Part shown: one piece after another, positions 1-64,000 of the stretch
Numbering within the stretch: position 1 is the first letter of the stretch
How the letters are laid out: every line of letters begins with the position of its first letter
Origin: Clostridia bacterium
Lineage (GTDB): Bacteria > Bacillota > Clostridia > Oscillospirales > CAG-272
Length of the DNA stretch: 64,000 nt
Direction of reading: 5' to 3'
NCBI GenBank assembly: GCA_017428635.1
Contig: JAFRQK010000027.1
Location: 6,748 to 70,747 of the forward strand
Translations under genes and position numbers: made by a program
The notes under the pieces: generated by a model
The model's database searches: none
Seen by the model: only the letters and a program-made list of their open reading frames with translations
Told to the model about the DNA's origin: nothing

Positions 1-1
1 C

Positions 2-361
2 GCAGGCGCGAGAAGGGCGAGAGTTTACGTTCACAAGGAAGATATCGTCTCCGGCGCGTACCTCGCCGTCTGCATCAAAGGCGAACACGGCGTCGAGGGG
101 GCTTACGGCGTCATCGAGATCGACGGGCGGGAATACGGCTGCCCCGACAGGGCTTCCTCTTACCCCGCGATGTGCTGGGAGTGCGCCGTGAGAGACGCAG
201 ACTCCGGTTATACTTATTATATGCCGGTCACGCCCGCGATGGCGGAGAAAGAGATCAACGTTTTCGTTCTCGAGTTCACCGAGGAGGCAAAACAGTGCGA
301 GCTTTCCGCGCGTCTGTGCTTCCCGCGCGACGGAGAAGAGTGCCCCGAGATCGAACTGTGA
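2..361 (+). CDS. 3' end of a CDS that begins upstream of the window; product unknown
   Basis: Frame 2 is open from base 2 to the TGA at 359-361 (my translation ...VYVHKEDIVSGAYLAVCIKGEHGVEGAYGVIEIDGREYGCPD...). The track shows only the last 63 aa, from an internal Met. I recognise no family motif. Confidence 0.4.
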   Translation, partial: AGARRARVYVHKEDIVSGAYLAVCIKGEHGVEGAYGVIEIDGREYGCPDRASSYPAMCWECAVRDADSGYTYYMPVTPAMAEKEINVFVLEFTEEAKQCELSARLCFPRDGEECPEIEL

Positions 362-394
362 GGCCGAGGGGGTTACCCGAAAGGAGAGTCTTTT

Positions 395-2632
395 ATGAAA
401 AAGATCGTTTCGCTGTTTCTGGTCATCGTGATGATCGCAGGGATCGCGGCTTCATTCCCGGTCTCTGCCGATGCGTCTGAGCTTCCTTTCCGCGACGTGA
501 AGGCGGACGATTGGTTTTATCCTTACGTCAAATACGCGTACGACAATTCCCTGATGAAGGGAAAATCCGATACGGTTTTCGGTCCGAAGGATAAAGTCAC
601 CCGCGCCGAGATCGTCACCGTTTTTTACAGAATGGCGGGCGGATGGTGCGAATATCCCGAGCAGTATCTCAGGTTCACCGACGTCAAAAGAACGTCGACG
701 GAGTGGTATGCTCCATACGTCGGATGGGCGAAGAACGAGGGACTGATAGACGGATACAAGGACGGCTCGTTCCGTCCCGGCAATCCCGTCACGCGTCAGG
801 AACTTGCGAAACTGATCGTCAGTTTCATCCGATACCTTCGCGCGAATGCCTCCTCGGAGGATAAGATCGACTCCTTTACCGACGCCGCTTCTTTCCCCGA
901 ATGGTCAAGCGGGTATATAGAAGAACTCCGCTCTACCGGCCTGATGAAAGGCGATAAGAACGGCAGATTCAACCCCGTGGCGACGGCGACACGCGCGGAA
1001 GTTGCGACGGTCCTCACCCGCCTTTATCCCGCCGTCATCGAGGCGACTGCGCCGAAGGCGCCTCTTATGGGATGGAGCGCGTATTACGCGTTCGGTTGGT
1101 CTGCGACCGAAGACCGGATGATCGATCAGATGGACGCTGCGATCGAGCGCGGCCTTGCCGACGCGGGGTATAAAACTTTCTCCCTGGACGACTGGTGGTT
1201 CACCACGCGCGACGGCGAGACCGGCAGGGTCATGATCAGAGAGGATATGTTCCCGCACGGGATGAAATTCCTTGCCGACGCCGCGCATGAGCGCGGTCTG
1301 CTTGCGGGACTGTACACCGATATCGGGTACGATTCCTGCGGTTCAAGTGCTATCGGAGATATTATCTCGGGCATCAAAGTCGGGCTCGATTCCGGAAATA
1401 AGAAGGACGATCTGTATATCTATATGTCCGTCGGAAACTACCGCGACGAATACGCCCGAAAGCACCCGGAGGATCCGGGCGTCGAGTGCTGGGGATACGA
1501 CTATATCAAGATCGACTCGAACGGAACGGGTACGCACGGCATCAATGCGTCCGAATCTCACGTCGAAACGTGGAAGATAATAAAACAGATCGAGCGCGAG
1601 ACCGGCAGAGACCTCAACATGAATATGTGCCGGTGGATCTACGAGAGCCCTTATCAGTTCCTCGTCGGCGATTCGTGGAGATGCGGCGGCGACAGTGTTC
1701 CGGAATTCGGGTTCGTCACGTACGTCGTGGAGCAGATGAAGCGTTTCAGCGAGTATTCGACCCCCGGCCACTACGCCGACCTCGATATGCTTATGATCGG
1801 CATGGGTCTCACTCCGACCGAGGAGCGCTCCCATTTCGCGATGTGGTGTATGTTCTCCTCTCCTCTGCAGATCTCGTGCAACATCCGCAGCCTCACCGAC
1901 GATCAGATCGCGCTTCTGACAGACCCCGATCTGATCGCTCTCGATCAGGATCCGCTCGGCGACTGCGCGGCGTATATCGCTACGCTCGGAGAGAACACGA
2001 CCCTGTGGCGCAAGAAGACCGGAACGTCCGACGGCGGAACGGGCGCCCTGGCGCTGTTCAATCCCGGCGACGACGCCGAGGAAGTGACGGTCGATCTGTC
2101 GCTCGTCTTCGACGGAGGACGTGCGACGCTTTACGATCTGTTCGGGAAAGAAGATCTCGGAGAGAAGACGTCATTTACCGTTACGGTCGAGCCTCACGGC
2201 ACGCTGGTATTCAAGTACGAGACCGACTGCGCCGACGCGTTCCCGAACTTCAAATCGCTCGCGTATTACGAGTCGATCGGAGAGAGGCTGTATGACAGTT
2301 TATTCAGCGGCGATTTTTATACGTCAAAGGAGATCTCGAAAGAGGACGCCGAAGATCGGTTGTCTCAGCATCCTCTTTTCCGCGCAGTCCTGATCGACGC
2401 GAGAAGTGCGGAAGAGTATGCTAAGGGCCATTTGCCCGGCGCGATCAACGTGCCGTATCTCGAGATCGCGTCCCACGCGCGCGAACTTCCCTATACTACG
2501 AGCCGCGGGCTTGTCTCCAAGCCGCTGATAATCTACGCATCCTCGCGCGAGGAAGCCGAGCTCGCAAACTATTGCTTCAAGAAATTCAAATTCGACGTAT
2601 ACGTTCTCTTCGACACGGAGTACACGAAATAA
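395..2632 (+). CDS. Secreted SLH-anchored GH27-type alpha-galactosidase with a C-terminal rhodanese-like domain
   Basis: RBS AAAGGAG lies upstream. Signal peptide MKKIVSLFLVIVMIAGIAASFPVSA. Three SLH repeats (FRDVKADDWFYPYV..., FTDVKRTSTEWYAPYVGWAKNEGLIDGYKDGSFRPGNPVTRQE, FTDAASFPEWSSGYIEELRSTGLMKGDKNGRFNP..TRAE). Melibiase/GH27-like core (PLMGWSAYYAFGW, DYIKIDSNG). C-terminal rhodanese signature LIDARSAEEYAKGHLPGAINVPY. Confidence 0.8.
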   Translation: MKKIVSLFLVIVMIAGIAASFPVSADASELPFRDVKADDWFYPYVKYAYDNSLMKGKSDTVFGPKDKVTRAEIVTVFYRMAGGWCEYPEQYLRFTDVKRTSTEWYAPYVGWAKNEGLIDGYKDGSFRPGNPVTRQELAKLIVSFIRYLRANASSEDKIDSFTDAASFPEWSSGYIEELRSTGLMKGDKNGRFNPVATATRAEVATVLTRLYPAVIEATAPKAPLMGWSAYYAFGWSATEDRMIDQMDAAIERGLADAGYKTFSLDDWWFTTRDGETGRVMIREDMFPHGMKFLADAAHERGLLAGLYTDIGYDSCGSSAIGDIISGIKVGLDSGNKKDDLYIYMSVGNYRDEYARKHPEDPGVECWGYDYIKIDSNGTGTHGINASESHVETWKIIKQIERETGRDLNMNMCRWIYESPYQFLVGDSWRCGGDSVPEFGFVTYVVEQMKRFSEYSTPGHYADLDMLMIGMGLTPTEERSHFAMWCMFSSPLQISCNIRSLTDDQIALLTDPDLIALDQDPLGDCAAYIATLGENTTLWRKKTGTSDGGTGALALFNPGDDAEEVTVDLSLVFDGGRATLYDLFGKEDLGEKTSFTVTVEPHGTLVFKYETDCADAFPNFKSLAYYESIGERLYDSLFSGDFYTSKEISKEDAEDRLSQHPLFRAVLIDARSAEEYAKGHLPGAINVPYLEIASHARELPYTTSRGLVSKPLIIYASSREEAELANYCFKKFKFDVYVLFDTEYTK

Positions 2633-2657
2633 TTCTACATATAACATTAAAAAACAG

Positions 2658-2686
2658 TTGACGGAGCGAAAAAACTGTGTTATACT
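2658..2686 (+). promoter_or_regulatory. Sigma-A type promoter of rpsO (TTGACG-17 nt-TATACT, with a TGn extension)
   Basis: -35 TTGACG at 2658-2663 and -10 TATACT at 2681-2686, preceded by TGT. This leaves a ~120-nt leader before the rpsO ATG at 2814. Confidence 0.6.
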
Positions 2687-2813
2687 GTTAGGGCGCGTCC
2701 GGGGACGGGCGCGGAATACCTGCCGCACGGGTACAGGATAAAAGGCTGCTTAACGCAGAGGTATCACCCGCCGTACGCTGAGTGACAGGAAGAAATCAAA
2801 GAGGTGATTTGCT

Positions 2814-3080
2814 ATGATTACAAAGGAACAGAAACAGGAGCTTATCGAGAAGTATAAGACGCACGAGGGCGACACGGGTTCTCCCGAGGTACAGATCGCG
2901 ATCCTCACCCACAGGATCAACACCCTGACCGAGCACCTCAAAGTGAACAAGAAAGATCATCACAGCCGCAGAGGTCTGCACAAGATGGTCGGTCACAGAC
3001 GTAACCTCCTCGGTTACCTTCAGAAGAAGGACATCGAGCGTTACCGCGCTATCATCGAAAAGCTCGGGCTCAGAAGATAA
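2814..3080 (+). CDS. rpsO: 30S ribosomal protein S15
   Basis: 88 aa. The sequence [55 protein letters not shown] is the canonical S15 sequence. RBS AAAGAGGTGA. Located immediately upstream of pnp, the conserved synteny. Confidence 0.97.
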
Positions 3081-3092
3081 CTCATTAAATGC

Positions 3093-3140
3093 GCTGTTGC
3101 GGGAGACCGATACCTCTCCCGCGACAGCCGTTTGTTTGTT
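3093..3140 (+). terminator. rpsO terminator / pnp leader hairpin
   Basis: GCTGTTGCGGGAGA (3093-3106) pairs with TCTCCCGCGACAGC (3115-3128) with one G-U/mismatch, followed by CGTTTGTTTGTT. Confidence 0.6.
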
Positions 3141-3259
3141 AAAGACGTCTTTGTTCGGAGTTTTAGCCATTAAACAAGAGAACGGCGCGTTACGTCCTTT
3201 TGTTTAATTGCTGAACCTCCGAGACCGGACGAAAAAATAAAAAAACGGAGGATTTCAAA

Positions 3260-5350
3260 ATGTTTGAGAACTACAGAGTATTCAAGTACGAATACGCGGG
3301 CCGTCCTCTCGTCGTAGAGACGGGCAAGATGGCGGGCCTCGCAAACGGATCCGCTCTCGTTCGCTACGGCGACACGGCGATCCTCGCTTGCGCCACCGCA
3401 TCCAAGCGGCCGAGAGACGGCATCGATTTTCTGCCTCTTTCGATCGACTTCGAGGAGAGACTTTATTCCGTGGGCAGGATACCCGGATCGTTCCTCAAGA
3501 GAGAGGGAAGACCGACGGAGAAAGCTATCCTCACCGCGCGCGTCATCGACAGACCGGTGCGCCCGCTTTTCCCGAAGGATCTGAGAAACGACGTGGCGAT
3601 CACCCTGACCGTCCTGTCCGTTGACCACGACTGCTCCCCCGAGATCACCGGTATGATCGGCGCGTCGATCGCGCTGTCCATCTCCGATATCCCGTGGAAC
3701 GGACCGATCGGCGGTATGTTCGTCGGTCTGACCGAGGAAGAGGGCATCATCATGAACCCGACTTCCGAGCAGAGAAAGAGAAGTTCCCTCGAGCTCACCG
3801 TCGCGGCGTCCGAGAAGAAGGTCGTCATGATCGAGGCGGGCGCGAAGGAAGTCGCCGACGACGTGATGTTCGACGCGATCATGAAGGCGCATGAAGAGAT
3901 CAAGGGTCTCGTCGCGTTCATCAACTCGATCGTTTCTGAGATCGGCAAGCCGAAGTTCGAGTATCCTTCCTGCGAGCTCGATCACGATATGTTCGACAAA
4001 GTCTTCGACTTCTGCGAGGCGGACGTTATGGCGGCCCTCGACACCGACGACAAGACCGTCCGCGACGAGCGCATGGAGCCGATCCGCGACGCGATCATGG
4101 AGAGATTCCTCGAGGAATATCCCGATCTCGAAAGCGTTTATCCCGAACTCATCTACAAGATCCAGAAGAAGATCGTCCGCCGCTGGCTGCTTGAGGACAA
4201 AAAGCGCGTAGACGGCAGACGTATGGATCAGATCAGACCTCTCGCTGCCGAAGTCGGCCTCTTCAACAGAGTTCACGGAAGCGGTATGTTCACCAGAGGT
4301 CAGACGCAGGTCCTGACGATCGCCACCCTCGGCACGATCTCCGACGAGCAGATGCTCGACGGTATCAGCGAAGAGGATCACAAGAGATATATCCACCACT
4401 ACAATATGCCCGGCTACTCCGTCGGCGAGGCGAAATCGACGAGAAGCCCCGGCAGACGCGAGATCGGTCACGGCGCGCTGGCTGAGAGGGCTCTGCTTCC
4501 CGTTATCCCCGACGAGGAAGAGTTCCCCTACACGATCAGACTCGTTTCCGAGGTCATCAGCTCGAACGGATCCACGTCGCAGGCGTCCGTCTGCGGTTCG
4601 ACCCTCGCTCTTATGGACGCGGGCGTTCCGATCAAGGCGCCCGTCGCCGGCATCTCCTGCGGCCTTATAACCGAGGGCGACCGTTTCATGACGATGATCG
4701 ACATTCAGGGCCTTGAGGACTTCTACGGCGATATGGACTTCAAGGTCGCCGGAACGCACAAGGGCATCACCGCGATCCAGATGGACCTCAAGATCGACGG
4801 TCTGACCCCCGAGATCATCAAAGAGGCGTTTGAAGTCACCCACAAGGGCAGAGACTACATAATCGACGATATCATTCTTCAGGCGATCCCGGCTCCTCGT
4901 CCGGAGGTCTCCGAGTACGCGCCCAAGATGCTGACGATGAAGATCCCGGTCGACAAGATCAGCGAAGTCATCGGAAAGCAGGGCAAGGTCATTCAGGGAA
5001 TCGTCGCGGATACCGGAGCCAAGATCGACATCGAGGACGACGGAACGGTCTACATCGCGTCGCCTGACAAGAAGGCGATCGAGGCGGCAAAGGCGATCAT
5101 CGACGGTATCATCTTTGAGCCCGAGGTCGGAGCGATCTATACCGGCCGCGTGACGAGGATCATTCCGATCGGCGCGTTCGTCGAATTCGCGCCCGGCAAG
5201 GAAGGACTCGTCCACATTTCCAAACTTGACCGCAAGCGCACCGAGAAGGTCGAGGACGTATGCCAGGTCGGAGACGAGATGAAAGTCAAATTCCTCGGTA
5301 CCGACGAAAAGGGCAGAATGAATCTTTCGAGAAGAGACGCGCTCGATTAA
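3260..5350 (+). CDS. pnp: Polynucleotide phosphorylase (polyribonucleotide nucleotidyltransferase)
   Basis: 696 aa. Two RNase PH-like domains, then KH and S1 domains (GRVTRIIPIGAFVEFAPGKEGLVHISKL). Typical N-terminus ...GRPLVVETGKMA... Follows rpsO. Confidence 0.97.
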   Translation: MFENYRVFKYEYAGRPLVVETGKMAGLANGSALVRYGDTAILACATASKRPRDGIDFLPLSIDFEERLYSVGRIPGSFLKREGRPTEKAILTARVIDRPVRPLFPKDLRNDVAITLTVLSVDHDCSPEITGMIGASIALSISDIPWNGPIGGMFVGLTEEEGIIMNPTSEQRKRSSLELTVAASEKKVVMIEAGAKEVADDVMFDAIMKAHEEIKGLVAFINSIVSEIGKPKFEYPSCELDHDMFDKVFDFCEADVMAALDTDDKTVRDERMEPIRDAIMERFLEEYPDLESVYPELIYKIQKKIVRRWLLEDKKRVDGRRMDQIRPLAAEVGLFNRVHGSGMFTRGQTQVLTIATLGTISDEQMLDGISEEDHKRYIHHYNMPGYSVGEAKSTRSPGRREIGHGALAERALLPVIPDEEEFPYTIRLVSEVISSNGSTSQASVCGSTLALMDAGVPIKAPVAGISCGLITEGDRFMTMIDIQGLEDFYGDMDFKVAGTHKGITAIQMDLKIDGLTPEIIKEAFEVTHKGRDYIIDDIILQAIPAPRPEVSEYAPKMLTMKIPVDKISEVIGKQGKVIQGIVADTGAKIDIEDDGTVYIASPDKKAIEAAKAIIDGIIFEPEVGAIYTGRVTRIIPIGAFVEFAPGKEGLVHISKLDRKRTEKVEDVCQVGDEMKVKFLGTDEKGRMNLSRRDALD

Positions 5351-5360
5351 AAATCAGTAT

Positions 5361-5391
5361 GCGGGGAGGGGGATACCCTCCCCGCGTTTTT
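5361..5391 (+). terminator. Rho-independent terminator after pnp
   Basis: Perfect 10-bp stem GCGGGGAGGG / CCCTCCCCGC, 5-nt loop, then GTTTTT. Confidence 0.8.
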
Positions 5392-5405
5392 CATCGGAGG
5401 TAACG

Positions 5406-6560
5406 ATGAATAACGGACAAAACAGACGCCCCGAGGCGGCTCCCGCGCGGAGCAAAAGAAAAAGGGGCAGAAGTCTGAAATACGTCAGAAGACGGGACGG
5501 CTTGAACGCCGGATACATTATTTTCGCTGCGGTGATCGTTCTCATCCTCGCGGTATCTCTGTTTTTTATTTTTCGCGGGAAAGCGGCCGGACCGTCCGCC
5601 CCGGAGCAGACCGGATCGGAGACGGCAGAGCAGACCTTGCCGGAAACGGAGGCGAGGCGGGAGACGTTCATTGAAGTGCCGACCGCCGACGTCGCGGCGG
5701 GCGACCTCATCCTTGTGAATTACGATCACGCGTACGTTTTCCCGGAAAAGGACGATCTCGTCAACGTCTACGAGAATAAGACGGACGATTTCAAAGTCGC
5801 GTACTCTTATTATATGATGGACCGGCACGTGCTCGACGTTCTCATCTCGCTCACGCGAGAACTCAGCGAGACGACCGGAGAGGACGATCTGACGGTCAAC
5901 AGCGCGTACAGATCGCTTGAAGAACAGAGGCAGATCTACGACGAGTATACGGAAACGTGGGGCGAGGAAACGGCGAAGCTCTACGTCGCCGATCCCGGAT
6001 ACAGCGAGCACCACACGGGGCTCGCCGCCGATCTCACGCTCGTCCGCGACGACGGGACCGCTCTGCCGATCCTGCAGAGCGCGGCGTACGACGAGATCAT
6101 CCGTCTGCTTCGCGACAACGGATTCATTCTTCGGTATCCCGAGGGCAAAAAAGAGGTGACGCGGATCGAGACGGAGCCGTGGCATTTCAGATACGTCGGG
6201 CTGCCGCACTCTCTCATAATCGAAAAGACCGGACTCTGTTTTGAAGAATATATCGCATTTCTGAAAAACTTTACCCCCGACGGGAACGTACTGTTCCTTT
6301 CAACAGGCGGAAGACTGTCTTCCGTCCCGTTTGAAGAGGCGGGATCGTCAGGCGGCGGCTGCGCGATATACCGCGCCGCCGCGGGGACCGGAGACGTGAC
6401 GAAGATCCCCGTCCCCGACGGAGCGGACGAGCCGTCCGTATCCGGCGATAACGACGGCGGGTTCATCGTTACCGTCAATTTCGGCGCTTCTCCGGCGCGG
6501 GTAACGGGCGTGGGCGACGACGTTTCGGCAATAATAAAAACGATCGCTCCGTCAGACTGA
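5406..6560 (+). CDS. Membrane-anchored VanY/M15B-family D-alanyl-D-alanine carboxypeptidase
   Basis: RBS GGAGG. N-terminal basic region plus a TM helix (GYIIFAAVIVLILAVSLFFIF). M15 motifs SAYRSLEEQ, SEHHTGLAADL and EPWHFRYVG. Confidence 0.8.
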   Translation: MNNGQNRRPEAAPARSKRKRGRSLKYVRRRDGLNAGYIIFAAVIVLILAVSLFFIFRGKAAGPSAPEQTGSETAEQTLPETEARRETFIEVPTADVAAGDLILVNYDHAYVFPEKDDLVNVYENKTDDFKVAYSYYMMDRHVLDVLISLTRELSETTGEDDLTVNSAYRSLEEQRQIYDEYTETWGEETAKLYVADPGYSEHHTGLAADLTLVRDDGTALPILQSAAYDEIIRLLRDNGFILRYPEGKKEVTRIETEPWHFRYVGLPHSLIIEKTGLCFEEYIAFLKNFTPDGNVLFLSTGGRLSSVPFEEAGSSGGGCAIYRAAAGTGDVTKIPVPDGADEPSVSGDNDGGFIVTVNFGASPARVTGVGDDVSAIIKTIAPSD

Positions 6561-6626
6561 TTTCAGCAAACCGTTCGTCCGTTTTCAAAAAACCGTCACA
6601 TTCCGGGGGTACAATAAAGGCACAAA

Positions 6627-8219
6627 ATGATCCGAGAGATCACAGTGAAAGGAAAACGTGACATGGAAAACGAATTTGAAAAGAACGAAGCCGAAAACGT
6701 GACGGAACAGTTACCGGATCCCGAACAGATCGAAGAAGAGACGGCGCAGGCCGAAGAAGAGGCGGCGCAGATCGAAGAGGAAGTTTCCGAACGGATCGCG
6801 GAAGAGACCGCGGAAGAGGTCGGTGCGGAACCGGAAAAAGAATCGTTCACGCCGCCGTACTTCAATAACCTGCACTATACTCCGCGCGAACAGCCCGTAC
6901 CCCCGTACGGCGCGTCTGCGGACGGGCCTACGCCTCCGCACCTCGAAGGCGCTCCCGGATACGTTCCTCAGAACGGGGAGAGAGTCAGCTACGGCGTTCC
7001 CGACGTGAACGGAGGAAGGATCTCGTACGCTCCCGCGCAGCCCGTAAAACAGCCGAAGGAACCGAAAAAGAAGAAAAAGAGCGGCGGCAAGGGCTGGATC
7101 GCGATAGTCGCAGCCGTCTGCGTACTGCTCTCGTTCGGCGCCGGATTCCTCGGCGCGTACGTTGCGGGAGTGACAGGCAGCGTCAAGGCGGCCGAAGGGA
7201 CGGCGGATAACGATTCTCCGTCGACGGTCATCCGCCAGGTAGAACCGTCCGACGTTTCGGACAAGGAGCCGTCCGCGGGATCGGGCGTTTACGCCGACGT
7301 TGTCAGCGCGGTCGCCGATTCCGTCGTTGAGGTCTACACCGAGTACACGACGACTGGCTGGTTCCGTTACATCGTGAGCGGCGGCGGCTCCGGCGTCATC
7401 ATCTCCGAGGACGGATATATCATCACCAACAACCACGTCGTGATGGCTGACGACGACGTGACTCCCGCGGAGTCCGTCAAAGTCCGCACGAGAAGCGGCG
7501 AAGAATACCCGGCGACGATCGTAGGCGGCGACGCGGACGCCGATATCGCGGTCATCAAGATCGAGGCGACGGGACTCTCCTTTGCCACGTTCGGCGACAG
7601 CGATTCTCTTGCGGTAGGCGACGAAGTTCTTGCGATCGGCAACCCGCTCGGAGAACTCGGCGGCACCGTGACGAACGGTATCATCAGCGCTCTGGCGCGC
7701 GACATTTCCGTCGAGGGCAACGATATGACGCTGCTCCAGACGAACACCGCCATCAACCCGGGCAACTCCGGCGGCGGACTCTTCAATCTCAAAGGCGAAC
7801 TGATCGGCATCGTCAACGCGGTATCCGATTCGTCCGTCGAGGGCATCTCGTTCGCTATCCCGGGCAACGAGGCGCTAGCCATGGCGAAACAGATCATGGA
7901 AAAGGGTCCCTCCGTATCGAACAAGACGATAATCGGCGTTACTCTATACAACATTGACAGCGCTTACAAGGCGTCCGAATTCGGCGTGAACTCGCTCGGC
8001 GTCTATATCTACGAAGTCAAGGAAGGGTACAACGACGACGTGCTTCGGGTCAAAGACCGCGTCCTCGCGGTGAACGGCGTCGAGGTCGCCTCGGGCGACG
8101 ACGTGATCGCCGAGATCAGGAAACACGAACCGGGAGACAAGTGTGAGCTCACGCTGTTCCGCGACGGTGACGTCCTCAAAGTCGAAGTCACCTGCTTCGA
8201 GAGCGGCGGAGACGCATAA
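6627..8219 (+). CDS. HtrA/DegP-like trypsin-fold serine protease with a PDZ domain (membrane-anchored)
   Basis: Catalytic triad contexts TNNHVV, DADIAVIK and GNSGGGLFN. C-terminal PDZ-like region. Acidic/Pro-rich N-terminus, then a TM helix. Start is uncertain: 6627, or the ATG at 6663. Confidence 0.85.
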   Translation: MIREITVKGKRDMENEFEKNEAENVTEQLPDPEQIEEETAQAEEEAAQIEEEVSERIAEETAEEVGAEPEKESFTPPYFNNLHYTPREQPVPPYGASADGPTPPHLEGAPGYVPQNGERVSYGVPDVNGGRISYAPAQPVKQPKEPKKKKKSGGKGWIAIVAAVCVLLSFGAGFLGAYVAGVTGSVKAAEGTADNDSPSTVIRQVEPSDVSDKEPSAGSGVYADVVSAVADSVVEVYTEYTTTGWFRYIVSGGGSGVIISEDGYIITNNHVVMADDDVTPAESVKVRTRSGEEYPATIVGGDADADIAVIKIEATGLSFATFGDSDSLAVGDEVLAIGNPLGELGGTVTNGIISALARDISVEGNDMTLLQTNTAINPGNSGGGLFNLKGELIGIVNAVSDSSVEGISFAIPGNEALAMAKQIMEKGPSVSNKTIIGVTLYNIDSAYKASEFGVNSLGVYIYEVKEGYNDDVLRVKDRVLAVNGVEVASGDDVIAEIRKHEPGDKCELTLFRDGDVLKVEVTCFESGGDA

Positions 8220-8284
8220 AGAATGATCGTACGGTTGTCCGGGGCGGTTACGCCCCGGACGCCATTCCGTTTTATCGGGGGAGG

Positions 8285-8965
8285 ATGACGATGTATAAGA
8301 TCCTGGTAGTTGACGACGAGGAGAACATCCGCCGTCTCATAAGGAAATACGCCGAGTTCGAGGGCCATACAGTCGACGAGGCGAAGGACGGGATGGAGGC
8401 GATCGGGATGGTCCGCGAAGGCGGATACGACCTGCTCGTCGTCGATATAATGATGCCCGAGCTCGACGGATTCTCCGCGTGTCGGGAGATCAGAAAATTC
8501 TCCTCCGTTCCGATCATCCTTCTGAGCGCGAGAGGCGAGGAGTACGACAAGATCAACGGATTCGAGATCGGAGTCGACGATTACGTCGTGAAGCCGTTCT
8601 CTCCGAAAGAGCTCATGCTCCGGATCGACGCGATCATGAAAAGAGCGGGAGGGTCGCCTCAGCCGTCGGACGTCATCGTCGCGGGCGGTATCCGCGCGGA
8701 CGTCACGGCTCGTATCGTATACGTCGACGGCGAGCGCGTCGCGCTCACACCGAAGGAATACGACCTCCTCTTTTATATGATGAAGAACAAAAACGTCGCG
8801 CTCACGCGCGAGAAACTCATAACCGAGGTCTGGGGCTGGGACTATTACGGAGACGACAGAACGCTCGATACGCACGTAAAACTGCTGAGGCGCTCCCTCG
8901 GGGAGTGGTCGCGTATGATAGTCACGCTTCGTGGAGTGGGGTACCGCTTTGATGAAAACGCATAA
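8285..8965 (+). CDS. OmpR/PhoB-family response regulator
   Basis: Receiver motifs (ILVVDDEE, DLLVVDIMMPELDG, KPF). C-terminal winged helix (LTPKEYDLLFYMMKN...RGVGYRF). Confidence 0.9.
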   Translation: MTMYKILVVDDEENIRRLIRKYAEFEGHTVDEAKDGMEAIGMVREGGYDLLVVDIMMPELDGFSACREIRKFSSVPIILLSARGEEYDKINGFEIGVDDYVVKPFSPKELMLRIDAIMKRAGGSPQPSDVIVAGGIRADVTARIVYVDGERVALTPKEYDLLFYMMKNKNVALTREKLITEVWGWDYYGDDRTLDTHVKLLRRSLGEWSRMIVTLRGVGYRFDENA

Positions 8966-10415
8966 GAACGACAAAAATGAAGATCGCCGTCTTCCCACTT
9001 TGAGGAGACGGCTGATCGTTTATCTTGCGATCCCCGCGGCGATCATCCTCGCAGCCATCTGGCTGACCGAAACGTTTTTTCTCGGCGCGCTTCACCGCTC
9101 GGTCAAAGCGGGGGAGATGAGAAAAGTTGCCGCCGAGATCGTATCGGCGGACGCGGGATCTCTCGACAGCGCGGTCGAAAGTCTCGGGGTGAAATACAAT
9201 CTTTGCATTTCCGTTTACGATATGAAAAACGACGGCGTCGGGATCGCCAGTTGGCACTCGACGGTCAATCCGTTCTGCTTCATCCATGGTTTCGTTTCGG
9301 ACTCCCTCGCGTTCGATATGTATGAAAAGACGGGCGACAAGGGCGAATACACGAATACCGTCAAGATCGGACAGAGTTTCGGCAGAGACGGCGAAGAGGC
9401 GTCCGACGCGGGAGAGAGTATCCTGATGGCGAGAGCGTCCGACGGCGTCCTAGTCGTTCTGAACGCTCACCTGAGTCCGCTTTCGACGACCGTGACGACG
9501 CTCCGCATCATGACGGCGGTCATCAGCGCGGTGATCGCAGCAGGCGTCGCTCTGATCGCGTATTTCCTTCCGAAAAAAGTGTCCGATCCGCTCGTGAAAA
9601 TGCGCGACGGAGCGGGCAGACTCGCCTCGGGCGACTACGACGTCCGATTTGAAAGAGGAAACGCAAAAGAGACGGCGGAACTCGCCGACGCCCTCAATAT
9701 AGCGACGCACGAACTGGCCGAGACGGACCGAATAAGGCGCGATCTGATCGCCAACGTGTCGCACGATCTGCGCACACCGCTGACTCTGATCTCGGGTTAC
9801 GCCGAGGTGATGCGCGATATACCTGGAGAGATGAACTCCGAGAATATGGATATAATCGTCGACGAGGCGAATATGCTCTCGCACCTCGTGAACGATATGC
9901 TCGACGCGTCGAAACTGACGGACGGAGCGGTGAGGATCGAACCGGCGCCGTTCTCGCTCACGGAGGCGCTTTCCGAGACCGTTTCGCGATATTCGAAGCT
10001 GAAAGGAGCGGAGGGCTTCGACATCACTCTCGACGCCGACCGCGACGCCGTCGTCGCCGCCGACCGCGCGAGGATCCTTCAGGTCGTGTTCAACCTTCTC
10101 AACAACGCCGTCAACTACACGGGCGACGACAAAAAGGTCACCGTACGCCAGACGGCGGGCGGCTCCTCCTGCCGCGTGGAGATAACGGATACCGGAGACG
10201 GGATCCCTGAGGAGGATCTGCCGTTTATCTGGGACAGATATTTTAAATCGCGCGAGTTCCACAAGCGAACGAGAGAGGGGACCGGTCTCGGGCTCTCGAT
10301 CGTCAAAAACCTTCTGATGCTCCACGGCGCGCCTTTCGGCGTGATAAGCGAAAAAGGAAAGGGCACCACGTTCTGGTTCGAGCTTCCGCTCGCGGAAAGC
10401 GGGGAACAGTCATGA
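8931..10415 (+). CDS. Sensor histidine kinase (HisKA + HATPase_c)
   Basis: Two TM segments. H-box ANVSHDLRTPLT, N-box NLLNNAVNYT, G-boxes DTGDGI and GTGLGLSIV. Overlaps the end of the response regulator gene. Start is either GTG 8931 or ATG 8952. Confidence 0.85.
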   Translation: MEWGTALMKTHKNDKNEDRRLPTLRRRLIVYLAIPAAIILAAIWLTETFFLGALHRSVKAGEMRKVAAEIVSADAGSLDSAVESLGVKYNLCISVYDMKNDGVGIASWHSTVNPFCFIHGFVSDSLAFDMYEKTGDKGEYTNTVKIGQSFGRDGEEASDAGESILMARASDGVLVVLNAHLSPLSTTVTTLRIMTAVISAVIAAGVALIAYFLPKKVSDPLVKMRDGAGRLASGDYDVRFERGNAKETAELADALNIATHELAETDRIRRDLIANVSHDLRTPLTLISGYAEVMRDIPGEMNSENMDIIVDEANMLSHLVNDMLDASKLTDGAVRIEPAPFSLTEALSETVSRYSKLKGAEGFDITLDADRDAVVAADRARILQVVFNLLNNAVNYTGDDKKVTVRQTAGGSSCRVEITDTGDGIPEEDLPFIWDRYFKSREFHKRTREGTGLGLSIVKNLLMLHGAPFGVISEKGKGTTFWFELPLAESGEQS

Positions 10416-11068
10416 AATACGACGCCGTAATATTCGATATGGACGGAACGGTCCTCGACACGCTCGGAGACCTGACCGCGACGCTGAACCACGCGCTCTC
10501 CGAGTTCGGTTATCCCCCTCGTACCGCGGACGAAACGCGCTCGTTCATCGGCAACGGGGTGAGGATGCTCCTGCGCCGCGGAGCGGGCGAGGAACTCGGC
10601 GAAGAGAAGACAAAACTGATGTATAAGGCGTTTGTCGAATATTATAAAAACCACCTGACGGACAAGACGCGCCCGTACGACGGGATCGCGGATCTGCTGA
10701 GGTCGCTCCGCGCGGCGGGGCTGCGCGTCGCCCTTCTTTCGAACAAGGCGGATTTCGCCGTGACGATCCTTTGCAGAAAGTTCTTCGACGGGCTTTTCGA
10801 CCTGTATTACGGCGAGCGGGAGGGGATCCCGCGCAAGCCCGACCCCGCCGGCGCGATCGCCGTCATGGATGAACTCGGCGTGACGCCCGAGCGGACGCTC
10901 TACGTCGGGGACTCAGGCGTCGATCTCGCCACGGCGCACGCGGCGGATCTCGACTGCGTTCTCGTCGGGTGGGGATATCTCAACTCCGAAGTCGAGCTGA
11001 CGCCCGGCCGCGACAGGACGGCAAAGACCCCGGAAGACGTATTGAAGACAGCGTTAGGAGAAGAGTGA
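10412..11068 (+). CDS. HAD-superfamily phosphatase (phosphoglycolate phosphatase-like)
   Basis: Motif I FDMDGTVLDT, motif II LLSNK, motif IV YVGDSGVDL. 4-nt overlap with the kinase gene. Confidence 0.8.
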   Translation: MKYDAVIFDMDGTVLDTLGDLTATLNHALSEFGYPPRTADETRSFIGNGVRMLLRRGAGEELGEEKTKLMYKAFVEYYKNHLTDKTRPYDGIADLLRSLRAAGLRVALLSNKADFAVTILCRKFFDGLFDLYYGEREGIPRKPDPAGAIAVMDELGVTPERTLYVGDSGVDLATAHAADLDCVLVGWGYLNSEVELTPGRDRTAKTPEDVLKTALGEE

Positions 11069-11069
11069 T

Positions 11070-12629
11070 ATGAAGCACAAAACGGAGATCAGATATCTCC
11101 CGTTCGACGGGAATCTGCTTTGCACGGTCGTGTCGAGACCTGCCGAGGGAGACAAATTCCCTGTGATCCTGTACAGATGTCCGTATGAAAAGGCGACCGT
11201 AGATATGACGGATGAGGAACTCATCCTACGGGTTGAAAACGAATTCTCACGGTTTGTCGACGCGGGTTACGCGTTCTTCTTCCAGCAGTGCCGCGGAGCG
11301 GGCAAGAGCACGGGCGACTGCGTTCCTTTCATATACGAGAGGGAAGAGGGCCTCGCTCTGCAAAAGTACGTCAGGGAAAGCGAACTGTACGGCGGCGAGC
11401 TGTATCTTTTGGGCGGGAGTTATACGTCCCTCGTTCATCTGGTCACCGCGCCGTTCGAGGACGATATAAAAGGAGCGTCGCTCGAGTCGATGGACAGCGA
11501 GCGGTACGGGATGTTCTATCGCAACGGATTTTTCAAGATCAGCCTCGTCGGAAGCTGGCATCCCGGGGTATACAAGCAAAACGCGGGGCTGACGATCGAC
11601 TGGTCGCCCGAGCAGTATCTCAAAAAACCGCTGACGGAATTCACCCGCCGCGTTTACGGGGAGCGGGTCGAGAATTACGACGACGCTCTTGAAAATCCCG
11701 ACAGGTCGGCTCCGTTCTGGTCGACGAAAGAGGGCGGGAGCGACTCGAGGAACGCCGAACGCGACACCCGCGTCCCCATGCTTCTGACCGTCGGAACGTT
11801 CGATACGTTCACCCACGGCGTTCTGAAAACGTGGGAGAATATGACGCCCCGCGCCAGATCGATAAGCGCGCTGATCGTCCACCCGTACCACCACGGCGGC
11901 ACCGCGGAAGAACAGCCGTACTGCTTTGAAAACGGCGAACTTGCTCAGGGCTTTCCGGATTTCGATCTCAGGTGGCTCAACTACACCCGCGGAGTCGGAA
12001 AACCGCCCGTTCCGCCGGGATCGGTCACGTATTACGAGTTATTCGGCGGCGGTTGGACGACTGGCGACGGGCTCTTCCGAGCCGACCGTACCGTCGCGTA
12101 TCCGCTCGGAAAAGGCGAAAAGACGTATACTTACGACCCGGAGAAGCCGACGCGCTTCGAGGGCGGTCTGACGCACAACTTCGGCGGCACGAAGTTCATG
12201 GCGCAACCCGGGAGAGAGGGCGTCGTCACCGTCTTCACCGATCCGCTCCCCGCGGGAGCGCGCGTCGGAGGCGGGATGAAACTGAAACTTCGCGTCGCCT
12301 CGGACTGCGAGGATACGTGCTTTTACGTCAGGGTCGGGATAACGAAAAAAGAGGGAGACTTCTCCCTCCGCGACGATATAGATCAGCTCTCGAACCATTT
12401 TCCGGATTACGTCCCCGGTACGCCCGTCGACCTCGAATTCGATCTCGACCCGATCGCGCTTCAGGTCGGAGAAGGCGAGCGGCTCAGGGTCGATATCGCG
12501 TCGAGCGCGTTTCCGCTCTTCGTCCCGCACACGAACACGCGCGAGCCGTTTTACACCGCCCGTGAGACATGCGTTGCGCACAATACCGTCTTCCTCGACG
12601 TCTGTACGCTCACGGTCGGATTCAACTGA
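11070..12629 (+). CDS. CocE/NonD-family (S15 X-Pro dipeptidyl-peptidase-like) alpha/beta hydrolase
   Basis: 519 aa. N-terminal PVILYRCPY, nucleophile elbow GGSYTSL. Size and C-terminal beta-sandwich are typical of the family. Confidence 0.7.
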   Translation: MKHKTEIRYLPFDGNLLCTVVSRPAEGDKFPVILYRCPYEKATVDMTDEELILRVENEFSRFVDAGYAFFFQQCRGAGKSTGDCVPFIYEREEGLALQKYVRESELYGGELYLLGGSYTSLVHLVTAPFEDDIKGASLESMDSERYGMFYRNGFFKISLVGSWHPGVYKQNAGLTIDWSPEQYLKKPLTEFTRRVYGERVENYDDALENPDRSAPFWSTKEGGSDSRNAERDTRVPMLLTVGTFDTFTHGVLKTWENMTPRARSISALIVHPYHHGGTAEEQPYCFENGELAQGFPDFDLRWLNYTRGVGKPPVPPGSVTYYELFGGGWTTGDGLFRADRTVAYPLGKGEKTYTYDPEKPTRFEGGLTHNFGGTKFMAQPGREGVVTVFTDPLPAGARVGGGMKLKLRVASDCEDTCFYVRVGITKKEGDFSLRDDIDQLSNHFPDYVPGTPVDLEFDLDPIALQVGEGERLRVDIASSAFPLFVPHTNTREPFYTARETCVAHNTVFLDVCTLTVGFN

Positions 12630-12633
12630 AAAA

Positions 12634-12658
12634 AGGAATGGGAAACCATTCCTTTTTT
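12634..12658. terminator. Bidirectional hairpin terminator between convergent genes
   Basis: AGGAATGG-GAAA-CCATTCCT, flanked by an A-run on one side and a T-run on the other. Confidence 0.7.
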
Positions 12659-14114
12659 ATTCGGTCAGGTATCTGGTCAGGATCGTCGCCACCTGCGCTC
12701 TCGTCGCGCCTCCGCGCGGATCGAGGACGACCTGTCCTTTTCCGTTCGTCGTACCCTTCAAAAGACCGCGTCCGACCGCCCACGCGAGCGGCTCGCGCGC
12801 GTATCCGCTGACGTCGCCCTCATCGGGGAACCCGGAAAGATCGCCGGCGGGCGCAACGTCGAGCCCTTTGTATTCCGAATACCTGTAAACTATCGTCGCG
12901 ATCTGTTCTCTCGTCAGCGGATCTCCCGGTGCGAAAACGTTCTCTTCGACGCCCTTTACTATACCGGCCTCCGCCGCCCACGCGACGGCTTTTTTATACC
13001 ATTCCCCGGTAAGATCGCCGAACGGAGGCTCCTCCGTAGGCTCCGGTTCGCCTTCGATACGCCACAGAACGGTGACGATCATAGCGCGGTTCATCCCGCC
13101 GTCGGGCGCGAAGACGCCGCCCGTCATCCCGTTCATCAGCCCGTTTCGGAAAGCGTACTCCACGTAGGGATAATACCATTTGTTTTCAGGCACGTCGCTG
13201 AAAAAATCGGCGAGCGTTATCTTAGGTACGGTGCGCGTTTCGGTGAATCCGCAGACCTGACAGGTGTAAACGGTCTGTCCTTCTTCTTCCCACGTTGCGG
13301 GGACGGTCTCGACGCCGTCGTCGAAAACGTGACCGGCGGGAAGAGTCCTTTTGCCGATCCTGCCGCAGTCGGCGCAGACCCTGACCGCGTATCCGTTCGT
13401 ATAGCATCCCGGCTCGACCGCGACGATCCAGTCGGTCCAAGAGTGGACGGCCTCTCCGTCGCCGGACGTTGAGACGGTGTCGATCGGATTGATCAGGTGA
13501 GAGATGTATCCTCCCCAGTATTTACGGAGCATCAGGTCGAGCGTATCCCAATCGTAACGGTCGAGACTGATGAGACCCGGTCCCGCGTTGTTTGCCTGAA
13601 GCACGTCGATCCCGTCCGTATCGTATCCGAGGATGATGAACGAGTGGCCGGACGATCCGTTGTACTCCCCGTCCGGCGAGGACGTCGTTCTGACGTACGC
13701 TCCGCAGTTGACGCCGCTGTCGCGGAGCAGCTCGTACGTGATCCTGTCGCCGCCCTTCAGCGGAACGGTGGAATGCGAATAGCCGCGATTGCCGTGATAT
13801 GGTACGTCGTCGAACAGATAATAGTAAACGGCGTTCGCGTAAATGTAACACTCGTATCCGATAAGCCCCGCCACCCTGTGAGGAGAACTCGGGTACGTGC
13901 CGATCGACGATCCGATCGGATAAGCTTTATCTTCGTTCTGGAAGAGCTGCGCCGAACCGGAGAACACGCTGTCAAGACGCGCGGCGAGGTATTCGTCGTC
14001 GGTGTAGTCCGAGCCGGAATAGGCAAAGACGGAAGAGGCGAGCGAAACGAAAACAAGAACGGCGCAAATGACGGCCGACGCCGATCGAACGGCGGCGCGC
14101 AGTCCGTTTTTCAC
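12657..14114 (-). CDS. Secreted protein: putative papain-fold Cys/His hydrolase domain + Cys-rich zinc-ribbon-like module + three C-terminal SLH repeats
   Basis: The track ORF (to 14744) is over-extended through the divergent promoter region. GTG at 14114 follows the SD-like AAAGGGGTGA and opens a signal peptide (VKNGLRAAVRSASAVICAVLVFVSLASSVFA). Candidate catalytic contexts are GYECYIYANAVYY (Cys) and GHSFIILGY (His). CxxC pairs (VCADCG, CQVCG). SLH repeats FSDVPENKWYYPYVEYAFRNGLMNG, FGDLTGEWYKKAVAWAAEAGIVKG, ...GYAREPLAWAVGRGLLKG. The enzyme assignment is tentative. Confidence 0.65.
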   Translation of the reverse strand: MKNGLRAAVRSASAVICAVLVFVSLASSVFAYSGSDYTDDEYLAARLDSVFSGSAQLFQNEDKAYPIGSSIGTYPSSPHRVAGLIGYECYIYANAVYYYLFDDVPYHGNRGYSHSTVPLKGGDRITYELLRDSGVNCGAYVRTTSSPDGEYNGSSGHSFIILGYDTDGIDVLQANNAGPGLISLDRYDWDTLDLMLRKYWGGYISHLINPIDTVSTSGDGEAVHSWTDWIVAVEPGCYTNGYAVRVCADCGRIGKRTLPAGHVFDDGVETVPATWEEEGQTVYTCQVCGFTETRTVPKITLADFFSDVPENKWYYPYVEYAFRNGLMNGMTGGVFAPDGGMNRAMIVTVLWRIEGEPEPTEEPPFGDLTGEWYKKAVAWAAEAGIVKGVEENVFAPGDPLTREQIATIVYRYSEYKGLDVAPAGDLSGFPDEGDVSGYAREPLAWAVGRGLLKGTTNGKGQVVLDPRGGATRAQVATILTRYLTE

Positions 14115-14196
14115 GTTCCTCACCCCTTTCGGAATACTCTTTCTAAATAAATATATCAAAAAAAGCACGATTTGTAAAGAAATCGGTCGAAAAGGA

Positions 14197-14226
14197 ATTG
14201 ACAAACGGGGGCGCGCGGGTGTAAAA
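14197..14226 (+). promoter_or_regulatory. Candidate promoter of the abrB-like/ABC operon (TTGACA-18 nt-TAAAAT)
   Basis: -35 at 14197-14202 and -10 at 14221-14226, in the AT-rich gap between divergent genes. Confidence 0.5.
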
Positions 14227-14279
14227 TACAGAAAGTAAGAAAAGTAAGAAAAATCTGACTTTCCGGAAAGGAGAACGAA

Positions 14280-14489
14280 TTGAAAGAAGAAAAAGACGGC
14301 AGATTCATTGTCAGCGTGAAAGTCGGGCCGAAGGGACAGATCACGATCCCCGTCGAGGCGCGGCGGATGTTCGACATCAAAGAAGGCGAAACCATGATAG
14401 TGCTCGGGGATAAAAAAAGAGGTATCGCCCTTCTCAAAACGGACCTGTTTTACGAGATAGGAGGTTTGGGGCAGAATGACGGCGATTAA
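14280..14489 (+). CDS. AbrB/MazE/SpoVT-family small DNA-binding protein
   Basis: 69 aa. TTG start 6 nt after AAGGAG. Swapped-hairpin motif KVGPKGQITIPVEARRMFDIKEGETMIVLGD. Overlaps the start of the ABC ATPase gene. Confidence 0.7.
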   Translation: MKEEKDGRFIVSVKVGPKGQITIPVEARRMFDIKEGETMIVLGDKKRGIALLKTDLFYEIGGLGQNDGD

Positions 14490-15210
14490 GACGGAAGGAC
14501 TTCGCAAGGAATATAAAGACGTGGTCGCGGTCGAGGGACTCGATCTCGAAGTCGGCGAGGGGGAACTGTTCTCTCTGCTCGGCGTCAACGGCGCGGGAAA
14601 GACGACGACGGTCAAAATGCTATCCGGTCTGACGATCCCCACGTCGGGCGACGCCGAGATCTGCGGCTTCTCCGTCGTGAAGGAGCCCGACCGCGTAAAG
14701 GAGTCGATCGACGTCTCGATGCAGGAGACTGCGATCGCGCGCAAACTGACCGTTGAGGAGAATATCGCGTTTTACGCGGCGATGCGCGGTCACGTAAAAG
14801 AACGGATCGAACAGGACAAAGAGTACGTTTACTCCGTGTTCGGCCTCGATTCGGTCGCGAAAAGGTACGCGGGGAAGCTCTCGGGCGGTTGGCAGAGAAA
14901 ACTCTCCGTCGCGCTCGCGCTGATCTCCCGCCCGAAAGTGCTGTTTCTGGACGAGCCGACGCTCGGGCTGGACGTCATCGCCCGCCGGGAGTTGTGGAGC
15001 ACCATCCGCGAACTCAAGGGAAAGATGACGGTCATTCTTACCACTCACTATATGGAGGAGGCGGAGGCGCTCTCCGACCGTATCGGCGTGATGAAGGACG
15101 GCAGGCTTCTGTTCGTCGGCACGCAGGAGGAGATGTACGCGTCGACCGGAAAGGGAAACGTCGAAGACGCGTTCATAGAGATCGTCACGGGAGGTGAGAG
15201 GAATGCGTAA
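14476..15210 (+). CDS. ABC transporter ATP-binding protein
   Basis: Walker A GVNGAGKTT, signature LSGGWQRKL, Walker B VLFLDEPT. Confidence 0.9.
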   Translation: MTAIKTEGLRKEYKDVVAVEGLDLEVGEGELFSLLGVNGAGKTTTVKMLSGLTIPTSGDAEICGFSVVKEPDRVKESIDVSMQETAIARKLTVEENIAFYAAMRGHVKERIEQDKEYVYSVFGLDSVAKRYAGKLSGGWQRKLSVALALISRPKVLFLDEPTLGLDVIARRELWSTIRELKGKMTVILTTHYMEEAEALSDRIGVMKDGRLLFVGTQEEMYASTGKGNVEDAFIEIVTGGERNA

Positions 15211-15958
15211 GTTTTCAAAAACGTTCGCGTTCGCGAAGAGAAATATCAAGGAGATCGTGCGCGATCCGATCTCGCTGATCTTCATGATCTTGCTGCCGCT
15301 CGCTCTCGAGGTACTTTTCTATTTCCTCTTCCACAAGCTCACCGCGCAGTTCGAGATGGTGAATCTCGTGCCCGGCATCGTCGTTTTTTCGCAGTCGTTT
15401 CTGACGCTCTTTACCGGCCTTCTGATCGCGCTCGACAGAGGATCCGCGTTCCTCACGCGTCTTTACGTCAGCGGCGCGCGCTCCTCGGAGTTCATCTTCG
15501 GGTACGCGATCGCGATGGTCCCCGTGACGCTCGTTCAGACCGTCCTGTTCTTTCTGGTAGGCGGGATCATCGACCCCTCTATCGTCGGGGTCGGTATGCT
15601 CAGGTGTATCCCGCTTACGCTTCTGACTTCGCTTCTTTTCATCGGGCTCGGGATCCTCGTCGGCTCGGTTTGCAGTGAAAAATCGGTCGGCGGCGTTTCC
15701 TCTGCGGTCATCACCGCGCAGTCGGTCCTCTCGGGGATGTGGTTCCCCATCGAAGGGCTGAGTTCCGGGATGGTGACCCTGATGAAGTGCCTTCCGTTCA
15801 AGAACGCGACGGACGTGATGCGTCTCGCCCTTTCGGGCGGCGGCGATCCGGTGAAGGACCACCTCGTCCCGATCCTGATCGTCACGGCGTACGTCGTCGC
15901 CTCATTCGTCGGCGCGATCCTCGCGTTCAGAAGTAAAATGAGATCCAAGAACATATAA
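15194..15958 (+). CDS. ABC-2 type exporter permease
   Basis: 254 aa, about six TM helices. Overlaps the ATPase gene. Typical ABC-2 layout. Confidence 0.8.
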   Translation: MRGMRKFSKTFAFAKRNIKEIVRDPISLIFMILLPLALEVLFYFLFHKLTAQFEMVNLVPGIVVFSQSFLTLFTGLLIALDRGSAFLTRLYVSGARSSEFIFGYAIAMVPVTLVQTVLFFLVGGIIDPSIVGVGMLRCIPLTLLTSLLFIGLGILVGSVCSEKSVGGVSSAVITAQSVLSGMWFPIEGLSSGMVTLMKCLPFKNATDVMRLALSGGGDPVKDHLVPILIVTAYVVASFVGAILAFRSKMRSKNI

Positions 15959-15971
15959 GAGGGATAATATA

Positions 15972-18728
15972 ATGAAAAAAGCGTTTTCTTTGTTTCTCGC
16001 GTCCCTGATGCTCTTCGGGGCGGCTCTTCTGGCGCTTCCCGCGGCGGCTGACGGAGGCGGGGAACTGCTCAACGTTTCTCACCCGATAACGACTCTCGGC
16101 AATCCCCTCGCGGTCGTGCGCGAGGTGTCGGACGGGGAAGCGTATGAGGACGCGCTCGCCGCATCGCCTGCCCAGATCCTCGTAGGCGGCGGGATCGCCG
16201 ACTTCGGCGAGTTGTTCTCCGCGTGCCGGGAGGCGGTAACGATCCCCGTTATCAGGGTGACGGAGGCCGCGCAGGTCGACGCGCTGTACGAGGCCTCGGA
16301 AGAGACGGGTTTTTACGATATTACCGTTATATCTTCGGACGCCTCTCTTCTTTCGGCGGCGCGCGCAAAGGCGTCCTACATACGGACCGGGCTCGAGGTC
16401 ACGCTCCCGAACGGGGAGATGACTTCAAAAGAAGCCGAGGCGATAAGACGCGCGACGCGCGGCGCTCCCGCGACTTTCTGCGTCGTCGGGTCGGAATTCG
16501 CGACGGCGCGTAACGTGCGCGAACTTCAGGCGCTCGCCGTCGCCGTATGGGTCGACGTCAAAAACGGCGGAACGGCTGAGATACTCCGCGCGGTCGCGTC
16601 CGGATGCAACGGGATCATAGGCGCAGACGACGGCGCGATCGCCGCTGCGGTAAACGGATACTGCGATCCCGGCACGATCAGCCGCACGCCTCTGTTCATC
16701 GGCCACCGCGGGTATGAGTCGCGCGCGCCGGAGAACTCGCTCGACGCGTTTGAGGAAGCTCTGAAAAACGGCGGGGAGATATTCGAGATCGACGTCCACA
16801 CTACGAAGGACGGCCGCATCGTCGTCGTACACGACGGTACGATCGCATCGACCACGAATTACGACGGCCCGCTCTCCGTTTCGGAGATGACGCTCGAGGA
16901 GATAAGAGAATACAACATAATCAGCTACGTGTACTCGCCCGGCAAATACCGTGTCGGCGAGCTCACCGATCTGAAGATCCCGACGCTCGAGGAAGTTCTC
17001 GAACTGATCGCGCGCTATCCGGGCCGCCGCGTTTTCATCGAACTCAAGGGAAGCGATCCCGCAACGCCCGCAGGCGTTGCGCGTATCGTGAAAGAATACG
17101 GGATGGAGGACCGGGTCGACGTTATCTCGTTCAGCGCGTCACTCCTGACGCAGACTTACGGCGACGGTAATCTGCCGGGAATGGCGACGGGATATCTCGG
17201 CGGAGCGTCGGAAGGCAACGCCGAGACGGAGAACGTACTGAAAGAATTTTTCGGCACTCTGAAAACGGTACAGGGGATCAACAGCACGGTGAATTATTCA
17301 AGCTCCGCGAAAATCGCGTACTCGACCGTCGCGAACGACCGCGGTATGACGGTTTGGCCGTGGACGTTCAACCGGTTCACCAACGATAAGGCGTTCTTCT
17401 CCGGAACGTTCGGGATAACGACGAGCGACGTCGGCTGGGCGAAGGATATGTATCTGTCCGTCTCGGCGGAGAACGTTGAGGTCGGCGTCGGCAAAAAGGT
17501 CGATCCCGGCGTCGCCGCCGAAACTTACGGGGGCGAACGGGTGACGGCGGCTCCGCGCGACGTCACGCTTAAAGTTATCGAAGGCGACTGCGTTTCGTCC
17601 GTGAACGGCAGGCTCATAGGAGAGAAAGCAGGCGAGGCGACGGTCTTATTCTCGGTCAGAACGAAGACGGCGGCGGGAAGCGAATACTCCCTCATCACCG
17701 CTCCCGTAACGGTGACCGTCACGGAAGGCGGCCCCGGAGTTGACAAAAGCGAGCCCGACGACGACGGACCCGAACCCCCGCCCGAGAGAGATGGGCTCGA
17801 TATCCTGATCTCTCACCTCAACGGTTACAGCTGGTTTACAAACGACGGGATGATCATCGTCGATATGGGAGAGACGAAAAATATCAAGTCGATCCCCGAC
17901 GCCGCGGGGGGCATCCCGAAGAGTTACGTTATGTATGAGGTCAGGAAAACGGATGGGAAATACGTCGCGACAGAGTACGTGACCGGAGCCGCGGTGAACG
18001 AGTGGCCGGCTCCCGATCCCGTCGACGGATTTCTCCTGTTCTTTGCGCCGTCGAACAGGTCGTACAAGGACGCCAAAGGCGGAAAACTTCTCGGCTGGGA
18101 ACTCGAACCCTACGACTTTGATCTTTACTCCCCGTTCTCCCGTGATTCGCGGGAGGACCCCGACGACGTCGTGATCCTGAAAGCGTACAGACCCGAACCC
18201 GCCTTCTCCGACGTCAAGCAAGGCGCGTATTACGAAGACCCGGTGACCTGGGCGGTCAACACGGGTATCACCACGGGCACGGGCACCGATACGTTTTCGC
18301 CGAACGTATCGTGTACGCGCGCGCAGGTCGTAACGTTCCTCTGGCGCGCCGCGGGTTCTCCCGAGCCGGAGAGCGCAAACAACCCGTTCTCTGACGTAAA
18401 GGAAAGCGATTATTATTACAAGGCCGTTCTCTGGGCGGTCGAAAACGGCGTGACGGTCGGCACAGCAAAGACTGCGTTCAGCCCGAAAGCCGCGTGCACG
18501 CGCGGCCAGATCGTCACTTTTCTCTGGCGCGCGAACGGCGAGCCGAAGCCGAAGGCGTCGACGCTTGCGTTCGCCGACGTCAGGGACAGCGACTATTTTG
18601 CGACGCCGGTCCTCTGGGCGGTCGGCAAGGGCGTGACGCTCGGCACGGGCGCCGACACGTTCAGCCCCGCCTCCGTCTGCACCAGAGCGCAGATCGTAAC
18701 GTTCCTTTACAGGGATAAGACGAGCTGA
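15972..18728 (+). CDS. Secreted glycerophosphodiester phosphodiesterase (GDPD)-domain protein with Ig-like region and three C-terminal Cys-containing SLH-like repeats
   Basis: Signal peptide. GDPD motif FIGHRGYESRAPENSLDAFEEALKNGGEIFEIDVHTTKDGRIVVVHDGT. C-terminal triple repeat FSDVKQGAYYEDPVTWAVNTGITTGT..FSPNVSCTRAQVVTFLWR, x3. Confidence 0.8.
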   Translation: MKKAFSLFLASLMLFGAALLALPAAADGGGELLNVSHPITTLGNPLAVVREVSDGEAYEDALAASPAQILVGGGIADFGELFSACREAVTIPVIRVTEAAQVDALYEASEETGFYDITVISSDASLLSAARAKASYIRTGLEVTLPNGEMTSKEAEAIRRATRGAPATFCVVGSEFATARNVRELQALAVAVWVDVKNGGTAEILRAVASGCNGIIGADDGAIAAAVNGYCDPGTISRTPLFIGHRGYESRAPENSLDAFEEALKNGGEIFEIDVHTTKDGRIVVVHDGTIASTTNYDGPLSVSEMTLEEIREYNIISYVYSPGKYRVGELTDLKIPTLEEVLELIARYPGRRVFIELKGSDPATPAGVARIVKEYGMEDRVDVISFSASLLTQTYGDGNLPGMATGYLGGASEGNAETENVLKEFFGTLKTVQGINSTVNYSSSAKIAYSTVANDRGMTVWPWTFNRFTNDKAFFSGTFGITTSDVGWAKDMYLSVSAENVEVGVGKKVDPGVAAETYGGERVTAAPRDVTLKVIEGDCVSSVNGRLIGEKAGEATVLFSVRTKTAAGSEYSLITAPVTVTVTEGGPGVDKSEPDDDGPEPPPERDGLDILISHLNGYSWFTNDGMIIVDMGETKNIKSIPDAAGGIPKSYVMYEVRKTDGKYVATEYVTGAAVNEWPAPDPVDGFLLFFAPSNRSYKDAKGGKLLGWELEPYDFDLYSPFSRDSREDPDDVVILKAYRPEPAFSDVKQGAYYEDPVTWAVNTGITTGTGTDTFSPNVSCTRAQVVTFLWRAAGSPEPESANNPFSDVKESDYYYKAVLWAVENGVTVGTAKTAFSPKAACTRGQIVTFLWRANGEPKPKASTLAFADVRDSDYFATPVLWAVGKGVTLGTGADTFSPASVCTRAQIVTFLYRDKTS

Positions 18729-18737
18729 TAAAAAAAT

Positions 18738-18772
18738 AGCCGCCGATGCCTGAAGGCACCGGCGGCTTTTCT
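18738..18772. terminator. Bidirectional terminator between convergent genes
   Basis: AGCCGCCGATGCC-TGAA-GGCACCGGCGGCT, with A-run and T-run flanks. Confidence 0.75.
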
Positions 18773-18781
18773 TATTCGATT

Positions 18782-20167
18782 TCAGTTATCTTCCTCTCTC
18801 GCGACATTCATCATGATCGCGCATTCGAGACGGTGGCGGAAGAGGCGGCAGCCGTATTCGTACACGCCGGCGATGTCGCCGGTGGCGTGGTAGGCGTTGG
18901 CGGCGCATCCGCCCGCGCACCAGAGGCGCGCCCAGCAGTCGGCGCACTCGGGATGAGAATAGACGCCGCAGGAGCGGAACTTTTCGGAAAGGGCGGGATC
19001 CTTCACGCCCTCGAAGACGTTGCCGAGAGAGTAGTCTGGGTCGTTTACGAACTGGTGGCAGGGGAACAGTTCACCCCACGGCGTCACCGCCATGTACTCG
19101 AATCCCGAGCCGCACCCGGTTATCCTTTTGTAGATGCAGGGCCCTTCGGTCAGGTCGATCATATAGTGATAGAACGTGATCGGGTCGCCCTCTTTTTCGC
19201 GTTTCAGCATCTCGCGGGCGAGGATATCGTACTGCTCGAACAGGACGGGCAGATCGTCCTCGGTGAGGGCGTACGGATCGCCGGGTTTACAGACGACCGG
19301 CTCCATGGAGAGTTCCCTGAAACCGAGGTCCGCCATGTGGAAGAGGTCCTCGGTGAAATCCGTATTCATGTGCGTGAACGTGCCGCGAACGTAATACGAC
19401 AGCCCGCCGCGCTTCTCTACGAACCGCTGAAATTTCGGGACGATCTCGTCGTAACTGCCGCGGCCGTCGTAAAACCGTCTGAACCGGTCGTGGACCTCGC
19501 GCCGCCCGTCGAGGGACAGAACGACGTTGTTCATCTCGCGGTTGCAGTATTCGGTCACCTCGTCGTCGAGCAGGACGCCGTTCGTCGTCAGCGTGAAGCG
19601 GAAGTTCTTTCCCGCCCTCTTTTCGACCGACCGCGCGTATGCGACGGTCCTCTTCACGACGTCGAAGTTCATCAGCGGCTCGCCGCCGAAGAAGTCGACC
19701 TCGAGATTGCGCCGCGTACCGGAATTCTTGATCAGAAAGTCGATCGCCGCTTTTGCGACCTCGAAACTCATAAGAGCGGGCTTCTTTCCCGTGGGGTCGC
19801 CCGAGTACTTGCCCTGCGCCGCGAAGCAGTATTCGCAGTTCAGGTTGCAAGTGTGCGCGACGTGCAGACAGAGCGCCTTGACGGGGCTCTTTTCGTCCTT
19901 CGGCTCAAGGTCGCGGAATTCATCCTCCGAGAAGAGAGTCCCCGCGGCTTTGAGTTCTTCGACGTCCGCGATGCACTCGCGGATCTCGTCTTCCGTCACG
20001 TCGGGGCGGCCGCCGTACTTTTCGAGAAGCGCCGTGACGATTTCGCTCTCCGTTTTTTTCTCAAAAAGGGAGATCACGTCGTACGCGACCTCGTCGAGCG
20101 AGTGGACCGAGCCTGACGCGGGATCGACCGCGATATAATATCCGTTGCTTTCAAACAGATGTACCAT
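18782..20167 (-). CDS. scfB: Radical SAM/SPASM thioether-forming SCIFF peptide maturase
   Basis: CX3CX2C motif HTCNLNCEYCF. C-terminal SPASM Cys clusters (CGSGFEYMAV..., CADCWARLWCAGGC). Located directly downstream of a SCIFF precursor gene. I prefer ATG 20167 (GGAGGG upstream) over the track's TTG at 20182. Confidence 0.85.
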   Translation of the reverse strand: MVHLFESNGYYIAVDPASGSVHSLDEVAYDVISLFEKKTESEIVTALLEKYGGRPDVTEDEIRECIADVEELKAAGTLFSEDEFRDLEPKDEKSPVKALCLHVAHTCNLNCEYCFAAQGKYSGDPTGKKPALMSFEVAKAAIDFLIKNSGTRRNLEVDFFGGEPLMNFDVVKRTVAYARSVEKRAGKNFRFTLTTNGVLLDDEVTEYCNREMNNVVLSLDGRREVHDRFRRFYDGRGSYDEIVPKFQRFVEKRGGLSYYVRGTFTHMNTDFTEDLFHMADLGFRELSMEPVVCKPGDPYALTEDDLPVLFEQYDILAREMLKREKEGDPITFYHYMIDLTEGPCIYKRITGCGSGFEYMAVTPWGELFPCHQFVNDPDYSLGNVFEGVKDPALSEKFRSCGVYSHPECADCWARLWCAGGCAANAYHATGDIAGVYEYGCRLFRHRLECAIMMNVAREEDN

Positions 20168-20184
20168 TTGCCCTCCGTACAAAC

Positions 20185-20217
20185 CGCCGCCGAGCGATCA
20201 GAGATCGACCGGCGGCG
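20185..20217 (-). promoter_or_regulatory. Intercistronic stem-loop between scfA and scfB
   Basis: CGCCGCCG/CGGCGGCG outer stem with a CGATC-AGA-GATCG inner stem. On the minus strand it is followed by GTTTGT and then the scfB RBS. Confidence 0.5.
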
Positions 20218-20235
20218 ATTTCGGGTTTTTCGTTT

Positions 20236-20382
20236 TTACTTCTTGCTATTCTCGCACTTCTGATTTGCGACGCCGCAGGAGGTCTTGCAGGCGGACTGGC
20301 AGGAGGTCTGGCACTCGCCGCATCCTCCGCACCTAACGCTCTTCTTGAGATCTCTCGTGGCAACAGTTTTTATTCTTTTCAT
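20236..20382 (-). CDS. scfA: SCIFF (six-cysteines-in-forty-five) ranthipeptide precursor, 48 aa; not in the ORF track
   Basis: My translation of the minus strand: MKRIKTVATRDLKKSVRCGGCGECQTSCQSACKTSCGVANQKCENSKK. RBS AAGAGGAGG lies 7 nt upstream of the ATG at 20382. The core GGCGECQTSCQSACKTSC is the family signature. Confidence 0.85.
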   Translation of the reverse strand: MKRIKTVATRDLKKSVRCGGCGECQTSCQSACKTSCGVANQKCENSKK

Positions 20383-20434
20383 TGTAACCGCCTCCTCTTT
20401 CAATGCGGCGACGCCGCACTTTTCTTACTCGAAA

Positions 20435-20464
20435 ATTATATCATACGCGCCGAATACTTGTCAA
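20435..20464 (-). promoter_or_regulatory. Consensus promoter of scfA (TTGACA-18 nt-TATAAT, with a TGn extension)
   Basis: Minus strand: -35 at 20464-20459 and -10 at 20440-20435, preceded by TGA. Confidence 0.65.
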
Positions 20465-20474
20465 TAGACGCGGG

Positions 20475-21887
20475 TCATTTTTCGACGGCGTATACGCTGT
20501 CATCTTCGACCCCGACTACGCGGATCCCCGATCTTTGCGCCTCGCGGATCTCGCGGACGGATTCGCCGGCGATCCTCTCGCCGGGCGTCACTATCGGTAC
20601 TCCGGGCGGGTAGGCGAAGACGTATCCCGCAGAGACTTTTCCCCCCGCTTCTCCGAGCGGCACGGAAACGCGCCTTTTTGCCGTCGCCTCGCGCGCCGTC
20701 ATGACGCGTTCCGGGATAAAGACGGTTTTGTCCGGGGCGGCGGGCTCGCGCTTTTCGGCCGTACGGTCGACTTCAATGATCGCGTCCGCAAACCGGCGGA
20801 GCGATTCTTCACCGTCTCCCTCGCCGGTCATCGCGAGGACGCCGTAAGGGTAGACCGCCTCGGTCTCGACTTTCAGGTCGCGCAGCGCTTTTGCGATCGT
20901 CTCTCCGCGGATCCCCGCGCCGTGCGAGTCGATATATATCTTCGACGGATCCGCGCCGAAAACGGCGGGATCGCCCGGCAGATCGGGAACGGCGAGCGTC
21001 CCGAGCGCTTTGAGCCTTTTTTTCGTCTCCGTCACGGCTTTGAGCCAGCGGGAGAGGGATCTGCCGCGCCCTTCGAGGAGCGAGCGTACCTCGCCGTCGA
21101 TCGACGCGATGAGCAGATAAGAGGGTGAACTCGTTCCGAATACCGCCATGCGGCGGCGTATCTCCGCGCGGTCGACAAGGCCGCCCGAGACGGACAGCGC
21201 CGCCGTCTGCGTGAGAGAGCGCAGCGTTTTGTGCAGCGAGTGAACGGCGACGTCCGCCCCGCACCCGACCGCGCCCTCGGGGAATACCCCGAACAGACCG
21301 AGATGAGCGCCGTGCGCCTCGTCGACGATCACGGGGACTCCCCGACGGTGCGCCGCCCCGCATATCCCGCGGATATCCGAGATCACGCCTTCGTAAGTCG
21401 GAGACGTGACGATCACGGCGGAGGCGTCGGGATGCGCGTCGAGCGCGTCCGCGACCGATCCCGGCGTGACGGAACCCCAAAGGCCGCACTCCGTTTTTGG
21501 CGGGGCGATAAAGACGGGGGCCGCGCCCGCGATTTCCAGCGCGTGATAAACGGATCTGTGACAGTTCCGCGCGACGATCGCCGGCTTTCCCTCGCGGCAG
21601 AGCGCGGTGACGGCGGAGAGCACGCACGACGTGCTTCCGTTCACCGAGTAAAGGACTTCGTCCGAGCCCCAAAGGGCCGCGGCGAGCCGCTCCGACTCCG
21701 CGATGATACCGCGCGGGTCGCCCAGATCGTCGAATCCGTCGATCTCGGTTATATCGACCGACGCGGCGGGAAGCGAAAGATAAGGCGCGGAGGCGTTTCT
21801 CTTGTGCCCGGGCATGTGCATCGGCAGAACGCCCGACGCCGCGTATTCCGCAAGCCGTTCGGCGATGGATTTTTTGTCTTTGTCCAT
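20475..21887 (-). CDS. PLP-dependent Orn/Lys/Arg decarboxylase family protein (COG1982-like)
   Basis: 470 aa. N-terminal MHMPGHKRN. PLP-lysine context HSLHKTL. Fold-type I layout. Confidence 0.8.
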   Translation of the reverse strand: MDKDKKSIAERLAEYAASGVLPMHMPGHKRNASAPYLSLPAASVDITEIDGFDDLGDPRGIIAESERLAAALWGSDEVLYSVNGSTSCVLSAVTALCREGKPAIVARNCHRSVYHALEIAGAAPVFIAPPKTECGLWGSVTPGSVADALDAHPDASAVIVTSPTYEGVISDIRGICGAAHRRGVPVIVDEAHGAHLGLFGVFPEGAVGCGADVAVHSLHKTLRSLTQTAALSVSGGLVDRAEIRRRMAVFGTSSPSYLLIASIDGEVRSLLEGRGRSLSRWLKAVTETKKRLKALGTLAVPDLPGDPAVFGADPSKIYIDSHGAGIRGETIAKALRDLKVETEAVYPYGVLAMTGEGDGEESLRRFADAIIEVDRTAEKREPAAPDKTVFIPERVMTAREATAKRRVSVPLGEAGGKVSAGYVFAYPPGVPIVTPGERIAGESVREIREAQRSGIRVVGVEDDSVYAVEK

Positions 21888-21896
21888 ATGATCAGA

Positions 21897-24653
21897 TTAG
21901 TAACGACCTATCTTTTCAAAGTGAAAATCATTATGACCTGCGTCCGCCTTTACACGGTAGTCACCGATCGTCGGATTGATGAAATACGGGTTTTCGTCGA
22001 TACCGTATACCTCGTTGTCTTCCAGTCTGGTGAATTCCGGGCTCTGGCTGTAAACGCGGATCTCCTTGCTGCTGTTGATGAACACGTTGCCCGTCACCAG
22101 AGCGACCGGCGCGAAAGCGAAGTTTTCATCCTCGGGATTCAGGAAATCGAAACTGAAAGTCGAAGCGCCCGGCCTGCGCGCCTCAAGTTCTTCTTTGTAA
22201 CCCGGGACGGTGTCGCAGTAATTTCGGATAGTGTTCCAGAATCCGAGCCACATACTCATCGGCCACACGTTCTTCGCATCGTTCCCCGATTCCAGAACGG
22301 ACGGAACGTTCGAGGAATACCCGACGCCGCTGGAAACGAAGAAGTTATCGATCACGTTGTTGTCGCGTCCGCCGCCTGCCACGGTGATATCCCCGGAATG
22401 ATAGAAGAGATTGCAGAAGTCCGTGGTCCCGCAGTCGCCGAGATCCGAGTACTGAGCCATTCTGCCTACGGTTCCCGTCGGGACCCGGTTGACGAGGTTG
22501 TATCTCACAACGGAGTTGGCGTCCATACCGAGAGCGGAGCGGATAACGCCTCCGTCCTCGGAGTTGGTCATGACGCTGTCGAAGTTGTTGTATTCTACCA
22601 CGAGGTCGCAGGAGTAATCAAGCATGACGCCGTAACGGTGGCATTCCACGAAATCGCAGTGGGAGATAACGCCCTTAGTGCACTTGAAGAGATTGCACGC
22701 GCCCTCGACGTCGTATTCGAGATTCGTTCGTGAGAATAAGCAGTTGTCAACGGTGACGTTGCTTATGTTCGTGTATCTCTCGGGACCCGTCGCCACGTCC
22801 ATGACGTAAACCGCGCATCCGACCGAATAATCAAATTCGCTGTTTTTGATCGTGAGATCCATCGGGACGCCGTCGAGCGAATACTCGAAGAGCATATGGT
22901 TCCTTCCGGTCGAATAACTGAACGAGCATCTGTCGAGCGTGATCCCCGACGTTTTATATCCGAAGATAAAACCTCCGGCGGCGTTTTCAAAATCAAGGCC
23001 GAGAAGGGTGATATATCCCACGTTTCTCGCGTCGATCACGACGTACTCGGGTACCGGGGGCAGGCCGTCGCCCGCGTCGTACGGATCGCCGCGGAGCAGT
23101 ATTTCGCCTTTCCCGCCGGGGGCGCGGTAATCGCCGATCGGATCGTAAACGTAGAGCGTACCGGTCGATCTGTCGACCCAGTACTCGTGCATAAAGTCAA
23201 GTTCACGGGGTATGTTGAGGATACTCAGCTCGATCCCGACCCCGTCGACGCCCTGCCATCCTTCTCTCATCTCGTGGAACTCGGACGTTTCGGGATTGGC
23301 GATCACGAGGACGCCCGTGTCGGGATCGAAAGAGGCCGTTCTGAATACGTCTTTTCTGTACCCGCGGATGATATATCCGTAAATACGCATTTCGGAGATC
23401 TCTTCCTCCGAGCATTTTGCGATCTTTCCCGCTATGACCGGATTCGTGATCAGAAGCGAGACCTTGTCGTTCGTACGCCCGGATTTCATGAAAGAATCGG
23501 AGCCGTCCTCCCGTCTGTTGGGGAAACGAGCGACGTTCTGGATCGCCCCGTCGCCGTAGAGGACGAAATCGTCATATGCGGGTATCTCGTCGTAAAATGA
23601 ATTGAGATCGACTTTTTTGATTTTTTCCGCAGCCTTTTCGGTGAACATCGCCTTTTCATCCTCGGCGAGTTCCTCGAAAGCGCTCTCGGGGATCGTCACG
23701 CCGTTGTCGAACACGACGTCGCCGTCGCCGTATTTGCAGTAAATAACGGGACACTCGGGCGTTCCGGAATCCGCTTCCGTAAGATCGATATGAACGGGGC
23801 CGTATCTGCCCGCCTTGAACGCGACTTTAACGCATCCTTTTTCCGCCGTTTTGGGCACGCCGCGCACCGCCTCGACCGCTTTTTCGAAGGTGCCGAAGGG
23901 ATGCTCGAAGGAGCCGTCGTTTTCATCGGACCCCGTCGTCGAAACGTAGAAGTCCGCGTCCGTCACGAGCGGGTATTCGGGTTCGGTATAGTGCGATCTC
24001 ACGACCGGTCTGTTGTACACCAGTTTGAAAGTGTTGTCGTATCTCTCGATGATCGCCGCGAACTGCTCGCGCGTGGCTTTTCCGTCGGGCGCAAGTTTGT
24101 TGCCGCCCGTGCCGTTGATAAGGCCGGCTTCGACCGCCCACTTCATCGCCTCGTCAGCCCAGCCGCTGACTTTTTCACCGTCTTCATAAGACGAAAGGTC
24201 GGCGCGTTCCGGTACGGATACCGGCGCGGTCGCGGAGAAACGGAAGAGCATCGTTCCGAGCTGTTCTCTGGTGATATACGAGTTCGGGCCGAACGTCTTA
24301 TCGGTGAGCCCGTTGACGATACCCGTTTCCTTCGCCCACGCAACGGCGTCGGTGTACCACTTGCCATCGGGCACGTCCTCGAATCCGCTCGGAGCGGAGG
24401 GCGCGGGAGATCCCTCGCGACGCCACAGGACGGTGGCGACCATCGCGCGTGTCAGGGGACCCTTGGGATCGAACAGCCCGTCGCCGACGCCGTTCATATA
24501 TCCGTTTTCGACGGCATATTTGATCGAAGACGCGCTCCAGCGTCCGTCGTCAACGTCGGAAAACGTCTGTTTAGCCGCGGACGCGGGTATCGCGGCGAAT
24601 ATCGCCGACGCGAGCATCATAATTGCAAGGATGGCGGAGAGCAGTTTTTTCAT
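21897..24653 (-). CDS. Secreted protein: three N-terminal SLH repeats + right-handed parallel beta-helix (DUF1565/pectate-lyase-fold) module
   Basis: Signal peptide MKKLLSAILAIMMLASAIFAAIPASA. SLH repeats FSDVDDGRWSASSIKYAVENGYMNG, FEDVPDGKWYTDAVAWAKETGIVNG, and others. Module start DADFYVSTTGSDENDGSFEHPFGTFEKAVEAV. Paralogous to module 2 of the next gene. Confidence 0.75.
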   Translation of the reverse strand: MKKLLSAILAIMMLASAIFAAIPASAAKQTFSDVDDGRWSASSIKYAVENGYMNGVGDGLFDPKGPLTRAMVATVLWRREGSPAPSAPSGFEDVPDGKWYTDAVAWAKETGIVNGLTDKTFGPNSYITREQLGTMLFRFSATAPVSVPERADLSSYEDGEKVSGWADEAMKWAVEAGLINGTGGNKLAPDGKATREQFAAIIERYDNTFKLVYNRPVVRSHYTEPEYPLVTDADFYVSTTGSDENDGSFEHPFGTFEKAVEAVRGVPKTAEKGCVKVAFKAGRYGPVHIDLTEADSGTPECPVIYCKYGDGDVVFDNGVTIPESAFEELAEDEKAMFTEKAAEKIKKVDLNSFYDEIPAYDDFVLYGDGAIQNVARFPNRREDGSDSFMKSGRTNDKVSLLITNPVIAGKIAKCSEEEISEMRIYGYIIRGYRKDVFRTASFDPDTGVLVIANPETSEFHEMREGWQGVDGVGIELSILNIPRELDFMHEYWVDRSTGTLYVYDPIGDYRAPGGKGEILLRGDPYDAGDGLPPVPEYVVIDARNVGYITLLGLDFENAAGGFIFGYKTSGITLDRCSFSYSTGRNHMLFEYSLDGVPMDLTIKNSEFDYSVGCAVYVMDVATGPERYTNISNVTVDNCLFSRTNLEYDVEGACNLFKCTKGVISHCDFVECHRYGVMLDYSCDLVVEYNNFDSVMTNSEDGGVIRSALGMDANSVVRYNLVNRVPTGTVGRMAQYSDLGDCGTTDFCNLFYHSGDITVAGGGRDNNVIDNFFVSSGVGYSSNVPSVLESGNDAKNVWPMSMWLGFWNTIRNYCDTVPGYKEELEARRPGASTFSFDFLNPEDENFAFAPVALVTGNVFINSSKEIRVYSQSPEFTRLEDNEVYGIDENPYFINPTIGDYRVKADAGHNDFHFEKIGRY

Positions 24654-24683
24654 AATACGGTTTCCTTTCGTAATGCGCCGTAG

Positions 24684-24705
24684 GGAGGCATGCCCGCATG
24701 CCTCC
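24684..24705 (-). other. GC-rich hairpin just upstream of the RBS of the 21897-24653 gene
   Basis: GGAGGCATGC-CC-GCATGCCTCC. Sibling of the hairpin at 24763-24786. Confidence 0.5.
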
Positions 24706-24762
24706 TCGTAAGATACCCGGTATCTCCGAGAGAATAAAGGTGAAACCTTTGGCTGAAATTAA

Positions 24763-24786
24763 GGAGGCATCGGGGGAGATGCCTCC
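24763..24786 (-). terminator. Hairpin following the stop codon of the 1609-aa gene (probable partial terminator)
   Basis: GGAGGCATC-GGGGGA-GATGCCTCC. On the minus strand it is followed by TTAATTTC. Confidence 0.5.
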
Positions 24787-24798
24787 CTGTGCCTATTG

Positions 24799-27700
24799 TC
24801 AATAACGGCCTATTTTTTCAAATTGAATATCCTTGATATCCGCGCCGGCTTTGATACGGTAATCGCCTGCGGTCGGGTTGACGAAGAACGGGTTTTCGTC
24901 GAGCGTGTACCCGCGCAGGCCGCCGATCGTGACGTATTTGATTTGATATTTATCCGTCAGTTCGTCGACGGCTCCGGTATTGTTTATATAAACGTTGTCG
25001 ACTATGGTATTCACGGGGTTGAAGACGAAGTTCGGGTCGTCCATGTTGTCGTAGTCGAAGTGATAATCGAGGACCTCCGGAGACCAAATCTCGACGCCCG
25101 CTCTGTATTCCGGATATTTGTCGATATTCTCGAAGAGCGTAGTATACGCTTTCAGCGCCTTCCTGACGTCTCCGTCTTTGAGGCCCTGCTCGATGCCCTC
25201 CGCCTCAAAAACGGATCGGTGTCCGTTGCTCAGAACGGCGCCTACCTTGTCGATGAAAACGTTGTCGTGAACGACGTTGTCGCGGCCTAGGTGGAGCATA
25301 ACGGGACAAGCGGCGTAGTAAAACAGATTTTCGTATATATCGACCCCGGCGGTGTTGTCGTCCACGTAGTACCCGAACGTGCCCGTCCCGTCCGGGGGCA
25401 TATAGTTGAAGAAGTTGTGACAGACTTTTATGTGGCGGCCGTCGACGTTGCCGTTTGAGTAGACCGCTCCGCCGTCCTCGGAGTTGATCATCACGGAATC
25501 GAAGTCGTTGTACTCGATCAGTACGTTGTACGATTTACTGAACGAGACGGCGCCGCGCGAGGAGTGGACGAAACTGTTGTGCGTAACGGTAAGATCGTTG
25601 TTGTACGGGAAATCGACGGCGTTTTCAACGTCGTAGACCAGGTTGGACGATCTGACGAGATTGTTGTCGAACAGAACGTTCGCGTGTTTCGTATAGCGAT
25701 CGGCGTCGGCGCACCGTCCGTTGACGTAAGCCGACGCGCCGTAAGCGCAGGAGAATTCGCTGTTCGTGATCGCGATATCGAACGATCTCTCTTTTGAACA
25801 GTTGTAAATGCGGACGCCCGCGGTCGAGCTGACGCCTTTGAATTCACAGAGATCTATCGTTATGCCGTGGCTCATTTCCGCGCCGATGAACTGACCGGTC
25901 GTATTGCGGAAAGACAGACCGCGGAACGTGATATCGTCGGTATGATCCATCGAGATCATCGTTCCCTCTGCGGGAATGTGATATTCTCCGTTCGGATTGA
26001 AGAAATAGATCGTTCCGGTTTCGTCGTCGACCCAGTATTCGTCCTTGGCGTCGAGTTCGTACGGTACGTCGAGGATGCAAAGCTTGATGCCGTTTCCGTC
26101 GGCGCCTCTCCATCCCGATCTCATAACGCCGAATTCGGAAGTTTCCCAGTTCGCGATCTCCAGAACGCCGGTATTCGGGTCGAATGACGCCGCTTTGAAC
26201 GTGTCTTTCCTGTACCCGCGGATTATGTATCCGTAGATTTTCATTTTTGCGACGGTCTCGGGAGAGTAACTCGCGAGCCTTCTTACGAGCATTGGATGGG
26301 TGATCTGAAGCGCGGTCGAGCTGAACGTCTCTCCGGACGCAAAAAGCTGATCGGCGCCGTCTTCGTGTTTGTTCGGGTATCTTGCGACCGTGCAGATCCA
26401 GTCGTCGGAGAAGACGAACAGAGTATCTTTATCGAGGCCCTTATCAAACAGGGAAGAGATATCGCATTTTTTGATCTTGTCGGCGGCCTTGTTATTGAAT
26501 AGCGCGCGGTCGCTCTCGTCGAGGTCGGAGAACGAATCGGGCGTCAGGTCGATACCGTTGTTGAACACGACGTCGCCGTCCCCGTATTTACAGTAGATGA
26601 CGGGGCACTCGGGCGTTCCGGAGTCCTCGGCGGTCATGGAAACGCGGAGAGTGCCGTACTCGCCTGCCATGAAAGCGACTTTGACGCCGCCTTTCTCGGC
26701 TGTTTTCGGGATCGCCCTCACCGCCTCGACCGCTTTGTTCATCGTTCTGAACGGATGAGCGAGGGAGCCGTCGTTGCTGTCTGATCCCGTTGTGCTGACG
26801 TAGAAATCCGCGTCGGTGACGAGGGGATAATCCTTTTCGGTGTACCGGCTGACGATCACGGGAGGATTGTAAACGAGAGGTTCGGGTTCCGGCTCCGGTT
26901 CCGGCGCGGGGACGGGATACCGTCCGATCTTTTCAAAGTGATAATCCGGGAAGTCGACGCCTTCGCGGAGCGAATAGTCGCCCGCCGTCGGGTTGACGAA
27001 CATCGGGTTTTCCGCCGTCGTGTATCCTACGTTGTTTTCTATCGTCGAGTATTTGGAGATCGTCTCGTCGTACTCGCCGACGGCTCCTGCACGGTTGATC
27101 TCGACGTTGCCCGTGATAACGAGCGAGGAGTTCATGCAGAACTCGGGCTTCTGCCAGTCGTCAAGGTCGAGGGAGATGTCAAAGTAGCCGGGCCACATTT
27201 CGGCGGCCTGCGCCTTGACGTCCGGATGGCTGTCAAAATATTCGAACGCGTTCTTCCATCTTTTGTAGAACTCGGTCGAGAGGATCCCGTCGGGCGTACC
27301 CGCCGCCATATTCTCTTCCGTAATGAGCGTCGCTTCTGTCCTGTACGCGCATCCGGTCCCGTAGTTTTCGCGGGGTTGAATGATGACGTTGTTTTTGAAA
27401 ACGTTGTACTTGCTGATGCCGTTGTTCAGCGCGGTACAGTCGACGTTGTAGAAGATATTCGATTCGACCGTCGTTCCCGCTGTGTCGTCGAGGTAAAGCG
27501 AATTTCTTCCGTTCGTTCCGCCTCCGATATTCATGAACAGGTTGTATCTGACTATATTACCGCAGCAGTCGACGGAATTCCAGTTGTTCATCGCTCCGGT
27601 GTCGTCGCCGTTGTAGCAGACCTCGTCGAGAACGTTGTACTCGGCGATCATATTCGAGGCCCCGCGGAAATCGATGCCCTCCCAGAAGCACTTTTTGAAA

Positions 27701-29628
27701 ACGTTATGGGAGACGAGCGGCCCCGAAACTTCGACTTTAAGGGCGCCCATATTGCCGATACGCAGGTTCGTGAGGGTGAAGAGGTTGTTGTCGACGACCA
27801 CGCCCGTTCCGGTGCCGAACTTATCCGTGGAATTCTGTCCGCGTATCCGCAGACCTTCCGCCGCGCACGTTGAGAACGTCGAATTCTTTACGGTCACGTC
27901 GAAAGGCACGCTCATTTTACCGCCTTCGATGGACACCATGCTTTCAGCGGTACATCCGGAGAACGTGCATCCGTCGATCGTCATTCCGCGCGGATGACCG
28001 TCCGCTTTTATCATATAACCGGTCGCGTTCTTGAAATCAAGGCCGCGGAACGTCAGATATTCCGTTCCGTATATCGTTATCATGTCCGCGCCGCCGGTGA
28101 AGTGGTAGTCGCCCGACGGGGAGAAGACGTAAAACGTACCGGTGTTCTTATCGATCCAGTATTCTCCCGCGGCGTCGAGTTCTTCGGACGCGTTTACGAG
28201 AGCCGTCTTGTTCCAGAACGCGCTGTCGAATTCCGGATAGCGGAGGGAGCCCATCCTCGCGCTTTCGGGATGAGTGATGAGGAAATCAAAATCACCGGTT
28301 TCCGGATCGACCGTATATCCTCCCGTTTCAAGAAGATCCTTGTACCAGCCGGTCGTAAGGTATCCGTAGAGGTACAGTTCTTCGGGAGCATGGTATTTCA
28401 CGATCCTGTTCTTAAAATGCGAAAGCGATATCCTGATCTGGGTTTCGCTGATCGTATATCCGCATCCCTTCATCAGATCGTCCGTTCCGTCGGGGAATTT
28501 GTTGGGGTAACGCGCGAGAGTGCAATCGCCGTCGTCTCCCGTGACCATAAGAGACGCGGGATCGTAATTTGTCAGTCTGTCCGAAACGTCGGTTTTTTTG
28601 ATCTTGTCGGCTGATTTTGCGGGGAACAGACTTTTTTCGTCCGCGCTGATCTCTTTCAGCTCGGAAGAGGCCACGTCGAAACCGTTGTTGAAAACGACGT
28701 CCCCGTCGCCGTATTTGCAGAAGATCACGGGGCAGTCTGCGGTACCGGAATCCGCGGCGGTCAGGCTGACCGACAGCGCGCCGTATTCTCCCGCCATGAA
28801 GGCGACGGTAACGGAGCCCTTTGCGGCTGTCTTCTCTACGCCGCGCGCCGCCTCGATCGCTTTGCCGAACGTGGCGAACGGATGCTCGAAGGATCCGTCG
28901 TTCTCGTCGCTTCCCGCGGTCGATACGTAAAAGTCCGCGTTTTTTACGAGCGGATATTCCGCTTCTGCGAACGTACTCAGCGGAGCGGGTTCGTTGTACG
29001 CGAGTTTCACGTTCTCGTCGAATCTCTTGAGGATAGCGGCAAGCTGTTCGCGCGTCGCGGGACCTCCGGGTACGAGCGTTTTGTCCGTGACGCCGTTGAT
29101 AAGACCCGCCGAAACGGCCCATGCGAAGGCGTCGGCGGCCCAGCCGCTGATCTTTGTTCCGTCGCTGTATCCCGAGAGGTCGGCTCTGCCCGATACGGAG
29201 TAGCCTTTGTACGTGGAATAGCGGAAAAGCATCGCCGCGAGCTGTTCGCGCGTGATCGGTCCGTCGGGGTTGAATCTGTCAGCCGACACGCCCGTCACGA
29301 CGCCGGAGTCTTTCGCCCAAATCACCGGGACGGAGTACCATTTGTTTCCCGGAACGTCCTTGAAATCGGATCTGAACGCCGTGTCCGGTTCGCCCTCGAT
29401 ACGCCACAGAACGGTGACGACCATGGCGCGCGTCGTCGTCCCCGAGGGATCGAAACGGTTCCCGCCGACGCCTTTAAGGTATCCGGCTTTCACCGCGTAG
29501 TTTATGTATTCCTCGCTCCATCTTCCCGGTTTGACGTCGATGAACGACGCCGCCGACGCGGGCAGAGAGGCAGCAAGTGCGCAAGCCGTCATAATAACGG
29601 CGAGCAAAAGAGAAAGCAGTTTTTTCAT
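24799..29628 (-). CDS. Giant secreted protein: three N-terminal SLH repeats + two tandem beta-helix modules joined by a (Glu-Pro)n linker
   Basis: 1609 aa with a signal peptide. Module 1 starts NADFYVSTAGSDENDGSFEHPFATFGKAIEAA and ends DYHFEKIGRY. Linker PVPAPEPEPEPEPLV (~26878-26920). Module 2 starts DADFYVSTTGSDSNDGSLAHPFRTMNKAVEAV and ends IQFEKIGRY. Confidence 0.75.
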   Translation of the reverse strand: MKKLLSLLLAVIMTACALAASLPASAASFIDVKPGRWSEEYINYAVKAGYLKGVGGNRFDPSGTTTRAMVVTVLWRIEGEPDTAFRSDFKDVPGNKWYSVPVIWAKDSGVVTGVSADRFNPDGPITREQLAAMLFRYSTYKGYSVSGRADLSGYSDGTKISGWAADAFAWAVSAGLINGVTDKTLVPGGPATREQLAAILKRFDENVKLAYNEPAPLSTFAEAEYPLVKNADFYVSTAGSDENDGSFEHPFATFGKAIEAARGVEKTAAKGSVTVAFMAGEYGALSVSLTAADSGTADCPVIFCKYGDGDVVFNNGFDVASSELKEISADEKSLFPAKSADKIKKTDVSDRLTNYDPASLMVTGDDGDCTLARYPNKFPDGTDDLMKGCGYTISETQIRISLSHFKNRIVKYHAPEELYLYGYLTTGWYKDLLETGGYTVDPETGDFDFLITHPESARMGSLRYPEFDSAFWNKTALVNASEELDAAGEYWIDKNTGTFYVFSPSGDYHFTGGADMITIYGTEYLTFRGLDFKNATGYMIKADGHPRGMTIDGCTFSGCTAESMVSIEGGKMSVPFDVTVKNSTFSTCAAEGLRIRGQNSTDKFGTGTGVVVDNNLFTLTNLRIGNMGALKVEVSGPLVSHNVFKKCFWEGIDFRGASNMIAEYNVLDEVCYNGDDTGAMNNWNSVDCCGNIVRYNLFMNIGGGTNGRNSLYLDDTAGTTVESNIFYNVDCTALNNGISKYNVFKNNVIIQPRENYGTGCAYRTEATLITEENMAAGTPDGILSTEFYKRWKNAFEYFDSHPDVKAQAAEMWPGYFDISLDLDDWQKPEFCMNSSLVITGNVEINRAGAVGEYDETISKYSTIENNVGYTTAENPMFVNPTAGDYSLREGVDFPDYHFEKIGRYPVPAPEPEPEPEPLVYNPPVIVSRYTEKDYPLVTDADFYVSTTGSDSNDGSLAHPFRTMNKAVEAVRAIPKTAEKGGVKVAFMAGEYGTLRVSMTAEDSGTPECPVIYCKYGDGDVVFNNGIDLTPDSFSDLDESDRALFNNKAADKIKKCDISSLFDKGLDKDTLFVFSDDWICTVARYPNKHEDGADQLFASGETFSSTALQITHPMLVRRLASYSPETVAKMKIYGYIIRGYRKDTFKAASFDPNTGVLEIANWETSEFGVMRSGWRGADGNGIKLCILDVPYELDAKDEYWVDDETGTIYFFNPNGEYHIPAEGTMISMDHTDDITFRGLSFRNTTGQFIGAEMSHGITIDLCEFKGVSSTAGVRIYNCSKERSFDIAITNSEFSCAYGASAYVNGRCADADRYTKHANVLFDNNLVRSSNLVYDVENAVDFPYNNDLTVTHNSFVHSSRGAVSFSKSYNVLIEYNDFDSVMINSEDGGAVYSNGNVDGRHIKVCHNFFNYMPPDGTGTFGYYVDDNTAGVDIYENLFYYAACPVMLHLGRDNVVHDNVFIDKVGAVLSNGHRSVFEAEGIEQGLKDGDVRKALKAYTTLFENIDKYPEYRAGVEIWSPEVLDYHFDYDNMDDPNFVFNPVNTIVDNVYINNTGAVDELTDKYQIKYVTIGGLRGYTLDENPFFVNPTAGDYRIKAGADIKDIQFEKIGRY

Positions 29629-29670
29629 TTTTGAGTTCCTTTCCTTGAAGCGGAATCAATCTACGTTCCA

Positions 29671-29699
29671 ATTATATCAAAGTGTAAATAATAATGCAA
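29671..29699 (-). promoter_or_regulatory. Promoter of the 1609-aa SLH gene (TTGCAT-17 nt-TATAAT, with a TGn extension)
   Basis: Minus strand: -35 at 29699-29694 and -10 at 29676-29671, preceded by TGA. Confidence 0.55.
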
Positions 29700-29702
29700 T
29701 TA

Positions 29703-29740
29703 AAATATAAAAGCCCGGGCGGCGATTTTTGCCGTCCGGG
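29703..29740 (-). terminator. Terminator after the radical SAM gene
   Basis: Minus strand CCCGGACGGC-AAAAATC-GCCGCCCGGG (one wobble), then CTTTTATATTTT. Confidence 0.7.
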
Positions 29741-29757
29741 TCGCGTATTGTTCTTCG

Positions 29758-30666
29758 CTAGTCCCACTCCGGGGTGAACGCCGCCGTCGCGGAGTCACGC
29801 TCCTGCATGAAGCCGTCGAATCCGAGGCGGAGCGCCTCGGCTCTCACCGTTTCGTACTCGAAAGTCGTGACGCGGCGGCGCATGACGCGGTCGAGTTCGG
29901 GATCTCCCGTTTTCAGGTAAAACTCCGGCGTGTACTGGCTCATCAGCGAAAGAAGAACGGAGGATGAGCCGACCGTCCCGGCGACCTTTTTAAGGACGGC
30001 GAGAGAATCGTCTTTTTGTCCCGGCAGGACGAGGTGGCGTACGATGACGCCCGACCTCATTATCCCGTCGTCGCCGGTCACGGGATCGCCCGCCGTTTTT
30101 ACCATCTCGCGGAGAGACGATAAAGCGAACTCCCCGTAATCCGGAACTCCCGTCAGGCGGCGGGAGAGGGAGGAAGACAAGAACTTGAAATCGGTGAGAA
30201 AGACGTCGACGGTCCCTTTGAGGGACGCTATCGTTTCCGGCCTCTCATACCCTCCGGTATTCCATACGACCGGAAGGGAAAAACCGCTCTCGCGCGCTTT
30301 TTTTACCGCCCGGATCAGAAGATCGGAAAACGGGGTGGGGGAGACGAGATCAAGCGTCGCGGCGCCTTTTTCGGCAAGCGCCGAAAAAGTATCGGCGAGA
30401 TCGTCTTCGGTCATTACCTTTCCGACTTTTCCCGCGTTCTCCCGGCGGGAGATATCCCCGTTCTGGCAGAAGACGCATCCGAGCGGGCAGCCGGCGAAGA
30501 AGACGGCTCCGCTCCCGCCCCCGCCGGATATCACGGGTTCCTCCCAGCGGTGGATCATGACGCGCGCGACGCGGGGGAGAGCGCCGCATCCGCAGACGCC
30601 CTCCCCCTTCGTTCTGTCCGCTCCGCACCGGCGGGGGCAGAGCGCGCAGCTTTTATTTTCTTCCAT
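29758..30666 (-). CDS. Radical SAM protein, PflX-like (COG1313) putative glycyl-radical-enzyme activase family
   Basis: N-terminal CALCPRRCGADR...GVCG. HRWEEPVISG. Cluster motif CPLGCVFCQN. 302 aa. Confidence 0.75.
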   Translation of the reverse strand: MEENKSCALCPRRCGADRTKGEGVCGCGALPRVARVMIHRWEEPVISGGGGSGAVFFAGCPLGCVFCQNGDISRRENAGKVGKVMTEDDLADTFSALAEKGAATLDLVSPTPFSDLLIRAVKKARESGFSLPVVWNTGGYERPETIASLKGTVDVFLTDFKFLSSSLSRRLTGVPDYGEFALSSLREMVKTAGDPVTGDDGIMRSGVIVRHLVLPGQKDDSLAVLKKVAGTVGSSSVLLSLMSQYTPEFYLKTGDPELDRVMRRRVTTFEYETVRAEALRLGFDGFMQERDSATAAFTPEWD

Positions 30667-32104
30667 TTTTCTCGGAGAGCATCGTGTTCTTTATATCCCA
30701 CAGACGCTGCGACAGGTCGACGTAATAGTTGTGCGGGTTCTCGAACCTCAAAACCTCGTCCCACATCGTGTCGATCTCGCGCTTGCAGTGATCGCGGATC
30801 TCGCGCAGATCCGGGAATTCGTAAACGCGTTTTCCGTTTTTGAATATCGGTATCAAAAGCTCGCGCGAGGTAAAATTCGTCAGAGTGCATCTCTTCCACG
30901 TGTATTCCGGGTCGAAGATCTCGTACGGCTCTCTGTCGTCGATCGACTCGTCGAAGAGGCAGATCAGGTCCGCCTCCGCCTTTCCCGTTTCGTTGGAGTA
31001 GAAGCGGTATACTTTCTTGAAATGCGGATTCGTGATCTTGTCGGTGTTCTCGGAGATTTTGATCCTCGGCGTGATCTTCCCGTTCTCCTCGACGGCGGCG
31101 AGCTTGTAGACGAATCCGAAGACGGCGTCGCTCTTCGCGGTTATGAGCCGCTCGCCTATCCCGAACGAGTCGATGACCGCGCCCTGCGCGAGCAGTTCGT
31201 TGATGAGGTATTCGTCGAGCGAGTTGGAGATCGTTATCGTGCAGTCGGTGAGTCCCTCTTCGTCGAGGATCTTTCTCGCCTTTTTCGTGATGTACGTGAT
31301 GTCTCCTGAGTCGATGCGGATGGCGCACTTCTTTTTGCCCATAGGCCACAGGACGTTCTTGACCGCCTTGACGGCGTTCGGAATGCCCGATCCGAATACG
31401 CTGTACGTGTCGACGAGGAGCGTCGGGTTGTCGGGATACAGACGGCAGTAAGTCTCGAAAGCTTCGTACTCCGAGTCGAACATCTGGACCCACGAGTGAG
31501 CCATCGTTCCGCCCGCCGGCACGCCGTAGAGCTTGTCGGACAGGGCGCACGCCGTTCCCGCGCATCCGCCGATATACGCCGCGCGCGCTCCGAGCACCGC
31601 GGCGGACTCGCCGTGCGCTCTGCGCGAGCCGAACTCGGCGATCGGTCTGCCTTTCGCGGCGCGGACCATCCTCGACGCCTTCGTCGCGATCAGCGACTGG
31701 TGGTTGAACTGGAGCAGACAGTACGTCTCGATCAGCTGCGCCTCGATCACGGGCGCGCGTACCGTCATAACGGGCTCGCGCGGGAAGATCACCGTTCCCT
31801 CGGGAACGGACCAGATATCTCCCGTGAAGCGGAAAGTTCTCAAAAACTCGAGAAACTTCTCGTCGAAGATCTTTCTGCCGCGCAGATATTCGATGTCGCT
31901 CTCGGTGAAGTGCAGATTCTCGACGTACTCGGCGATCTGGCGCAGGCCCGCGGCGATCGCGAAGCCGCCTCCGTCGGGCACTTTTCTGAAGAAAACGTCG
32001 AAATAGGCGATCCTGTCGCGGACGGGGGAATTGAAATAACCGCGACCCATCGTCAGCTCGTAAAAGTCGCACAGAAGAGCGAGTGAGTATTCGTCCCGTA
32101 TCAT
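30653..32104 (-). CDS. pncB: Nicotinate phosphoribosyltransferase
   Basis: 483 aa. N-terminal YSLALLCDFYELTMGRGYF. Typical size and layout of Firmicute PncB. Overlaps thiI by 4 nt. Confidence 0.9.
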   Translation of the reverse strand: MIRDEYSLALLCDFYELTMGRGYFNSPVRDRIAYFDVFFRKVPDGGGFAIAAGLRQIAEYVENLHFTESDIEYLRGRKIFDEKFLEFLRTFRFTGDIWSVPEGTVIFPREPVMTVRAPVIEAQLIETYCLLQFNHQSLIATKASRMVRAAKGRPIAEFGSRRAHGESAAVLGARAAYIGGCAGTACALSDKLYGVPAGGTMAHSWVQMFDSEYEAFETYCRLYPDNPTLLVDTYSVFGSGIPNAVKAVKNVLWPMGKKKCAIRIDSGDITYITKKARKILDEEGLTDCTITISNSLDEYLINELLAQGAVIDSFGIGERLITAKSDAVFGFVYKLAAVEENGKITPRIKISENTDKITNPHFKKVYRFYSNETGKAEADLICLFDESIDDREPYEIFDPEYTWKRCTLTNFTSRELLIPIFKNGKRVYEFPDLREIRDHCKREIDTMWDEVLRFENPHNYYVDLSQRLWDIKNTMLSEKNGRK

Positions 32105-33309
32105 TCCTGTTCCGTTCCTTTCCTGTATTCGTACTGTCTTATATCTTTGTGGTATCTCTGCCCAAAAGCCGCGTCTTCAAGAGCGGCAACGTCGAGTTTC
32201 TTCTCCTCGGCGAGGACGCGGTCGAGTTCCGGTTTCGTCTTCGGGTGGCGCGGGGTGAAAACGGTGCAGCAGTCCTCGTAGGGGAGGATCGAGGTCTCGT
32301 ACGTTCCGATCGCTCGCGAGATGCGGACGATCTCGTCTTTGTCTAGCCCGATGCACGGGCGGAAGATCGGAAGGGAAGATGCGTCCTCCGTCGCGCACAT
32401 CGCTTTCATCGTCTGCGAGGCGACCTGACCGAGGCTCTCTCCGGTGATCAGCACGTCCGCCTCGTTCTCCGCGGCGATCCTGCACGCGAGACGCATCATG
32501 AACCGGCGCAGAAGTATCGTGAAATACGGCTCGTCGCACGTGTCGCGTATCGCCTCCTGTATCTCCGTCAGGGAGACGACGTGGACGCGCACCATGCCGC
32601 AGTATTCGGTGAGCAGTTTGGCGAGCGAGAACACTTTGTCGCGGGCGAGTTCGCTCGTGTACGGAAAGCTCTCGAAGTGAACGGCGTCTACGAATAGACC
32701 GCGCTTCATCATCATATATCCGGCGACGGGAGAATCGATCCCGCCCGAAAGGAGAAGGAGCCCGCGCCCGCCGGTCCCGACGGGGATGCCGCCTGCGCCC
32801 GGTTCCTGTCCCGCGTGGATATACGCGTATTTGTCCCTGATCTCGACGCGTACCGTGACGTCGGGATGATCGAGGTCGACCTTGAGAGCCGGCATCGCCT
32901 CGAGGATCGCGCCGCCGACCTCGGCGGCGACCTCGGGCGAGGTCAGCGGGAACCGCTTGTCGCTCCTCTTCGCCTCGGCGCGGAACGTGACTGCGCCCGC
33001 GAGTTTTTCGGGAAGGTATTCGGCGGCGGTCGCACAGATCGCGCCGATCTCTTTTTCGCACACGGCGGCGAGACAGACGGCTGCGAAGCCGAACACGTGC
33101 TTTATCGTACCGTACAGTTCGCGCACGGAGAACTCGGCCGCCTCGTCGAGCGGCTCGACGTAGACGGTGCTCTGCATATATCTGACGGAGAAATTGCCGT
33201 ACCGCGCTGCGCGTCGCTTGACTTCCTTCAAGAGTTTGCTCTCAAAGGACGCCTTGTTAGCGCCTTTCAGTATTATCTCCCCGTATTTGCACAGAATGAC
33301 TTCTTTCAT
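32101..33309 (-). CDS. thiI: tRNA 4-thiouridine(8) synthase ThiI
   Basis: Family N-terminus MKEVILCKYGEIILKG. THUMP region. PP-loop SGGIDSPVA. The GTG at 33363 used by the track lies inside the predicted -10 region, so I use ATG 33309. Confidence 0.9.
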   Translation of the reverse strand: MKEVILCKYGEIILKGANKASFESKLLKEVKRRAARYGNFSVRYMQSTVYVEPLDEAAEFSVRELYGTIKHVFGFAAVCLAAVCEKEIGAICATAAEYLPEKLAGAVTFRAEAKRSDKRFPLTSPEVAAEVGGAILEAMPALKVDLDHPDVTVRVEIRDKYAYIHAGQEPGAGGIPVGTGGRGLLLLSGGIDSPVAGYMMMKRGLFVDAVHFESFPYTSELARDKVFSLAKLLTEYCGMVRVHVVSLTEIQEAIRDTCDEPYFTILLRRFMMRLACRIAAENEADVLITGESLGQVASQTMKAMCATEDASSLPIFRPCIGLDKDEIVRISRAIGTYETSILPYEDCCTVFTPRHPKTKPELDRVLAEEKKLDVAALEDAAFGQRYHKDIRQYEYRKGTEQE

Positions 33310-33353
33310 AAACAATTCGCGGACCGCGCCGCTCCTTTCATACTGTCGGTTAC

Positions 33354-33382
33354 AGTTTACCACTTTGCGGGGGAAAAATCAA
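33354..33382 (-). promoter_or_regulatory. Promoter of the thiI-pncB-pflX-like operon (TTGATT-17 nt-TAAACT, with a TGn extension)
   Basis: Minus strand: -35 at 33382-33377 and -10 at 33359-33354, preceded by TGG. Confidence 0.55.
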
Positions 33383-33414
33383 GAAAAAAGCCGGGTCGCG
33401 ACCGCGATCCGGCT
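33383..33414 (-). terminator. Terminator after pduL
   Basis: Minus strand AGCCGGATCGCG-GT-CGCGACCCGGCT (one mismatch), then TTTTTTC. Confidence 0.75.
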
Positions 33415-33427
33415 TTGTCCTGCGTTC

Positions 33428-34000
33428 TTATTTTATGATCTCGCCGTAGCACTCTCCGAAAGCGCACGCGGCGTTGCTCTCGTCGGTGTCGATGTGCATC
33501 GCGGCGGCGAACTTCGGGCTGACGCGGACGACGACGTCGCCGAAGACGGTCGATCTGTCCGCGGAGTCGATCTTAACGGAGACGATCTGCCTGTCCTCGA
33601 CGCCGAACTGCTCTGCGTCTTCGGGGGTTAAGTGGATGTGACGCTTCGCGGCGATCACGCCCTCTTCGATGTCGATCTCGCCTGCGGGGCCTACGATCTT
33701 GATGCCGGGGGTGCCGGCGATGTCGCCCGACTCTCTGACGGGAGCGGCGACTCCGAGCGTGCGGGCGTCGGTCAGGGAGACCTCGACCTGAGTCGCGGGA
33801 CGCACGGGGCCGAGAATGCTGACGTTTGCGATCGACTTTTTCGGTCCTACGAGGGTGACTCTCTCCTCGGACGCGAACTGTCCGGGCTGGGAGAGCATTT
33901 TCTTAACCGTAAGCGTCGCGCCTTTGCCGAAGAGAGCTTCGACGTGCTCCTCGGTGAGGTGAACGTGACGCGCGGAGGTTTCGACGAGTACTTTTGCCAT
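33428..34000 (-). CDS. pduL: Phosphate propanoyl/acetyl-transferase PduL
   Basis: 190 aa with two PduL repeats. ETSARHVHLTEEHVEALFG, QPGQFASEERVTLVGPK, ILGPVRPATQVEVSLTDA, and a second AAKRHIHLTPEDAEQFG. Confidence 0.85.
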   Translation of the reverse strand: MAKVLVETSARHVHLTEEHVEALFGKGATLTVKKMLSQPGQFASEERVTLVGPKKSIANVSILGPVRPATQVEVSLTDARTLGVAAPVRESGDIAGTPGIKIVGPAGEIDIEEGVIAAKRHIHLTPEDAEQFGVEDRQIVSVKIDSADRSTVFGDVVVRVSPKFAAAMHIDTDESNAACAFGECYGEIIK

Positions 34001-34038
34001 TTTTATCTTTCCTTTCGATTTCTTTATTTTCCCGATAT

Positions 34039-34067
34039 ATGATACAACTTTCAGAGCGCGATGTCAA
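34039..34067 (-). promoter_or_regulatory. Candidate pduL promoter (TTGACA-17 nt-TATCAT)
   Basis: Minus strand: -35 at 34067-34062 and -10 at 34044-34039. Confidence 0.5.
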
Positions 34068-34165
34068 CTCCTTTCGGCACAGTCGAAACGCGCCCGCCGT
34101 TCATATAATGACAAAGCGGGAGGACCGCGCGGCTTCCCGCGAAAAAAGAATACGGAGAATAAAAA

Positions 34166-35017
34166 ATGGCAGAATTTTCAAATCAGGCGACGCTGTCGTA
34201 CGGCGGCGTCGTTAAGTCCTCGAACGTCGTCACCGGCGAGATCGTCGGCGTCCTTACCGTGACGAAAACGGCGGTCGGAACGGAATATACGCCCGGGGGC
34301 AGCGTGACGTATATCGTCAGCATCGTGAACTCCGGCTCGGCGGACGCCTCCGGGATCACCGTCACGGACGACCTAGGCGCTTACGGCGGAACGCCGGAAA
34401 AAGCGGCGTACGTTCCGCTTTCCTACGTCGACGGCACGGTAAAACTTTTCGTCGGCGGCGTACCGGGAACGGCTCCTTCCGTCACGTCGGGCGCCTCGCT
34501 CGTTTTCGGCGGGATCACCGTTCCCGCGGGCGGGAACGTCATGCTCGTATACGAGACGGAGGTCACGGCGGAGGCGGACGGTACGGCGGGAGCCGAGATC
34601 GTCAACACCGTCACCGCCGAGGGCACGGGATTCGATCCCGTCACGGCGTCCGCTGCCGTCCCGGTCGCCGAGGGACCCGTCCTCGCCCTTACGAAAGCGC
34701 TCACGCCTCAGACCGTGTCGGAGAACGGCACGCTGACGTACACGTTTACCCTGACGAACACGGGCAACGCGGAGGCGGACGCCGCGACCGGCGTCGTCCT
34801 CGCCGACACGTTCGACCCGGTCCTTACGGGCGTTACGGTCACGTTGGGCGGCGCGGTATGGCCGGATACGAATTACGTCTACGACCCCGTCACCGGTTCG
34901 TTCACGACGAATTCCGGCGCGATCACCGTCCCCGCCGCGACGTTCGCGCGCGCTCCGGACGGCACGATGACCTCCGACCCCGGAGTCACCGTTATCACCG
35001 TTACCGGGACCGTATAA
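34166..35017 (+). CDS. DUF11 (conserved repeat domain) protein with no recognisable signal peptide
   Basis: Two DUF11-type repeats (TKTAVGTEYTPGGSVTYIVSIVNSGSADASGITVTDDLG; TKALTPQTVSENGTLTYTFTLTNTGNAEADAATGVVLADTFDP). The N-terminus MAEFSNQATLSYGG is not hydrophobic. Confidence 0.65.
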   Translation: MAEFSNQATLSYGGVVKSSNVVTGEIVGVLTVTKTAVGTEYTPGGSVTYIVSIVNSGSADASGITVTDDLGAYGGTPEKAAYVPLSYVDGTVKLFVGGVPGTAPSVTSGASLVFGGITVPAGGNVMLVYETEVTAEADGTAGAEIVNTVTAEGTGFDPVTASAAVPVAEGPVLALTKALTPQTVSENGTLTYTFTLTNTGNAEADAATGVVLADTFDPVLTGVTVTLGGAVWPDTNYVYDPVTGSFTTNSGAITVPAATFARAPDGTMTSDPGVTVITVTGTV

Positions 35018-35024
35018 AAAAAGA

Positions 35025-35056
35025 CCCGCCGGGCTCGCCCCCGGCGGGATCTTTAT
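35025..35056. terminator. Bidirectional terminator between convergent genes
   Basis: CCCGCCGGG-CTCGCC-CCCGGCGGG, with an A-run upstream and T-rich sequence downstream. Confidence 0.7.
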
Positions 35057-36249
35057 TTCATCTCTTTCGCCGCGGCGAGAAGGTCGTCGCGGTCGTTTTT
35101 TACTTTTTCCTCCGTCACGAGGAAGAGGAGTTTTTCAAGCACTTCGCCGATCTCTTTTCCCTCGACGGGGAGTACAGACCGGATATCTCCGCCTTTTACG
35201 GCGAGGTCGGATATCTTCACGGGGTCGCCGCGGGATAAGATCTCTTCCGCGAGCGCGGCGGCGTCCTTCGCCGTCCGGTCGCCGCGGGAGGAGCGGATAT
35301 CGGCGGCGCGTCTTACGGTGATGGCGCCGACGGCACCGAGCAGCCGTCTCATCGCGGGAGGCGCGTCGGGCAGCGGTTCCGCCGAGAGACGAAGGGCGGC
35401 GGCGGCGTCCTCTCTGTCCGCGCGGCTCGTTTTGAGTTTTCTCATTCTCTCCGCCGTTCCGTCGCGGTCGAGGTCCGCTTCGGCGAACAGCAGAGCGAGG
35501 CGCGTTATATGGTCCTTTTCCGTTTTGTCGGCGGCGTCAGCCGCTCTTATGACGGCGTCCTCGGGAACGTCCGTCACGGCGCCGATCACGCAGGGGAACT
35601 CTCTCATTATCCTAGCGGCGCCCGGGCCGACAAGCAGGCGCGTCAGCTCGGAATAAATCCTCTCCGCAGAAACGCGCATGAGAAGGGAAACGGAGCGCCT
35701 GACCGACTCCGCCGTCTTTTCCTCAACGGTGAAATCGAGACGAGAGGCGAAGCGCAGCGCGCGCAGAACGCGCAGGCCGTCCTCTCCGAACCGCTCGTCG
35801 GGTTCTCCGACGCAGGCGATCAGTTTTTGCCTCAGGTGTTCCTCACCGCCGAACAGGTCGATGAGACCCTCGCCGTCCGAGTACGCCATGGCGTTGACGG
35901 TGAAATCGCGGCGCGAAAGATCGGGCTCGATACCGTCCGTGAACCTGACGCCGTCCGGATGACGGCCGTCTGAGTACTCCCCGTCGATGCGGAACGTCGT
36001 GACCTCGACAGGCTCGCCGTCCGAGATCACGGTCAGCGTCCCGTGCTCTATCCCGGTCTCGACCGTTCTGAAACCCGAGAACGCCCTTTTCATCTCTTCC
36101 GGCAGAGCGTTCGTCGCCACGTCGTAGTCGTGAGGGATCTCACCGAGCAGGGAATCTCTGACGCACCCTCCGACGAGATACGCGGAATATCCCGCGCCGC
36201 GCAATGCGTCCGTTACTTTCTTAACAAACGAAGGAGCGGCGATCTTCAT
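35053..36249 (-). CDS. cca: CCA-adding tRNA nucleotidyltransferase (poly(A) polymerase family)
   Basis: YLVGGCVRDSLLGEIPHDYDVAT head-domain motif. RRDFTVNAM. 398 aa. Confidence 0.85.
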   Translation of the reverse strand: MKIAAPSFVKKVTDALRGAGYSAYLVGGCVRDSLLGEIPHDYDVATNALPEEMKRAFSGFRTVETGIEHGTLTVISDGEPVEVTTFRIDGEYSDGRHPDGVRFTDGIEPDLSRRDFTVNAMAYSDGEGLIDLFGGEEHLRQKLIACVGEPDERFGEDGLRVLRALRFASRLDFTVEEKTAESVRRSVSLLMRVSAERIYSELTRLLVGPGAARIMREFPCVIGAVTDVPEDAVIRAADAADKTEKDHITRLALLFAEADLDRDGTAERMRKLKTSRADREDAAAALRLSAEPLPDAPPAMRRLLGAVGAITVRRAADIRSSRGDRTAKDAAALAEEILSRGDPVKISDLAVKGGDIRSVLPVEGKEIGEVLEKLLFLVTEEKVKNDRDDLLAAAKEMK

Positions 36250-37166
36250 ACCGGATCACCGCCTTCCTCGAAAAATAGCGTCGTTTTTTTGCCGTCCTCT
36301 CCGGCTTGTGCGCCGGGGAATATCGCCGTCGCCTCGGAAATGAATACCGAGGGGTCGGGAACGGACGGTGAGAAGTGCGTCAGCCAGAGGGCGGACACTC
36401 CGCCGTCTTTCGCAATTTTTGCCGCTTCCGCCATCGTCATGTGCATCGCCTTTTCGGCCCGCTCGGTCTTGTCTTCTCCGAACATGCCCTCCGCGATCAG
36501 AAGATCGGAGCCCTTTACCGCTTCCGCCATACCGGGCAGCGGCCGTGTGTCGACGAGATAAGACACGGAGAGGCCTTTTCTCTCGGGTCCGAGGACGAGA
36601 TCGGGGGTGAGGATCCGTCCGTCTTCCTCGATCGTCTCGCCGTGCTGCAGCCGGTTCCAGTATTTCAGCGGGATCCCGTTCTCGCGCGCTCTTTCGGGAT
36701 CGAACTTCCCGGCGCGCGGGATATCGAACCGGTATCCGAGGCACGGACATCTGTGGCTCGCTTCGAAAGCGGTCACCTCAAAACCGTCGCGGGAGAATTT
36801 TCCGCCCGCGTGGGGCAGCTCGAGTATTTCGACTTCGAAGGGAAGACCGGGCGCCACGACGCATAGAGCGTGAACGACGCGCGCGATCCCGCGCGGCCCG
36901 GCGATCAGGACGGGTTCCTCACGCCCCTCGTTCCCCATGGAGAGGAGAAAACCGGGCAGACCGCTGACGTGATCGGCGTGAAAATGCGTGATGAGGATGA
37001 CGCCGACCGATTTGAACGCGAATCCGGCTTCTTTCATAGCGAGCTGAGTTCCCTCGCCGCAGTCGAGCACGACGGACTTTCCCTCAAAACGAAGGATCGC
37101 CGACGAGAGCCATCTGTCGGGTTTGGGCATCGATCCGCCGCATCCCATAAGACATACGTCAAGCAT
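36246..37166 (-). CDS. rnz: Ribonuclease Z
   Basis: Metallo-beta-lactamase motif THFHADHVSGLPG. N-terminal LGCGGSMP. 306 aa. 4-nt overlap with cca. Confidence 0.9.
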   Translation of the reverse strand: MLDVCLMGCGGSMPKPDRWLSSAILRFEGKSVVLDCGEGTQLAMKEAGFAFKSVGVILITHFHADHVSGLPGFLLSMGNEGREEPVLIAGPRGIARVVHALCVVAPGLPFEVEILELPHAGGKFSRDGFEVTAFEASHRCPCLGYRFDIPRAGKFDPERARENGIPLKYWNRLQHGETIEEDGRILTPDLVLGPERKGLSVSYLVDTRPLPGMAEAVKGSDLLIAEGMFGEDKTERAEKAMHMTMAEAAKIAKDGGVSALWLTHFSPSVPDPSVFISEATAIFPGAQAGEDGKKTTLFFEEGGDPV

Positions 37167-37290
37167 CTTTTTTCTCCTTTCCCTCGGTTTTTTATCACGG
37201 GAAATAGTTTACAACAATAATGTGAACGAATTGTTAACCCGAATTTTCTTTCATATTTTCTTAAAATAAGAAAAAAATTGAAAAAAACTA

Positions 37291-37319
37291 TTGCATTCCC
37301 CGGAAAGATGTGTTATACT
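37291..37319 (+). promoter_or_regulatory. Promoter of the rimP-nusA-infB operon (TTGCAT-17 nt-TATACT, with a TGn extension)
   Basis: -35 at 37291-37296 and -10 at 37314-37319, preceded by TGT. Confidence 0.6.
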
Positions 37320-37339
37320 TGCGCCGAACGATGAGGTAG

Positions 37340-37375
37340 AAGAGAGTGGGCTGACGGTCCACTCTCTTATTTGTG
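37340..37375 (+). promoter_or_regulatory. Leader hairpin + U-rich tail (candidate attenuator) in the nusA operon 5' UTR
   Basis: AAGAGAGTGG (37340-37349) pairs perfectly with CCACTCTCTT (37359-37368), followed by ATTTGTG. A second small hairpin, GGTAAC-GGGT-GTTACC, follows. Confidence 0.45.
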
Positions 37376-37415
37376 AAACTACGGTAACGGGTGTTACCTG
37401 ACAGGAGGTGATCGG

Positions 37416-37886
37416 ATGGCGACCGGAAAGAAAAGCGGTATCGCGGATAAGGTCAGAGAGATAGCGAAGCCCGTCGCGGATTCGCTGGGCCTTCTCCTCT
37501 GGGACGTCGAGTACGTCAAGGAGGGCGCGGATATGTATCTGCGGATCACCGTCGACAAGGACGGCGGTCTGACGATCGACGACTGCGAGGGTTTCCACCG
37601 CGCCGTGGAGCCGCTGATCGACGAGGCGGATCCCATCGAAGGGGCGTATTACCTCGAGTGCTCGTCCCCCGGCGTCGAGCGGACGCTCACCCGCGACGAA
37701 CATTTCGCGGCGATGCTCGGCTCGGAGGTCGAGGTCCGTCTGTTCGCTCCCGTCGACGGTAAAAAGGTCTTTACCGGCGCGCTCGTGTCGGGCGACCGGG
37801 ACGGCGTCGTCATTGAAGCGGGGGGAGAACGGAAATCGTTCGACCGCGCCGCGGTATCGAAAGTGTCAACGATCTATCACTGGTAA
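37416..37886 (+). CDS. rimP: Ribosome maturation factor RimP
   Basis: 156 aa. LLLWDVEYVKEGADMYLRITVDKDGGLTIDDCEGFHRAVEPLID...LECSSPGVERTL. Upstream of nusA. Confidence 0.9.
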   Translation: MATGKKSGIADKVREIAKPVADSLGLLLWDVEYVKEGADMYLRITVDKDGGLTIDDCEGFHRAVEPLIDEADPIEGAYYLECSSPGVERTLTRDEHFAAMLGSEVEVRLFAPVDGKKVFTGALVSGDRDGVVIEAGGERKSFDRAAVSKVSTIYHW

Positions 37887-37916
37887 CCAGAATATTTTGA
37901 AAGCGAGAAAATCATC

Positions 37917-38948
37917 ATGAACGCAGAACTCTTTGAAGCCCTTGAACTGCTCCAGAAGACGAAGGGCATCCCCGTTGACTATATGCTTGAAAAAGTGGAG
38001 GCGGCTCTGATCTCCGCATATAAAAAAGAGGAGGGCTCGACCGCCGTCCGCGTTGCGATCAACCGCGAAAAGCGCGACCTCAAGGTCTACTCTCAGAGAA
38101 CGGTCGTCGAGGAAGTTACCGATCCGCGCTCGGAGATCTCTCTCGAGGACGCGAAGAGCATCAGCCGCAGATACACGCTCGGCTCCGTCGTTGAAAAAGA
38201 AGTCAAGACGAAGAACTTCGGGCGCATTTCCGCTCAGATCGCAAAGCAGGTCATCGTGCAGGGAATAAGAGAGGCGGAAAAGAGCAACATTATCCGTGAC
38301 TACGAGAAGAAGCGCGAAGAGGTCATCTCCGCCGTCGTCGTCAAGCGCGACGACAACACCGGCGACGTCGTCGTCGACACGGGGACGAGCAACGCGCTTC
38401 TGCCCAAGAACGAGCAGATCCCGGGAGAGGATCTCTACGTGGGCGACCGCGTAAAGGTCTTCGTCTCCGAGGTCAGACGCGAAGGGGAAAAGGGACCGAT
38501 CGTCACGATCTCCCGCACCCACCCCGGCCTTCTCAAACGCCTTTTCGAGACGCAGATCCCCGAGATCGAGGACGGCGTCGTGATCGTGAAGGGAATAGCC
38601 CGCGAGGCGGGTTCCCGCACAAAGATCGCGGTCCTGTCCCGCGACGAGGACGTCGACCCCGTCGGCGCCTGCATCGGAAACAGGGGAATGAGGATCGCCG
38701 ATATCGTCGAGGAACTGCACGGAGAGAAGATCGACGTCATAGAATATTCCGAGAACGCCGAGGCGTATATCGCCGCCGCTCTCTCGCCCGCCAAAGTCAA
38801 GGTGGTCGAGTTTGACGGAGAGCGCTCCGCGAAAGTCATCGTCGACGGAGATCAGCTCTCGCTGGCGATCGGCAAGGAGGGACAGAACGTCCGCCTCGCC
38901 GCCAAACTTACCGGGTACAAGATAGACATCAAAGGCCCGAGAACGTAA
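37917..38948 (+). CDS. nusA: Transcription termination/antitermination factor NusA
   Basis: 343 aa. N-terminal domain, S1 and two KH domains (GACIGNRGMRIADIVEELHGEKIDVI; AIGKEGQNVRLAAKLTGYKIDI). Confidence 0.95.
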   Translation: MNAELFEALELLQKTKGIPVDYMLEKVEAALISAYKKEEGSTAVRVAINREKRDLKVYSQRTVVEEVTDPRSEISLEDAKSISRRYTLGSVVEKEVKTKNFGRISAQIAKQVIVQGIREAEKSNIIRDYEKKREEVISAVVVKRDDNTGDVVVDTGTSNALLPKNEQIPGEDLYVGDRVKVFVSEVRREGEKGPIVTISRTHPGLLKRLFETQIPEIEDGVVIVKGIAREAGSRTKIAVLSRDEDVDPVGACIGNRGMRIADIVEELHGEKIDVIEYSENAEAYIAAALSPAKVKVVEFDGERSAKVIVDGDQLSLAIGKEGQNVRLAAKLTGYKIDIKGPRT

Positions 38949-38956
38949 GGATCAGG

Positions 38957-39259
38957 ATGAAGAACAGCGCACAGAAGCCGAGAAAGATACCCGAAAGACG
39001 GTGCACCGGATGCGGCGGCACGTTCCCGAAAAAGGAATTGGTCCGCGTAGTCCGTTCCCCTGAAGGGGACGTGTCCCTCGATTTCACGGGAAAGAAATCG
39101 GGGCGCGGCGCGTACGTCTGTCCGAAACTCGATTGTCTCAAAAAGGCGAGAAAAGCGGGCAGGATATCGAAATCTCTCGAATGCGCAATCGCTCCCGAGG
39201 TCTACGAGGCGCTCGAGGAGGAGATCGCGCTCATGGAAAAGGAGAGGGCGGAGGACTGA
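38957..39259 (+). CDS. ylxR: YlxR/RnpM (DUF448) RNA-binding protein
   Basis: RRCTGCGGTFPKKELVRVV...GRGAYVC motif. Conserved position between nusA and infB. Confidence 0.85.
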   Translation: MKNSAQKPRKIPERRCTGCGGTFPKKELVRVVRSPEGDVSLDFTGKKSGRGAYVCPKLDCLKKARKAGRISKSLECAIAPEVYEALEEEIALMEKERAED

Positions 39260-39275
39260 GCCTTCCGCGATTTCT

Positions 39276-39614
39276 ATGACCGTAACGGAAAAAACGTTTG
39301 CCGCAGCTCTGCCTACGCTTTTGCTCTGCCGTAAGGCGGGAGCGGTCACGGCGGGCGTCGGCGCGACGCTCGACGCGGTGAGGCGTGACGGCGGGAGACC
39401 CGCCGCCGTGATCCTCGCATCCGACGCGTCGGAAAGAACGAAAAAACAGATCAGGGACAAATGCGCGTTTTACGGCGTCGATCTCTTCGAGATCCCCGCG
39501 CCGTCTGACGAGCTCGGGCGGTTTTTAGGCAAGAGTTCGCTCTGCGCCGCCGCGGCGATAGGGAAGCGCGGTCCGCACGCGGCTCTGGTCGAAAAACTCA
39601 AAAACGGCAGATAA
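39276..39614 (+). CDS. ylxQ: L7Ae/YlxQ-family RNA-binding protein
   Basis: 112 aa. L7Ae-like core KAGAVTAGVGATLDAVRRDGGRPAAVILASDASERTKKQI. Conserved position upstream of infB. Confidence 0.75.
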   Translation: MTVTEKTFAAALPTLLLCRKAGAVTAGVGATLDAVRRDGGRPAAVILASDASERTKKQIRDKCAFYGVDLFEIPAPSDELGRFLGKSSLCAAAAIGKRGPHAALVEKLKNGR

Positions 39615-39669
39615 CGGTTCACACCGTGCCTATATATTTACCTTATAATTTGAAGGGACAGGTGACTTT

Positions 39670-42294
39670 ATGGCAGCAAAAACGGCGCCGATGTTCAAAA
39701 TAGGTCAGATGGCGAAAGATCTCGGAATGAAAACGAAGGATCTTTGCGCGTCGCTGGAGGAGTACGGCATTCCGGATAAGACCGCAAACGCGGCTCTCAC
39801 CGACGACGAATTCAATCTGTTTTTTGAGCGTATCACCGCGGCGAACCAGATAAAGGACATAGACGGATATATGGCGGGCAAGACCGCCATCCGTACGCCC
39901 GAGGTGATGAGAGCGGCAGCCGAGCGCGAGGAAGCGGAAAGGCTGAAACGCGAAAAAGAGGAAGCGGAAAAGAAAGAGGCTGAACGTCTCGCCAAGGAGA
40001 AAGCCGCCGCGGAGAAAGCCGCGAAGGCGAAGGCGGAAGAAGAGCGCAAGGCGAAAGAACGCGCCGAGCAGGCGGAGAAGCGCGCGCAGAAGCGCGCCGA
40101 GATGAACTCCGCCGAGAGACGGCAGAGCATGCTCGAAGCCGGCAAGAAGCTCGACAGCAAGATCGCGCGCCAGACCGGTCAGACCGCAGCTCCGAAGCCC
40201 GAGGGACAGCCCCGCCGCGACGGCAGGGGACCCGCGAAGAGAGGCGGAGGAGATTCTTTCGACAGAGCTCCGATCAAACCGGCTCCGAAGCCCGTCATCG
40301 AACAGGGCGTCGAGAAGAAACGCACCGGCAACGTTCGCGTCGTCGACACGAGGACGTCGTCCGTCAACCTCTCGAAGTACGACGAAAAACTCGACAGGTT
40401 CGTCTCCGACAAATCCGTCGACAATCAGAGCACGAAACAGAAGCTCAAAAAGCAGAACAACCGCGACAGGTACGGCAAGAAGAGCGAGAAGGAACGCCGT
40501 GCCATCGAGCGGATGAACAGAGAGAACATAGAAAAGGCGAAGAAAAAGCCGCTTGAAGTTCTCATTCCCGACGAGATCACCGTGACGGAACTCGCTCAGC
40601 GTCTTAAAGTAACGGCGAGCGAGGTCATCAAACGCCTTATGATGATGGGCGTTATCGCGACGGTCAACCAGGAGATCGACTTCGATACCGCGTTCCTCGT
40701 AGCCGACGAACTCGGCGCGAAGGTCACCCACGAGGTCAAGGTCACTATCGAGGAAAGACTGTTCGACGACGCCGAGGACGAAGAGGAAAAACTCGAGCCC
40801 CGCGCTCCCGTCGTCTGCGTCATGGGTCACGTCGACCACGGTAAAACGTCGATCCTCGACGCGATCAGAAACGCTCACGTCACCGACACCGAGGCTGGCG
40901 GCATTACCCAGCACATCGGCGCGTACAGAGTAAACCTCGACGGACGCGAGATCACGTTCCTCGACACTCCCGGTCACGAGGCGTTCACCGCGATGCGCGC
41001 GAGAGGCGCGAAATCGACCGATATCGCTATCCTCGTCGTCGCCGCGGACGACGGCATCATGCCGCAGACCGTTGAGGCGATCAACCACGCCAAGGCGGCG
41101 GGCGTCGATATCGTCGTTGCGATCAACAAGATGGATAAGCCCGGCGCCGATCCCGAAAAGATCAAAGCCGACCTTACCAAATACGAGCTCGTCCCCGAGG
41201 AGTGGGGCGGCGACGTCATGTGCGTGCCCGTCTCCGCGAAGACGAGAGAAGGGCTCGACAACCTCCTCGAGAGCGTTCTGCTCGTCGCGGAGATGAAAGA
41301 GCTCAAGGCGAATCCGAACAGACGCGCGAAGGGTCTCGTCATTGAGGCGAAACTCGACCGCGGCCGCGGTCCGGTCGCCACCGTCCTCGTCCAGAACGGT
41401 ACGCTCAAAGCGGGCGACATCGTCATAGCCGGAACGTCCGTCGGTCACGTCAGGGCTATGTCGGACGACAGAGGCCGTCCCGTCGAACAGGCCGGTCCGT
41501 CCGTTCCCGTCGAGATCATCGGTCTTTCCGAGGTCCCGCTCTCCGGCGACGAATTCCGCGCCGTTGAGGACGAGAGAATGGCAAGAGAACTTGCCGATCA
41601 GAGAAGATCGAGCGCGAAAGAAGAACAGTTCAAGATCAACGCGCGCGTCAATCTCGACGATCTGTTCTCGCAGATCTCCGAGGGCGTCAAGGAACTTGCG
41701 ATCATCGTCAAGGCGGACGTCGTCGGTTCCGCTGAAGCCGTCAAGGCGTCGCTCGAGAGGATCTCGAACGAGGAAGTCAAGGTTCGCGTCATTCACAGCG
41801 CGGTCGGCGGCATAACGGAGAACGACGTTATGTTCGCAGCCGCTGCGAACGCGATCATCGTCGGATTCAACGTCCGTCCGGATAAGGGCGCGATAGACTC
41901 CGCGGAGAGACAGGGCGTCGATATCCGCACGTACAGGATCATCTACGAGTGCATCGAGGAGATCGAGGCGGCCATGAAGGGCATGCTCGCTCCGAAGTAC
42001 CGCGAGGTCGTTATCGGTCACGCGGAAGTCCGCCAGACGATCAAGGTCCCGAACGTCGGCGTCATCGCCGGTTCGTACGTTCAGGACGGCGACGTGAGAA
42101 GATCGGCGCAGATCAGGGTCGTCCGCGACGGCATCGTGATCTCCGAGGACAAGATCTCGTCGCTCCGCCGCTTCAAGGACGACGTCCGAGAGGTCGCCGC
42201 CGGTTACGAATGCGGTATCGGTCTCGAGAAGACGACCGATATAAAAGTCGGGGATATTTACGAAGCGTTCGTTATGGAAGAAATAGAGAGATAA
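39670..42294 (+). CDS. infB: Translation initiation factor IF-2
   Basis: 874 aa. Lys/Glu/Ala-rich N-terminus. G-domain motifs [19 protein letters not shown]-terminal IF-2 domains. Confidence 0.97.
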
Positions 42295-42297
42295 GCG

Positions 42298-42333
42298 ATT
42301 CGGGTGTTCGGCAGAACACCCGAATTATTTATT
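42298..42333 (+). terminator. Rho-independent terminator after infB
   Basis: Perfect 12-bp stem ATTCGGGTGTTC-GGCA-GAACACCCGAAT, then TATTTATT. Confidence 0.8.
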
Positions 42334-42351
42334 AAAAAGTGTTTTGTTTTA

Positions 42352-42380
42352 TTGACATTGTATAAGACCTATGATAGAAT
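42352..42380 (+). promoter_or_regulatory. Promoter (TTGACA-17 nt-TAGAAT, with a TGn extension)
   Basis: -35 at 42352-42357 and -10 at 42375-42380, preceded by TGA. Confidence 0.65.
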
Positions 42381-42422
42381 AAAACACAGGAAACCCCGCA
42401 AAAAAATAAAATGGAGGAGAAA

Positions 42423-45062
42423 ATGAAAAGGTTTCTAAGCATTCTCTTGGCGACGGTGATGTTCTTATCACTGTTTGCCACAATCACGTTCGCCGAAGGC
42501 GAATCGCTGGAAGACATAATCGACGATAAGATCGATGAGCTTTGCTGCTTCTCACACGGCAAACTCGATCTCGTATTCGGTACGAGCGGCACGGTCTGCC
42601 CCGAGGATCTGACCGGCACGGAGCCCGGCACAAGAGGGCTCGAAGTTACGCTGAGCGAGATCTTCGGATACCCGGCAACGATGGAAAACGCCGATCTTCT
42701 CGCCGTCAGGGCCGCATACAGCGGGCTCGGCAACGGCCAGACCGCATGGCCCGAAGCGACTGTTACTTTCTCGGATCCCGAGAGCGACGAAGAGTATGAA
42801 GTCGATATCGATCTGGCTATGTATAAGAGCGTGACCGGCTCGTACTGCGGCGCGATCACGGACAAAGGATTCCTCGGCATTTGCCCTGAAGACTGGCCGG
42901 CAAACGCCAAAGCCGGATTGAAGGCGATAGCGGCCCGCCCGGCATCGCTGTTCGGCGACCCCGGACTGATCGACGACGACCAGGTTTTCGAGCTCCCCGG
43001 CGAAGAGATCACGGCGGCTGCGGTCGAGGCATGGTACCGCGACCTCACGAAGCTCGGCGACGGATGGACTTTCTACTGCTCCGATCTTAAAGCGGCCGCA
43101 AGCCAGGCGGTGAGCGTCGCTCTTATCAATCACGACATAGACGGCAGAACGGCGATCGTTTCCTGCAGCCCGACGCTTGAGGTAGAACCGCTGGAATACA
43201 AGATCGACGACAAGCTTGACGAACTCGTTTGTTTCGCGCACGGCAAACTCGACATCATATTCGGAGAATCCAAAAAGATAACTCCCGAGTCTCTCGGCGC
43301 CATTCTGACCGAACTCTTCGGATATCCGGCGACCGTCGAGCAGAGCGAGGTCGACAGAATCAAAGCTACGTACGGCGGGCTCGGCGGCGGTCAGACCGCG
43401 TGGGTCGACGGCGTTGAAGTGACCTTCTCGAAACCCGCTACCGGCGAGGAATACGATACGGAGATCGATCTGTCGGTCTTCAAGTCCCTGTACGGCCAGC
43501 ACGCTGGCGCTCTCGACGAAGAGCATCCCGCATACTACGGCACCTGCCCCGACGACTGGCCGGCGGCCGCAAAAGCGGCTATGACCAAAGTCAGCTCCTG
43601 GGACGACGAAACCAAGATACTGATGGAGGGCGTCAAGGTCTACACTCTCGAATCCGTTGAAGCGTGGTACCGCGAGGTGACGGGTCTCGGCGAAGGCTGG
43701 ACGTTCTGCTGCAACTGGTTCGACGCTACCAAGGCGTTCACCGGCAACGAGGTCGCCCTCGCGCTTATGAACAACGACGTGAACGGCGAAGGCAGGACGA
43801 TGATCGTCGCCTGCGGACCGGTGATCCACATTGCTGAACCTACCGCATCCCTGGAAGACGAAATCGATGAATTGTATGACAAACTTGTGTGCGTCGCACA
43901 CGGCAAACTCGACATCGTATGCGGTACGAGTTCAACGATCTACGATCCCGATAACGGTACGAGAGGTCTTGAGACCGCGCTGACCGAGATATTCGGATAT
44001 CCGGCAACGATGAGCGATGAAGATCTTCTCTACGTCAAGGAAGATTATCAGGGGCTCGGCGACGGTCAGACCGCATGGCCCGCGGCTGTAACCGTTACTT
44101 TCTCGAATCCCAATTCGAGCGAAACGTATGATCTTGAAGTGGATCTTTCCCTGTACAAATCGGTTGGCGGTTCGTACTGCGGCGCTATCGTTGACCACGG
44201 TTTCCTCGGCGCATGCCCCGACGACTGGTCGAGTGAAGCAAAGGCCGCTAAAGCGTCGGTCAATAATGCGACTGCCACCGCTCCCGATCTGTGGGACGAC
44301 GACGACGTGTTCGTGATCCCGGGCGAAGAGTACACGCCTGCCGCGATCGAATCGTGGCTGCGCGGCGTTACCAAGCTCGGAGACGCATGGACGTTCTATA
44401 TCAACGGTTTTAACGCCGACGAAGCGTACACCGGAAACACCGTAAGTCTCGGTCTTGTAAACAAAGACTTCGAAGGCAAGGGCAGAATGATCTCCATCAC
44501 CTGCGGACCGACGCTCAAGATCGAACAGAAGCCGACGGTCTCGTTCGTCGACGTTCCCGAGGGTGAGTACTACTACGACGCGGTCGCATGGGCGGTCGCC
44601 AACAACATCACCAACGGTACGGACGCTACGCACTTCTCACCGAAGGCGGGATGCACCCGCGCTCAGGTCGTGACCTTCCTCTGGAGGTCGGCGGGCGAAC
44701 CCGAACCGACGACGAAGAAGAACCCCTTCGAGGACGTTGATTCCAATCAGTATTATTACAAAGCCGTTCTTTGGGCGGTCGAAAAAGGGATCACCAACGG
44801 TACGGATAAGGCGCACTTCTCACCGAAGTCCACCTGCACGAGAGGACAGATCGTAACGTTCCTCTACAGATGGAAAGGCTCGCCTAAGGTCGAGGGCGCA
44901 AAGAACCCGTTCGAAGACGTTAAGAGCGGAGATTTCTTCTACGACGCGGTCCTCTGGGCGGTCGCCAACGGGATCACCACCGGTAAGAATGCGACGCACT
45001 TCGCTCCGAAGGACACCTGCACGAGAGCTCAGGTCGTGACCTTCATGTATCGCGGCAAATAA
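42423..45062 (+). CDS. Secreted protein with three tandem ~220-aa repeats of an unrecognised Cys-containing domain + three C-terminal SLH-like repeats
   Basis: ATG 42423 lies 5 nt after GGAGG. Signal peptide MKRFLSILLATVMFLSLFATITFA. Repeats start LEDIIDDKIDELCCFSHGKLD / LEYKIDDKLDELVCFAHGKLD / LEDEIDELYDKLVCVAHGKLD. C-terminal FVDVPEGEYYYDAVAWAVANNITNGT..FSPKAGCTRAQVVTFLWR, x3. Confidence 0.7.
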   Translation: MKRFLSILLATVMFLSLFATITFAEGESLEDIIDDKIDELCCFSHGKLDLVFGTSGTVCPEDLTGTEPGTRGLEVTLSEIFGYPATMENADLLAVRAAYSGLGNGQTAWPEATVTFSDPESDEEYEVDIDLAMYKSVTGSYCGAITDKGFLGICPEDWPANAKAGLKAIAARPASLFGDPGLIDDDQVFELPGEEITAAAVEAWYRDLTKLGDGWTFYCSDLKAAASQAVSVALINHDIDGRTAIVSCSPTLEVEPLEYKIDDKLDELVCFAHGKLDIIFGESKKITPESLGAILTELFGYPATVEQSEVDRIKATYGGLGGGQTAWVDGVEVTFSKPATGEEYDTEIDLSVFKSLYGQHAGALDEEHPAYYGTCPDDWPAAAKAAMTKVSSWDDETKILMEGVKVYTLESVEAWYREVTGLGEGWTFCCNWFDATKAFTGNEVALALMNNDVNGEGRTMIVACGPVIHIAEPTASLEDEIDELYDKLVCVAHGKLDIVCGTSSTIYDPDNGTRGLETALTEIFGYPATMSDEDLLYVKEDYQGLGDGQTAWPAAVTVTFSNPNSSETYDLEVDLSLYKSVGGSYCGAIVDHGFLGACPDDWSSEAKAAKASVNNATATAPDLWDDDDVFVIPGEEYTPAAIESWLRGVTKLGDAWTFYINGFNADEAYTGNTVSLGLVNKDFEGKGRMISITCGPTLKIEQKPTVSFVDVPEGEYYYDAVAWAVANNITNGTDATHFSPKAGCTRAQVVTFLWRSAGEPEPTTKKNPFEDVDSNQYYYKAVLWAVEKGITNGTDKAHFSPKSTCTRGQIVTFLYRWKGSPKVEGAKNPFEDVKSGDFFYDAVLWAVANGITTGKNATHFAPKDTCTRAQVVTFMYRGK
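42507..44526 (+). repeat. Three tandem coding repeats (~660-690 bp each: ~42507-43190, 43191-43850, 43851-44526)
   Basis: Protein-level self-similarity read from the translation (conserved FGYPATM/V, GLG.GQTAW, CP.DWP, EAWYR..T.LG.GWTF). Confidence 0.7.
44577..45049 (+). repeat. SLH-coding repeat, copy A (near-identical to 46531-47003)
   Basis: Manual alignment of A with B gives about 16 mismatches in 473 bp. The last ~190 bp differ at a single base. Confidence 0.85.
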
Positions 45063-45088
45063 TCCGGTTCTGAAAGAACAATAAAAAA

Positions 45089-45125
45089 GGGGACGGTCCT
45101 CAGGGACCGTCCCCTTTCTCCATTT
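45089..45125 (+). terminator. Rho-independent terminator
   Basis: GGGGACGGTCC-TCAG-GGACCGTCCCC, then TTTCTCCATTTT. Confidence 0.8.
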
Positions 45126-45127
45126 TG

Positions 45128-45156
45128 TTGACATAGAATAAACCTTGTGATAAAAT
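45128..45156 (+). promoter_or_regulatory. Promoter (TTGACA-17 nt-TAAAAT, with a TGn extension)
   Basis: -35 at 45128-45133 and -10 at 45151-45156, preceded by TGA. Confidence 0.65.
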
Positions 45157-45198
45157 GAAAAAAGAGACCCGACTGTTATATATTACTTGGAGGAAATC

Positions 45199-47016
45199 AT
45201 GAAAAAGATTCTTAGTATTCTGTTGTCGGTCCTGATGCTCGTATCGGTTTCCGCTACCGTCGCGCTCGCCGGCAACGGTCCCGCCGAGGAGACGTGGACG
45301 TGGGAAAACGAAGATGGCAGCACGGAGACACTCTATCTTGCTTACATGAATATGGTTGAACTCGACGACAAAGGAAATCCGGTCACGGAAGGTGAGGAAG
45401 GGCCGGTCGTCTTCAAGCAGATCTTTTCGGACAACAAGGTGAAGAACGAAGTGCCCGGCGCCGTGTACGACAGGGCGACTAATACTTTGACGCTTACGAA
45501 TTTCAACAAGCCGAACTACGGCCTTCAGATGAATATGATGGGCGACGACTTCAAAATCAAGGTCGTCGGAGAATGCGCGCTTGCAGGCGTCGTTTCTTAC
45601 GGGTACGGATGGGGCTGCTCGGTCACTCTGACCGGCGACGGCACTCTTACCGTGAATGAAAAACTCTTCACTGCCGACGGAGCGTTCGTTTTCTACCCGG
45701 AGGACTGCGAAACTTCCGTTTTGACCGTCGGACCAGACGTTTCCGTTCATTTGTATTCTGAAAACGGCGTCGTTTCCGCGTTTGGCGTTGACGAGAACGA
45801 GAAGATCATAGACCTTTCGAGGGAACCCTCCGAGGCGCTCACTTTCGGTACGACCCAGGCGACTTATTCGGGTTTGGATACCGTCTCTTATATCGACACG
45901 TCGAAAGGCGCGGAAGATTTCAACGTTCTTAAACTGAACTATAAAAACGACGACGGAAAAGGCATGTGGGTCGCCAGACCGTCGTCCTGGTACGAGGGCG
46001 AGGGCGGACCGCTGATCAAAGAGGGTTATTCGGTATATCACCTCGTTGAGAACAAGGAACTTGGCGCGTGGATCGTCGATATCACCGCTGCGAGTGATGC
46101 AGGATATGGTTACGGATGTCTCGAGCTTTCGACCGAAGAATTCAACGCGATGGGGTTCACCGTCGCGGAAGGCGCAGAAGGCGGCCAGAAATGGATCACG
46201 CCCAAGGCGTATCAGTATTTTGCAACTAACGCCATGGTGTATACCGACGGTGAGAACGATTACGTCCAGGTGTGGGGATATGACGAAGAAAAGCATGAAT
46301 CATACTCCGAATTCTATACTTTCAAACCGTTGCCCGGCGTAGACGGTCTGATGATGACCGATAAACTCGCGGACGTAACCGAAGACGACGTCGATATCAA
46401 ATGGGTCCAGATCCCGATCGAAGGCAGTTATACCAGAAAGGTAACGAACAAGGAACTCCATATCGGCAAGGACGCCCAGCTCAAGCCTACCGTCACGTTC
46501 TCGGACGTTGCCGCGAATGCGTATTTCGCCGACGCGGTCGCATGGGCGGTCGCCAACAACATCACCAAAGGCACGGACGCTACGCACTTCTCTCCGAAAG
46601 CGGGATGCACACGCGCTCAGGTCGTGACCTTCCTCTGGAGGTCCGTGGGCGAACCCGAACCGACGACGAAGAAGAACCCCTTCGAGGACGTTGATTCCGA
46701 TCAGTATTATTACAAAGCGGTCCTCTGGGCGGTCGAAAAAGGGATCACCAACGGTACGGATAAGACGCACTTCTCACCGAAGGCCACCTGCACGAGAGGA
46801 CAGATCGTAACGTTCCTGTACAGATGGAAAGGCTCGCCGAAGGTCGAGGGCGCAAAGAACCCGTTCGAAGACGTTAAGAGCGGAGATTTCTTCTACGACG
46901 CGGTCCTCTGGGCGGTCGCCAACGGGATCACCACCGGTAAGAATGAGACGCACTTCGCTCCGAAGGACACCTGCACGAGAGCTCAGGTCGTGACCTTCAT
47001 GTACAGAGGAAGGTAA
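45199..47016 (+). CDS. Secreted protein, unrecognised ~430-aa N-terminal region + three C-terminal SLH-like repeats
   Basis: ATG 45199 lies 5 nt after GGAGG. Signal peptide MKKILSILLSVLMLVSVSATVALA. The C-terminal 160 aa are almost identical to those of the preceding gene. Confidence 0.7.
   Translation: MKKILSILLSVLMLVSVSATVALAGNGPAEETWTWENEDGSTETLYLAYMNMVELDDKGNPVTEGEEGPVVFKQIFSDNKVKNEVPGAVYDRATNTLTLTNFNKPNYGLQMNMMGDDFKIKVVGECALAGVVSYGYGWGCSVTLTGDGTLTVNEKLFTADGAFVFYPEDCETSVLTVGPDVSVHLYSENGVVSAFGVDENEKIIDLSREPSEALTFGTTQATYSGLDTVSYIDTSKGAEDFNVLKLNYKNDDGKGMWVARPSSWYEGEGGPLIKEGYSVYHLVENKELGAWIVDITAASDAGYGYGCLELSTEEFNAMGFTVAEGAEGGQKWITPKAYQYFATNAMVYTDGENDYVQVWGYDEEKHESYSEFYTFKPLPGVDGLMMTDKLADVTEDDVDIKWVQIPIEGSYTRKVTNKELHIGKDAQLKPTVTFSDVAANAYFADAVAWAVANNITKGTDATHFSPKAGCTRAQVVTFLWRSVGEPEPTTKKNPFEDVDSDQYYYKAVLWAVEKGITNGTDKTHFSPKATCTRGQIVTFLYRWKGSPKVEGAKNPFEDVKSGDFFYDAVLWAVANGITTGKNETHFAPKDTCTRAQVVTFMYRGR
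46531..47003 (+). repeat. SLH-coding repeat, copy B
   Basis: See copy A (44577-45049). Confidence 0.85.
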
Positions 47017-47031
47017 AATTAATCAAAAAAA

Positions 47032-47067
47032 CGCCGGGGATCAACGATCCCCGGCGCCTTTTTTTCG
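47032..47067. terminator. Bidirectional terminator between convergent genes
   Basis: CGCCGGGGATC-AAC-GATCCCCGGCG, flanked by A7 and T7 runs. Confidence 0.8.
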
Positions 47068-47072
47068 TCTGT

Positions 47073-49472
47073 TCAGTTTCCGGCGAGGTACGCTTTGAGT
47101 ACGGGTACGTCCGACGCGTCGACCGTTCCGTTCGCGTCGGCGTCGGCGCCCGTCTTATTGATAATAAGCGCTTCGCCTTTGAGATAACGTCTCAGGAAGG
47201 CGAGATCTTTCATTACGATATATCCGTCTGCGTCGGCGTCGTACCGCGCGGCGGACGGGATCGCGGCTATGTAATCGGACTCTGCCGTCGGACCAGACTG
47301 AACTGCGTAATATATTCCGTCGCGCACCGTGACGCCGTACAGGTCGTGGCCGCCGTCCGGCAGGCGGAACAGACAATTGACGACGCCGGTCGCGGGATCG
47401 AACGAGACGATCTCACGCGGGGTATTGTAAACGAGAGCCCCGTTGCAGTTGCAAAGGCCCGAGAAATATCCGAACCAGAAATAGCCGTGGGTCTCCGTCT
47501 CCCACATTTCGGAAAGCGTTCTGACAGTCGACGATCTTACGAGATCGGGAGTCTTCATGATCGCAAATCCCGAACCTGCGCTCCCGATAAAGTACCATGA
47601 TCCGTCAAGCGGAACGAACGGCGTTGTGACGCCGTGCCAGATCGCTCCCTCGTACGACTTGTCGGTACAGGCGATGTCGTCACCGTATCCCTTCCACCCG
47701 TAATGCGGGTCTCTCCCGTCTTCGGACGACGATACGTATTCGTCCGAAACGAGGAAATACGTGTGGATCGCGGAGCCTAGCTGATCGGGGATCGGATCGT
47801 CCCATGCAAGGTCGACGTGATACCACTTTCCGCCTATCTGAACGCGGTTCCACGTGTGGTTCATGGCGGTGCTTATGACGGCGTCGACGTTGATACCGAA
47901 GCGTTTGAGGACCTCGATGTAGAGCAGCGTGTACGCCTGACATACTCCGCGCTTTTCCTTGAAGAAGTTATAAACGTCGTGGATCGCGTACGAGGTGTCG
48001 TATTCGAACCCGGTCAGGATATAGTCGTGAACGAACAGCGCCTTTTCAAGGTCGCTCCACGAGCGGTCGACGAGCGAACATAACGAATCTATCTCCGCTT
48101 CGTATTCGGCTTTCATTCTCTTTATCTGTTCCGCGTCAGTGATCGTATATCTGGGGTAAAATTCATAGATCTTTCCGGTCGTTTTGCTCTGAGAATACGT
48201 GTACATTATATCGACGTAGAAAAGATCGGGAACGGTATTTATTATCTCCTGAAACGCCCACTGTAATTTGTCGTCGTCCAGATCGTACTCCGAGACGTCG
48301 ATGCTCCCGGAAAATTCTCTCATCCCGGAGACGAGGGCATCGATCGCGCCGGACGCGGAGGAACCGGAAGCGCGGGATCCGTCGAGAAATACCTGCGCCG
48401 CGCCGTCGCGGAGAACGGAGCCGCCGCTTTGCGCCGCCGCCTCCTCACCGTCCGCATCGTTCGATCTTTTGAGGAAAGTGACGACCTGTCCTCTCGTGCA
48501 GGTGGCTTTCGGCGAGAAATGCGTCGCGTCCGTTCCGTTTGTGATATTGTTTTCGACCGCCCAGAGGACCGCGTCGCAGAAAAAGTCCCCGCTCTTAACG
48601 TCTTCGAACGGGTTCTTTGCGCCCCCGACCTTCGGCGAGCCTTTCCATCTGAACAGGAAAGTGACGATCTGTCCTCTCGTGCAGGTGGCTTTCGGCGAGA
48701 AATGCGTCGCGTCGGTACCTTTGGTGATCTCCTTTTCGACCGCCCAGAGGACCGCCTTGTAATAATACTGATCGGAAGCGACGTCCTCGAAGGGGTTCTT
48801 CTTCGTCGTCGGTTCGGGTTCGCCCGCCGTTCTCCAGAGGAAGGTCACGACCTGCGCGCGTGTGCATCCCGCTTTCGGCGAGAAATGCGTCGCGTCCGTT
48901 CCGTTTGTGATATTGTTTTCGACCGCCCAGCTCACGGCTTCGGCGTAATACGCGTCCGGATCGACGTCTTCAAAACGGGAGAGCGCGCCTCCTCTGACCT
49001 TGACCGCGCCGTTCGTGACTTTGAACGAAACGCTCTTGAGCGATACGTTGACGAAATCGCCCGGAAGATACGAGACGCTGACGGGCTGAGACCCCGAAGG
49101 GGCGTCGCCGCTGATCCTGAATTTCAGGGTGACGAGCGTTCCGTTCTTTGCGTTATCCTTCGAGGCGAGCGTGTCGTCCCACGTGACGTAGTACGGGTTT
49201 GCCGATCTGTTGTTTCCGAAGTTCGCTCCGGAGAGAACTCCGCCGTCCGTGACGCCCGTAAGCTCCAGATATTCGCCGTAACTGACGGCGAGACGTCCGG
49301 CGCATACGCCCGGGTTTCCCGTCATGGCGACGGTGACGGACACCTCTTTACCCGGCGTACCGCTGACCGTTGAGACGGTGATCGCGGGACTTGCGGCAAA
49401 CGACGTCACCGGCATGATCCCCGTCAGGAACACGGCGGCGAGGACAGCAGCGAGGATCCTGATCTTTTTCAT
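47073..49472 (-). CDS. Secreted cohesin - SLH-like x3 - transglutaminase-like (papain-fold) - dockerin protein
   Basis: True start is ATG 49472 (GGAGAAGAGG upstream; signal peptide MKKIRILAAVLAAVFLTGIMPVTSFA); the track ORF is over-extended to 49748. Cohesin: ITVSTVSGTPGKEVSVTVAMTGNPGVCAGRLAVSY...YYVTWDD...LVTLKFRI. Transglutaminase-core-like: RGVCQAYTLLY...NHTWNRVQIGGKWYHVDLAWDD. Dockerin: DADADGYIVMKDLAFLRRYL...DADANGTVDASDVPVLKAYL. Confidence 0.75.
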   Translation of the reverse strand: MKKIRILAAVLAAVFLTGIMPVTSFAASPAITVSTVSGTPGKEVSVTVAMTGNPGVCAGRLAVSYGEYLELTGVTDGGVLSGANFGNNRSANPYYVTWDDTLASKDNAKNGTLVTLKFRISGDAPSGSQPVSVSYLPGDFVNVSLKSVSFKVTNGAVKVRGGALSRFEDVDPDAYYAEAVSWAVENNITNGTDATHFSPKAGCTRAQVVTFLWRTAGEPEPTTKKNPFEDVASDQYYYKAVLWAVEKEITKGTDATHFSPKATCTRGQIVTFLFRWKGSPKVGGAKNPFEDVKSGDFFCDAVLWAVENNITNGTDATHFSPKATCTRGQVVTFLKRSNDADGEEAAAQSGGSVLRDGAAQVFLDGSRASGSSASGAIDALVSGMREFSGSIDVSEYDLDDDKLQWAFQEIINTVPDLFYVDIMYTYSQSKTTGKIYEFYPRYTITDAEQIKRMKAEYEAEIDSLCSLVDRSWSDLEKALFVHDYILTGFEYDTSYAIHDVYNFFKEKRGVCQAYTLLYIEVLKRFGINVDAVISTAMNHTWNRVQIGGKWYHVDLAWDDPIPDQLGSAIHTYFLVSDEYVSSSEDGRDPHYGWKGYGDDIACTDKSYEGAIWHGVTTPFVPLDGSWYFIGSAGSGFAIMKTPDLVRSSTVRTLSEMWETETHGYFWFGYFSGLCNCNGALVYNTPREIVSFDPATGVVNCLFRLPDGGHDLYGVTVRDGIYYAVQSGPTAESDYIAAIPSAARYDADADGYIVMKDLAFLRRYLKGEALIINKTGADADANGTVDASDVPVLKAYLAGN
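48476..48950 (-). repeat. SLH-coding repeat, copy C (inverted relative to A and B, more diverged)
   Basis: Reverse complement aligns with copies A/B and includes identical runs such as GGGCGAACCCGAACCGACGACGAAGAAGAACCCCTTC. Boundaries are approximate. Confidence 0.7.
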
Positions 49473-49524
49473 ATTACGACCTCTTCTCCGGCAGTGACCG
49501 GATTCATATTCTTTGTTTAATGTA

Positions 49525-49553
49525 ATTATACTATCACCTTTTGGTTTTTTCAA
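49525..49553 (-). promoter_or_regulatory. Promoter of the cohesin-SLH gene (TTGAAA-17 nt-TATAAT)
   Basis: Minus strand: -35 at 49553-49548 and -10 at 49530-49525. Confidence 0.55.
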
Positions 49554-49655
49554 CCCGCGCGGCAGGGACAAATATTCACTTTTTTTTGAAATTTTCAATA
49601 AATGTTCAATAAAGTCAGGTATAATGGTGTTAAAACAGGACGGGAGGAAAAAACG

Positions 49656-50000
49656 TTGAAAGTTTTGATAGCTGCCCCGGACAGAGATCTGCTCGACAGC
49701 CTGAGCGGTCTCCTCGCCCTTCGGGGCTGGGAGGCGGACGCGGCGCACGACGGAGCCATGGCGGCGGAAAAATCACGGGCCGTCAGGTACGGCGCGGCTC
49801 TGGTCGACGAAAAGATCCCTCTGATACGCTCCGCGGATCTGATAAAGGAATTCGAAGAGTCCGGCATACCCGCGATCCTTATGACGGAAGATCCGGGGGC
49901 GCGCGGGGACGCGGTGATAAAATACCCGTTCACACCGGAAGAACTCTTCTCGGTCATCGGAAGAGTTGCGGCGGGAAAGGAGAAAACGGAAAATGAATAA
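49656..50000 (+). CDS. Stand-alone receiver (REC) domain protein with no output domain and atypical acidic pocket
   Basis: TTG 49656 lies 8 nt after GGGAGG. LKVLIAAPDRDLL... replaces the usual DD/DE pair. Putative phospho-Asp (ALVDEKIP), Thr (AILMTE) and Lys (IKYPF) are retained. ~114 aa. Confidence 0.6.
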   Translation: MKVLIAAPDRDLLDSLSGLLALRGWEADAAHDGAMAAEKSRAVRYGAALVDEKIPLIRSADLIKEFEESGIPAILMTEDPGARGDAVIKYPFTPEELFSVIGRVAAGKEKTENE

Positions 50001-51183
50001 AGTGAGAAGAAAACTCGTGCTCTCCGCCATGGCGGCGCTGTTCGTTCTTCTGACGGCGCTGCTCGCCGTGGTGAACGTGATCAACTTCGCTCTCGTCGCG
50101 GAGGACGCAGACAGGATAACTGCGACGATCGCGGAGGGCGGCGGAGAATTCAGGGACAAGATGAAAAACGGGGAGACGGCGAACTCCGGCGGTCCGATGG
50201 GACCCGGCTCGCCCGAAACTCCGTTCACGGCGCGCTATTTCACCGTCCGCTTCGACAAGAACGGCAAAGCGGAGACGGTCGCGCACAATATCTCCGCTTT
50301 TACCGAGGATGAGGCGATCGAGGTCGCTTCGGGTCTCAAAGGAGATAAGAGGACCGGATGGGTGATGAGATCGTACCGGTACCGGGTATATAAAAAGAGC
50401 GGAAACGTGTACGTCACCGTGATCGATCAGGGAAGAGAACTCACCCCGTCCTATCGCATCCTCGCCGTTTCCGCCGTCGGAGAGGCGGTCGTGCTGATCC
50501 TGTGCTTCATCTTTCTCTCCGCGTTCAGCAAAAGACTGATAAGACCGATAGAAGAAGCGGACAGAAAACAGAAAAAGTTCATCGGCGAGGCCGAGGCGGC
50601 GTTCAAAGTGCCGCTCACGGTGATCGGCGCGGACGTTGAGATAATCGAAAGGACGTCCGGCCCGACCGAGCGCACCGGATCGATCAGACGGCAGGTCGGA
50701 AAAATGACCGAGATAACGAAAAGGCTGCGTACCATGTCGCTGATCGACGGAGAAGAGGAATCCTTCGACCTGAGCGAGGCGGCGAAGAAAGCGGCTTATG
50801 AAACGGCGGACAGGTTTTCGGTGCGCGGTATCGACCTCGGCATTGATATTGCCGACGGCGTTAAGATAAAAGCGGACGGCAAAGCCGTATCGGACGCGGT
50901 GACGGAACTTTTGGAGAACGCCGCGAAATTCGCGAAGAGCCGCGCGTCGCTCGCTCTGAAGCGAGACGGCGACCGCGTGACGCTCACGGTCACTAACGAC
51001 ACGGATCTTCCGGACGGGCCCGTCGAGCAGGCTTTCGACCGGTTCGTAAGACTTCCGAACGCGGAAGGCGCGGCGGGCGGCGGCATCGGACTTGCCCGCG
51101 TGCGCGACACGGTACGCGAGGCGGGAGGCAGAGTCGGCGCCTCATGCTCAGGCGGCGAGTTCACCGTCCGGGCGACGTTCTGA
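49993..51183 (+). CDS. Histidine-kinase paralog lacking the phospho-acceptor histidine (pseudo-kinase)
   Basis: ATG 49993 follows AAAGGAG. Two TM segments. The H-box position reads KKFIGEAEAAFKVPLTVI versus KQFVSDAGHELKTPISVI in the paralog at 53339. The HATPase_c part is retained (LLENAAKFA, GGGIGLARV). Confidence 0.7.
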   Translation: MNKVRRKLVLSAMAALFVLLTALLAVVNVINFALVAEDADRITATIAEGGGEFRDKMKNGETANSGGPMGPGSPETPFTARYFTVRFDKNGKAETVAHNISAFTEDEAIEVASGLKGDKRTGWVMRSYRYRVYKKSGNVYVTVIDQGRELTPSYRILAVSAVGEAVVLILCFIFLSAFSKRLIRPIEEADRKQKKFIGEAEAAFKVPLTVIGADVEIIERTSGPTERTGSIRRQVGKMTEITKRLRTMSLIDGEEESFDLSEAAKKAAYETADRFSVRGIDLGIDIADGVKIKADGKAVSDAVTELLENAAKFAKSRASLALKRDGDRVTLTVTNDTDLPDGPVEQAFDRFVRLPNAEGAAGGGIGLARVRDTVREAGGRVGASCSGGEFTVRATF

Positions 51184-51197
51184 GGGAGGCGGGAAAA

Positions 51198-51926
51198 ATG
51201 GTCATCGTTCAGAATCCCGTCGTAGTGATGAAACGCTTCGAGCTGAAATATATAATCAGCGCGGAGCAGGAGGCGCGTCTGGTCGAGGGACTCAAAGGTC
51301 ACATGGAACCGGACGAATTCGGTACGACTTCGATAGCGAGTCTGTACTACGACACGCCGGAATACCGGCTGATAAACGCCTCGCTCGAAAAACCCTTTTT
51401 CAAGGAAAAGATGCGGCTCCGCTCGTACGGACTTGCGACGGAGGAATCTCCCGTCTTTCTCGAACTCAAGAGGAAAGCGTACGGGATCGTATATAAAAGA
51501 CGCGTTCAGACGACCGTCCCGCTCGTGAGGAAATTCTTTGCGGGAGAGGGCGAGATCTGCGCGGAAGGCCAGATAAACAAAGAGATCACGTATTTCCGCG
51601 ATTTTTACGGAAACCTCGCGCCCGCCTGCCTGATAATCTGCGAGCGCACGGCGTACGCGGAACCGGACGGCGATCTCAGGATCACGATAGACAACGCCCC
51701 GAGATACAGGACGGAGAAACTCGACCTCACGACGTCGATGGAAGGCGCGCTCCTTCTTCCAGAGGGATCCTCGATCCTCGAGATCAAGGTTCAGGAGGCG
51801 ATGCCTATGTGGCTCTGTCACCTGCTCGACAGGGAACGGATATTCAAGAACAGTTTTTCCAAATACGGAGAAGCATATAAAAGACAAATGTCAAAAATAA
51901 CGGCTCACAAGGCGCCCGTCGCCTGA
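51198..51926 (+). CDS. VTC-domain (polyphosphate polymerase-like, CYTH/TTM fold) protein
   Basis: ATG 51198 follows GGGAGG. MKRFELKYIISAEQEARLVEGLKGHMEPDEFG...YYDTPEYRL...RLRSY is typical of bacterial VTC (PF09359-type) proteins. Confidence 0.8.
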   Translation: MVIVQNPVVVMKRFELKYIISAEQEARLVEGLKGHMEPDEFGTTSIASLYYDTPEYRLINASLEKPFFKEKMRLRSYGLATEESPVFLELKRKAYGIVYKRRVQTTVPLVRKFFAGEGEICAEGQINKEITYFRDFYGNLAPACLIICERTAYAEPDGDLRITIDNAPRYRTEKLDLTTSMEGALLLPEGSSILEIKVQEAMPMWLCHLLDRERIFKNSFSKYGEAYKRQMSKITAHKAPVA

Positions 51927-51957
51927 TGCCGAGCGAATATCAAGGAGGAAAACAAAA

Positions 51958-52629
51958 ATGTTTGATTCGATCTATTCCACCGCGGTCACGGCGTCGCAGT
52001 TCTTCATCATGGCAGCCGCCGCCGTCGTATCAGGCGTCGTTTACGCGATAATCATGTCGTTCAGGATCAGGTCGACGAAGAGATTCTTCATCGTCACCGC
52101 GCTCATTCCTTTCGTCGTCGCGGCGGTCATCACGTTCGTCAACGGAAACATCGGAGCGGGCGTTGCGATAGGCGGGGCTTTCAGTCTGATCCGTTTCCGT
52201 TCCGCGCAGGGCAGCGCGGACGAGATCGCCGCGATCCTCATCGCGATGGGATCCGGTATCGCGTTCGGAATGGGGTATATCGGCTACGGGATCCTTATCC
52301 TCGTCTGCCTCTCCGTTCTCTTTCTGCTTCTGTCCTTCATTCCCGTGTTTGAACATAAGAATATGGCGAAGGACAAGCTGCTCCGCGTCACCATCCCCGA
52401 ATCGCTCGAGTATCACGACGTTTTCAACGATACGTTCGGCCATTATCTCAGCTCATACGAATGCGTCGGCGTCAAGACGACCGGTATGGGATCCATGTTC
52501 CGCCTCTCTTTCAGGATCAGAATGAAGGAGACGGGTGAGGAAAAGGCGTTTATCGACGAGCTGAGAACGAAGAACGGAAACCTCGAGATCGCGATCACGC
52601 CTTACGAGGACGTTGCGAACCAGCTCTGA
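51958..52629 (+). CDS. DUF4956-family membrane protein
   Basis: Four or five TM helices. Motif GGAFSLIRFRSAQGSADEIAAILIAMGSGIAFGMGY. Usual partner of VTC-domain genes. Confidence 0.7.
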   Translation: MFDSIYSTAVTASQFFIMAAAAVVSGVVYAIIMSFRIRSTKRFFIVTALIPFVVAAVITFVNGNIGAGVAIGGAFSLIRFRSAQGSADEIAAILIAMGSGIAFGMGYIGYGILILVCLSVLFLLLSFIPVFEHKNMAKDKLLRVTIPESLEYHDVFNDTFGHYLSSYECVGVKTTGMGSMFRLSFRIRMKETGEEKAFIDELRTKNGNLEIAITPYEDVANQL

Positions 52630-52662
52630 TCACTCAACACTCTTTAAGGAGGCGACCTTCTT

Positions 52663-53349
52663 ATGAAGATCCTTGTGGCTGAGGACGAAAAGAGGATGAG
52701 CCGCGCTCTGTGCGAGATACTCCGCCTGGAAAAATACGAGGTCGACGCCGCGTCTGACGGCGAGGAGGCTCTCGACGCGATCGGGAGCGGCGTATACGAC
52801 GTGATCGTTCTCGACGTGATGATGCCCCGGATGAACGGACTCGAAGTCGCGCGCGAGGTCAGACGGCGCGGTATCAGGACGCCGATCCTCATGCTGACGG
52901 CGAGGTCGGAACTCGACGACAAGGTCACGGGACTCGACAGCGGGGCGGACGATTATCTGACGAAGCCGTTCATGACGAAGGAACTGCTCGCGCGGATCCG
53001 CGCTCTCTGCCGCAGACAGGTGAATACGCCTGACGGCAGTCTGAAATTCGGCGATATATCCCTCGACGTGCAGGGGGCGAATCTCACGTGCTCGCGCACC
53101 GGGCAGAGCGTCCGCCTCGGCGAAAAGGAGATGCGGATCCTCGAATATATGATCGCAAATCAGGGTCAGGTGCTCACGCGCGAACAACTCGCGGTAAAGA
53201 TATGGGGCTTCGAGAGCGAAGCGGAGTACAACAACGTCGAGGTCTATATGACTTTCACGAGAAAAAAACTGAATTTTCTCGGATCGAAATGCGCGATCAA
53301 GGCGGTCCGGGGAGTAGGCTACGAATTGAGGTATGACGATGTTCCGTAA
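52663..53349 (+). CDS. OmpR-family response regulator
   Basis: MKILVAEDEKRM, VIVLDVMMPRMNG, TKPF. Winged helix LGEKEMRILEYMIAN...RGVGYEL. Confidence 0.9.
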   Translation: MKILVAEDEKRMSRALCEILRLEKYEVDAASDGEEALDAIGSGVYDVIVLDVMMPRMNGLEVAREVRRRGIRTPILMLTARSELDDKVTGLDSGADDYLTKPFMTKELLARIRALCRRQVNTPDGSLKFGDISLDVQGANLTCSRTGQSVRLGEKEMRILEYMIANQGQVLTREQLAVKIWGFESEAEYNNVEVYMTFTRKKLNFLGSKCAIKAVRGVGYELRYDDVP

Positions 53350-54616
53350 ATCGAGGATCAAAATAGTCGTTCTGATAATGGCGTCTCTCGTGCTCTTTCT
53401 CGCGCTGACGCTCGGCGTTATCTACGTGTCGAGCCGCATTTCCGCCGGCGCGAAAAACGAGCAGATGCTGAAACGGTTCGTCGAGGGAACAAAAGAAGAA
53501 CTCAGGATCGATCAGGGCGGAGGGGAACCGCCCGTTGGGGAACCGCCCGAAGGTGAACCGCCTGCGGGATCGCCCGGCAGAGACCGCCGCGGAGAACCCG
53601 GGGACGATCTGTTCGGAGCGTCGACGTTCTACTCCGTCGAATTTGATTCGGCGGGCGAGGCCGTATCAGTCGACTCCGGCAGAAACGACAGCATAGACCG
53701 GGACGAACTCGTCGCCGCGGCGCGCGAGGCGGTCGCCTCGGGCAAAAAGGCCGGGCGTACGGGCAGATTCGTGTTCGCCGTCGAAGACAGAGCGGACGGC
53801 AAATTCGTCGCGTTCATCGACAGTTCGGTGACGGACGACAACCTGACGACGCTTCTGAAAAACGAACTGGTCATCGGCGGCGTCGCGCTGATCGCCGTCT
53901 TTATCCTTTCGCTCTTTATATCCTCGCGGATCATAAAACCGCTCGAGGAGAACGACAAGAGACAGAAACAGTTCGTCTCCGACGCGGGGCACGAGCTGAA
54001 AACGCCGATCTCCGTCATCAGCGCGAACACGGAGATCCTCTCGCGCGGGGGCGACAACGAGTGGCTCTCGAACATACGGTACGAGACGGAAAAGATGGGA
54101 TCGCTCGTGTGCGATCTGCTCCGCCTCTCACGGGCGGAAAACGCGGAGAGGGTGAACGAGGCCGTCGATCTTTCCCGCCTTGTCGAAGGCGAAGAGCTGC
54201 CGTTTGAGACGGTCGCGTTCGAACGCGGCGTCACGATAGACGCGGAAATTGCGGACGGCGTAGCGGTCGAGGGAGATCCGGGCCAGCTGAAACAGCTGAC
54301 GGCGATCCTGCTCGACAATGCGATCCGCCACGGAACGGGCGACCGGATAGTCCTCTCGCTCGGAGCGGATCACCGATCGGCGATCCTGCGCGTCACAAAC
54401 GACGGCGAGGAGATACCTAAAGAGGTCAGGGAACGGCTCTTCGAGCGGTTTTACAGACGCGACGAGGCGCGCGGGGCGGACGACGGTTTCGGCCTCGGTC
54501 TGGCGATCGCCAAGGCGATAACGGAGGCGCACGGCGGGTCGATCGGCGTCGGATGCCGGGACGGGAAAGTGGAATTCACCGTCACGCTCCCGCTGATCCA
54601 CGGAAAAAAATCATAA
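53339..54616 (+). CDS. Sensor histidine kinase
   Basis: ATG 53339 lies 7 nt after GAGG (the track starts at 53333). H-box SDAGHELKTPISVI, N-box LLDNAIRHG, G-box GFGLGLAIAKAI. Extracytoplasmic region with a Pro/Glu-rich stretch. Confidence 0.85.
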   Translation: MFRKSRIKIVVLIMASLVLFLALTLGVIYVSSRISAGAKNEQMLKRFVEGTKEELRIDQGGGEPPVGEPPEGEPPAGSPGRDRRGEPGDDLFGASTFYSVEFDSAGEAVSVDSGRNDSIDRDELVAAAREAVASGKKAGRTGRFVFAVEDRADGKFVAFIDSSVTDDNLTTLLKNELVIGGVALIAVFILSLFISSRIIKPLEENDKRQKQFVSDAGHELKTPISVISANTEILSRGGDNEWLSNIRYETEKMGSLVCDLLRLSRAENAERVNEAVDLSRLVEGEELPFETVAFERGVTIDAEIADGVAVEGDPGQLKQLTAILLDNAIRHGTGDRIVLSLGADHRSAILRVTNDGEEIPKEVRERLFERFYRRDEARGADDGFGLGLAIAKAITEAHGGSIGVGCRDGKVEFTVTLPLIHGKKS

Positions 54617-54672
54617 TTACTAACGGAAATAAATAAAACTTTCATATATTCGGAAGAACGGAGGATGAGAAG

Positions 54673-55218
54673 ATGAACATTACGCTTTACGGAGCCGCGA
54701 GCGAAAAAGTAGACGCGATCTACAAGGAAGAGGTCGAAAAACTCGGGGCGGAGATGGCGCGGCGCGGTCACACGATGGTGTTCGGAGGCGGCGCGTCCGG
54801 ACTGATGGGCGCGGCGGCGCGCGGGATGAAGGCGGGCGGCGGCAGGATAATCGGGATAACTCCCCGCTTTATCCACGAATTCGAGCCGATATTCGACGGC
54901 TGCACGGAACTGATCGATACGAAGACGCTGAGCGAGAGGAAGGACAAGATGGAGTCCCTCGCCGACGCGTTCATAATCGTGCCGGGCGGTATCGGAACGT
55001 TCGACGAGTTTTTCCAGATCCTTACCCTGAGATCTCTCGGAAGACACACGAAGCCGATCGTTCTTTTCAACGTCAAGAATTTCTGGGACAATATGCTCTC
55101 CGTCGTCGGATCGGATATGTTCAAGGGATTCATCGGCACTTACGTCGCGGACTGTTTCACGGTCTGTGAAACGGCGGAGTCGGCTTTCGCGTATCTCGAA
55201 GAAAAAGCGGGCAAATAA
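54673..55218 (+). CDS. LOG-family (TIGR00730) nucleotide 5'-monophosphate nucleosidase / cytokinin riboside-5'-monophosphate phosphoribohydrolase-like protein
   Basis: GGGASGLMGAAARG and PGGIGTFDEFFQ motifs. 181 aa. Confidence 0.85.
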   Translation: MNITLYGAASEKVDAIYKEEVEKLGAEMARRGHTMVFGGGASGLMGAAARGMKAGGGRIIGITPRFIHEFEPIFDGCTELIDTKTLSERKDKMESLADAFIIVPGGIGTFDEFFQILTLRSLGRHTKPIVLFNVKNFWDNMLSVVGSDMFKGFIGTYVADCFTVCETAESAFAYLEEKAGK

Positions 55219-55233
55219 TACGTATATAGTCGC

Positions 55234-55263
55234 AGTCCCCGTGCAGTTGCACGGGGACTTTTC
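55234..55263 (+). terminator. Rho-independent terminator; last element of the high-GC region
   Basis: AGTCCCCGTGCA-GT-TGCACGGGGACT, then TTTTC. Confidence 0.75.
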
Positions 55264-55389
55264 AATTGTGTATGCCACAAGTTAAAAACGTCTGTTTGTT
55301 TTAATCAGGAGTTCATCTTCCGCCGAATGAAGTTTTTGTTCATTTTCATCCAGTAAAATAAGGTATAGATTTATTTGGATGTGAATAAA

Positions 55390-56235
55390 ATGAAAGAACG
55401 TTTTTTGGGTGAAAAACAACTCGAAGAATTCAGGGAACACCTTATCCGCGGAGAAAAAAGCAAGGCGACGGTTGAAAAATACGTAAGAGACGTAGAGGCG
55501 TTTGCATCATTTGTAAAAGGAAACGAGATTTTGAAAGAGACTGTGATAGCGTATAAAAACGCACTACAAAAAGACGGATATGCACCCAGAAGCATCAATT
55601 CAATGCTTGCGAGCGTTAACAGTTTTCTTTCATTTCTCGGGTGGCATGACCTAAGAGTAAAATCCATTCGAATCCAACATCAGATTTTTTGTTCGGAAGA
55701 AAAAGAACTGTCGAAAGCGGAATTTTCGCGCCTTGTTGAAGCCGCAAAAGCAAAAAGTAATGAGCGGTTGAGTATGATCCTTCAAACGATCTGCGGGACC
55801 GGGATCCGCGTGAGCGAACTTCAGTTTATTACCGTTGAAGCGGTAAAACGCGGCGAGGCAATGGTCTCATGTAAGGGAAAAACCCGCTCGGTGTTTATCG
55901 TACGTGATTTACAGAAAAAATTGCTTCGATATTTATCGGAGCACGAAATAACCGCCGGAAGCGTATTTATCACACGCAGCGGCAAGCCCATAAGTCGAAC
56001 GAATATTTGGCGTGATATGAAATCCTTGTGCGTTGAAGCAAACGTTGATCCGGGAAAGGTGTTTCCGCACAATCTGCGTCATTTGTTTGCCCGTGTCTTT
56101 TACGGAATCGAGAAAGATATAGCAAAATTAGCAGATGTTCTCGGTCACAGCAGTATTGATACCACGCGTATTTATATAGTGAGCACCGGCGCAGAACACC
56201 GCAAGCGAATGGAGAGAATGAAGCTGATAATATAA
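55390..56235 (+). CDS. Tyrosine site-specific recombinase (phage-integrase/XerD-like family); predicted invertase of the adjacent switch
   Basis: ATG 55390 lies 5 nt after GGATGTGA (the track TTG is at 55375). N-terminal SAM-like core-binding domain (LEEFREHLIRGEKSKATVEKYVRDVEAF). Catalytic contexts GTGIRVSELQFI (Arg), HNLRHLFA (His-x-x-Arg), GHSSIDTTRIY (His...Tyr). Confidence 0.85.
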   Translation: MKERFLGEKQLEEFREHLIRGEKSKATVEKYVRDVEAFASFVKGNEILKETVIAYKNALQKDGYAPRSINSMLASVNSFLSFLGWHDLRVKSIRIQHQIFCSEEKELSKAEFSRLVEAAKAKSNERLSMILQTICGTGIRVSELQFITVEAVKRGEAMVSCKGKTRSVFIVRDLQKKLLRYLSEHEITAGSVFITRSGKPISRTNIWRDMKSLCVEANVDPGKVFPHNLRHLFARVFYGIEKDIAKLADVLGHSSIDTTRIYIVSTGAEHRKRMERMKLII

Positions 56236-56257
56236 AAAAGCCGCCATTGAGCGGCGG

Positions 56258-56281
56258 ATGATTACATAATCGGTATTATGT
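56258..56281 (+). repeat. Left inverted repeat (IR-L) of the putative invertible element
   Basis: ATGATTACATAATCGGTATTATGT. Its exact reverse complement occurs at 56497-56520. Confidence 0.95.
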
Positions 56282-56327
56282 CATAATAAAGCGACCGACA
56301 AGTTCCATACACATATATATATGCTTT

Positions 56328-56356
56328 ATAATAACACACGACGGGGATTAAGTCAA
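56328..56356 (-). promoter_or_regulatory. Strong promoter inside the invertible core, currently pointing left (TTGACT-17 nt-TATTAT, with a TGn extension)
   Basis: Minus strand: -35 at 56356-56351 and -10 at 56333-56328, preceded by TGT. Confidence 0.6.
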
Positions 56357-56416
56357 TAAAGCAAAGCAAAATAATGAACGTTTTTTTATCAAATCATTAA
56401 GAACTGCAACGAGATC

Positions 56417-56470
56417 CCCCTTATACGGTTTGTCAAAAACCGAAAATTAAGGGGCTCTTTTTTTGCGCTC
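56417..56470 (+). terminator. Hairpin + T-run inside the invertible core, active for rightward transcription in the present orientation
   Basis: CCCCTTA (56417-56423) pairs with TAAGGGG (56448-56454). Inner stem CGGTTT/AAACCG. Followed by CTCTTTTTTTGCGCTCTTTTTT. Confidence 0.55.
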
Positions 56471-56496
56471 TTTTTTGTGCATATTCAGACGATGTA

Positions 56497-56520
56497 ACAT
56501 AATACCGATTATGTAATCAT
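56497..56520 (-). repeat. Right inverted repeat (IR-R)
   Basis: ACATAATACCGATTATGTAATCAT, the reverse complement of IR-L. Confidence 0.95.
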
Positions 56521-56539
56521 TATTTTTTGGAGGCGAAAA

Positions 56540-57034
56540 ATGGTAAAAAAAATGCTGGTTATTCTGTTGGCTTCAACCCTTTTGCTTAGCTTATTAACAA
56601 TTTCAGCTTGCAAAAAAGAAGAAGGGAATGAGAATAAAACGGATGGGAAGGCGGCATACGGTCTAGCCGTCGAAAAAGGATATGAAGGGACAAAAGAGCA
56701 ATGGATCGCCGCTCTGGTCGGCGAAACGGTCCCCGGCGAGAACGAGACCGCGTATGACGTGGCATGTAACCGCGGATATACCGGTTCGTTCGACGAATGG
56801 ATGAAAGCCCTGACGGGATATACGGTCGAGGACGAAACAACCCCCGCATACGGAGTTATGGTAACGAAAGGGTATTCCGGATCTTTGACGGAATGGTTGA
56901 ACTCTCTTGTCGACGCGCCGGAGGAGCTCGGGCATTCGACCGGAGAGAACAAATCGGAATATGAACTCGCTTGTGAATACGGCTTTGAAGGGACTTATAT
57001 CGAGTGGATGGTGTCCCTTGTGAGTAAATATTAA
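56540..57034 (+). CDS. Small lipoprotein made of four copies of a ~24-aa (S/A)AY-x-(L/V)A-x3-G(Y/F)-x-G(T/S)-x3-W(L/I/M)-x-(S/A)L motif
   Basis: GGAGG lies 6 nt upstream. Lipobox LLTISAC. Repeats AAYGLAVEKGYEGTKEQWIAALVG, TAYDVACNRGYTGSFDEWMKALTG, PAYGVMVTKGYSGSLTEWLNSLV, SEYELACEYGFEGTYIEWMVSLV. Confidence 0.7.
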   Translation: MVKKMLVILLASTLLLSLLTISACKKEEGNENKTDGKAAYGLAVEKGYEGTKEQWIAALVGETVPGENETAYDVACNRGYTGSFDEWMKALTGYTVEDETTPAYGVMVTKGYSGSLTEWLNSLVDAPEELGHSTGENKSEYELACEYGFEGTYIEWMVSLVSKY

Positions 57035-57063
57035 AAAAAATTTAAAGATGGAGGACAGAAATT

Positions 57064-60000
57064 TTGAAGAGACTCAAAAAGCTTCTCTCTGTCATTCTGG
57101 CGGTCGCTATGCTGGCGACGTTCGGGATGACAGCCCTTGCAGCGGACGTTGAGTACGTTGACGTTGCAAAGGGAGATCGGTATTACGATCAGATAATACT
57201 GGTGTCAAAAGCAGGTATTATGGTGGGAAAGGACGAGACCCATTTCTCGCCGGACGATTACGTGACAAGGGCGGAGATGGCTGCAATTCTGTGGCGTCTC
57301 GAGGGAGAACCCGGGGGCTATACGTGTGATTTTGCAGACGTCGACGCGGGCGCGTGGTACTATCCCGCAGTTGCGTGGCTCAAGGTTTTCGGACTGGCGA
57401 ACGGTATCGGCGGAAATCGTTTTGCTCCGGAACAGACTCTTACCCGCGAACAGATGGCGGCGATGCTTTATCGCTACGCTTCTCATAAATTCATTATTTG
57501 GGTGACGCCGATTGAACTCGGGAATTACGCGGACGGGAAATCTGTTTCTTCATATGCAGAGGACGCTGTAAAGTGGATGATAATGTACAACGTTCTTCAG
57601 GCAGACGGGGACAAGATCCGTCCTGCAGATCCCGCTACACGTGCTGAAGTCGCTTCCGGAGTGTCGATCTTCTTTATGGAGGACGGCAGACTCGTTAATA
57701 CAGGCGGCAAGTCGGCTTACGATCTCGCCGTTGAAAACGGGTATACCGGAACGGTTCAGGAATGGCTCGCTTCTCTTGCCGGAGCGAACGGCAAGGATGG
57801 TGTCGACGGCAAGGACGGAAAAGACGGTCAAAACGGAAAATCGGCGTATGATCTTGCCGTGGAGAACGGTTACGTAGGAACCGTTGAAGACTGGCTTGCA
57901 TCTCTTGTCGGCGCACCGGGTAAAGACGGCGTTGACGGCAAAGACGGCGTTGACGGAAAAGACGGCGTCGATGGCAAAGACGGCGTTGACGGCAAAGACG
58001 GAGTCGATGGCAAAGATGGTGTCGACGGTAAAGACGGGGTCGATGGCAAGGACGGCGTTGACGGAAAAGACGGCGTTGACGGCAAAGACGGCGTCGACGG
58101 CAAAGACGGAGTCGACGGTAAAGACGGCGTTGACGGTAAAGACGGCGTCGACGGCAAAGACGGAGTCGACGGTAAAGACGGCGTTGACGGTAAAGACGGC
58201 GTCGACGGCAAAGACGGCGTTGACGGTAAAGACGGCGTCGACGGTAAAGACGGCGTCGATGGTAAAGACGGAGTCGACGGTAAGGACGGCGTGGACGGAA
58301 AGTCCGCTTACGATCTCGCTGTTGAAAATGGCTTCACCGGTTCCGTTCAGGATTGGCTGGCGTCGCTTTCGGGTGACGGCAAAAACGGTGAGAACGGCAA
58401 GTCCGCATATGATCTTGCCGTGGAGAACGGTTACGTAGGAACCGTTGAAGACTGGCTCACATCGCTTGTCGGAGCTCCCGGTCGCGATGGCGTCGACGGC
58501 AAAGACGGCGTCGACGGTAAAGACGGCGTCGATGGCAAAGACGGCGTTGACGGCAAAGACGGAGTCGATGGCAAAGATGGTGTCGACGGTAAAGACGGGG
58601 TCGATGGCAAGGACGGCGTTGACGGCAAAGACGGCGTTGACGGCAAAGACGGCGTCGATGGAAAAGACGGCGTCGATGGAAAAGACGGAAAAGACGGTGC
58701 TGACGGGAAATCCGCATACGAACTCGCTGTAGAAAACGGATTCGAGGGGTCCCTTCAGGATTGGCTGGCGTCGCTTTCGGGCGACGGCAAAAACGGTGAG
58801 GACGGCAAGTCCGCATATGACCTTGCCGTGGAGAACGGTTACGAAGGAACCGTACAGGATTGGCTCGCATCGCTTTCGGGCGACGGCAAGAACGGCGAGG
58901 ACGGCAAGTCCGCATACGAACTCGCAGTCGATCACGGATATAACGGATCGGAAATCGAATGGCTCCGCTCTCTTGCCGGTGCAAACGGCAAGTCTGCTTA
59001 TGAGCTCGCCGTCGATCACGGCTATAACGGGTCGGAGATCGAATGGCTTGCGTCACTGGTCGGTGAGACCGGTGCAGACGGCAAATCAGCGTACGAGGTC
59101 GCCGTTGATCACGGCTATAACGGATCGGAGACCGATTGGCTCGCTTCTCTTATAGGTCCTTCCGGCGCAAAGGGAGCTGACGGAGCAAACGGCAAGTCCG
59201 CTTACGAACTCGCCGTTGAAAACGGATACGAAGGCGATCTCGTTTCGTGGCTCGATTCGCTCCGCGGTAAGGACGGCAAAGACGGTGTCGACGGTAAGGA
59301 CGGACAGGACGGCAAAGACGGCGTCGACGGTCAGGATGGCAAGTCCGCATATGAGGTCGCGGTTGAGAACGGATATCAGGGAAGCGTAACGGAATGGCTT
59401 GTCTCCCTTATCGGCGCTTCCGGACGTGACGGCGTTGACGGTAGAGACGGCGTTGACGGAAAAGACGGGCAGGACGGCGCTCCCGGTCGTGACGGTGTCA
59501 ACGGTCAGGACGGTAAATCTGCATTTGAAGTCGCGGTTGAGAACGGATACCAAGGAAACGTTACGGATTGGCTGCTCTCTCTTGTCGGCGCTCCCGGTCG
59601 TGACGGAGTCGATGGTAAAGACGGAGTCGACGGCAAAGACGGCATCGACGGCAAAGACGGCATCGACGGCAAAGACGGTGTCGACGGTAAAGACGGTATT
59701 GACGGAAAAGACGGACAGGACGGTCAGAATGGAGCGGGCGTATCGAACGCGTACGTAAACGATGAACTTCATCTTATTCTTGTCCTCTCCGACGGCACCG
59801 AGATTGACGCAGGGTATGTTGGCGTGTCTGGACAAAATCAGCCTGTAACGAATCAGTATACGGTAACGTTCAAGGATTGGGACGGAACCGTTTTGAAAAC
59901 TCAGACAGTTAATGCAGGCGAGGATGCTGTTCCTCCTGTCATTCCGACACGTGATGGTTATACCTTTACTGGCTGGAGCGAATCATATACTAATGTGACG

Positions 60001-60444
60001 GCAAGTATTACTGTTTGTGCAAATTATTCCGAAAGTATATCTGGCGCAACGTTTATTGTTGATAGCTTTTCGGCAAATGCTGGTGAAACGGTAGATGTAA
60101 CAATCAGGGTAAAGAATAATCCCGGAGTGGCAGGCGCAATTCTTACATTTACATTTGATGATCATCTTTCCTTGATTTCTGCATCACCCGGTGAAGCATT
60201 TTCTGAACTCCAGCTTACCAAACCTGGGAAATTCGTATCTCCGTGTAATTTCCCATGGGATTCCGAAAGTGGAATGGCAACAGATGACGGCGTCATCTTG
60301 ACATTGCAATTTAAAGTATCTGAGAATGTTTCATCCGGTGATAAACTAAATATTGTTTGCTCATATAAAATTGGCGATATCTATGACGAAAATCTTGATA
60401 ACGTTAGTTTCAGTATTATTAATGGTTGTATTACTGTAAAATAA
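57064..60444 (+). CDS. SLH-anchored collagen-like surface protein with a C-terminal cohesin domain
   Basis: TTG start 8 nt after GGAGGA. Signal peptide ...FGMTALA. Three SLH repeats. 12 copies of KSAY(D/E)LAVENGY.G....WL.SL.G interleaved with G-X-Y tracts (GKDGVD)n. Listeria-Bacteroides type repeat YTVTFKDWDGTVLKTQTVNAGEDAVPPVIPTRDGYTFTGW. Cohesin FIVDSFSANAGETVDVTIRVKNNPGVAGAILTFTFDD...NFPWDSE...ILTLQFKV. Confidence 0.8.
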   Translation: MKRLKKLLSVILAVAMLATFGMTALAADVEYVDVAKGDRYYDQIILVSKAGIMVGKDETHFSPDDYVTRAEMAAILWRLEGEPGGYTCDFADVDAGAWYYPAVAWLKVFGLANGIGGNRFAPEQTLTREQMAAMLYRYASHKFIIWVTPIELGNYADGKSVSSYAEDAVKWMIMYNVLQADGDKIRPADPATRAEVASGVSIFFMEDGRLVNTGGKSAYDLAVENGYTGTVQEWLASLAGANGKDGVDGKDGKDGQNGKSAYDLAVENGYVGTVEDWLASLVGAPGKDGVDGKDGVDGKDGVDGKDGVDGKDGVDGKDGVDGKDGVDGKDGVDGKDGVDGKDGVDGKDGVDGKDGVDGKDGVDGKDGVDGKDGVDGKDGVDGKDGVDGKDGVDGKDGVDGKDGVDGKDGVDGKSAYDLAVENGFTGSVQDWLASLSGDGKNGENGKSAYDLAVENGYVGTVEDWLTSLVGAPGRDGVDGKDGVDGKDGVDGKDGVDGKDGVDGKDGVDGKDGVDGKDGVDGKDGVDGKDGVDGKDGVDGKDGKDGADGKSAYELAVENGFEGSLQDWLASLSGDGKNGEDGKSAYDLAVENGYEGTVQDWLASLSGDGKNGEDGKSAYELAVDHGYNGSEIEWLRSLAGANGKSAYELAVDHGYNGSEIEWLASLVGETGADGKSAYEVAVDHGYNGSETDWLASLIGPSGAKGADGANGKSAYELAVENGYEGDLVSWLDSLRGKDGKDGVDGKDGQDGKDGVDGQDGKSAYEVAVENGYQGSVTEWLVSLIGASGRDGVDGRDGVDGKDGQDGAPGRDGVNGQDGKSAFEVAVENGYQGNVTDWLLSLVGAPGRDGVDGKDGVDGKDGIDGKDGIDGKDGVDGKDGIDGKDGQDGQNGAGVSNAYVNDELHLILVLSDGTEIDAGYVGVSGQNQPVTNQYTVTFKDWDGTVLKTQTVNAGEDAVPPVIPTRDGYTFTGWSESYTNVTASITVCANYSESISGATFIVDSFSANAGETVDVTIRVKNNPGVAGAILTFTFDDHLSLISASPGEAFSELQLTKPGKFVSPCNFPWDSESGMATDDGVILTLQFKVSENVSSGDKLNIVCSYKIGDIYDENLDNVSFSIINGCITVK
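57910..58305 (+). repeat. Collagen-like tract 1: 44 uninterrupted G-X-Y codon triplets, 21 copies of an 18-bp GGN-AAR-GAY-GGN-GTN-GAY unit
   Basis: Counted directly from the sequence. Units differ only at synonymous third positions. Confidence 0.95.
58471..58713 (+). repeat. Collagen-like tract 2: 27 G-X-Y triplets; shares an identical ~90-bp block with tract 1
   Basis: The block GGCAAAGACGGCGTTGACGGCAAAGACGGAGTCGATGGCAAAGATGGTGTCGACGGTAAAGACGGGGTCGATGGCAAGGACGGCGTTGAC occurs in both tracts. Confidence 0.9.
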
Positions 60445-60456
60445 GGAGAATATACC

Positions 60457-64000: not shown

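Follow-up and report, generated by a model that had tools for sequence, protein, structure and literature searches.

A probable invertible promoter switch beside a Xer-like recombinase gene, and its family in gut Clostridia

Phase variation is well studied in gut Bacteroides and in pathogens; to our knowledge, little has been described for the Clostridia of the gut (Oscillospirales, Acutalibacteraceae and relatives), which are abundant and for the most part uncultured. A 64,000-nt stretch of a Clostridia bacterium contig, hereafter the window, raises the question of whether the short element between a tyrosine recombinase gene and a surface-protein operon is such a switch, and in which state it was assembled. 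An earlier note on this DNA had proposed a promoter inverted by the adjacent tyrosine recombinase. That proposal is supported by the recurrence of the layout at dozens of homologous loci and by relatives caught in both orientations. The 263-bp element, made up of the 215-nt core and a site at either end, very probably acts as an invertible promoter switch whose inverting enzyme is the Xer-like tyrosine recombinase encoded just before it. The features of the locus are as follows.

55390–56235, plus strand: ORF of a Xer-like tyrosine recombinase, 281 aa, the presumed invertase (Pfam, structure alignment)
56231–56257, minus strand: leftward intrinsic-terminator-like hairpin, CCGCCGCTCAATGGCGG plus CTTTTTTATA (terminator scan; −10.4 kcal/mol, z = −2.75)
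56258–56281, no strand: left repeat IR-L, 24 nt, ATGATTACATAATCGGTATTATGT (sequence read and inverted-repeat comparison)
56264–56281: 18-nt site in IR-L, ACATAAT-CGGT-ATTATGT
56282–56496, no strand: invertible core, 215 nt, between the repeats; homologous cores occur in both orientations among relatives
56356–56328, minus strand: predicted sigma-70-type promoter, TTGACT-17-TGnTATTAT, facing the recombinase gene, its −10 element 46 nt from IR-L
56417–56476, plus strand: core hairpin with T-runs behind the promoter (fold −23.2 kcal/mol, z = −3.6)
56497–56520, no strand: right repeat IR-R, 24 nt, exact reverse complement of ATGATTACATAATCGGTATTATGT
56497–56514: 18-nt site in IR-R, ACATAAT-ACCG-ATTATGT, its spacer the reverse complement of that in IR-L
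56540–57034, plus strand: gene 1, predicted lipoprotein with a lipobox, 164 aa, four AYxxAVxxGYxGTxxEW repeats
57064–60444, plus strand: gene 2, cell-wall-anchored protein, 1126 aa, with three SLH domains, collagen-like GKDGVD arrays, a Flg_new repeat and a C-terminal cohesin
60457–64000, plus strand: gene 3, >1181 aa, running past the window end, with a signal peptide, dockerin, Flg_new repeat and BspA-type LRR

On re-checking, the coordinates of the two 24-nt repeats proved exact; they are 100% complementary, with 215 nt between them, and no copies of such a repeat are expected by chance in shuffled sequence. The earlier note described the 24-bp repeat, which is present as stated; the functional unit within it is an 18-nt dif-like dyad. 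The two 18-nt sites begin 29 and 262 nt past the recombinase stop codon. Their inner palindrome, CATAA-N6-TTATG, is dif-like, and a literature search with the motif string matched dif/Xer papers alone. Each dyad (ACATAA-T-NNNN-A-TTATGT) would bind two recombinase monomers. As the asymmetric spacers (left CGGT, right ACCG) set the sites in inverted orientation, strand exchange would flip the core and not excise it. A search for further copies of the 24-nt repeat, as the earlier note had suggested, found none in the 64-kb window with up to three mismatches allowed and no exact match in the GTDB genomes, where the species is thus apparently not represented with an identical repeat. Further copies of the 18-nt site were likewise absent from the window, as were signs of a multi-site shufflon.

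The recombinase gene ends with a TAA codon at 56233–56235, which verifies the spacing of 22 nt to IR-L. Its product has Pfam matches to Phage_integrase (PF00589, 8e-23) and SAM_1 (PF02899), and an identical protein, MBQ6262598.1, is found in a ‘Clostridia bacterium’ MAG. The catalytic contexts recognised earlier (Arg, His-x-x-Arg and His...Tyr) all aligned to XerA (PDB 4a8e), as Arg (GIRVSEL), H-x-x-R (PHNLRH), His (LGHSS) and Tyr (RIY), and the catalytic Lys aligned too. The nearest solved structures are XerA, XerD and XerH. The protein nevertheless falls under all curated NCBIfam cut-offs, with 141 bits against the XerA model (cut-off 220), 125.6 bits against XerD (329.6) and 117.7 bits against XerC (335). 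FimE/FimB-type invertase models scored only 26.2 bits (PRK09871, cut-off 222) and 25 bits (PRK09870, cut-off 221). The enzyme is a tyrosine recombinase, as first read, and is Xer-like, not FimB/E-like. Being adjacent, it is presumed to be the enzyme that inverts the core.

Within the core, the near-consensus minus-strand promoter was recovered computationally at the place and in the form given before. Promoter-like matches in 2 kb numbered 3, against 3.6 expected, so that the match alone is not above chance; the promoter is convincing only because the same element recurs at the same place throughout the family described below. The plus-strand hairpin with its T-run was also found, extending to 56476. 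The hairpin on the minus strand between the recombinase stop and IR-L, absent from the earlier note, lies outside the repeat and overlaps the stop codon. It alters one part of the original reading: the promoter does point leftward, but an antisense run into the recombinase gene is not expected, since a conserved leftward terminator lies between them. A weak plus-strand promoter (TTGTGC-17-CATAAT), together with leaky read-through, could give basal expression of the downstream genes, and the OFF state may accordingly not be tight. We also considered a split promoter using the CATAAT of IR-R as its −10 element and rejected it, as its −35 element has only 3/6 matches, it lacks a TG and inversion brings no better −35. 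An Rfam scan of 55200–57100 returned nothing relevant, and hence no known riboswitch or leader in the untranslated region.

The operon starts close to the right repeat. The 19 nt between the end of IR-R and the ATG at 56540 agree with the spacing reported for the first of three co-oriented surface-protein genes, and a ribosome-binding site (GGAGG) lies at 56529–56533. Domain searches bear out the lipoprotein, collagen-cohesin and giant-protein genes of the earlier description and extend it with SLH, dockerin and BspA-type LRR domains. Tandem repeats were detected in the 1126-aa protein. The 164-aa predicted lipoprotein matched no Pfam, NCBIfam or PADLOC family, and PADLOC returned no matches for the window cargo or the commonest cargo of the family.

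The window recombinase matched hundreds of proteins and loci over its full length at 68–79% identity, and members of this family are 280–281 aa long. We delineated the family, a clostridial Xer-like recombinase with an ACATAAT-N4-ATTATGT switch cassette, from loci L008–L106, and surveyed the sites beside 80 homologous recombinase genes (68–74% identical) in gut Clostridia genomes. Of the 80 loci, 79 had a dyad of this form no more than ~60 nt past the recombinase stop codon, and in 67 of them a second, inverted dyad lay 212–367 nt beyond the first. The 4-nt spacer was of 27 types, none palindromic, and the two spacers of a locus were exact reverse complements in 66 of 67 cases; L054 has mismatched spacers. 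Arm deviations in one site were mirrored in its partner. A clear promoter was present in 55 loci, and in 54 of them the best one lay 35–56 nt from one site; its consensus, cTTga.a-17-TG.TATAAT, is conserved in the core alignment. The promoter faced the recombinase in 46 loci and the downstream genes in nine, with mirror-image geometry. The family core consensus also contains a hairpin, AAGCCTTTTC...GAAAAGGCTT, at the same place as that of the window, and in many loci that share the window’s orientation class, plus-strand terminator matches directly precede site 2. Genes after site 2 were co-oriented in nearly all loci, and genomes with the family carried several paralogous cassettes each. The window has the whole of this layout: the two sites, the spacers CGGT and ACCG, the leftward terminator, the core hairpin and promoter, and the co-oriented operon.

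The prevailing direction of the promoter raises the question of which gene it serves. Its convergence on the recombinase gene in 46 of 55 loci would suit an element that mainly controls the recombinase, an antisense or convergent transcript tuning its expression (orientational control) with only a secondary effect on the operon. Over the terminator, a short leftward transcript would be complementary to the recombinase mRNA at its 3′ end. Among 68 family loci, 59 have an equivalent leftward hairpin and T-run, which would end that transcript before the ORF, an arrangement more like insulation than antisense control. The co-oriented cargo, moreover, directly follows site 2 with no room for a promoter (19 nt in the window), and flipped relatives have the promoter correctly placed for it. 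Control of the recombinase as the main function is, thus, very unlikely, and a switch acting on the downstream operon is preferred.

Inversion of homologous elements was observed directly. L062 and L076, from different species, have collinear flanks of 94% and 99% identity, while their cores are 97% identical only as reverse complements. L089 and L090 share the same recombinase and identical flanks, and their cores are 99.6% identical, again only as reverse complements. At the loci with one identical recombinase (P0036), from one species, the core was flipped in two of seven assemblies (L090 and L094) between identical flanks. The breakpoints of the inverted relatives fall inside the sites. 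Contigs ended inside the inverton in 10 of 80 cases, four of them within ~5 nt of site 1, and the contig end of L070 carries a 99-nt hairpin chimera joining both junction types; we regard these as assembly signs of mixed orientation. The contig end of L007, 2 nt into IR-L, was discarded as evidence of switching, as it is not where an orientation branch breaks a k=31 graph.

These rearrangements also bear on whether the repeats could delimit a small non-autonomous mobile element, or serve as dif-like att sites of an integrated element, with no regulatory switch at all. Dif-like sites with a Xer-like recombinase would fit such an element, as would a recombinase-plus-inverton block that acts as a module beside unrelated genes and a G+C content that is lower in the switch region than in the upstream genes. 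The sites are inverted, not direct, and would thus give inversion without excision, and core inversion is the sole rearrangement seen in relatives. The repeat occurs nowhere else in the window, and the best candidates for a third recombination site upstream of the recombinase were no better than background. Conserved promoter and terminators would, furthermore, have no role in a transposon. We, therefore, consider a mobile element extremely unlikely and retain the invertible promoter.

At this exact locus, ~15 assemblies (L001–L006, L088, L108–L110 and L113–L117), including additional ones reached via the recombinase, two near-identical variants and the lipoprotein, all have one orientation, with the promoter toward the recombinase (predicted OFF). 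The different upstream gene in L006 reflects gene calling alone, as BLAST showed the locus to be collinear with the window. Carriers of the locus include the runs SRR12529030, SRR12529378, SRR12529384 and SRR12529385 and the samples of ERZ28653721, ERZ28019071 and ERZ27256819. The flipped junction of this locus would read ...GAGCGGCGG-IR-TACATCGTCTGA...; its exact left junction had no match in JGI metagenome contigs, but that collection lacks the native 24-nt repeat as well, and the search says nothing either way. The earlier note’s reading of the assembled state as OFF is supported by relatives, but no flipped copy was present among these ~15 consensus assemblies, and we infer, here, both the OFF state and the switching.

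A single orientation in all ~15 assemblies is also what a locked relic would show, that is, a copy that has inherited the architecture and no longer inverts meaningfully, its operon being constitutively silent or expressed by read-through or from the weak plus-strand promoter. Relatives with decayed, apparently locked sites (the P0010 loci) and the mismatched spacers of L054 agree with it, and family membership is, accordingly, no guarantee of activity. The window copy, in turn, has perfect repeats, complementary spacers and an intact recombinase ORF with all catalytic residues. A minority orientation is hidden in a consensus assembly, and most loci of the family (46 of 55) are in the OFF state. 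A locked relic is, in our judgement, unlikely, and an active switch remains the preferred reading.

From the anatomy and the relatives, we infer the following operation of this copy. In the OFF state, the core promoter would fire leftward, and its transcript would end ~90 nt on, at the terminator lying between the stop codon of the recombinase gene and IR-L. Rightward read-through from the recombinase gene would be halted by the hairpin and T-run that lie behind the promoter. With only 19 nt from IR-R to the ATG, the operon would lack its own promoter, and little or no expression is to be expected. Inversion would place the promoter ~82 nt upstream of the ATG at 56540, and the genes for the lipoprotein, the anchor protein (SLH-collagen-cohesin) and the dockerin-LRR protein would then be transcribed from it. 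The predicted outcome is ON/OFF phase variation of a cohesin-dockerin, adhesin-like surface complex.

DNA similarity between family members located beside unrelated genes is 80–90% from ~60–170 nt before the recombinase ATG to 0–5 nt from the outer edge of site 2, where it stops. This boundary suggests that site-specific recombination at site 2 may bring in cargo operons or exchange one for another. Cargo beside other family members includes NRPS, SPFH/zinc-ribbon proteins, GGDEF proteins and histidine kinases. We tentatively propose, as one possibility, that the recombinase-plus-inverton block is a portable, self-contained switch cassette derived from Xer/dif. If so, one cassette would put very diverse functions under phase variation, here cohesin-dockerin adhesins. 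The locus-specific 4-nt spacer may serve as an address that prevents recombination among paralogous switches of one genome; paralogues with different spacers were seen within genomes, at a frequency that is not significant (about P = 0.5, with 27 spacer types).

The locus offers a clean, complete example, predicting ON/OFF expression of a wall-anchored cohesin-dockerin, collagen-like and leucine-rich-repeat surface complex that is likely an adhesin and likely an immunity or phage target. Its signature, a Xer-like recombinase with two inverted ACATAAT-N4-ATTATGT sites and a promoter ~46 nt from one of them, lets hundreds of switches be annotated and their orientation scored in metagenomes. The use lies in annotation and in the choice of experimental models; the concept of the invertible promoter is unchanged.

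Several known systems share the general layout, as the earlier note held for fimS, cwpV with RecV, and Mpi invertons, but they differ in enzyme type, sites and action in cis or trans. The fimS switch of Escherichia coli, with FimB and FimE, resembles the window in having a promoter within a short invertible segment, adjacent tyrosine recombinase genes and an ON/OFF surface trait. FimB and FimE are of ~200 aa, lack an N-terminal SAM-like domain, act on 9-bp repeats and need IHF and Lrp. The window has, instead, a Xer-like enzyme of 281 aa that includes an N-terminal domain, and its site is an 18-nt dif-like dyad. The RecV switches of Clostridioides difficile (cwpV, flgB and Cdi1–7) are closer in taxonomy, also being found in Clostridia, with a tyrosine recombinase, short invertible segments and surface proteins. 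In cwpV, the promoter lies outside the segment, and control is exerted by a terminator that forms in the leader. Compared by description, the window differs in having its recombinase in cis and both the promoter and an insulating hairpin within the segment, whereas the several sites on which RecV acts in trans are unlinked and differ in their repeats, and only Cdi7 has a neighbouring recombinase (PMC5903667). The invertible promoters of Bacteroides for capsules and other structures (Mpi and Tsr-type) likewise control surface structures in gut commensals and give OFF/ON population mixtures. They differ in phylum, repeat motifs and promoter type, and Mpi is a global serine recombinase acting in trans (PMC5903667).

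Other relatives are nearer to the enzyme. In Mycoplasma agalactiae, according to two reports, a Xer1-type recombinase lies beside the vpma locus that it rearranges, varying surface lipoproteins (PMC5634654, PMC2268961). As described there, one promoter is moved among several gene copies via multiple sites, whereas the window has a single two-site promoter cassette per recombinase. XerC/XerD/XerA-dif systems are the nearest relatives in sequence and structure and share the dif-like inner palindrome; the window departs from them in scores below the equivalog cut-offs, two inverted sites beside the gene, paralogous cassettes, locus-specific spacers, and inversion in place of resolution.

The closest counterpart is inverton group 139, with invertase group 35, described in 2025 in the hCom2 defined gut community (Microbiome; PMC11892184), and our family is probably the same. 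In that report, inverton groups are defined by repeat homology, and 32 of the 33 group 139 invertons lie in Clostridia, across 17 strains; a tyrosine recombinase adjoins nearly every one and is not itself regulated by an inverton. The repeats are of 14–26 nt, ~205–227 nt apart, and the elements flip in culture and in mice, the orientation ratio moving with passage and between attached and planktonic cells (PMC11892184). The window shares this geometry (24-nt repeats, 215 nt apart), the clostridial host and the neighbouring recombinase, 22 nt away, a match at the level of description. In its text, the report does not give site anatomy, terminator architecture or module boundaries, its strains do not include this organism, and a cargo like that of the window (SLH-collagen-cohesin with dockerin-LRR) is not described for group 139 (PMC11892184). 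Membership in a large switch family of gut Clostridia makes the locus well supported, yet no new kind of system; it is a further example of a known switch type, and the large family is the main new result.

The recombinase-linked inverted repeats proposed in the earlier note are present exactly as described, perfect over 24 nt and 215 nt apart. The left repeat (IR-L) follows the recombinase stop codon by 22 nt, and the ATG of the first of three co-oriented surface-protein genes, preceded by GGAGG, begins 19 nt past the right repeat (IR-R). The catalytic set attributed to the enzyme was recovered by domain search and by alignment to XerA (PDB 4a8e), in which the catalytic positions are filled by Arg (GIRVSEL), Lys, His-x-x-Arg (PHNLRH), His (LGHSS) and Tyr (RIY). 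The core hairpin noted earlier on the plus strand was also found. No known RNA family of the Rfam type overlaps the element, whose features are as follows.

55390-56235: recombinase gene, 281 aa, with a Phage_integrase catalytic domain and an N-terminal SAM-like domain
56257-56231, minus strand: GC-rich hairpin and T-run between the recombinase stop codon and IR-L
56258-56281: IR-L, ATGATTACATAATCGGTATTATGT, read directly from the sequence
56356-56328, minus strand: promoter TTGACT-17-TATTAT with an upstream TG, from a promoter scan
56417-56476, plus strand: core hairpin and T-run, predicted fold -23.2 kcal/mol (z = -3.6)
56497-56520: IR-R, the exact reverse complement of IR-L, read directly from the sequence
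Cargo gene 1, co-oriented with the recombinase gene: 164-aa protein with a lipobox
Cargo gene 2, co-oriented: 1126 aa, with three SLH domains, long collagen-like arrays and a C-terminal cohesin
Cargo gene 3, co-oriented: more than 1181 aa, with a dockerin and BspA-type leucine-rich repeats

Homologues of the recombinase number at least 8000 proteins at E <= 1e-20, and relatives occupy at least 537 loci in GTDB species representatives. We surveyed the best 80 of these loci (68-74% identity, full length), which come from MAGs of gut and rumen origin that carry the labels Oscillospiraceae, Ruminococcaceae, Acutalibacteraceae or "Clostridia", with two to four copies in several genomes, and scanned the DNA downstream of each recombinase gene for the site motif. 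The motif, ACATAAT-N4-ATTATGT, an 18-nt dyad in its own right, starts 17-60 nt past the stop codon in 79 of the 80 loci (most commonly 26-29 nt). A second copy was found in 67, with cores of 222-367 nt between the sites (215 nt in the window); in nine of the 12 single-site loci the contig breaks off no more than about 320 nt from the recombinase gene. The site is nearly invariant at its 14 outer positions, while its central spacer takes 27 values across loci, none of them palindromic. In 66 of the 67 two-site loci one spacer is the exact reverse complement of the other, and rare arm changes in one site are mirrored in its partner.

Inversion by a tyrosine recombinase needs two binding arms flanking an asymmetric crossover, present twice in inverted order and with matching crossover sequences. 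Judged from their sequence, the arms, asymmetric crossover, inverted order and matched spacers of these sites are those requirements, and we infer that the adjacent enzyme acts on them. Read as ACATAA-TNNNNA-TTATGT, the site shares with Xer dif an inner palindrome and a 6-bp central region, an anatomy that fits the best NCBIfam and PDB matches of the recombinase (XerA, XerD, XerC and XerH, all under equivalog cut-offs). Paralogous cassettes of one genome carry differing spacers (e.g. L015/L018/L027 and L023/L025/L054/L079); such differences would bar cross-recombination between paralogous switches, although they are not statistically significant (about P = 0.5, given 27 spacer types). The alternative of a small mobile element or a pair of att sites is not supported: the sites are inverted, a search for a third site upstream of the recombinase found none, and inversion is the sole rearrangement observed. 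A search of the 64-kb window with up to three mismatches likewise returned no additional copy of ATGATTACATAATCGGTATTATGT; shuffled sequences also gave 0.

The minus-strand promoter reported earlier is present and points leftward, but promoter-like matches in this A+T-rich region number 3 against 3.6 expected, so that a lone match is not above chance. Across the family, the best sigma-70-type promoter lies 35-56 nt from one site in 54 of the 55 loci with a clear promoter (46 nt in the window), with the consensus cTTga.a-17-TG.TATAAT. Behind it stands a conserved hairpin, AAGCCTTTTC...GAAAAGGCTT, with T-rich and A-rich runs at its sides, and many loci have a terminator-like match opposite the promoter strand, just before the far site. 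Forty-six loci have the promoter facing the recombinase, the state also seen in the window, and nine have it facing the downstream genes, 13 being ambiguous; the nine cargo-facing loci show mirror-image geometry, at equal distance from the opposite site. At nearly every locus, the genes directly past the cargo-proximal site (site 2) run in the same direction as the recombinase gene.

The antisense run into the recombinase gene claimed for this promoter did not stand, as the hairpin at 56257-56231 had been overlooked. Its T-run follows on the minus strand, with none on the plus strand, and it therefore faces leftward transcripts leaving the element rather than the end of the recombinase mRNA. 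As oriented, the core promoter should be stopped by this predicted terminator before reading into the recombinase gene, yielding a leftward RNA of roughly 90 nt. A leftward terminator lies between the recombinase gene and site 1, the recombinase-proximal site, in 59 of 68 loci, and this conserved insulation makes it unlikely that convergent transcription from the element serves to control the recombinase.

Inversion was observed among relatives. Flanks are collinear between locus L062 (Ruminococcaceae UMGS1623) and locus L076 (Candidatus Avimonas merdigallinarum), at 94% identity for the left and 99% for the right one, whereas the 255-nt cores are 97% identical solely as reverse complements, demonstrating inversion between different species. 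Inversion within one species is demonstrated by P0036, a recombinase with 75% identity to that of the window and identical in seven assemblies from different samples: five loci share one orientation (L089, L091-L093, L095) and two have the 212-nt core flipped (L090, L094), with flanks identical up to the sites and site-core-site 99.6% identical as the reverse complement. The P0036 switch (L089-L095) precedes a 1409-aa NRPS (Condensation/AMP-binding/PP-binding), and its two orientations suggest a phase-variable non-ribosomal peptide synthetase. Additionally, of the 80 family contigs, 10 break off within the inverton, including four that do so no more than about 5 nt from site 1. In L070, a MEGAHIT contig, the last stretch is a perfect 99-nt hairpin uniting native and flipped left junctions (5791-5889/6130-6228), its inverted duplication extending into the recombinase 3' end; assembly at k=141 would yield this chimera if the sample held both orientations. 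We read these breaks and the chimera as assembly signs of mixed-orientation populations.

About 15 assemblies of the window locus, found via the recombinase, two near-identical variants and the lipoprotein, are all collinear with the window and hold the core in one identical orientation, consensus assemblies showing the majority state only. JGI metagenome contigs contain no exact match to the flipped junction, but they lack the native repeat as well, and this negative thus carries no weight. A locked relic that no longer flips is possible: besides the single orientation, decayed relatives exist, such as the P0010 family loci, with degenerate sites and all in one orientation, and L054, with mismatched spacers. 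However, the window has perfect 24-nt repeats and an intact recombinase and, since its family flips, we infer that this copy switches too. At the P0010 loci (L097-L106), one site is degenerate (ACATACTCTTTGTTATGT), its partner carries an insertion, and the ten assemblies are all identical with the promoter towards the cargo, which looks like a switch decayed to a locked ON state.

In the predicted OFF state, as assembled, the core promoter would fire leftward into the terminator at 56257-56231, and the hairpin at 56417-56476 would stop transcription running on from the recombinase gene. The operon would be silent save leakage, because 19 nt leaves no room for a promoter of its own; a weak plus-strand TTGTGC-17-CATAAT is the sole leakage candidate. 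Inversion, to the predicted ON state, would move the -10 element to 46 nt upstream of IR-R; the leader, about 82 nt long, would hold the 24-nt repeat and GGAGG, and the three cargo genes would be transcribed together. Their domains suggest a surface complex, in which an SLH-anchored collagen-like stalk tipped by cohesin could dock the dockerin-bearing BspA-type protein. The small lipoprotein and the stalk protein have in common an AYxxAVxxGYxGTxxEW repeat. In the SLH-cohesin gene (57705-59715), long 9/18-nt (GKDGVD) collagen-like arrays alternate with 93-174-nt repeats encoding an AYxLAVxNGYxGT motif. Several contigs break within the arrays, and the product is called at 1102 aa in other same-strain assemblies against 1126 aa here; repeat number therefore varies.

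Comparison of family pairs (L013/L027, L031/L039, L042/L077, L068/L069, L022/L026) delimits a module of 80-90% similarity that begins about 60-170 nt ahead of the recombinase ATG and breaks off 0-5 nt from site 2's outer edge, past which neighbours are unrelated. This sharp boundary allows the hypothesis of a portable switch cassette capturing cargo through recombination at site 2. First-gene cargo at 61 loci is most commonly an SPFH/Band_7_1 protein with double zinc ribbons (10/61; loci include L028, L030, L034, L055, L057, L069, L072 and L084), the next gene encoding a membrane protein of about 230 aa; PADLOC gave no match for this cargo. Flg_new, collagen, LRR, SLH, GGDEF and histidine kinase cargo also occurs. 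In the window, G+C falls from 54-63% (48000-55000) to about 37-47% (55000-64000, collagen repeats excepted), starting just upstream of the recombinase gene, which suggests that recombinase, switch and surface-protein operon form a horizontally acquired island with its right end past the window. A perfect 12-nt hairpin and T-run (55234-55259, plus strand) directly 3' of an LDcluster4/lysine-decarboxylase-like gene (54673-55218) is likely a terminator parting that gene from the recombinase gene; response regulator and histidine kinase genes sit upstream.

The likeness to fimS and Bacteroides invertible promoters drawn earlier holds for the promoter within the flipping segment but not for the enzyme, which at 26 bits against a FimB/E cut-off of 222 is not of that type; nor is it an Xer equivalog. 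In contrast to RecV of the C. difficile cwpV/RecV parallel, as described in PMC5903667, the recombinase is encoded in cis, one per switch. Xer-like recombinases underlie surface-protein variation in mycoplasmas (PMC5634654, PMC2268961). The closest published description is hCom2 inverton group 139 (PMC11892184): 33 invertons, 32 from Clostridia, in 17 strains, with 14-26-nt repeats about 205-227 nt apart, that study's strongest statistical link to a tyrosine-recombinase group, and orientation that shifts with passaging and between mucin-attached and planktonic cells. Geometry and host range, the basis of the comparison rather than motif, agree, and the window family is therefore probably group 139. 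The window element is a well-resolved addition to already known invertible promoters. The published description is extended by a dif-like site anatomy whose central spacer is specific to each locus, by two predicted insulating terminators and by the family's scale, as well as by a cargo diversity that includes NRPS and a sharply bounded module of recombinase and inverton.

Follow-up and report, generated by a model that had tools for sequence, protein, structure and literature searches.

A wall-anchored, collagen-like stalk protein with a C-terminal cohesin, encoded beside a giant dockerin-bearing protein and apparently behind an invertible promoter in an uncultured Clostridia bacterium

In this work we analyzed a 1126-residue protein (57064..60444, plus strand) encoded in a 64,000-nucleotide stretch of DNA from a Clostridia bacterium, hereafter the window. 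We conclude that this protein is, with somewhat better than even chances, the subunit that provides anchor and stalk in a two-component, non-cellulosomal surface system located behind an invertible promoter. It combines an SLH wall anchor, a stalk of collagen-like tracts and helix-turn-helix units, and a cohesin, and its probable role is to present, away from the wall, a giant presumed adhesin with a dockerin that the neighbouring gene encodes, the binding being predicted from sequence.

The open reading frame starts with a TTG codon, 9 nt downstream of a GGAGG motif. The product includes a Sec signal peptide (residues 1-26, 57064..57141) for which inspection of the sequence places the cleavage site between ALA and AD, three SLH repeats that constitute the wall anchor (57148..57699; Pfam SLH, E 1.8e-27, 3 stretches), the stalk (residues 214-895, 57703..59748), one Flg_new domain, also known as the Listeria-Bacteroides repeat (residues 932-977, 59857..59994; Pfam, E 4e-9), and the cohesin (residues 997-1125, 60052..60438; Pfam, E 8e-11), all on the plus strand. 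The Pfam matches and the parse of the sequence agree with the domain order given in the preliminary description of this gene.

In the stalk, helix-turn-helix units alternate with Gly-X-Y tracts. Exactly 12 units, as many as had been counted before, fit the pattern GKSAY[DE][LV]AV[ED][NH]G[YF]xGxxxxWLxSLxG. The same motif, in four copies and without collagen, makes up a small lipoprotein of 164 residues encoded upstream (56540..57034, plus strand; lipobox ISAC), whose gene is kept upstream of the SLH-type anchors of loci L001-L004. The helicity of the stalk units is supported because the AF2 model of these four paralogous units (pLDDT 85.9, above 92 for residues 40-160) consists of helix-turn-helix hairpins. 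The four-unit model has no fold match in the PDB (best E 2.6). The unit was also considered as an ankyrin repeat and this assignment was rejected, given that there was no Pfam Ank match at E <= 0.1, the sole likeness was to designed consensus ankyrins, and no solenoid was matched in the PDB.

The collagen-like part is recognized by Pfam Collagen in nine stretches (E 3.5e-48). The two long uninterrupted tracts that had been reported, of the kind found in bacterial collagen-like proteins, were both recovered: 44 triplets at residues 283-414 (57910..58305, plus strand), which read GAP, 21 copies of GKDGVD and GKS, and 27 triplets at residues 470-550 (58471..58713, plus strand). The shorter tracts, of which at least five had been expected, comprise 17, 12, 9, 7 and 5 triplets, together with four linkers of three triplets. 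The short-read contig L029 breaks off within the 44-triplet tract. Position X is chiefly K or V, 105 of the 136 triplets (77%) have D at position Y, and the whole stalk has 5 prolines per 682 residues and a net charge of -87. The 21 GKDGVD units are encoded by 14 distinct nucleotide versions, and their pairwise comparison yielded 469 synonymous and 0 non-synonymous differences, for a chance expectation of 22% synonymous; the peptide is under purifying selection, and the features described here are not a product of chance. The last collagen tract is followed by a conserved junction segment, NAYVNDELHLILVLSDGTEIDAGYVGV (59749..59838, plus strand); it has three predicted beta strands (E10-15, E20-25, E30-35) in the C-terminal AF2 model, is kept in 20 of the 20 homologues inspected, and is a candidate registration or nucleation module.

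Two groups of proteins resemble this stalk. Phage tail-fibre and virion proteins carry units of the form GKSAYE[LI]AVxxG[YF]xGTxxxWLxSLxG that also alternate with Gly-X-Y tracts; the stalk matches PHROG families 25979, 14726, 19976 and 13286, several of them annotated as tail fibre, with E values down to 8e-181, and the module occurs in 383 phage records; examples of such proteins come from the Pseudomonas phages PhiPA3 and 201phi2-1 and Butyrivibrio virus Bo-Finn. The other group is that of Scl1 and Scl2 from Streptococcus pyogenes and BclA from Bacillus anthracis, with which the target shares a surface anchor, a Gly-X-Y stalk and a distal globular domain (PMC8968730). Its Lys/Asp-rich GKD-type tracts are Scl2-like (NCBIfam Scl2/SclB, E 1e-66, although the score of 225.5 is below the family cut-off of 325 and the match covers the Gly-X-Y part only), and its polarity, with an N-terminal anchor and a distal C-terminal head, is that of BclA. 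In contrast with these proteins, whose heads are ligand-binding V or C1q-like domains, the head of the target is a cohesin docking socket, and its stalk is broken 12 times by the helix-turn-helix repeat and nearly lacks Pro.

The strict Gly period over the 44 and 27 triplets, the Scl2-like tracts, the homology to phage fibres and the purifying selection suggest, by analogy, that the stalk may be a trimer. Pfam and NCBIfam revealed none of the known trimerisation domains (Scl V domain, BclA C1q-like head) in the target, which leaves the helix-turn-helix units and the junction segment as its only candidates for trimerisation or nucleation. Characterised bacterial collagens often have Pro at X and Thr at Y (PMC8968730), and compared with them the scarce Pro, the Asp-rich Y and the charge of the stalk are atypical. 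This composition and the lack of a recognised trimerisation domain would suit a monomeric, extended and highly acidic spacer, either polyproline-II-like or a disordered polyampholyte, that forms no triple helix and presents a single cohesin while the display function is unchanged. The four-hairpin array is likewise predicted to be compact and monomeric (AF2 pTM 0.74). Moreover, anchors orthologous to the target exist without any Gly-X-Y (L010, L016-18, L022-24, L027), and because of them the collagen stalk is regarded as an optional spacer, the triple helix as not essential to the system, and collagen multimerisation as dispensable. [quoted passage not shown] The capping of the last tract by a universally conserved junction segment also argues against it. 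Finally, modules that join the motif to collagen are common to phage tail fibres, which are known to be trimeric.

At the end of this putatively trimeric stalk, the cohesin was identified by Pfam PF00963 with 42.7 bits, for a cut-off of 24.1, over positions 3-139 of the 139 of the model. The AF2 model of the C-terminal region has a pLDDT of 91 overall and of 95-98 across the cohesin, which adopts the nine-stranded jelly-roll beta-sandwich of solved cohesins. Cohesins, belonging to types I, II and III, account for all of the 50 top PDB matches obtained with Foldseek (5nrm_A, E 6e-10, TM 0.80), with target-normalised TM values of about 0.8 and rmsd of 2-3 A. The interpretation in the preliminary description would have been refuted had this domain not been a cohesin; the HMM and the predicted structure both identify one, so that it passes this test. 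As a whole, that interpretation is partly supported.

The giant gene (60454..64000, plus strand) starts 9 nt past the target stop codon and is cut by the end of the window after more than 1182 residues. Its product shows, in order, a signal peptide, a cohesin (60559-60948), a symmetric dockerin (60949-61143), Cys-rich repeats, Flg_new, a Ser-rich region and BspA-type LRR (63283-63513), all on the plus strand. The dockerin, whose presence in the next gene had been anticipated, consists of two near-identical Ca-loop/helix segments with the sequence DVNDDGxxNGKDVTLIRRY twice, and is kept across loci. It lies directly C-terminal to the protein's own cohesin, which is 47% identical to that of the target and was absent from the earlier account. 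The same succession, an anchor-cohesin gene and then a giant gene after a gap of about 3-25 nt, was found in 24 related loci from different MAGs of uncultured Clostridia, in which the giants have 1200-1730 residues and carry a signal peptide, a cohesin at the N-terminus, LRRs and a symmetric dockerin. Because the pair is conserved in these 24 loci, the functional link between the target and the next gene that had been suggested finds support. At some loci there is an additional cohesin gene that stands alone (L005/6, L021). In full-length giant orthologues (1528-1682 residues) no SLH, LPXTG or C-terminal TM segment was detected. The giant would act as an adhesin.

Which cohesin binds which dockerin is deduced from this arrangement, and a different wiring can be drawn, in which the target cohesin is not the receptor. 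The dockerin of the giant would then bind its own cohesin or that of another giant, giving self-capping or a head-to-tail polymer, and the target cohesin would bind another dockerin. The position of a cohesin immediately N-terminal to the dockerin within the giant fits such a scheme, as do the extra lone cohesin genes; furthermore, the anchor cohesins and the giant cohesins form two separate orthologous clades across the related loci, and therefore distinct specificities are allowed. A second dockerin in the window belongs to a protein encoded at 47073..49472 (minus strand), which comprises a cohesin (48996-49382, minus), three SLH repeats, a transglutaminase core and, as had been noted before, a dockerin at its C-terminus (47079-47240, minus); this protein is a possible alternative partner of the target. 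On the other hand, the giants have no other anchoring device, and the pair of anchor and giant genes is conserved with almost no gap in 24 loci, while the transglutaminase protein lies outside the cassette, so that we judge this wiring to be quite unlikely and favor the target cohesin as the receptor of the giant.

SLH repeats and cohesins in one polypeptide define the anchoring scaffoldins, of which SdbA, Orf2p and OlpB from the cellulosome of Clostridium (Acetivibrio) thermocellum are the reference examples. Like them, the target is bound to the wall and is predicted to hold a dockerin partner through a Ca-dependent pair. The nearest fold matches of its cohesin are cellulosomal, and the structures 4fl4, 3kcp and 2b59 of this system are among the sequence and fold matches in the PDB. 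It could then be proposed that the target keeps carbohydrate-active enzymes, or else a primary scaffoldin, attached to the cell wall, an idea that we regard as very improbable. The SLH repeats are N-terminal in the target and C-terminal in the characterised scaffoldins, the spacer is the collagen-like/helix-turn-helix stalk instead of Pro/Thr linkers, the system apparently lies behind an invertible promoter, and the cohesin has diverged strongly in sequence from those of cellulosomes (best E with phmmer against the PDB, 8e-4). What is conserved as a partner across the 24 loci is an LRR/Flg_new giant and not a scaffoldin or an enzyme, and the two dockerins of the window are on the LRR giant and on the transglutaminase-like SLH protein, neither of them on a glycoside hydrolase. 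Cohesin-dockerin pairs are also used outside cellulose degradation as a general assembly device, as in the toxin and glycosidase complexes of Clostridium perfringens and in Archaeoglobus fulgidus, whose non-cellulosomal cohesin 2xdh is among the Foldseek matches. From these systems the target differs by its dedicated syntenic anchor/cargo gene pair, its collagen-like spacer and its predicted phase-variable expression.

That the target is a phage-derived structural fibre or a prophage protein acting in phage biology, as a receptor mimic or superinfection barrier, is extremely improbable: the homology of the stalk, the GC content of the cassette (0.41-0.49 against 0.58 in the surroundings) and the adjoining tyrosine recombinase would be in line with it, but phage fibres belong to virion modules and lack signal peptide, SLH and cohesin, whereas the target is a secreted host wall protein with Sec signal peptide and SLH anchor, its neighbours are the recombinase, the lipoprotein and the dockerin/LRR protein, no genes for phage structure, packaging or lysis adjoin it in the window or the related loci, and the recombinase is better accounted for as the invertase of a flanking switch.

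This recombinase is XerC/D-like (55375..56235, plus strand; Pfam Phage_integrase and Phage_int_SAM_1) and presumably inverts the segment downstream. Its gene ends 22 nt upstream of a perfect 24-nt inverted repeat, whose left arm, ATGATTACATAATCGGTATTATGT (56258..56281, core ACATAAT-N4-ATTATGT), and right arm (56497..56520) enclose a segment of 215 nt (56282..56496). On the minus strand of this segment, from 56356 to 56328, there is a sigma-70-like, TG-extended, outward-facing promoter candidate, TTGACT-17-TATTAT, that matches the consensus at 10 of 12 positions, a degree of matching at least as frequent in shuffled sequences; on the plus strand, at about 56406-56466, there is an orientation-specific hairpin followed by a U-run (z -3.6). 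The switch is apparently in the OFF orientation in this assembly, and the flipped junction would read ATCGGTATTATGT joined to TACATCGTCTGAATATGCAC. The repeat core is present in six other cassette loci, homologues of the recombinase directly precede the cassette in L009, L016, L019, L020, L023 and L024, and among 120 copies of the repeat pair in metagenomes, 108 have such a recombinase beside them. Related switches do invert, given that in 61 pairs of metagenomic loci the inner segment is flipped between collinear flanks. Invertible-promoter control of a surface structure is known from cwpV and RecV of C. difficile. Invertons that control surface structures of gut bacteria consist of short inverted repeats, a promoter segment and a tyrosine recombinase (PMC11892184, PMC11602134), and the locus has this arrangement, with the repeats around a short intergenic segment beside a recombinase, upstream of surface-protein genes. 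Neither the repeat core nor the recombinase clade matched a named system. Invertons occur both ways in populations, as the related switches do in metagenomes; this particular switch was observed in a single orientation, apparently OFF, in the window and in L029. The operon formed by the small lipoprotein, stalk and giant genes appears to be under invertible-promoter control, an effect on transcription that we infer from this architecture.

New in this analysis is that the operon lies behind a predicted switch made of 24-nt inverted repeats and served by a tyrosine recombinase of its own. The preliminary description knew of no cohesin scaffold spaced by collagen; no paper describing this design was found in the literature searched, but the design itself is not rare in databases, being common to at least 84 of the best 120 matches, six of them with SLH. 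The family is widespread in uncultured gut Clostridia and apparently undescribed.

A mechanism can be proposed in which the operon would be transcribed only once the adjacent recombinase flips the 215-nt segment. After Sec export, the N-terminal SLH repeats would fasten the target to the cell wall, and the stalk of about 680 residues would extend outward, reaching about 100 nm provided that the tracts of at least seven triplets are triple-helical. At the distal tip, formed by the junction segment, Flg_new and cohesin, the cohesin would capture the symmetric dockerin near the N-terminus of the giant; because the giant has no anchor of its own and would be held by the target, this presumed adhesin would be exposed at a great distance from the wall. 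Each stalk would carry three cohesins if its Gly-X-Y tracts form trimers like those of Scl2, BclA and phage fibres. The giant's own cohesin, from its separate, conserved clade, could recruit another dockerin. In its boldest form, which we think unlikely to hold as a whole, this would be a phase-variable plug-and-socket system with a phage-fibre-derived trimer bearing three cohesins. If that were true, each of the three cohesins would recruit a giant adhesin whose cohesin recruits more, resulting in a branched or polymeric canopy, and the helix-turn-helix units and the junction segment would represent a new kind of registration or nucleation node for collagen.

The gene at 57064-60444 on the plus strand probably encodes a phase-switched stalk protein that displays a giant leucine-rich repeat (LRR) protein by cohesin-dockerin binding, a mechanism that we favour with some reserve. 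The limits of its open reading frame are exactly those of the preliminary description; it starts with a TTG codon, with GGAGG 9 nt upstream, and encodes 1126 aa. The four domain types that had been read from the translation were all matched by Pfam: SLH x3 (E 1.8e-27), Collagen in nine stretches (E 3.5e-48), Flg_new at aa 932-977 (E 4e-9) and Cohesin at aa 997-1125 (E 8e-11, model positions 3-139 of 139). A direct parse of the sequence likewise recovered the stalk as first described, with 12 copies of a motif unit (consensus GKSAY[DE][LV]AVxxG[YF]xGxxxxWLxSLxG) and uninterrupted Gly-X-Y tracts of 44 (aa 283-414) and 27 triplets (aa 470-550) as the longest; the remaining tracts have 17, 12, 9, 7 and 5 triplets, together with four 3-triplet linkers. 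Of 136 triplets, 105 have Asp at Y; X is chiefly Lys or Val, and only five prolines are present in the entire stalk.

The C-terminal domain is distant in sequence from the cohesins of solved structure, the best PDB match by phmmer being the CipA cohesin 1AOH (E 8e-4). For the last 243 residues, AlphaFold2 gave a model from an alignment of 27 homologues with a mean pLDDT of 91.4, and 95-98 in the cohesin part. When it was compared with the PDB using Foldseek, all of the best 50 matches were cohesins, which are of types I, II and III and include a non-cellulosomal one (for instance 5nrm_A, E 6e-10, target-normalised TM 0.80, rmsd 2.4 Å; others are 5n5p and 2xdh). By HMM and predicted structure this domain is a cohesin, as had been proposed.

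The stalk unit is, according to the models, a helix-turn-helix hairpin. The small gene upstream of the target (56540-57034, +) encodes a 164-aa lipoprotein with four such units and no collagen, in which AlphaFold2, given 20 homologues, predicts four hairpins with confidence (pLDDT 85.9, pTM 0.74). An ankyrin assignment had been prompted by the 33-residue periodicity of the motif and by a phmmer match to designed consensus ankyrins in the PDB (E 3e-9), and faint precomputed Ank_2 matches are found in some relatives of the target; this family was rejected because Pfam gave no Ank match and the four-unit model had no PDB fold match (best E 2.6), and the likeness is retained as a helix-turn-helix resemblance only. 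In a BFVD fold search the motif model matched virion and tail-fibre proteins of phages; these matches were weak and sequence-driven, had poor TM scores and are uninformative on the global fold. For the small lipoprotein 21 homologues of ~160 aa were found; it belongs to no Pfam family, and its predicted fold is without a match in the PDB. A membrane-anchored four-unit protein of this size precedes the anchor gene, i.e. the gene ending in the target-type cohesin, only in the cassettes of SLH type (the window and loci L001-L004); possible roles are those of an assembly factor or of a tether that holds the stalk to the membrane.

The 21 GKDGVD units of the 44-triplet tract exist in 14 nucleotide versions with a mean identity of 88%. 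Their pairwise nucleotide differences comprise 469 synonymous and 0 non-synonymous changes, where 22% of random single changes are synonymous, and the variable columns are third codon positions without exception. This divergence reveals strong purifying selection on the exact hexapeptide, which argues for a structural role over that of a generic linker. [quoted passage not shown] If every tract of at least 7 triplets (116 triplets) were triple-helical, the computed span would be ~100 nm. Counted against a trimer are the near absence of proline from the stalk, the dominance of Asp at Y, a net charge of -87 and the lack of any known trimerisation domain in the target, features with which a monomeric acidic spacer keeps a real, though clearly smaller, share of the probability. 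We infer that the stalk is probably a trimer. Candidates for registration of the three chains are the helix-turn-helix units and a junction segment of ~30 residues (NAYVNDELHLILVLSDGTEIDAGYVGV, aa ~898-925; window 59749-59838, target aa ~896-925; consensus NAY[VI]N..HLIL.[LM][ST][DN]G..IDAGYVGV), the latter as a candidate C-terminal registration or nucleation module; it is placed right after the last collagen tract in 20/20 homologues inspected, and three beta strands are predicted for it by AlphaFold2.

The next gene (60454..64000, +) starts 9 nt past the target stop and encodes a giant protein of more than 1182 aa that runs beyond the window; its order is signal peptide, cohesin, dockerin, Cys-rich repeats, Flg_new, a Ser-rich region and BspA-type LRRs. 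Its cohesin (60559-61143 with the dockerin, +) is 47% identical to that of the target. The two local dockerins mentioned in the preliminary description were borne out, one in this gene (60949-61143, +) and the other at 47079-47240 (-). The Cys-rich CxxC...CxxC repeats after the giant's dockerin (e.g. CNHNMEYFNAKEATCTEEGNIEYWRCSICGKYY; window 61150-61500, aa ~235-350) have no Pfam assignment; other secreted giant proteins, located behind switches of the family described below (metagenomic loci L051 and L143), are full of closely similar repeats.

This gene pair recurs in related loci, of which L001-L008 were collected by exact-protein look-up and L009-L028 (20 loci, named MAGs) via a 7-sequence alignment; the species of the window was not found among the genome representatives, where the best match has 57% identity. 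The hosts belong to Oscillospiraceae, Acutalibacteraceae, Ruminococcaceae, 'Eubacteriales' and Lachnospiraceae, from human, chicken, goat and roe deer. In 24 of L001-L028 the anchor gene is followed, after ~3-25 nt, by a gene of 1200-1730 aa with signal peptide, cohesin, dockerin, middle region and LRR. No SLH domain, LPXTG motif or C-terminal TM segment was found in the full-length giant proteins, whose only recognisable means of attachment would be the N-terminal cohesin and dockerin. The anchor genes encode either SLH, motifs and short collagen, or a lipoprotein with motifs and/or collagen; some carry collagen without motifs (L013, L019), and others are devoid of any collagen (L010, L016-18, L022-24, L027). 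From this variability the cohesin/dockerin gene pair emerges as the conserved core, and the collagen stalk as an optional spacer of variable length.

A different cohesin-dockerin wiring is rather unlikely. The giant's dockerin is internally symmetric (DVNDDGxxNGKDVTLIRRY twice) and separated from the giant's own cohesin by a joint of ~5 residues, and self-docking or head-to-tail chaining is conceivable. In most loci the cohesins of the anchors and those of the giants fall into two separate orthologous clades, suggestive of distinct and conserved roles. In some lipoprotein-type cassettes the anchor and giant genes are separated by one more gene, which encodes a cohesin alone (~167-190 aa; L005/L006, 11292-11795; L021, 9416-9973). 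Elsewhere in the window, the protein encoded at 47073-49472 (-) has a signal peptide, a cohesin (48996-49382), SLH x3, a transglutaminase-like core and the C-terminal dockerin, and is predicted to be wall-anchored and both socket and plug; its open reading frame is listed as reaching 49748, the likely start being MKKIRILAAV. At least eight further SLH-domain proteins, several of 600-1600 aa, are encoded in the window (at 488-1015, 12675-13196, 18204-18716, 23982-24566, 28960-29544, 44538-45053, 46498-47007 and 48465-48995), which is a hotspot of wall-anchored surface proteins.

The target resembles the anchoring scaffoldins in having SLH and cohesin domains, but its domain order is reversed and its presumed partner appears not to be cellulosomal; a true cellulosomal anchor is improbable. 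Its stalk is akin to the BclA/Scl collagens, from which the protein differs by the lack of a known trimerisation domain and by its score with the NCBIfam Scl2/SclB model, which matched the Gly-X-Y part (E 1e-66) with 225 against a curated cut-off of 325; the target is thus not an Scl orthologue. It does not fit the full definition of either group, and is a new combination of known parts.

The stalk also matched many PHROG families, of which several carry a tail-fibre or tail-protein annotation (phrog_25979, E 8e-181; 14726, 19976, 13286), and the motif-rich segment alone retrieved 383 deposited phage genomes with hosts from many phyla, among them the Pseudomonas jumbo phages PhiPA3 and 201phi2-1, phages of Staphylococcus, Escherichia and Streptomyces, and Butyrivibrio viruses, in which the proteins are annotated as tail fibre, minor tail or virion structural protein. 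Judged from these matches, the stalk is homologous to phage fibres and is a module that these also use; for the target itself, with its signal peptide and SLH domains, a phage function is very improbable.

A search with the full-length target recovered 3753 proteins (E <= 1e-10), the best 120 of which were parsed for architecture. In 78 of these 120 a lipoprotein or TM N-terminus is combined with at least 10 Gly-X-Y triplets, Flg_new and a C-terminal cohesin (~1000-1130 aa), and ~20 have no signal peptide and are phage-fibre-like. The target's own order (N-terminal SLH, motif/collagen stalk, Flg_new, cohesin) is present in six of the best 120 (P0122, P0123, P0125, P0130, P0131, P0132), whose longest tracts have 5-24 triplets versus 44 in the target. 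A query with Flg_new plus cohesin was dominated by giant proteins with multiple Flg_new repeats and was of no use for sizing the family. The collagen-cohesin relatives are named only 'hypothetical' or 'InlB B-repeat-containing protein' in their sources, and no description of such a protein was found in the literature searched. The initial impression that collagen-spaced cohesin scaffolds were undescribed holds for that literature, but the design is common in databases and not unique; the target belongs to a large family apparently undescribed in that literature. The sole exact database copy of its C-terminus is a 206-aa fragment (P0001), and a short-read contig of 3138 bp, 99.3% identical to window 54874-58001 (L029, ENA ERZ27256812), stops within the 44-triplet tract; together they indicate that long-tract genes are systematically truncated in public short-read assemblies, and that full-length members with long collagen-like repeats are under-represented in databases.

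The cassette (55375-64000) is lower in GC than the preceding ~55 kb (0.58), with 0.43 in the recombinase gene, 0.49 in the small gene, 0.52 in the SLH part of the target, 0.41 in its Flg_new and cohesin part (GC3 0.32) and 0.43 in the giant gene; the stalk is GC-rich solely through its codon content. The cohesin nearest to the target's comes from L012, a cassette of lipoprotein type (57%), whereas the SLH and stalk parts of the target are nearest to proteins of the SLH type. Low GC and these mixed affinities suggest horizontal acquisition and domain shuffling.

Upstream of the small gene lie a tyrosine recombinase gene (55375-56235), a terminator-like hairpin and a perfect 24-nt inverted repeat (56258-56281 and 56497-56520) that brackets 215 nt; the hairpin is located between the recombinase gene and the repeat, and the ribosome-binding site of the small gene follows at 56530. 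The best sigma-70-like site of the region is inside the 215-nt segment, on the minus strand and facing away from the operon (TTGACT-17-TATTAT, TG-extended), and the plus strand of the segment forms a hairpin (-23.2 kcal/mol, z -3.6) followed by U-runs, terminator-like in the plus direction only. The layout of 55375-56539 is that of a predicted invertible promoter in the OFF state that would control a three-gene operon made up of the small, target and giant genes; the OFF junction present here is ATCGGTATTATGT joined to CATAATAAAGCGACC, and in the predicted ON junction ATCGGTATTATGT would be joined to TACATCGTCTGAATATGCAC. The recombinase was considered as a mobile-element 'integrase', an assignment dropped in favour of an invertase once the conserved repeat pair was found; there is no tRNA in the 64-kb window.

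L009, L016, L019, L020, L023 and L024 share this layout, placed between the cassette and a homologue of the recombinase, with perfect repeats of 18-27 nt (core ACATAAT-N4-ATTATGT) bracketing 148-239 nt. In metagenomes the family-level repeat pattern occurs in at least 120 copies, 108 of them with a homologous recombinase that abuts the repeat pair, its 3' end always toward the repeats. Direct evidence that this switch family inverts comes from the population level: in 61 pairs among these metagenomic copies the inner segment is reverse-complemented, mostly with 97-100% identity and in a minority with 73-92%, and in the clearest pairs (e.g. L045 vs L080) both 300-nt flanks are collinear (98-100%). 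The switch of the window was observed in one orientation only; the exact arm of its inverted repeat had 0 matches in JGI metagenomes, in which the ON state was not seen. The inner segments of the seven cassette loci are too diverged between species to show inversion, and the comparable pairs (L009/L020 and L023/L024) are co-oriented. Other cargoes of the switch family include a NusG-like antiterminator, Wzz, a MatE/MurJ-type flippase, a ResIII helicase and a Big_2/GLUG giant surface protein; these are typical phase-variable functions, in line with the known gut invertons (PMC11892184, PMC11602134).

With the switch ON, the three genes would be co-transcribed; the stalk protein would be exported and bound to the wall through its SLH domains, and the stalk, probably as a trimer, would reach out ~100 nm. 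The giant LRR protein, a presumed adhesin that lacks an anchor, would then be caught at its dockerin by the cohesin or cohesins of the stalk, and may in turn bind another dockerin through its own cohesin.

Nearly all that is known of cohesin-dockerin assembly comes from cellulosomes, and most of what is known of bacterial collagens from spores and a small number of pathogens. In this locus the two are united, in a design found again in many uncultured Clostridia of gut and rumen. Each component is of a known kind; what is noteworthy is their combination, the strict pairing with a giant dockerin protein, the spread in uncultured gut Clostridia and the phase-variable control. Protein engineering could draw on the locus for a GKDGVD collagen that is naturally free of proline, and for a predicted new orthogonal cohesin-dockerin pair. 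If the pairing and the trimer are real, gut Firmicutes would possess a modular, length-tunable system of adhesin display toggled by DNA inversion, which would be relevant to colonisation, immune evasion and the exchange of fibre modules between phages and their hosts.
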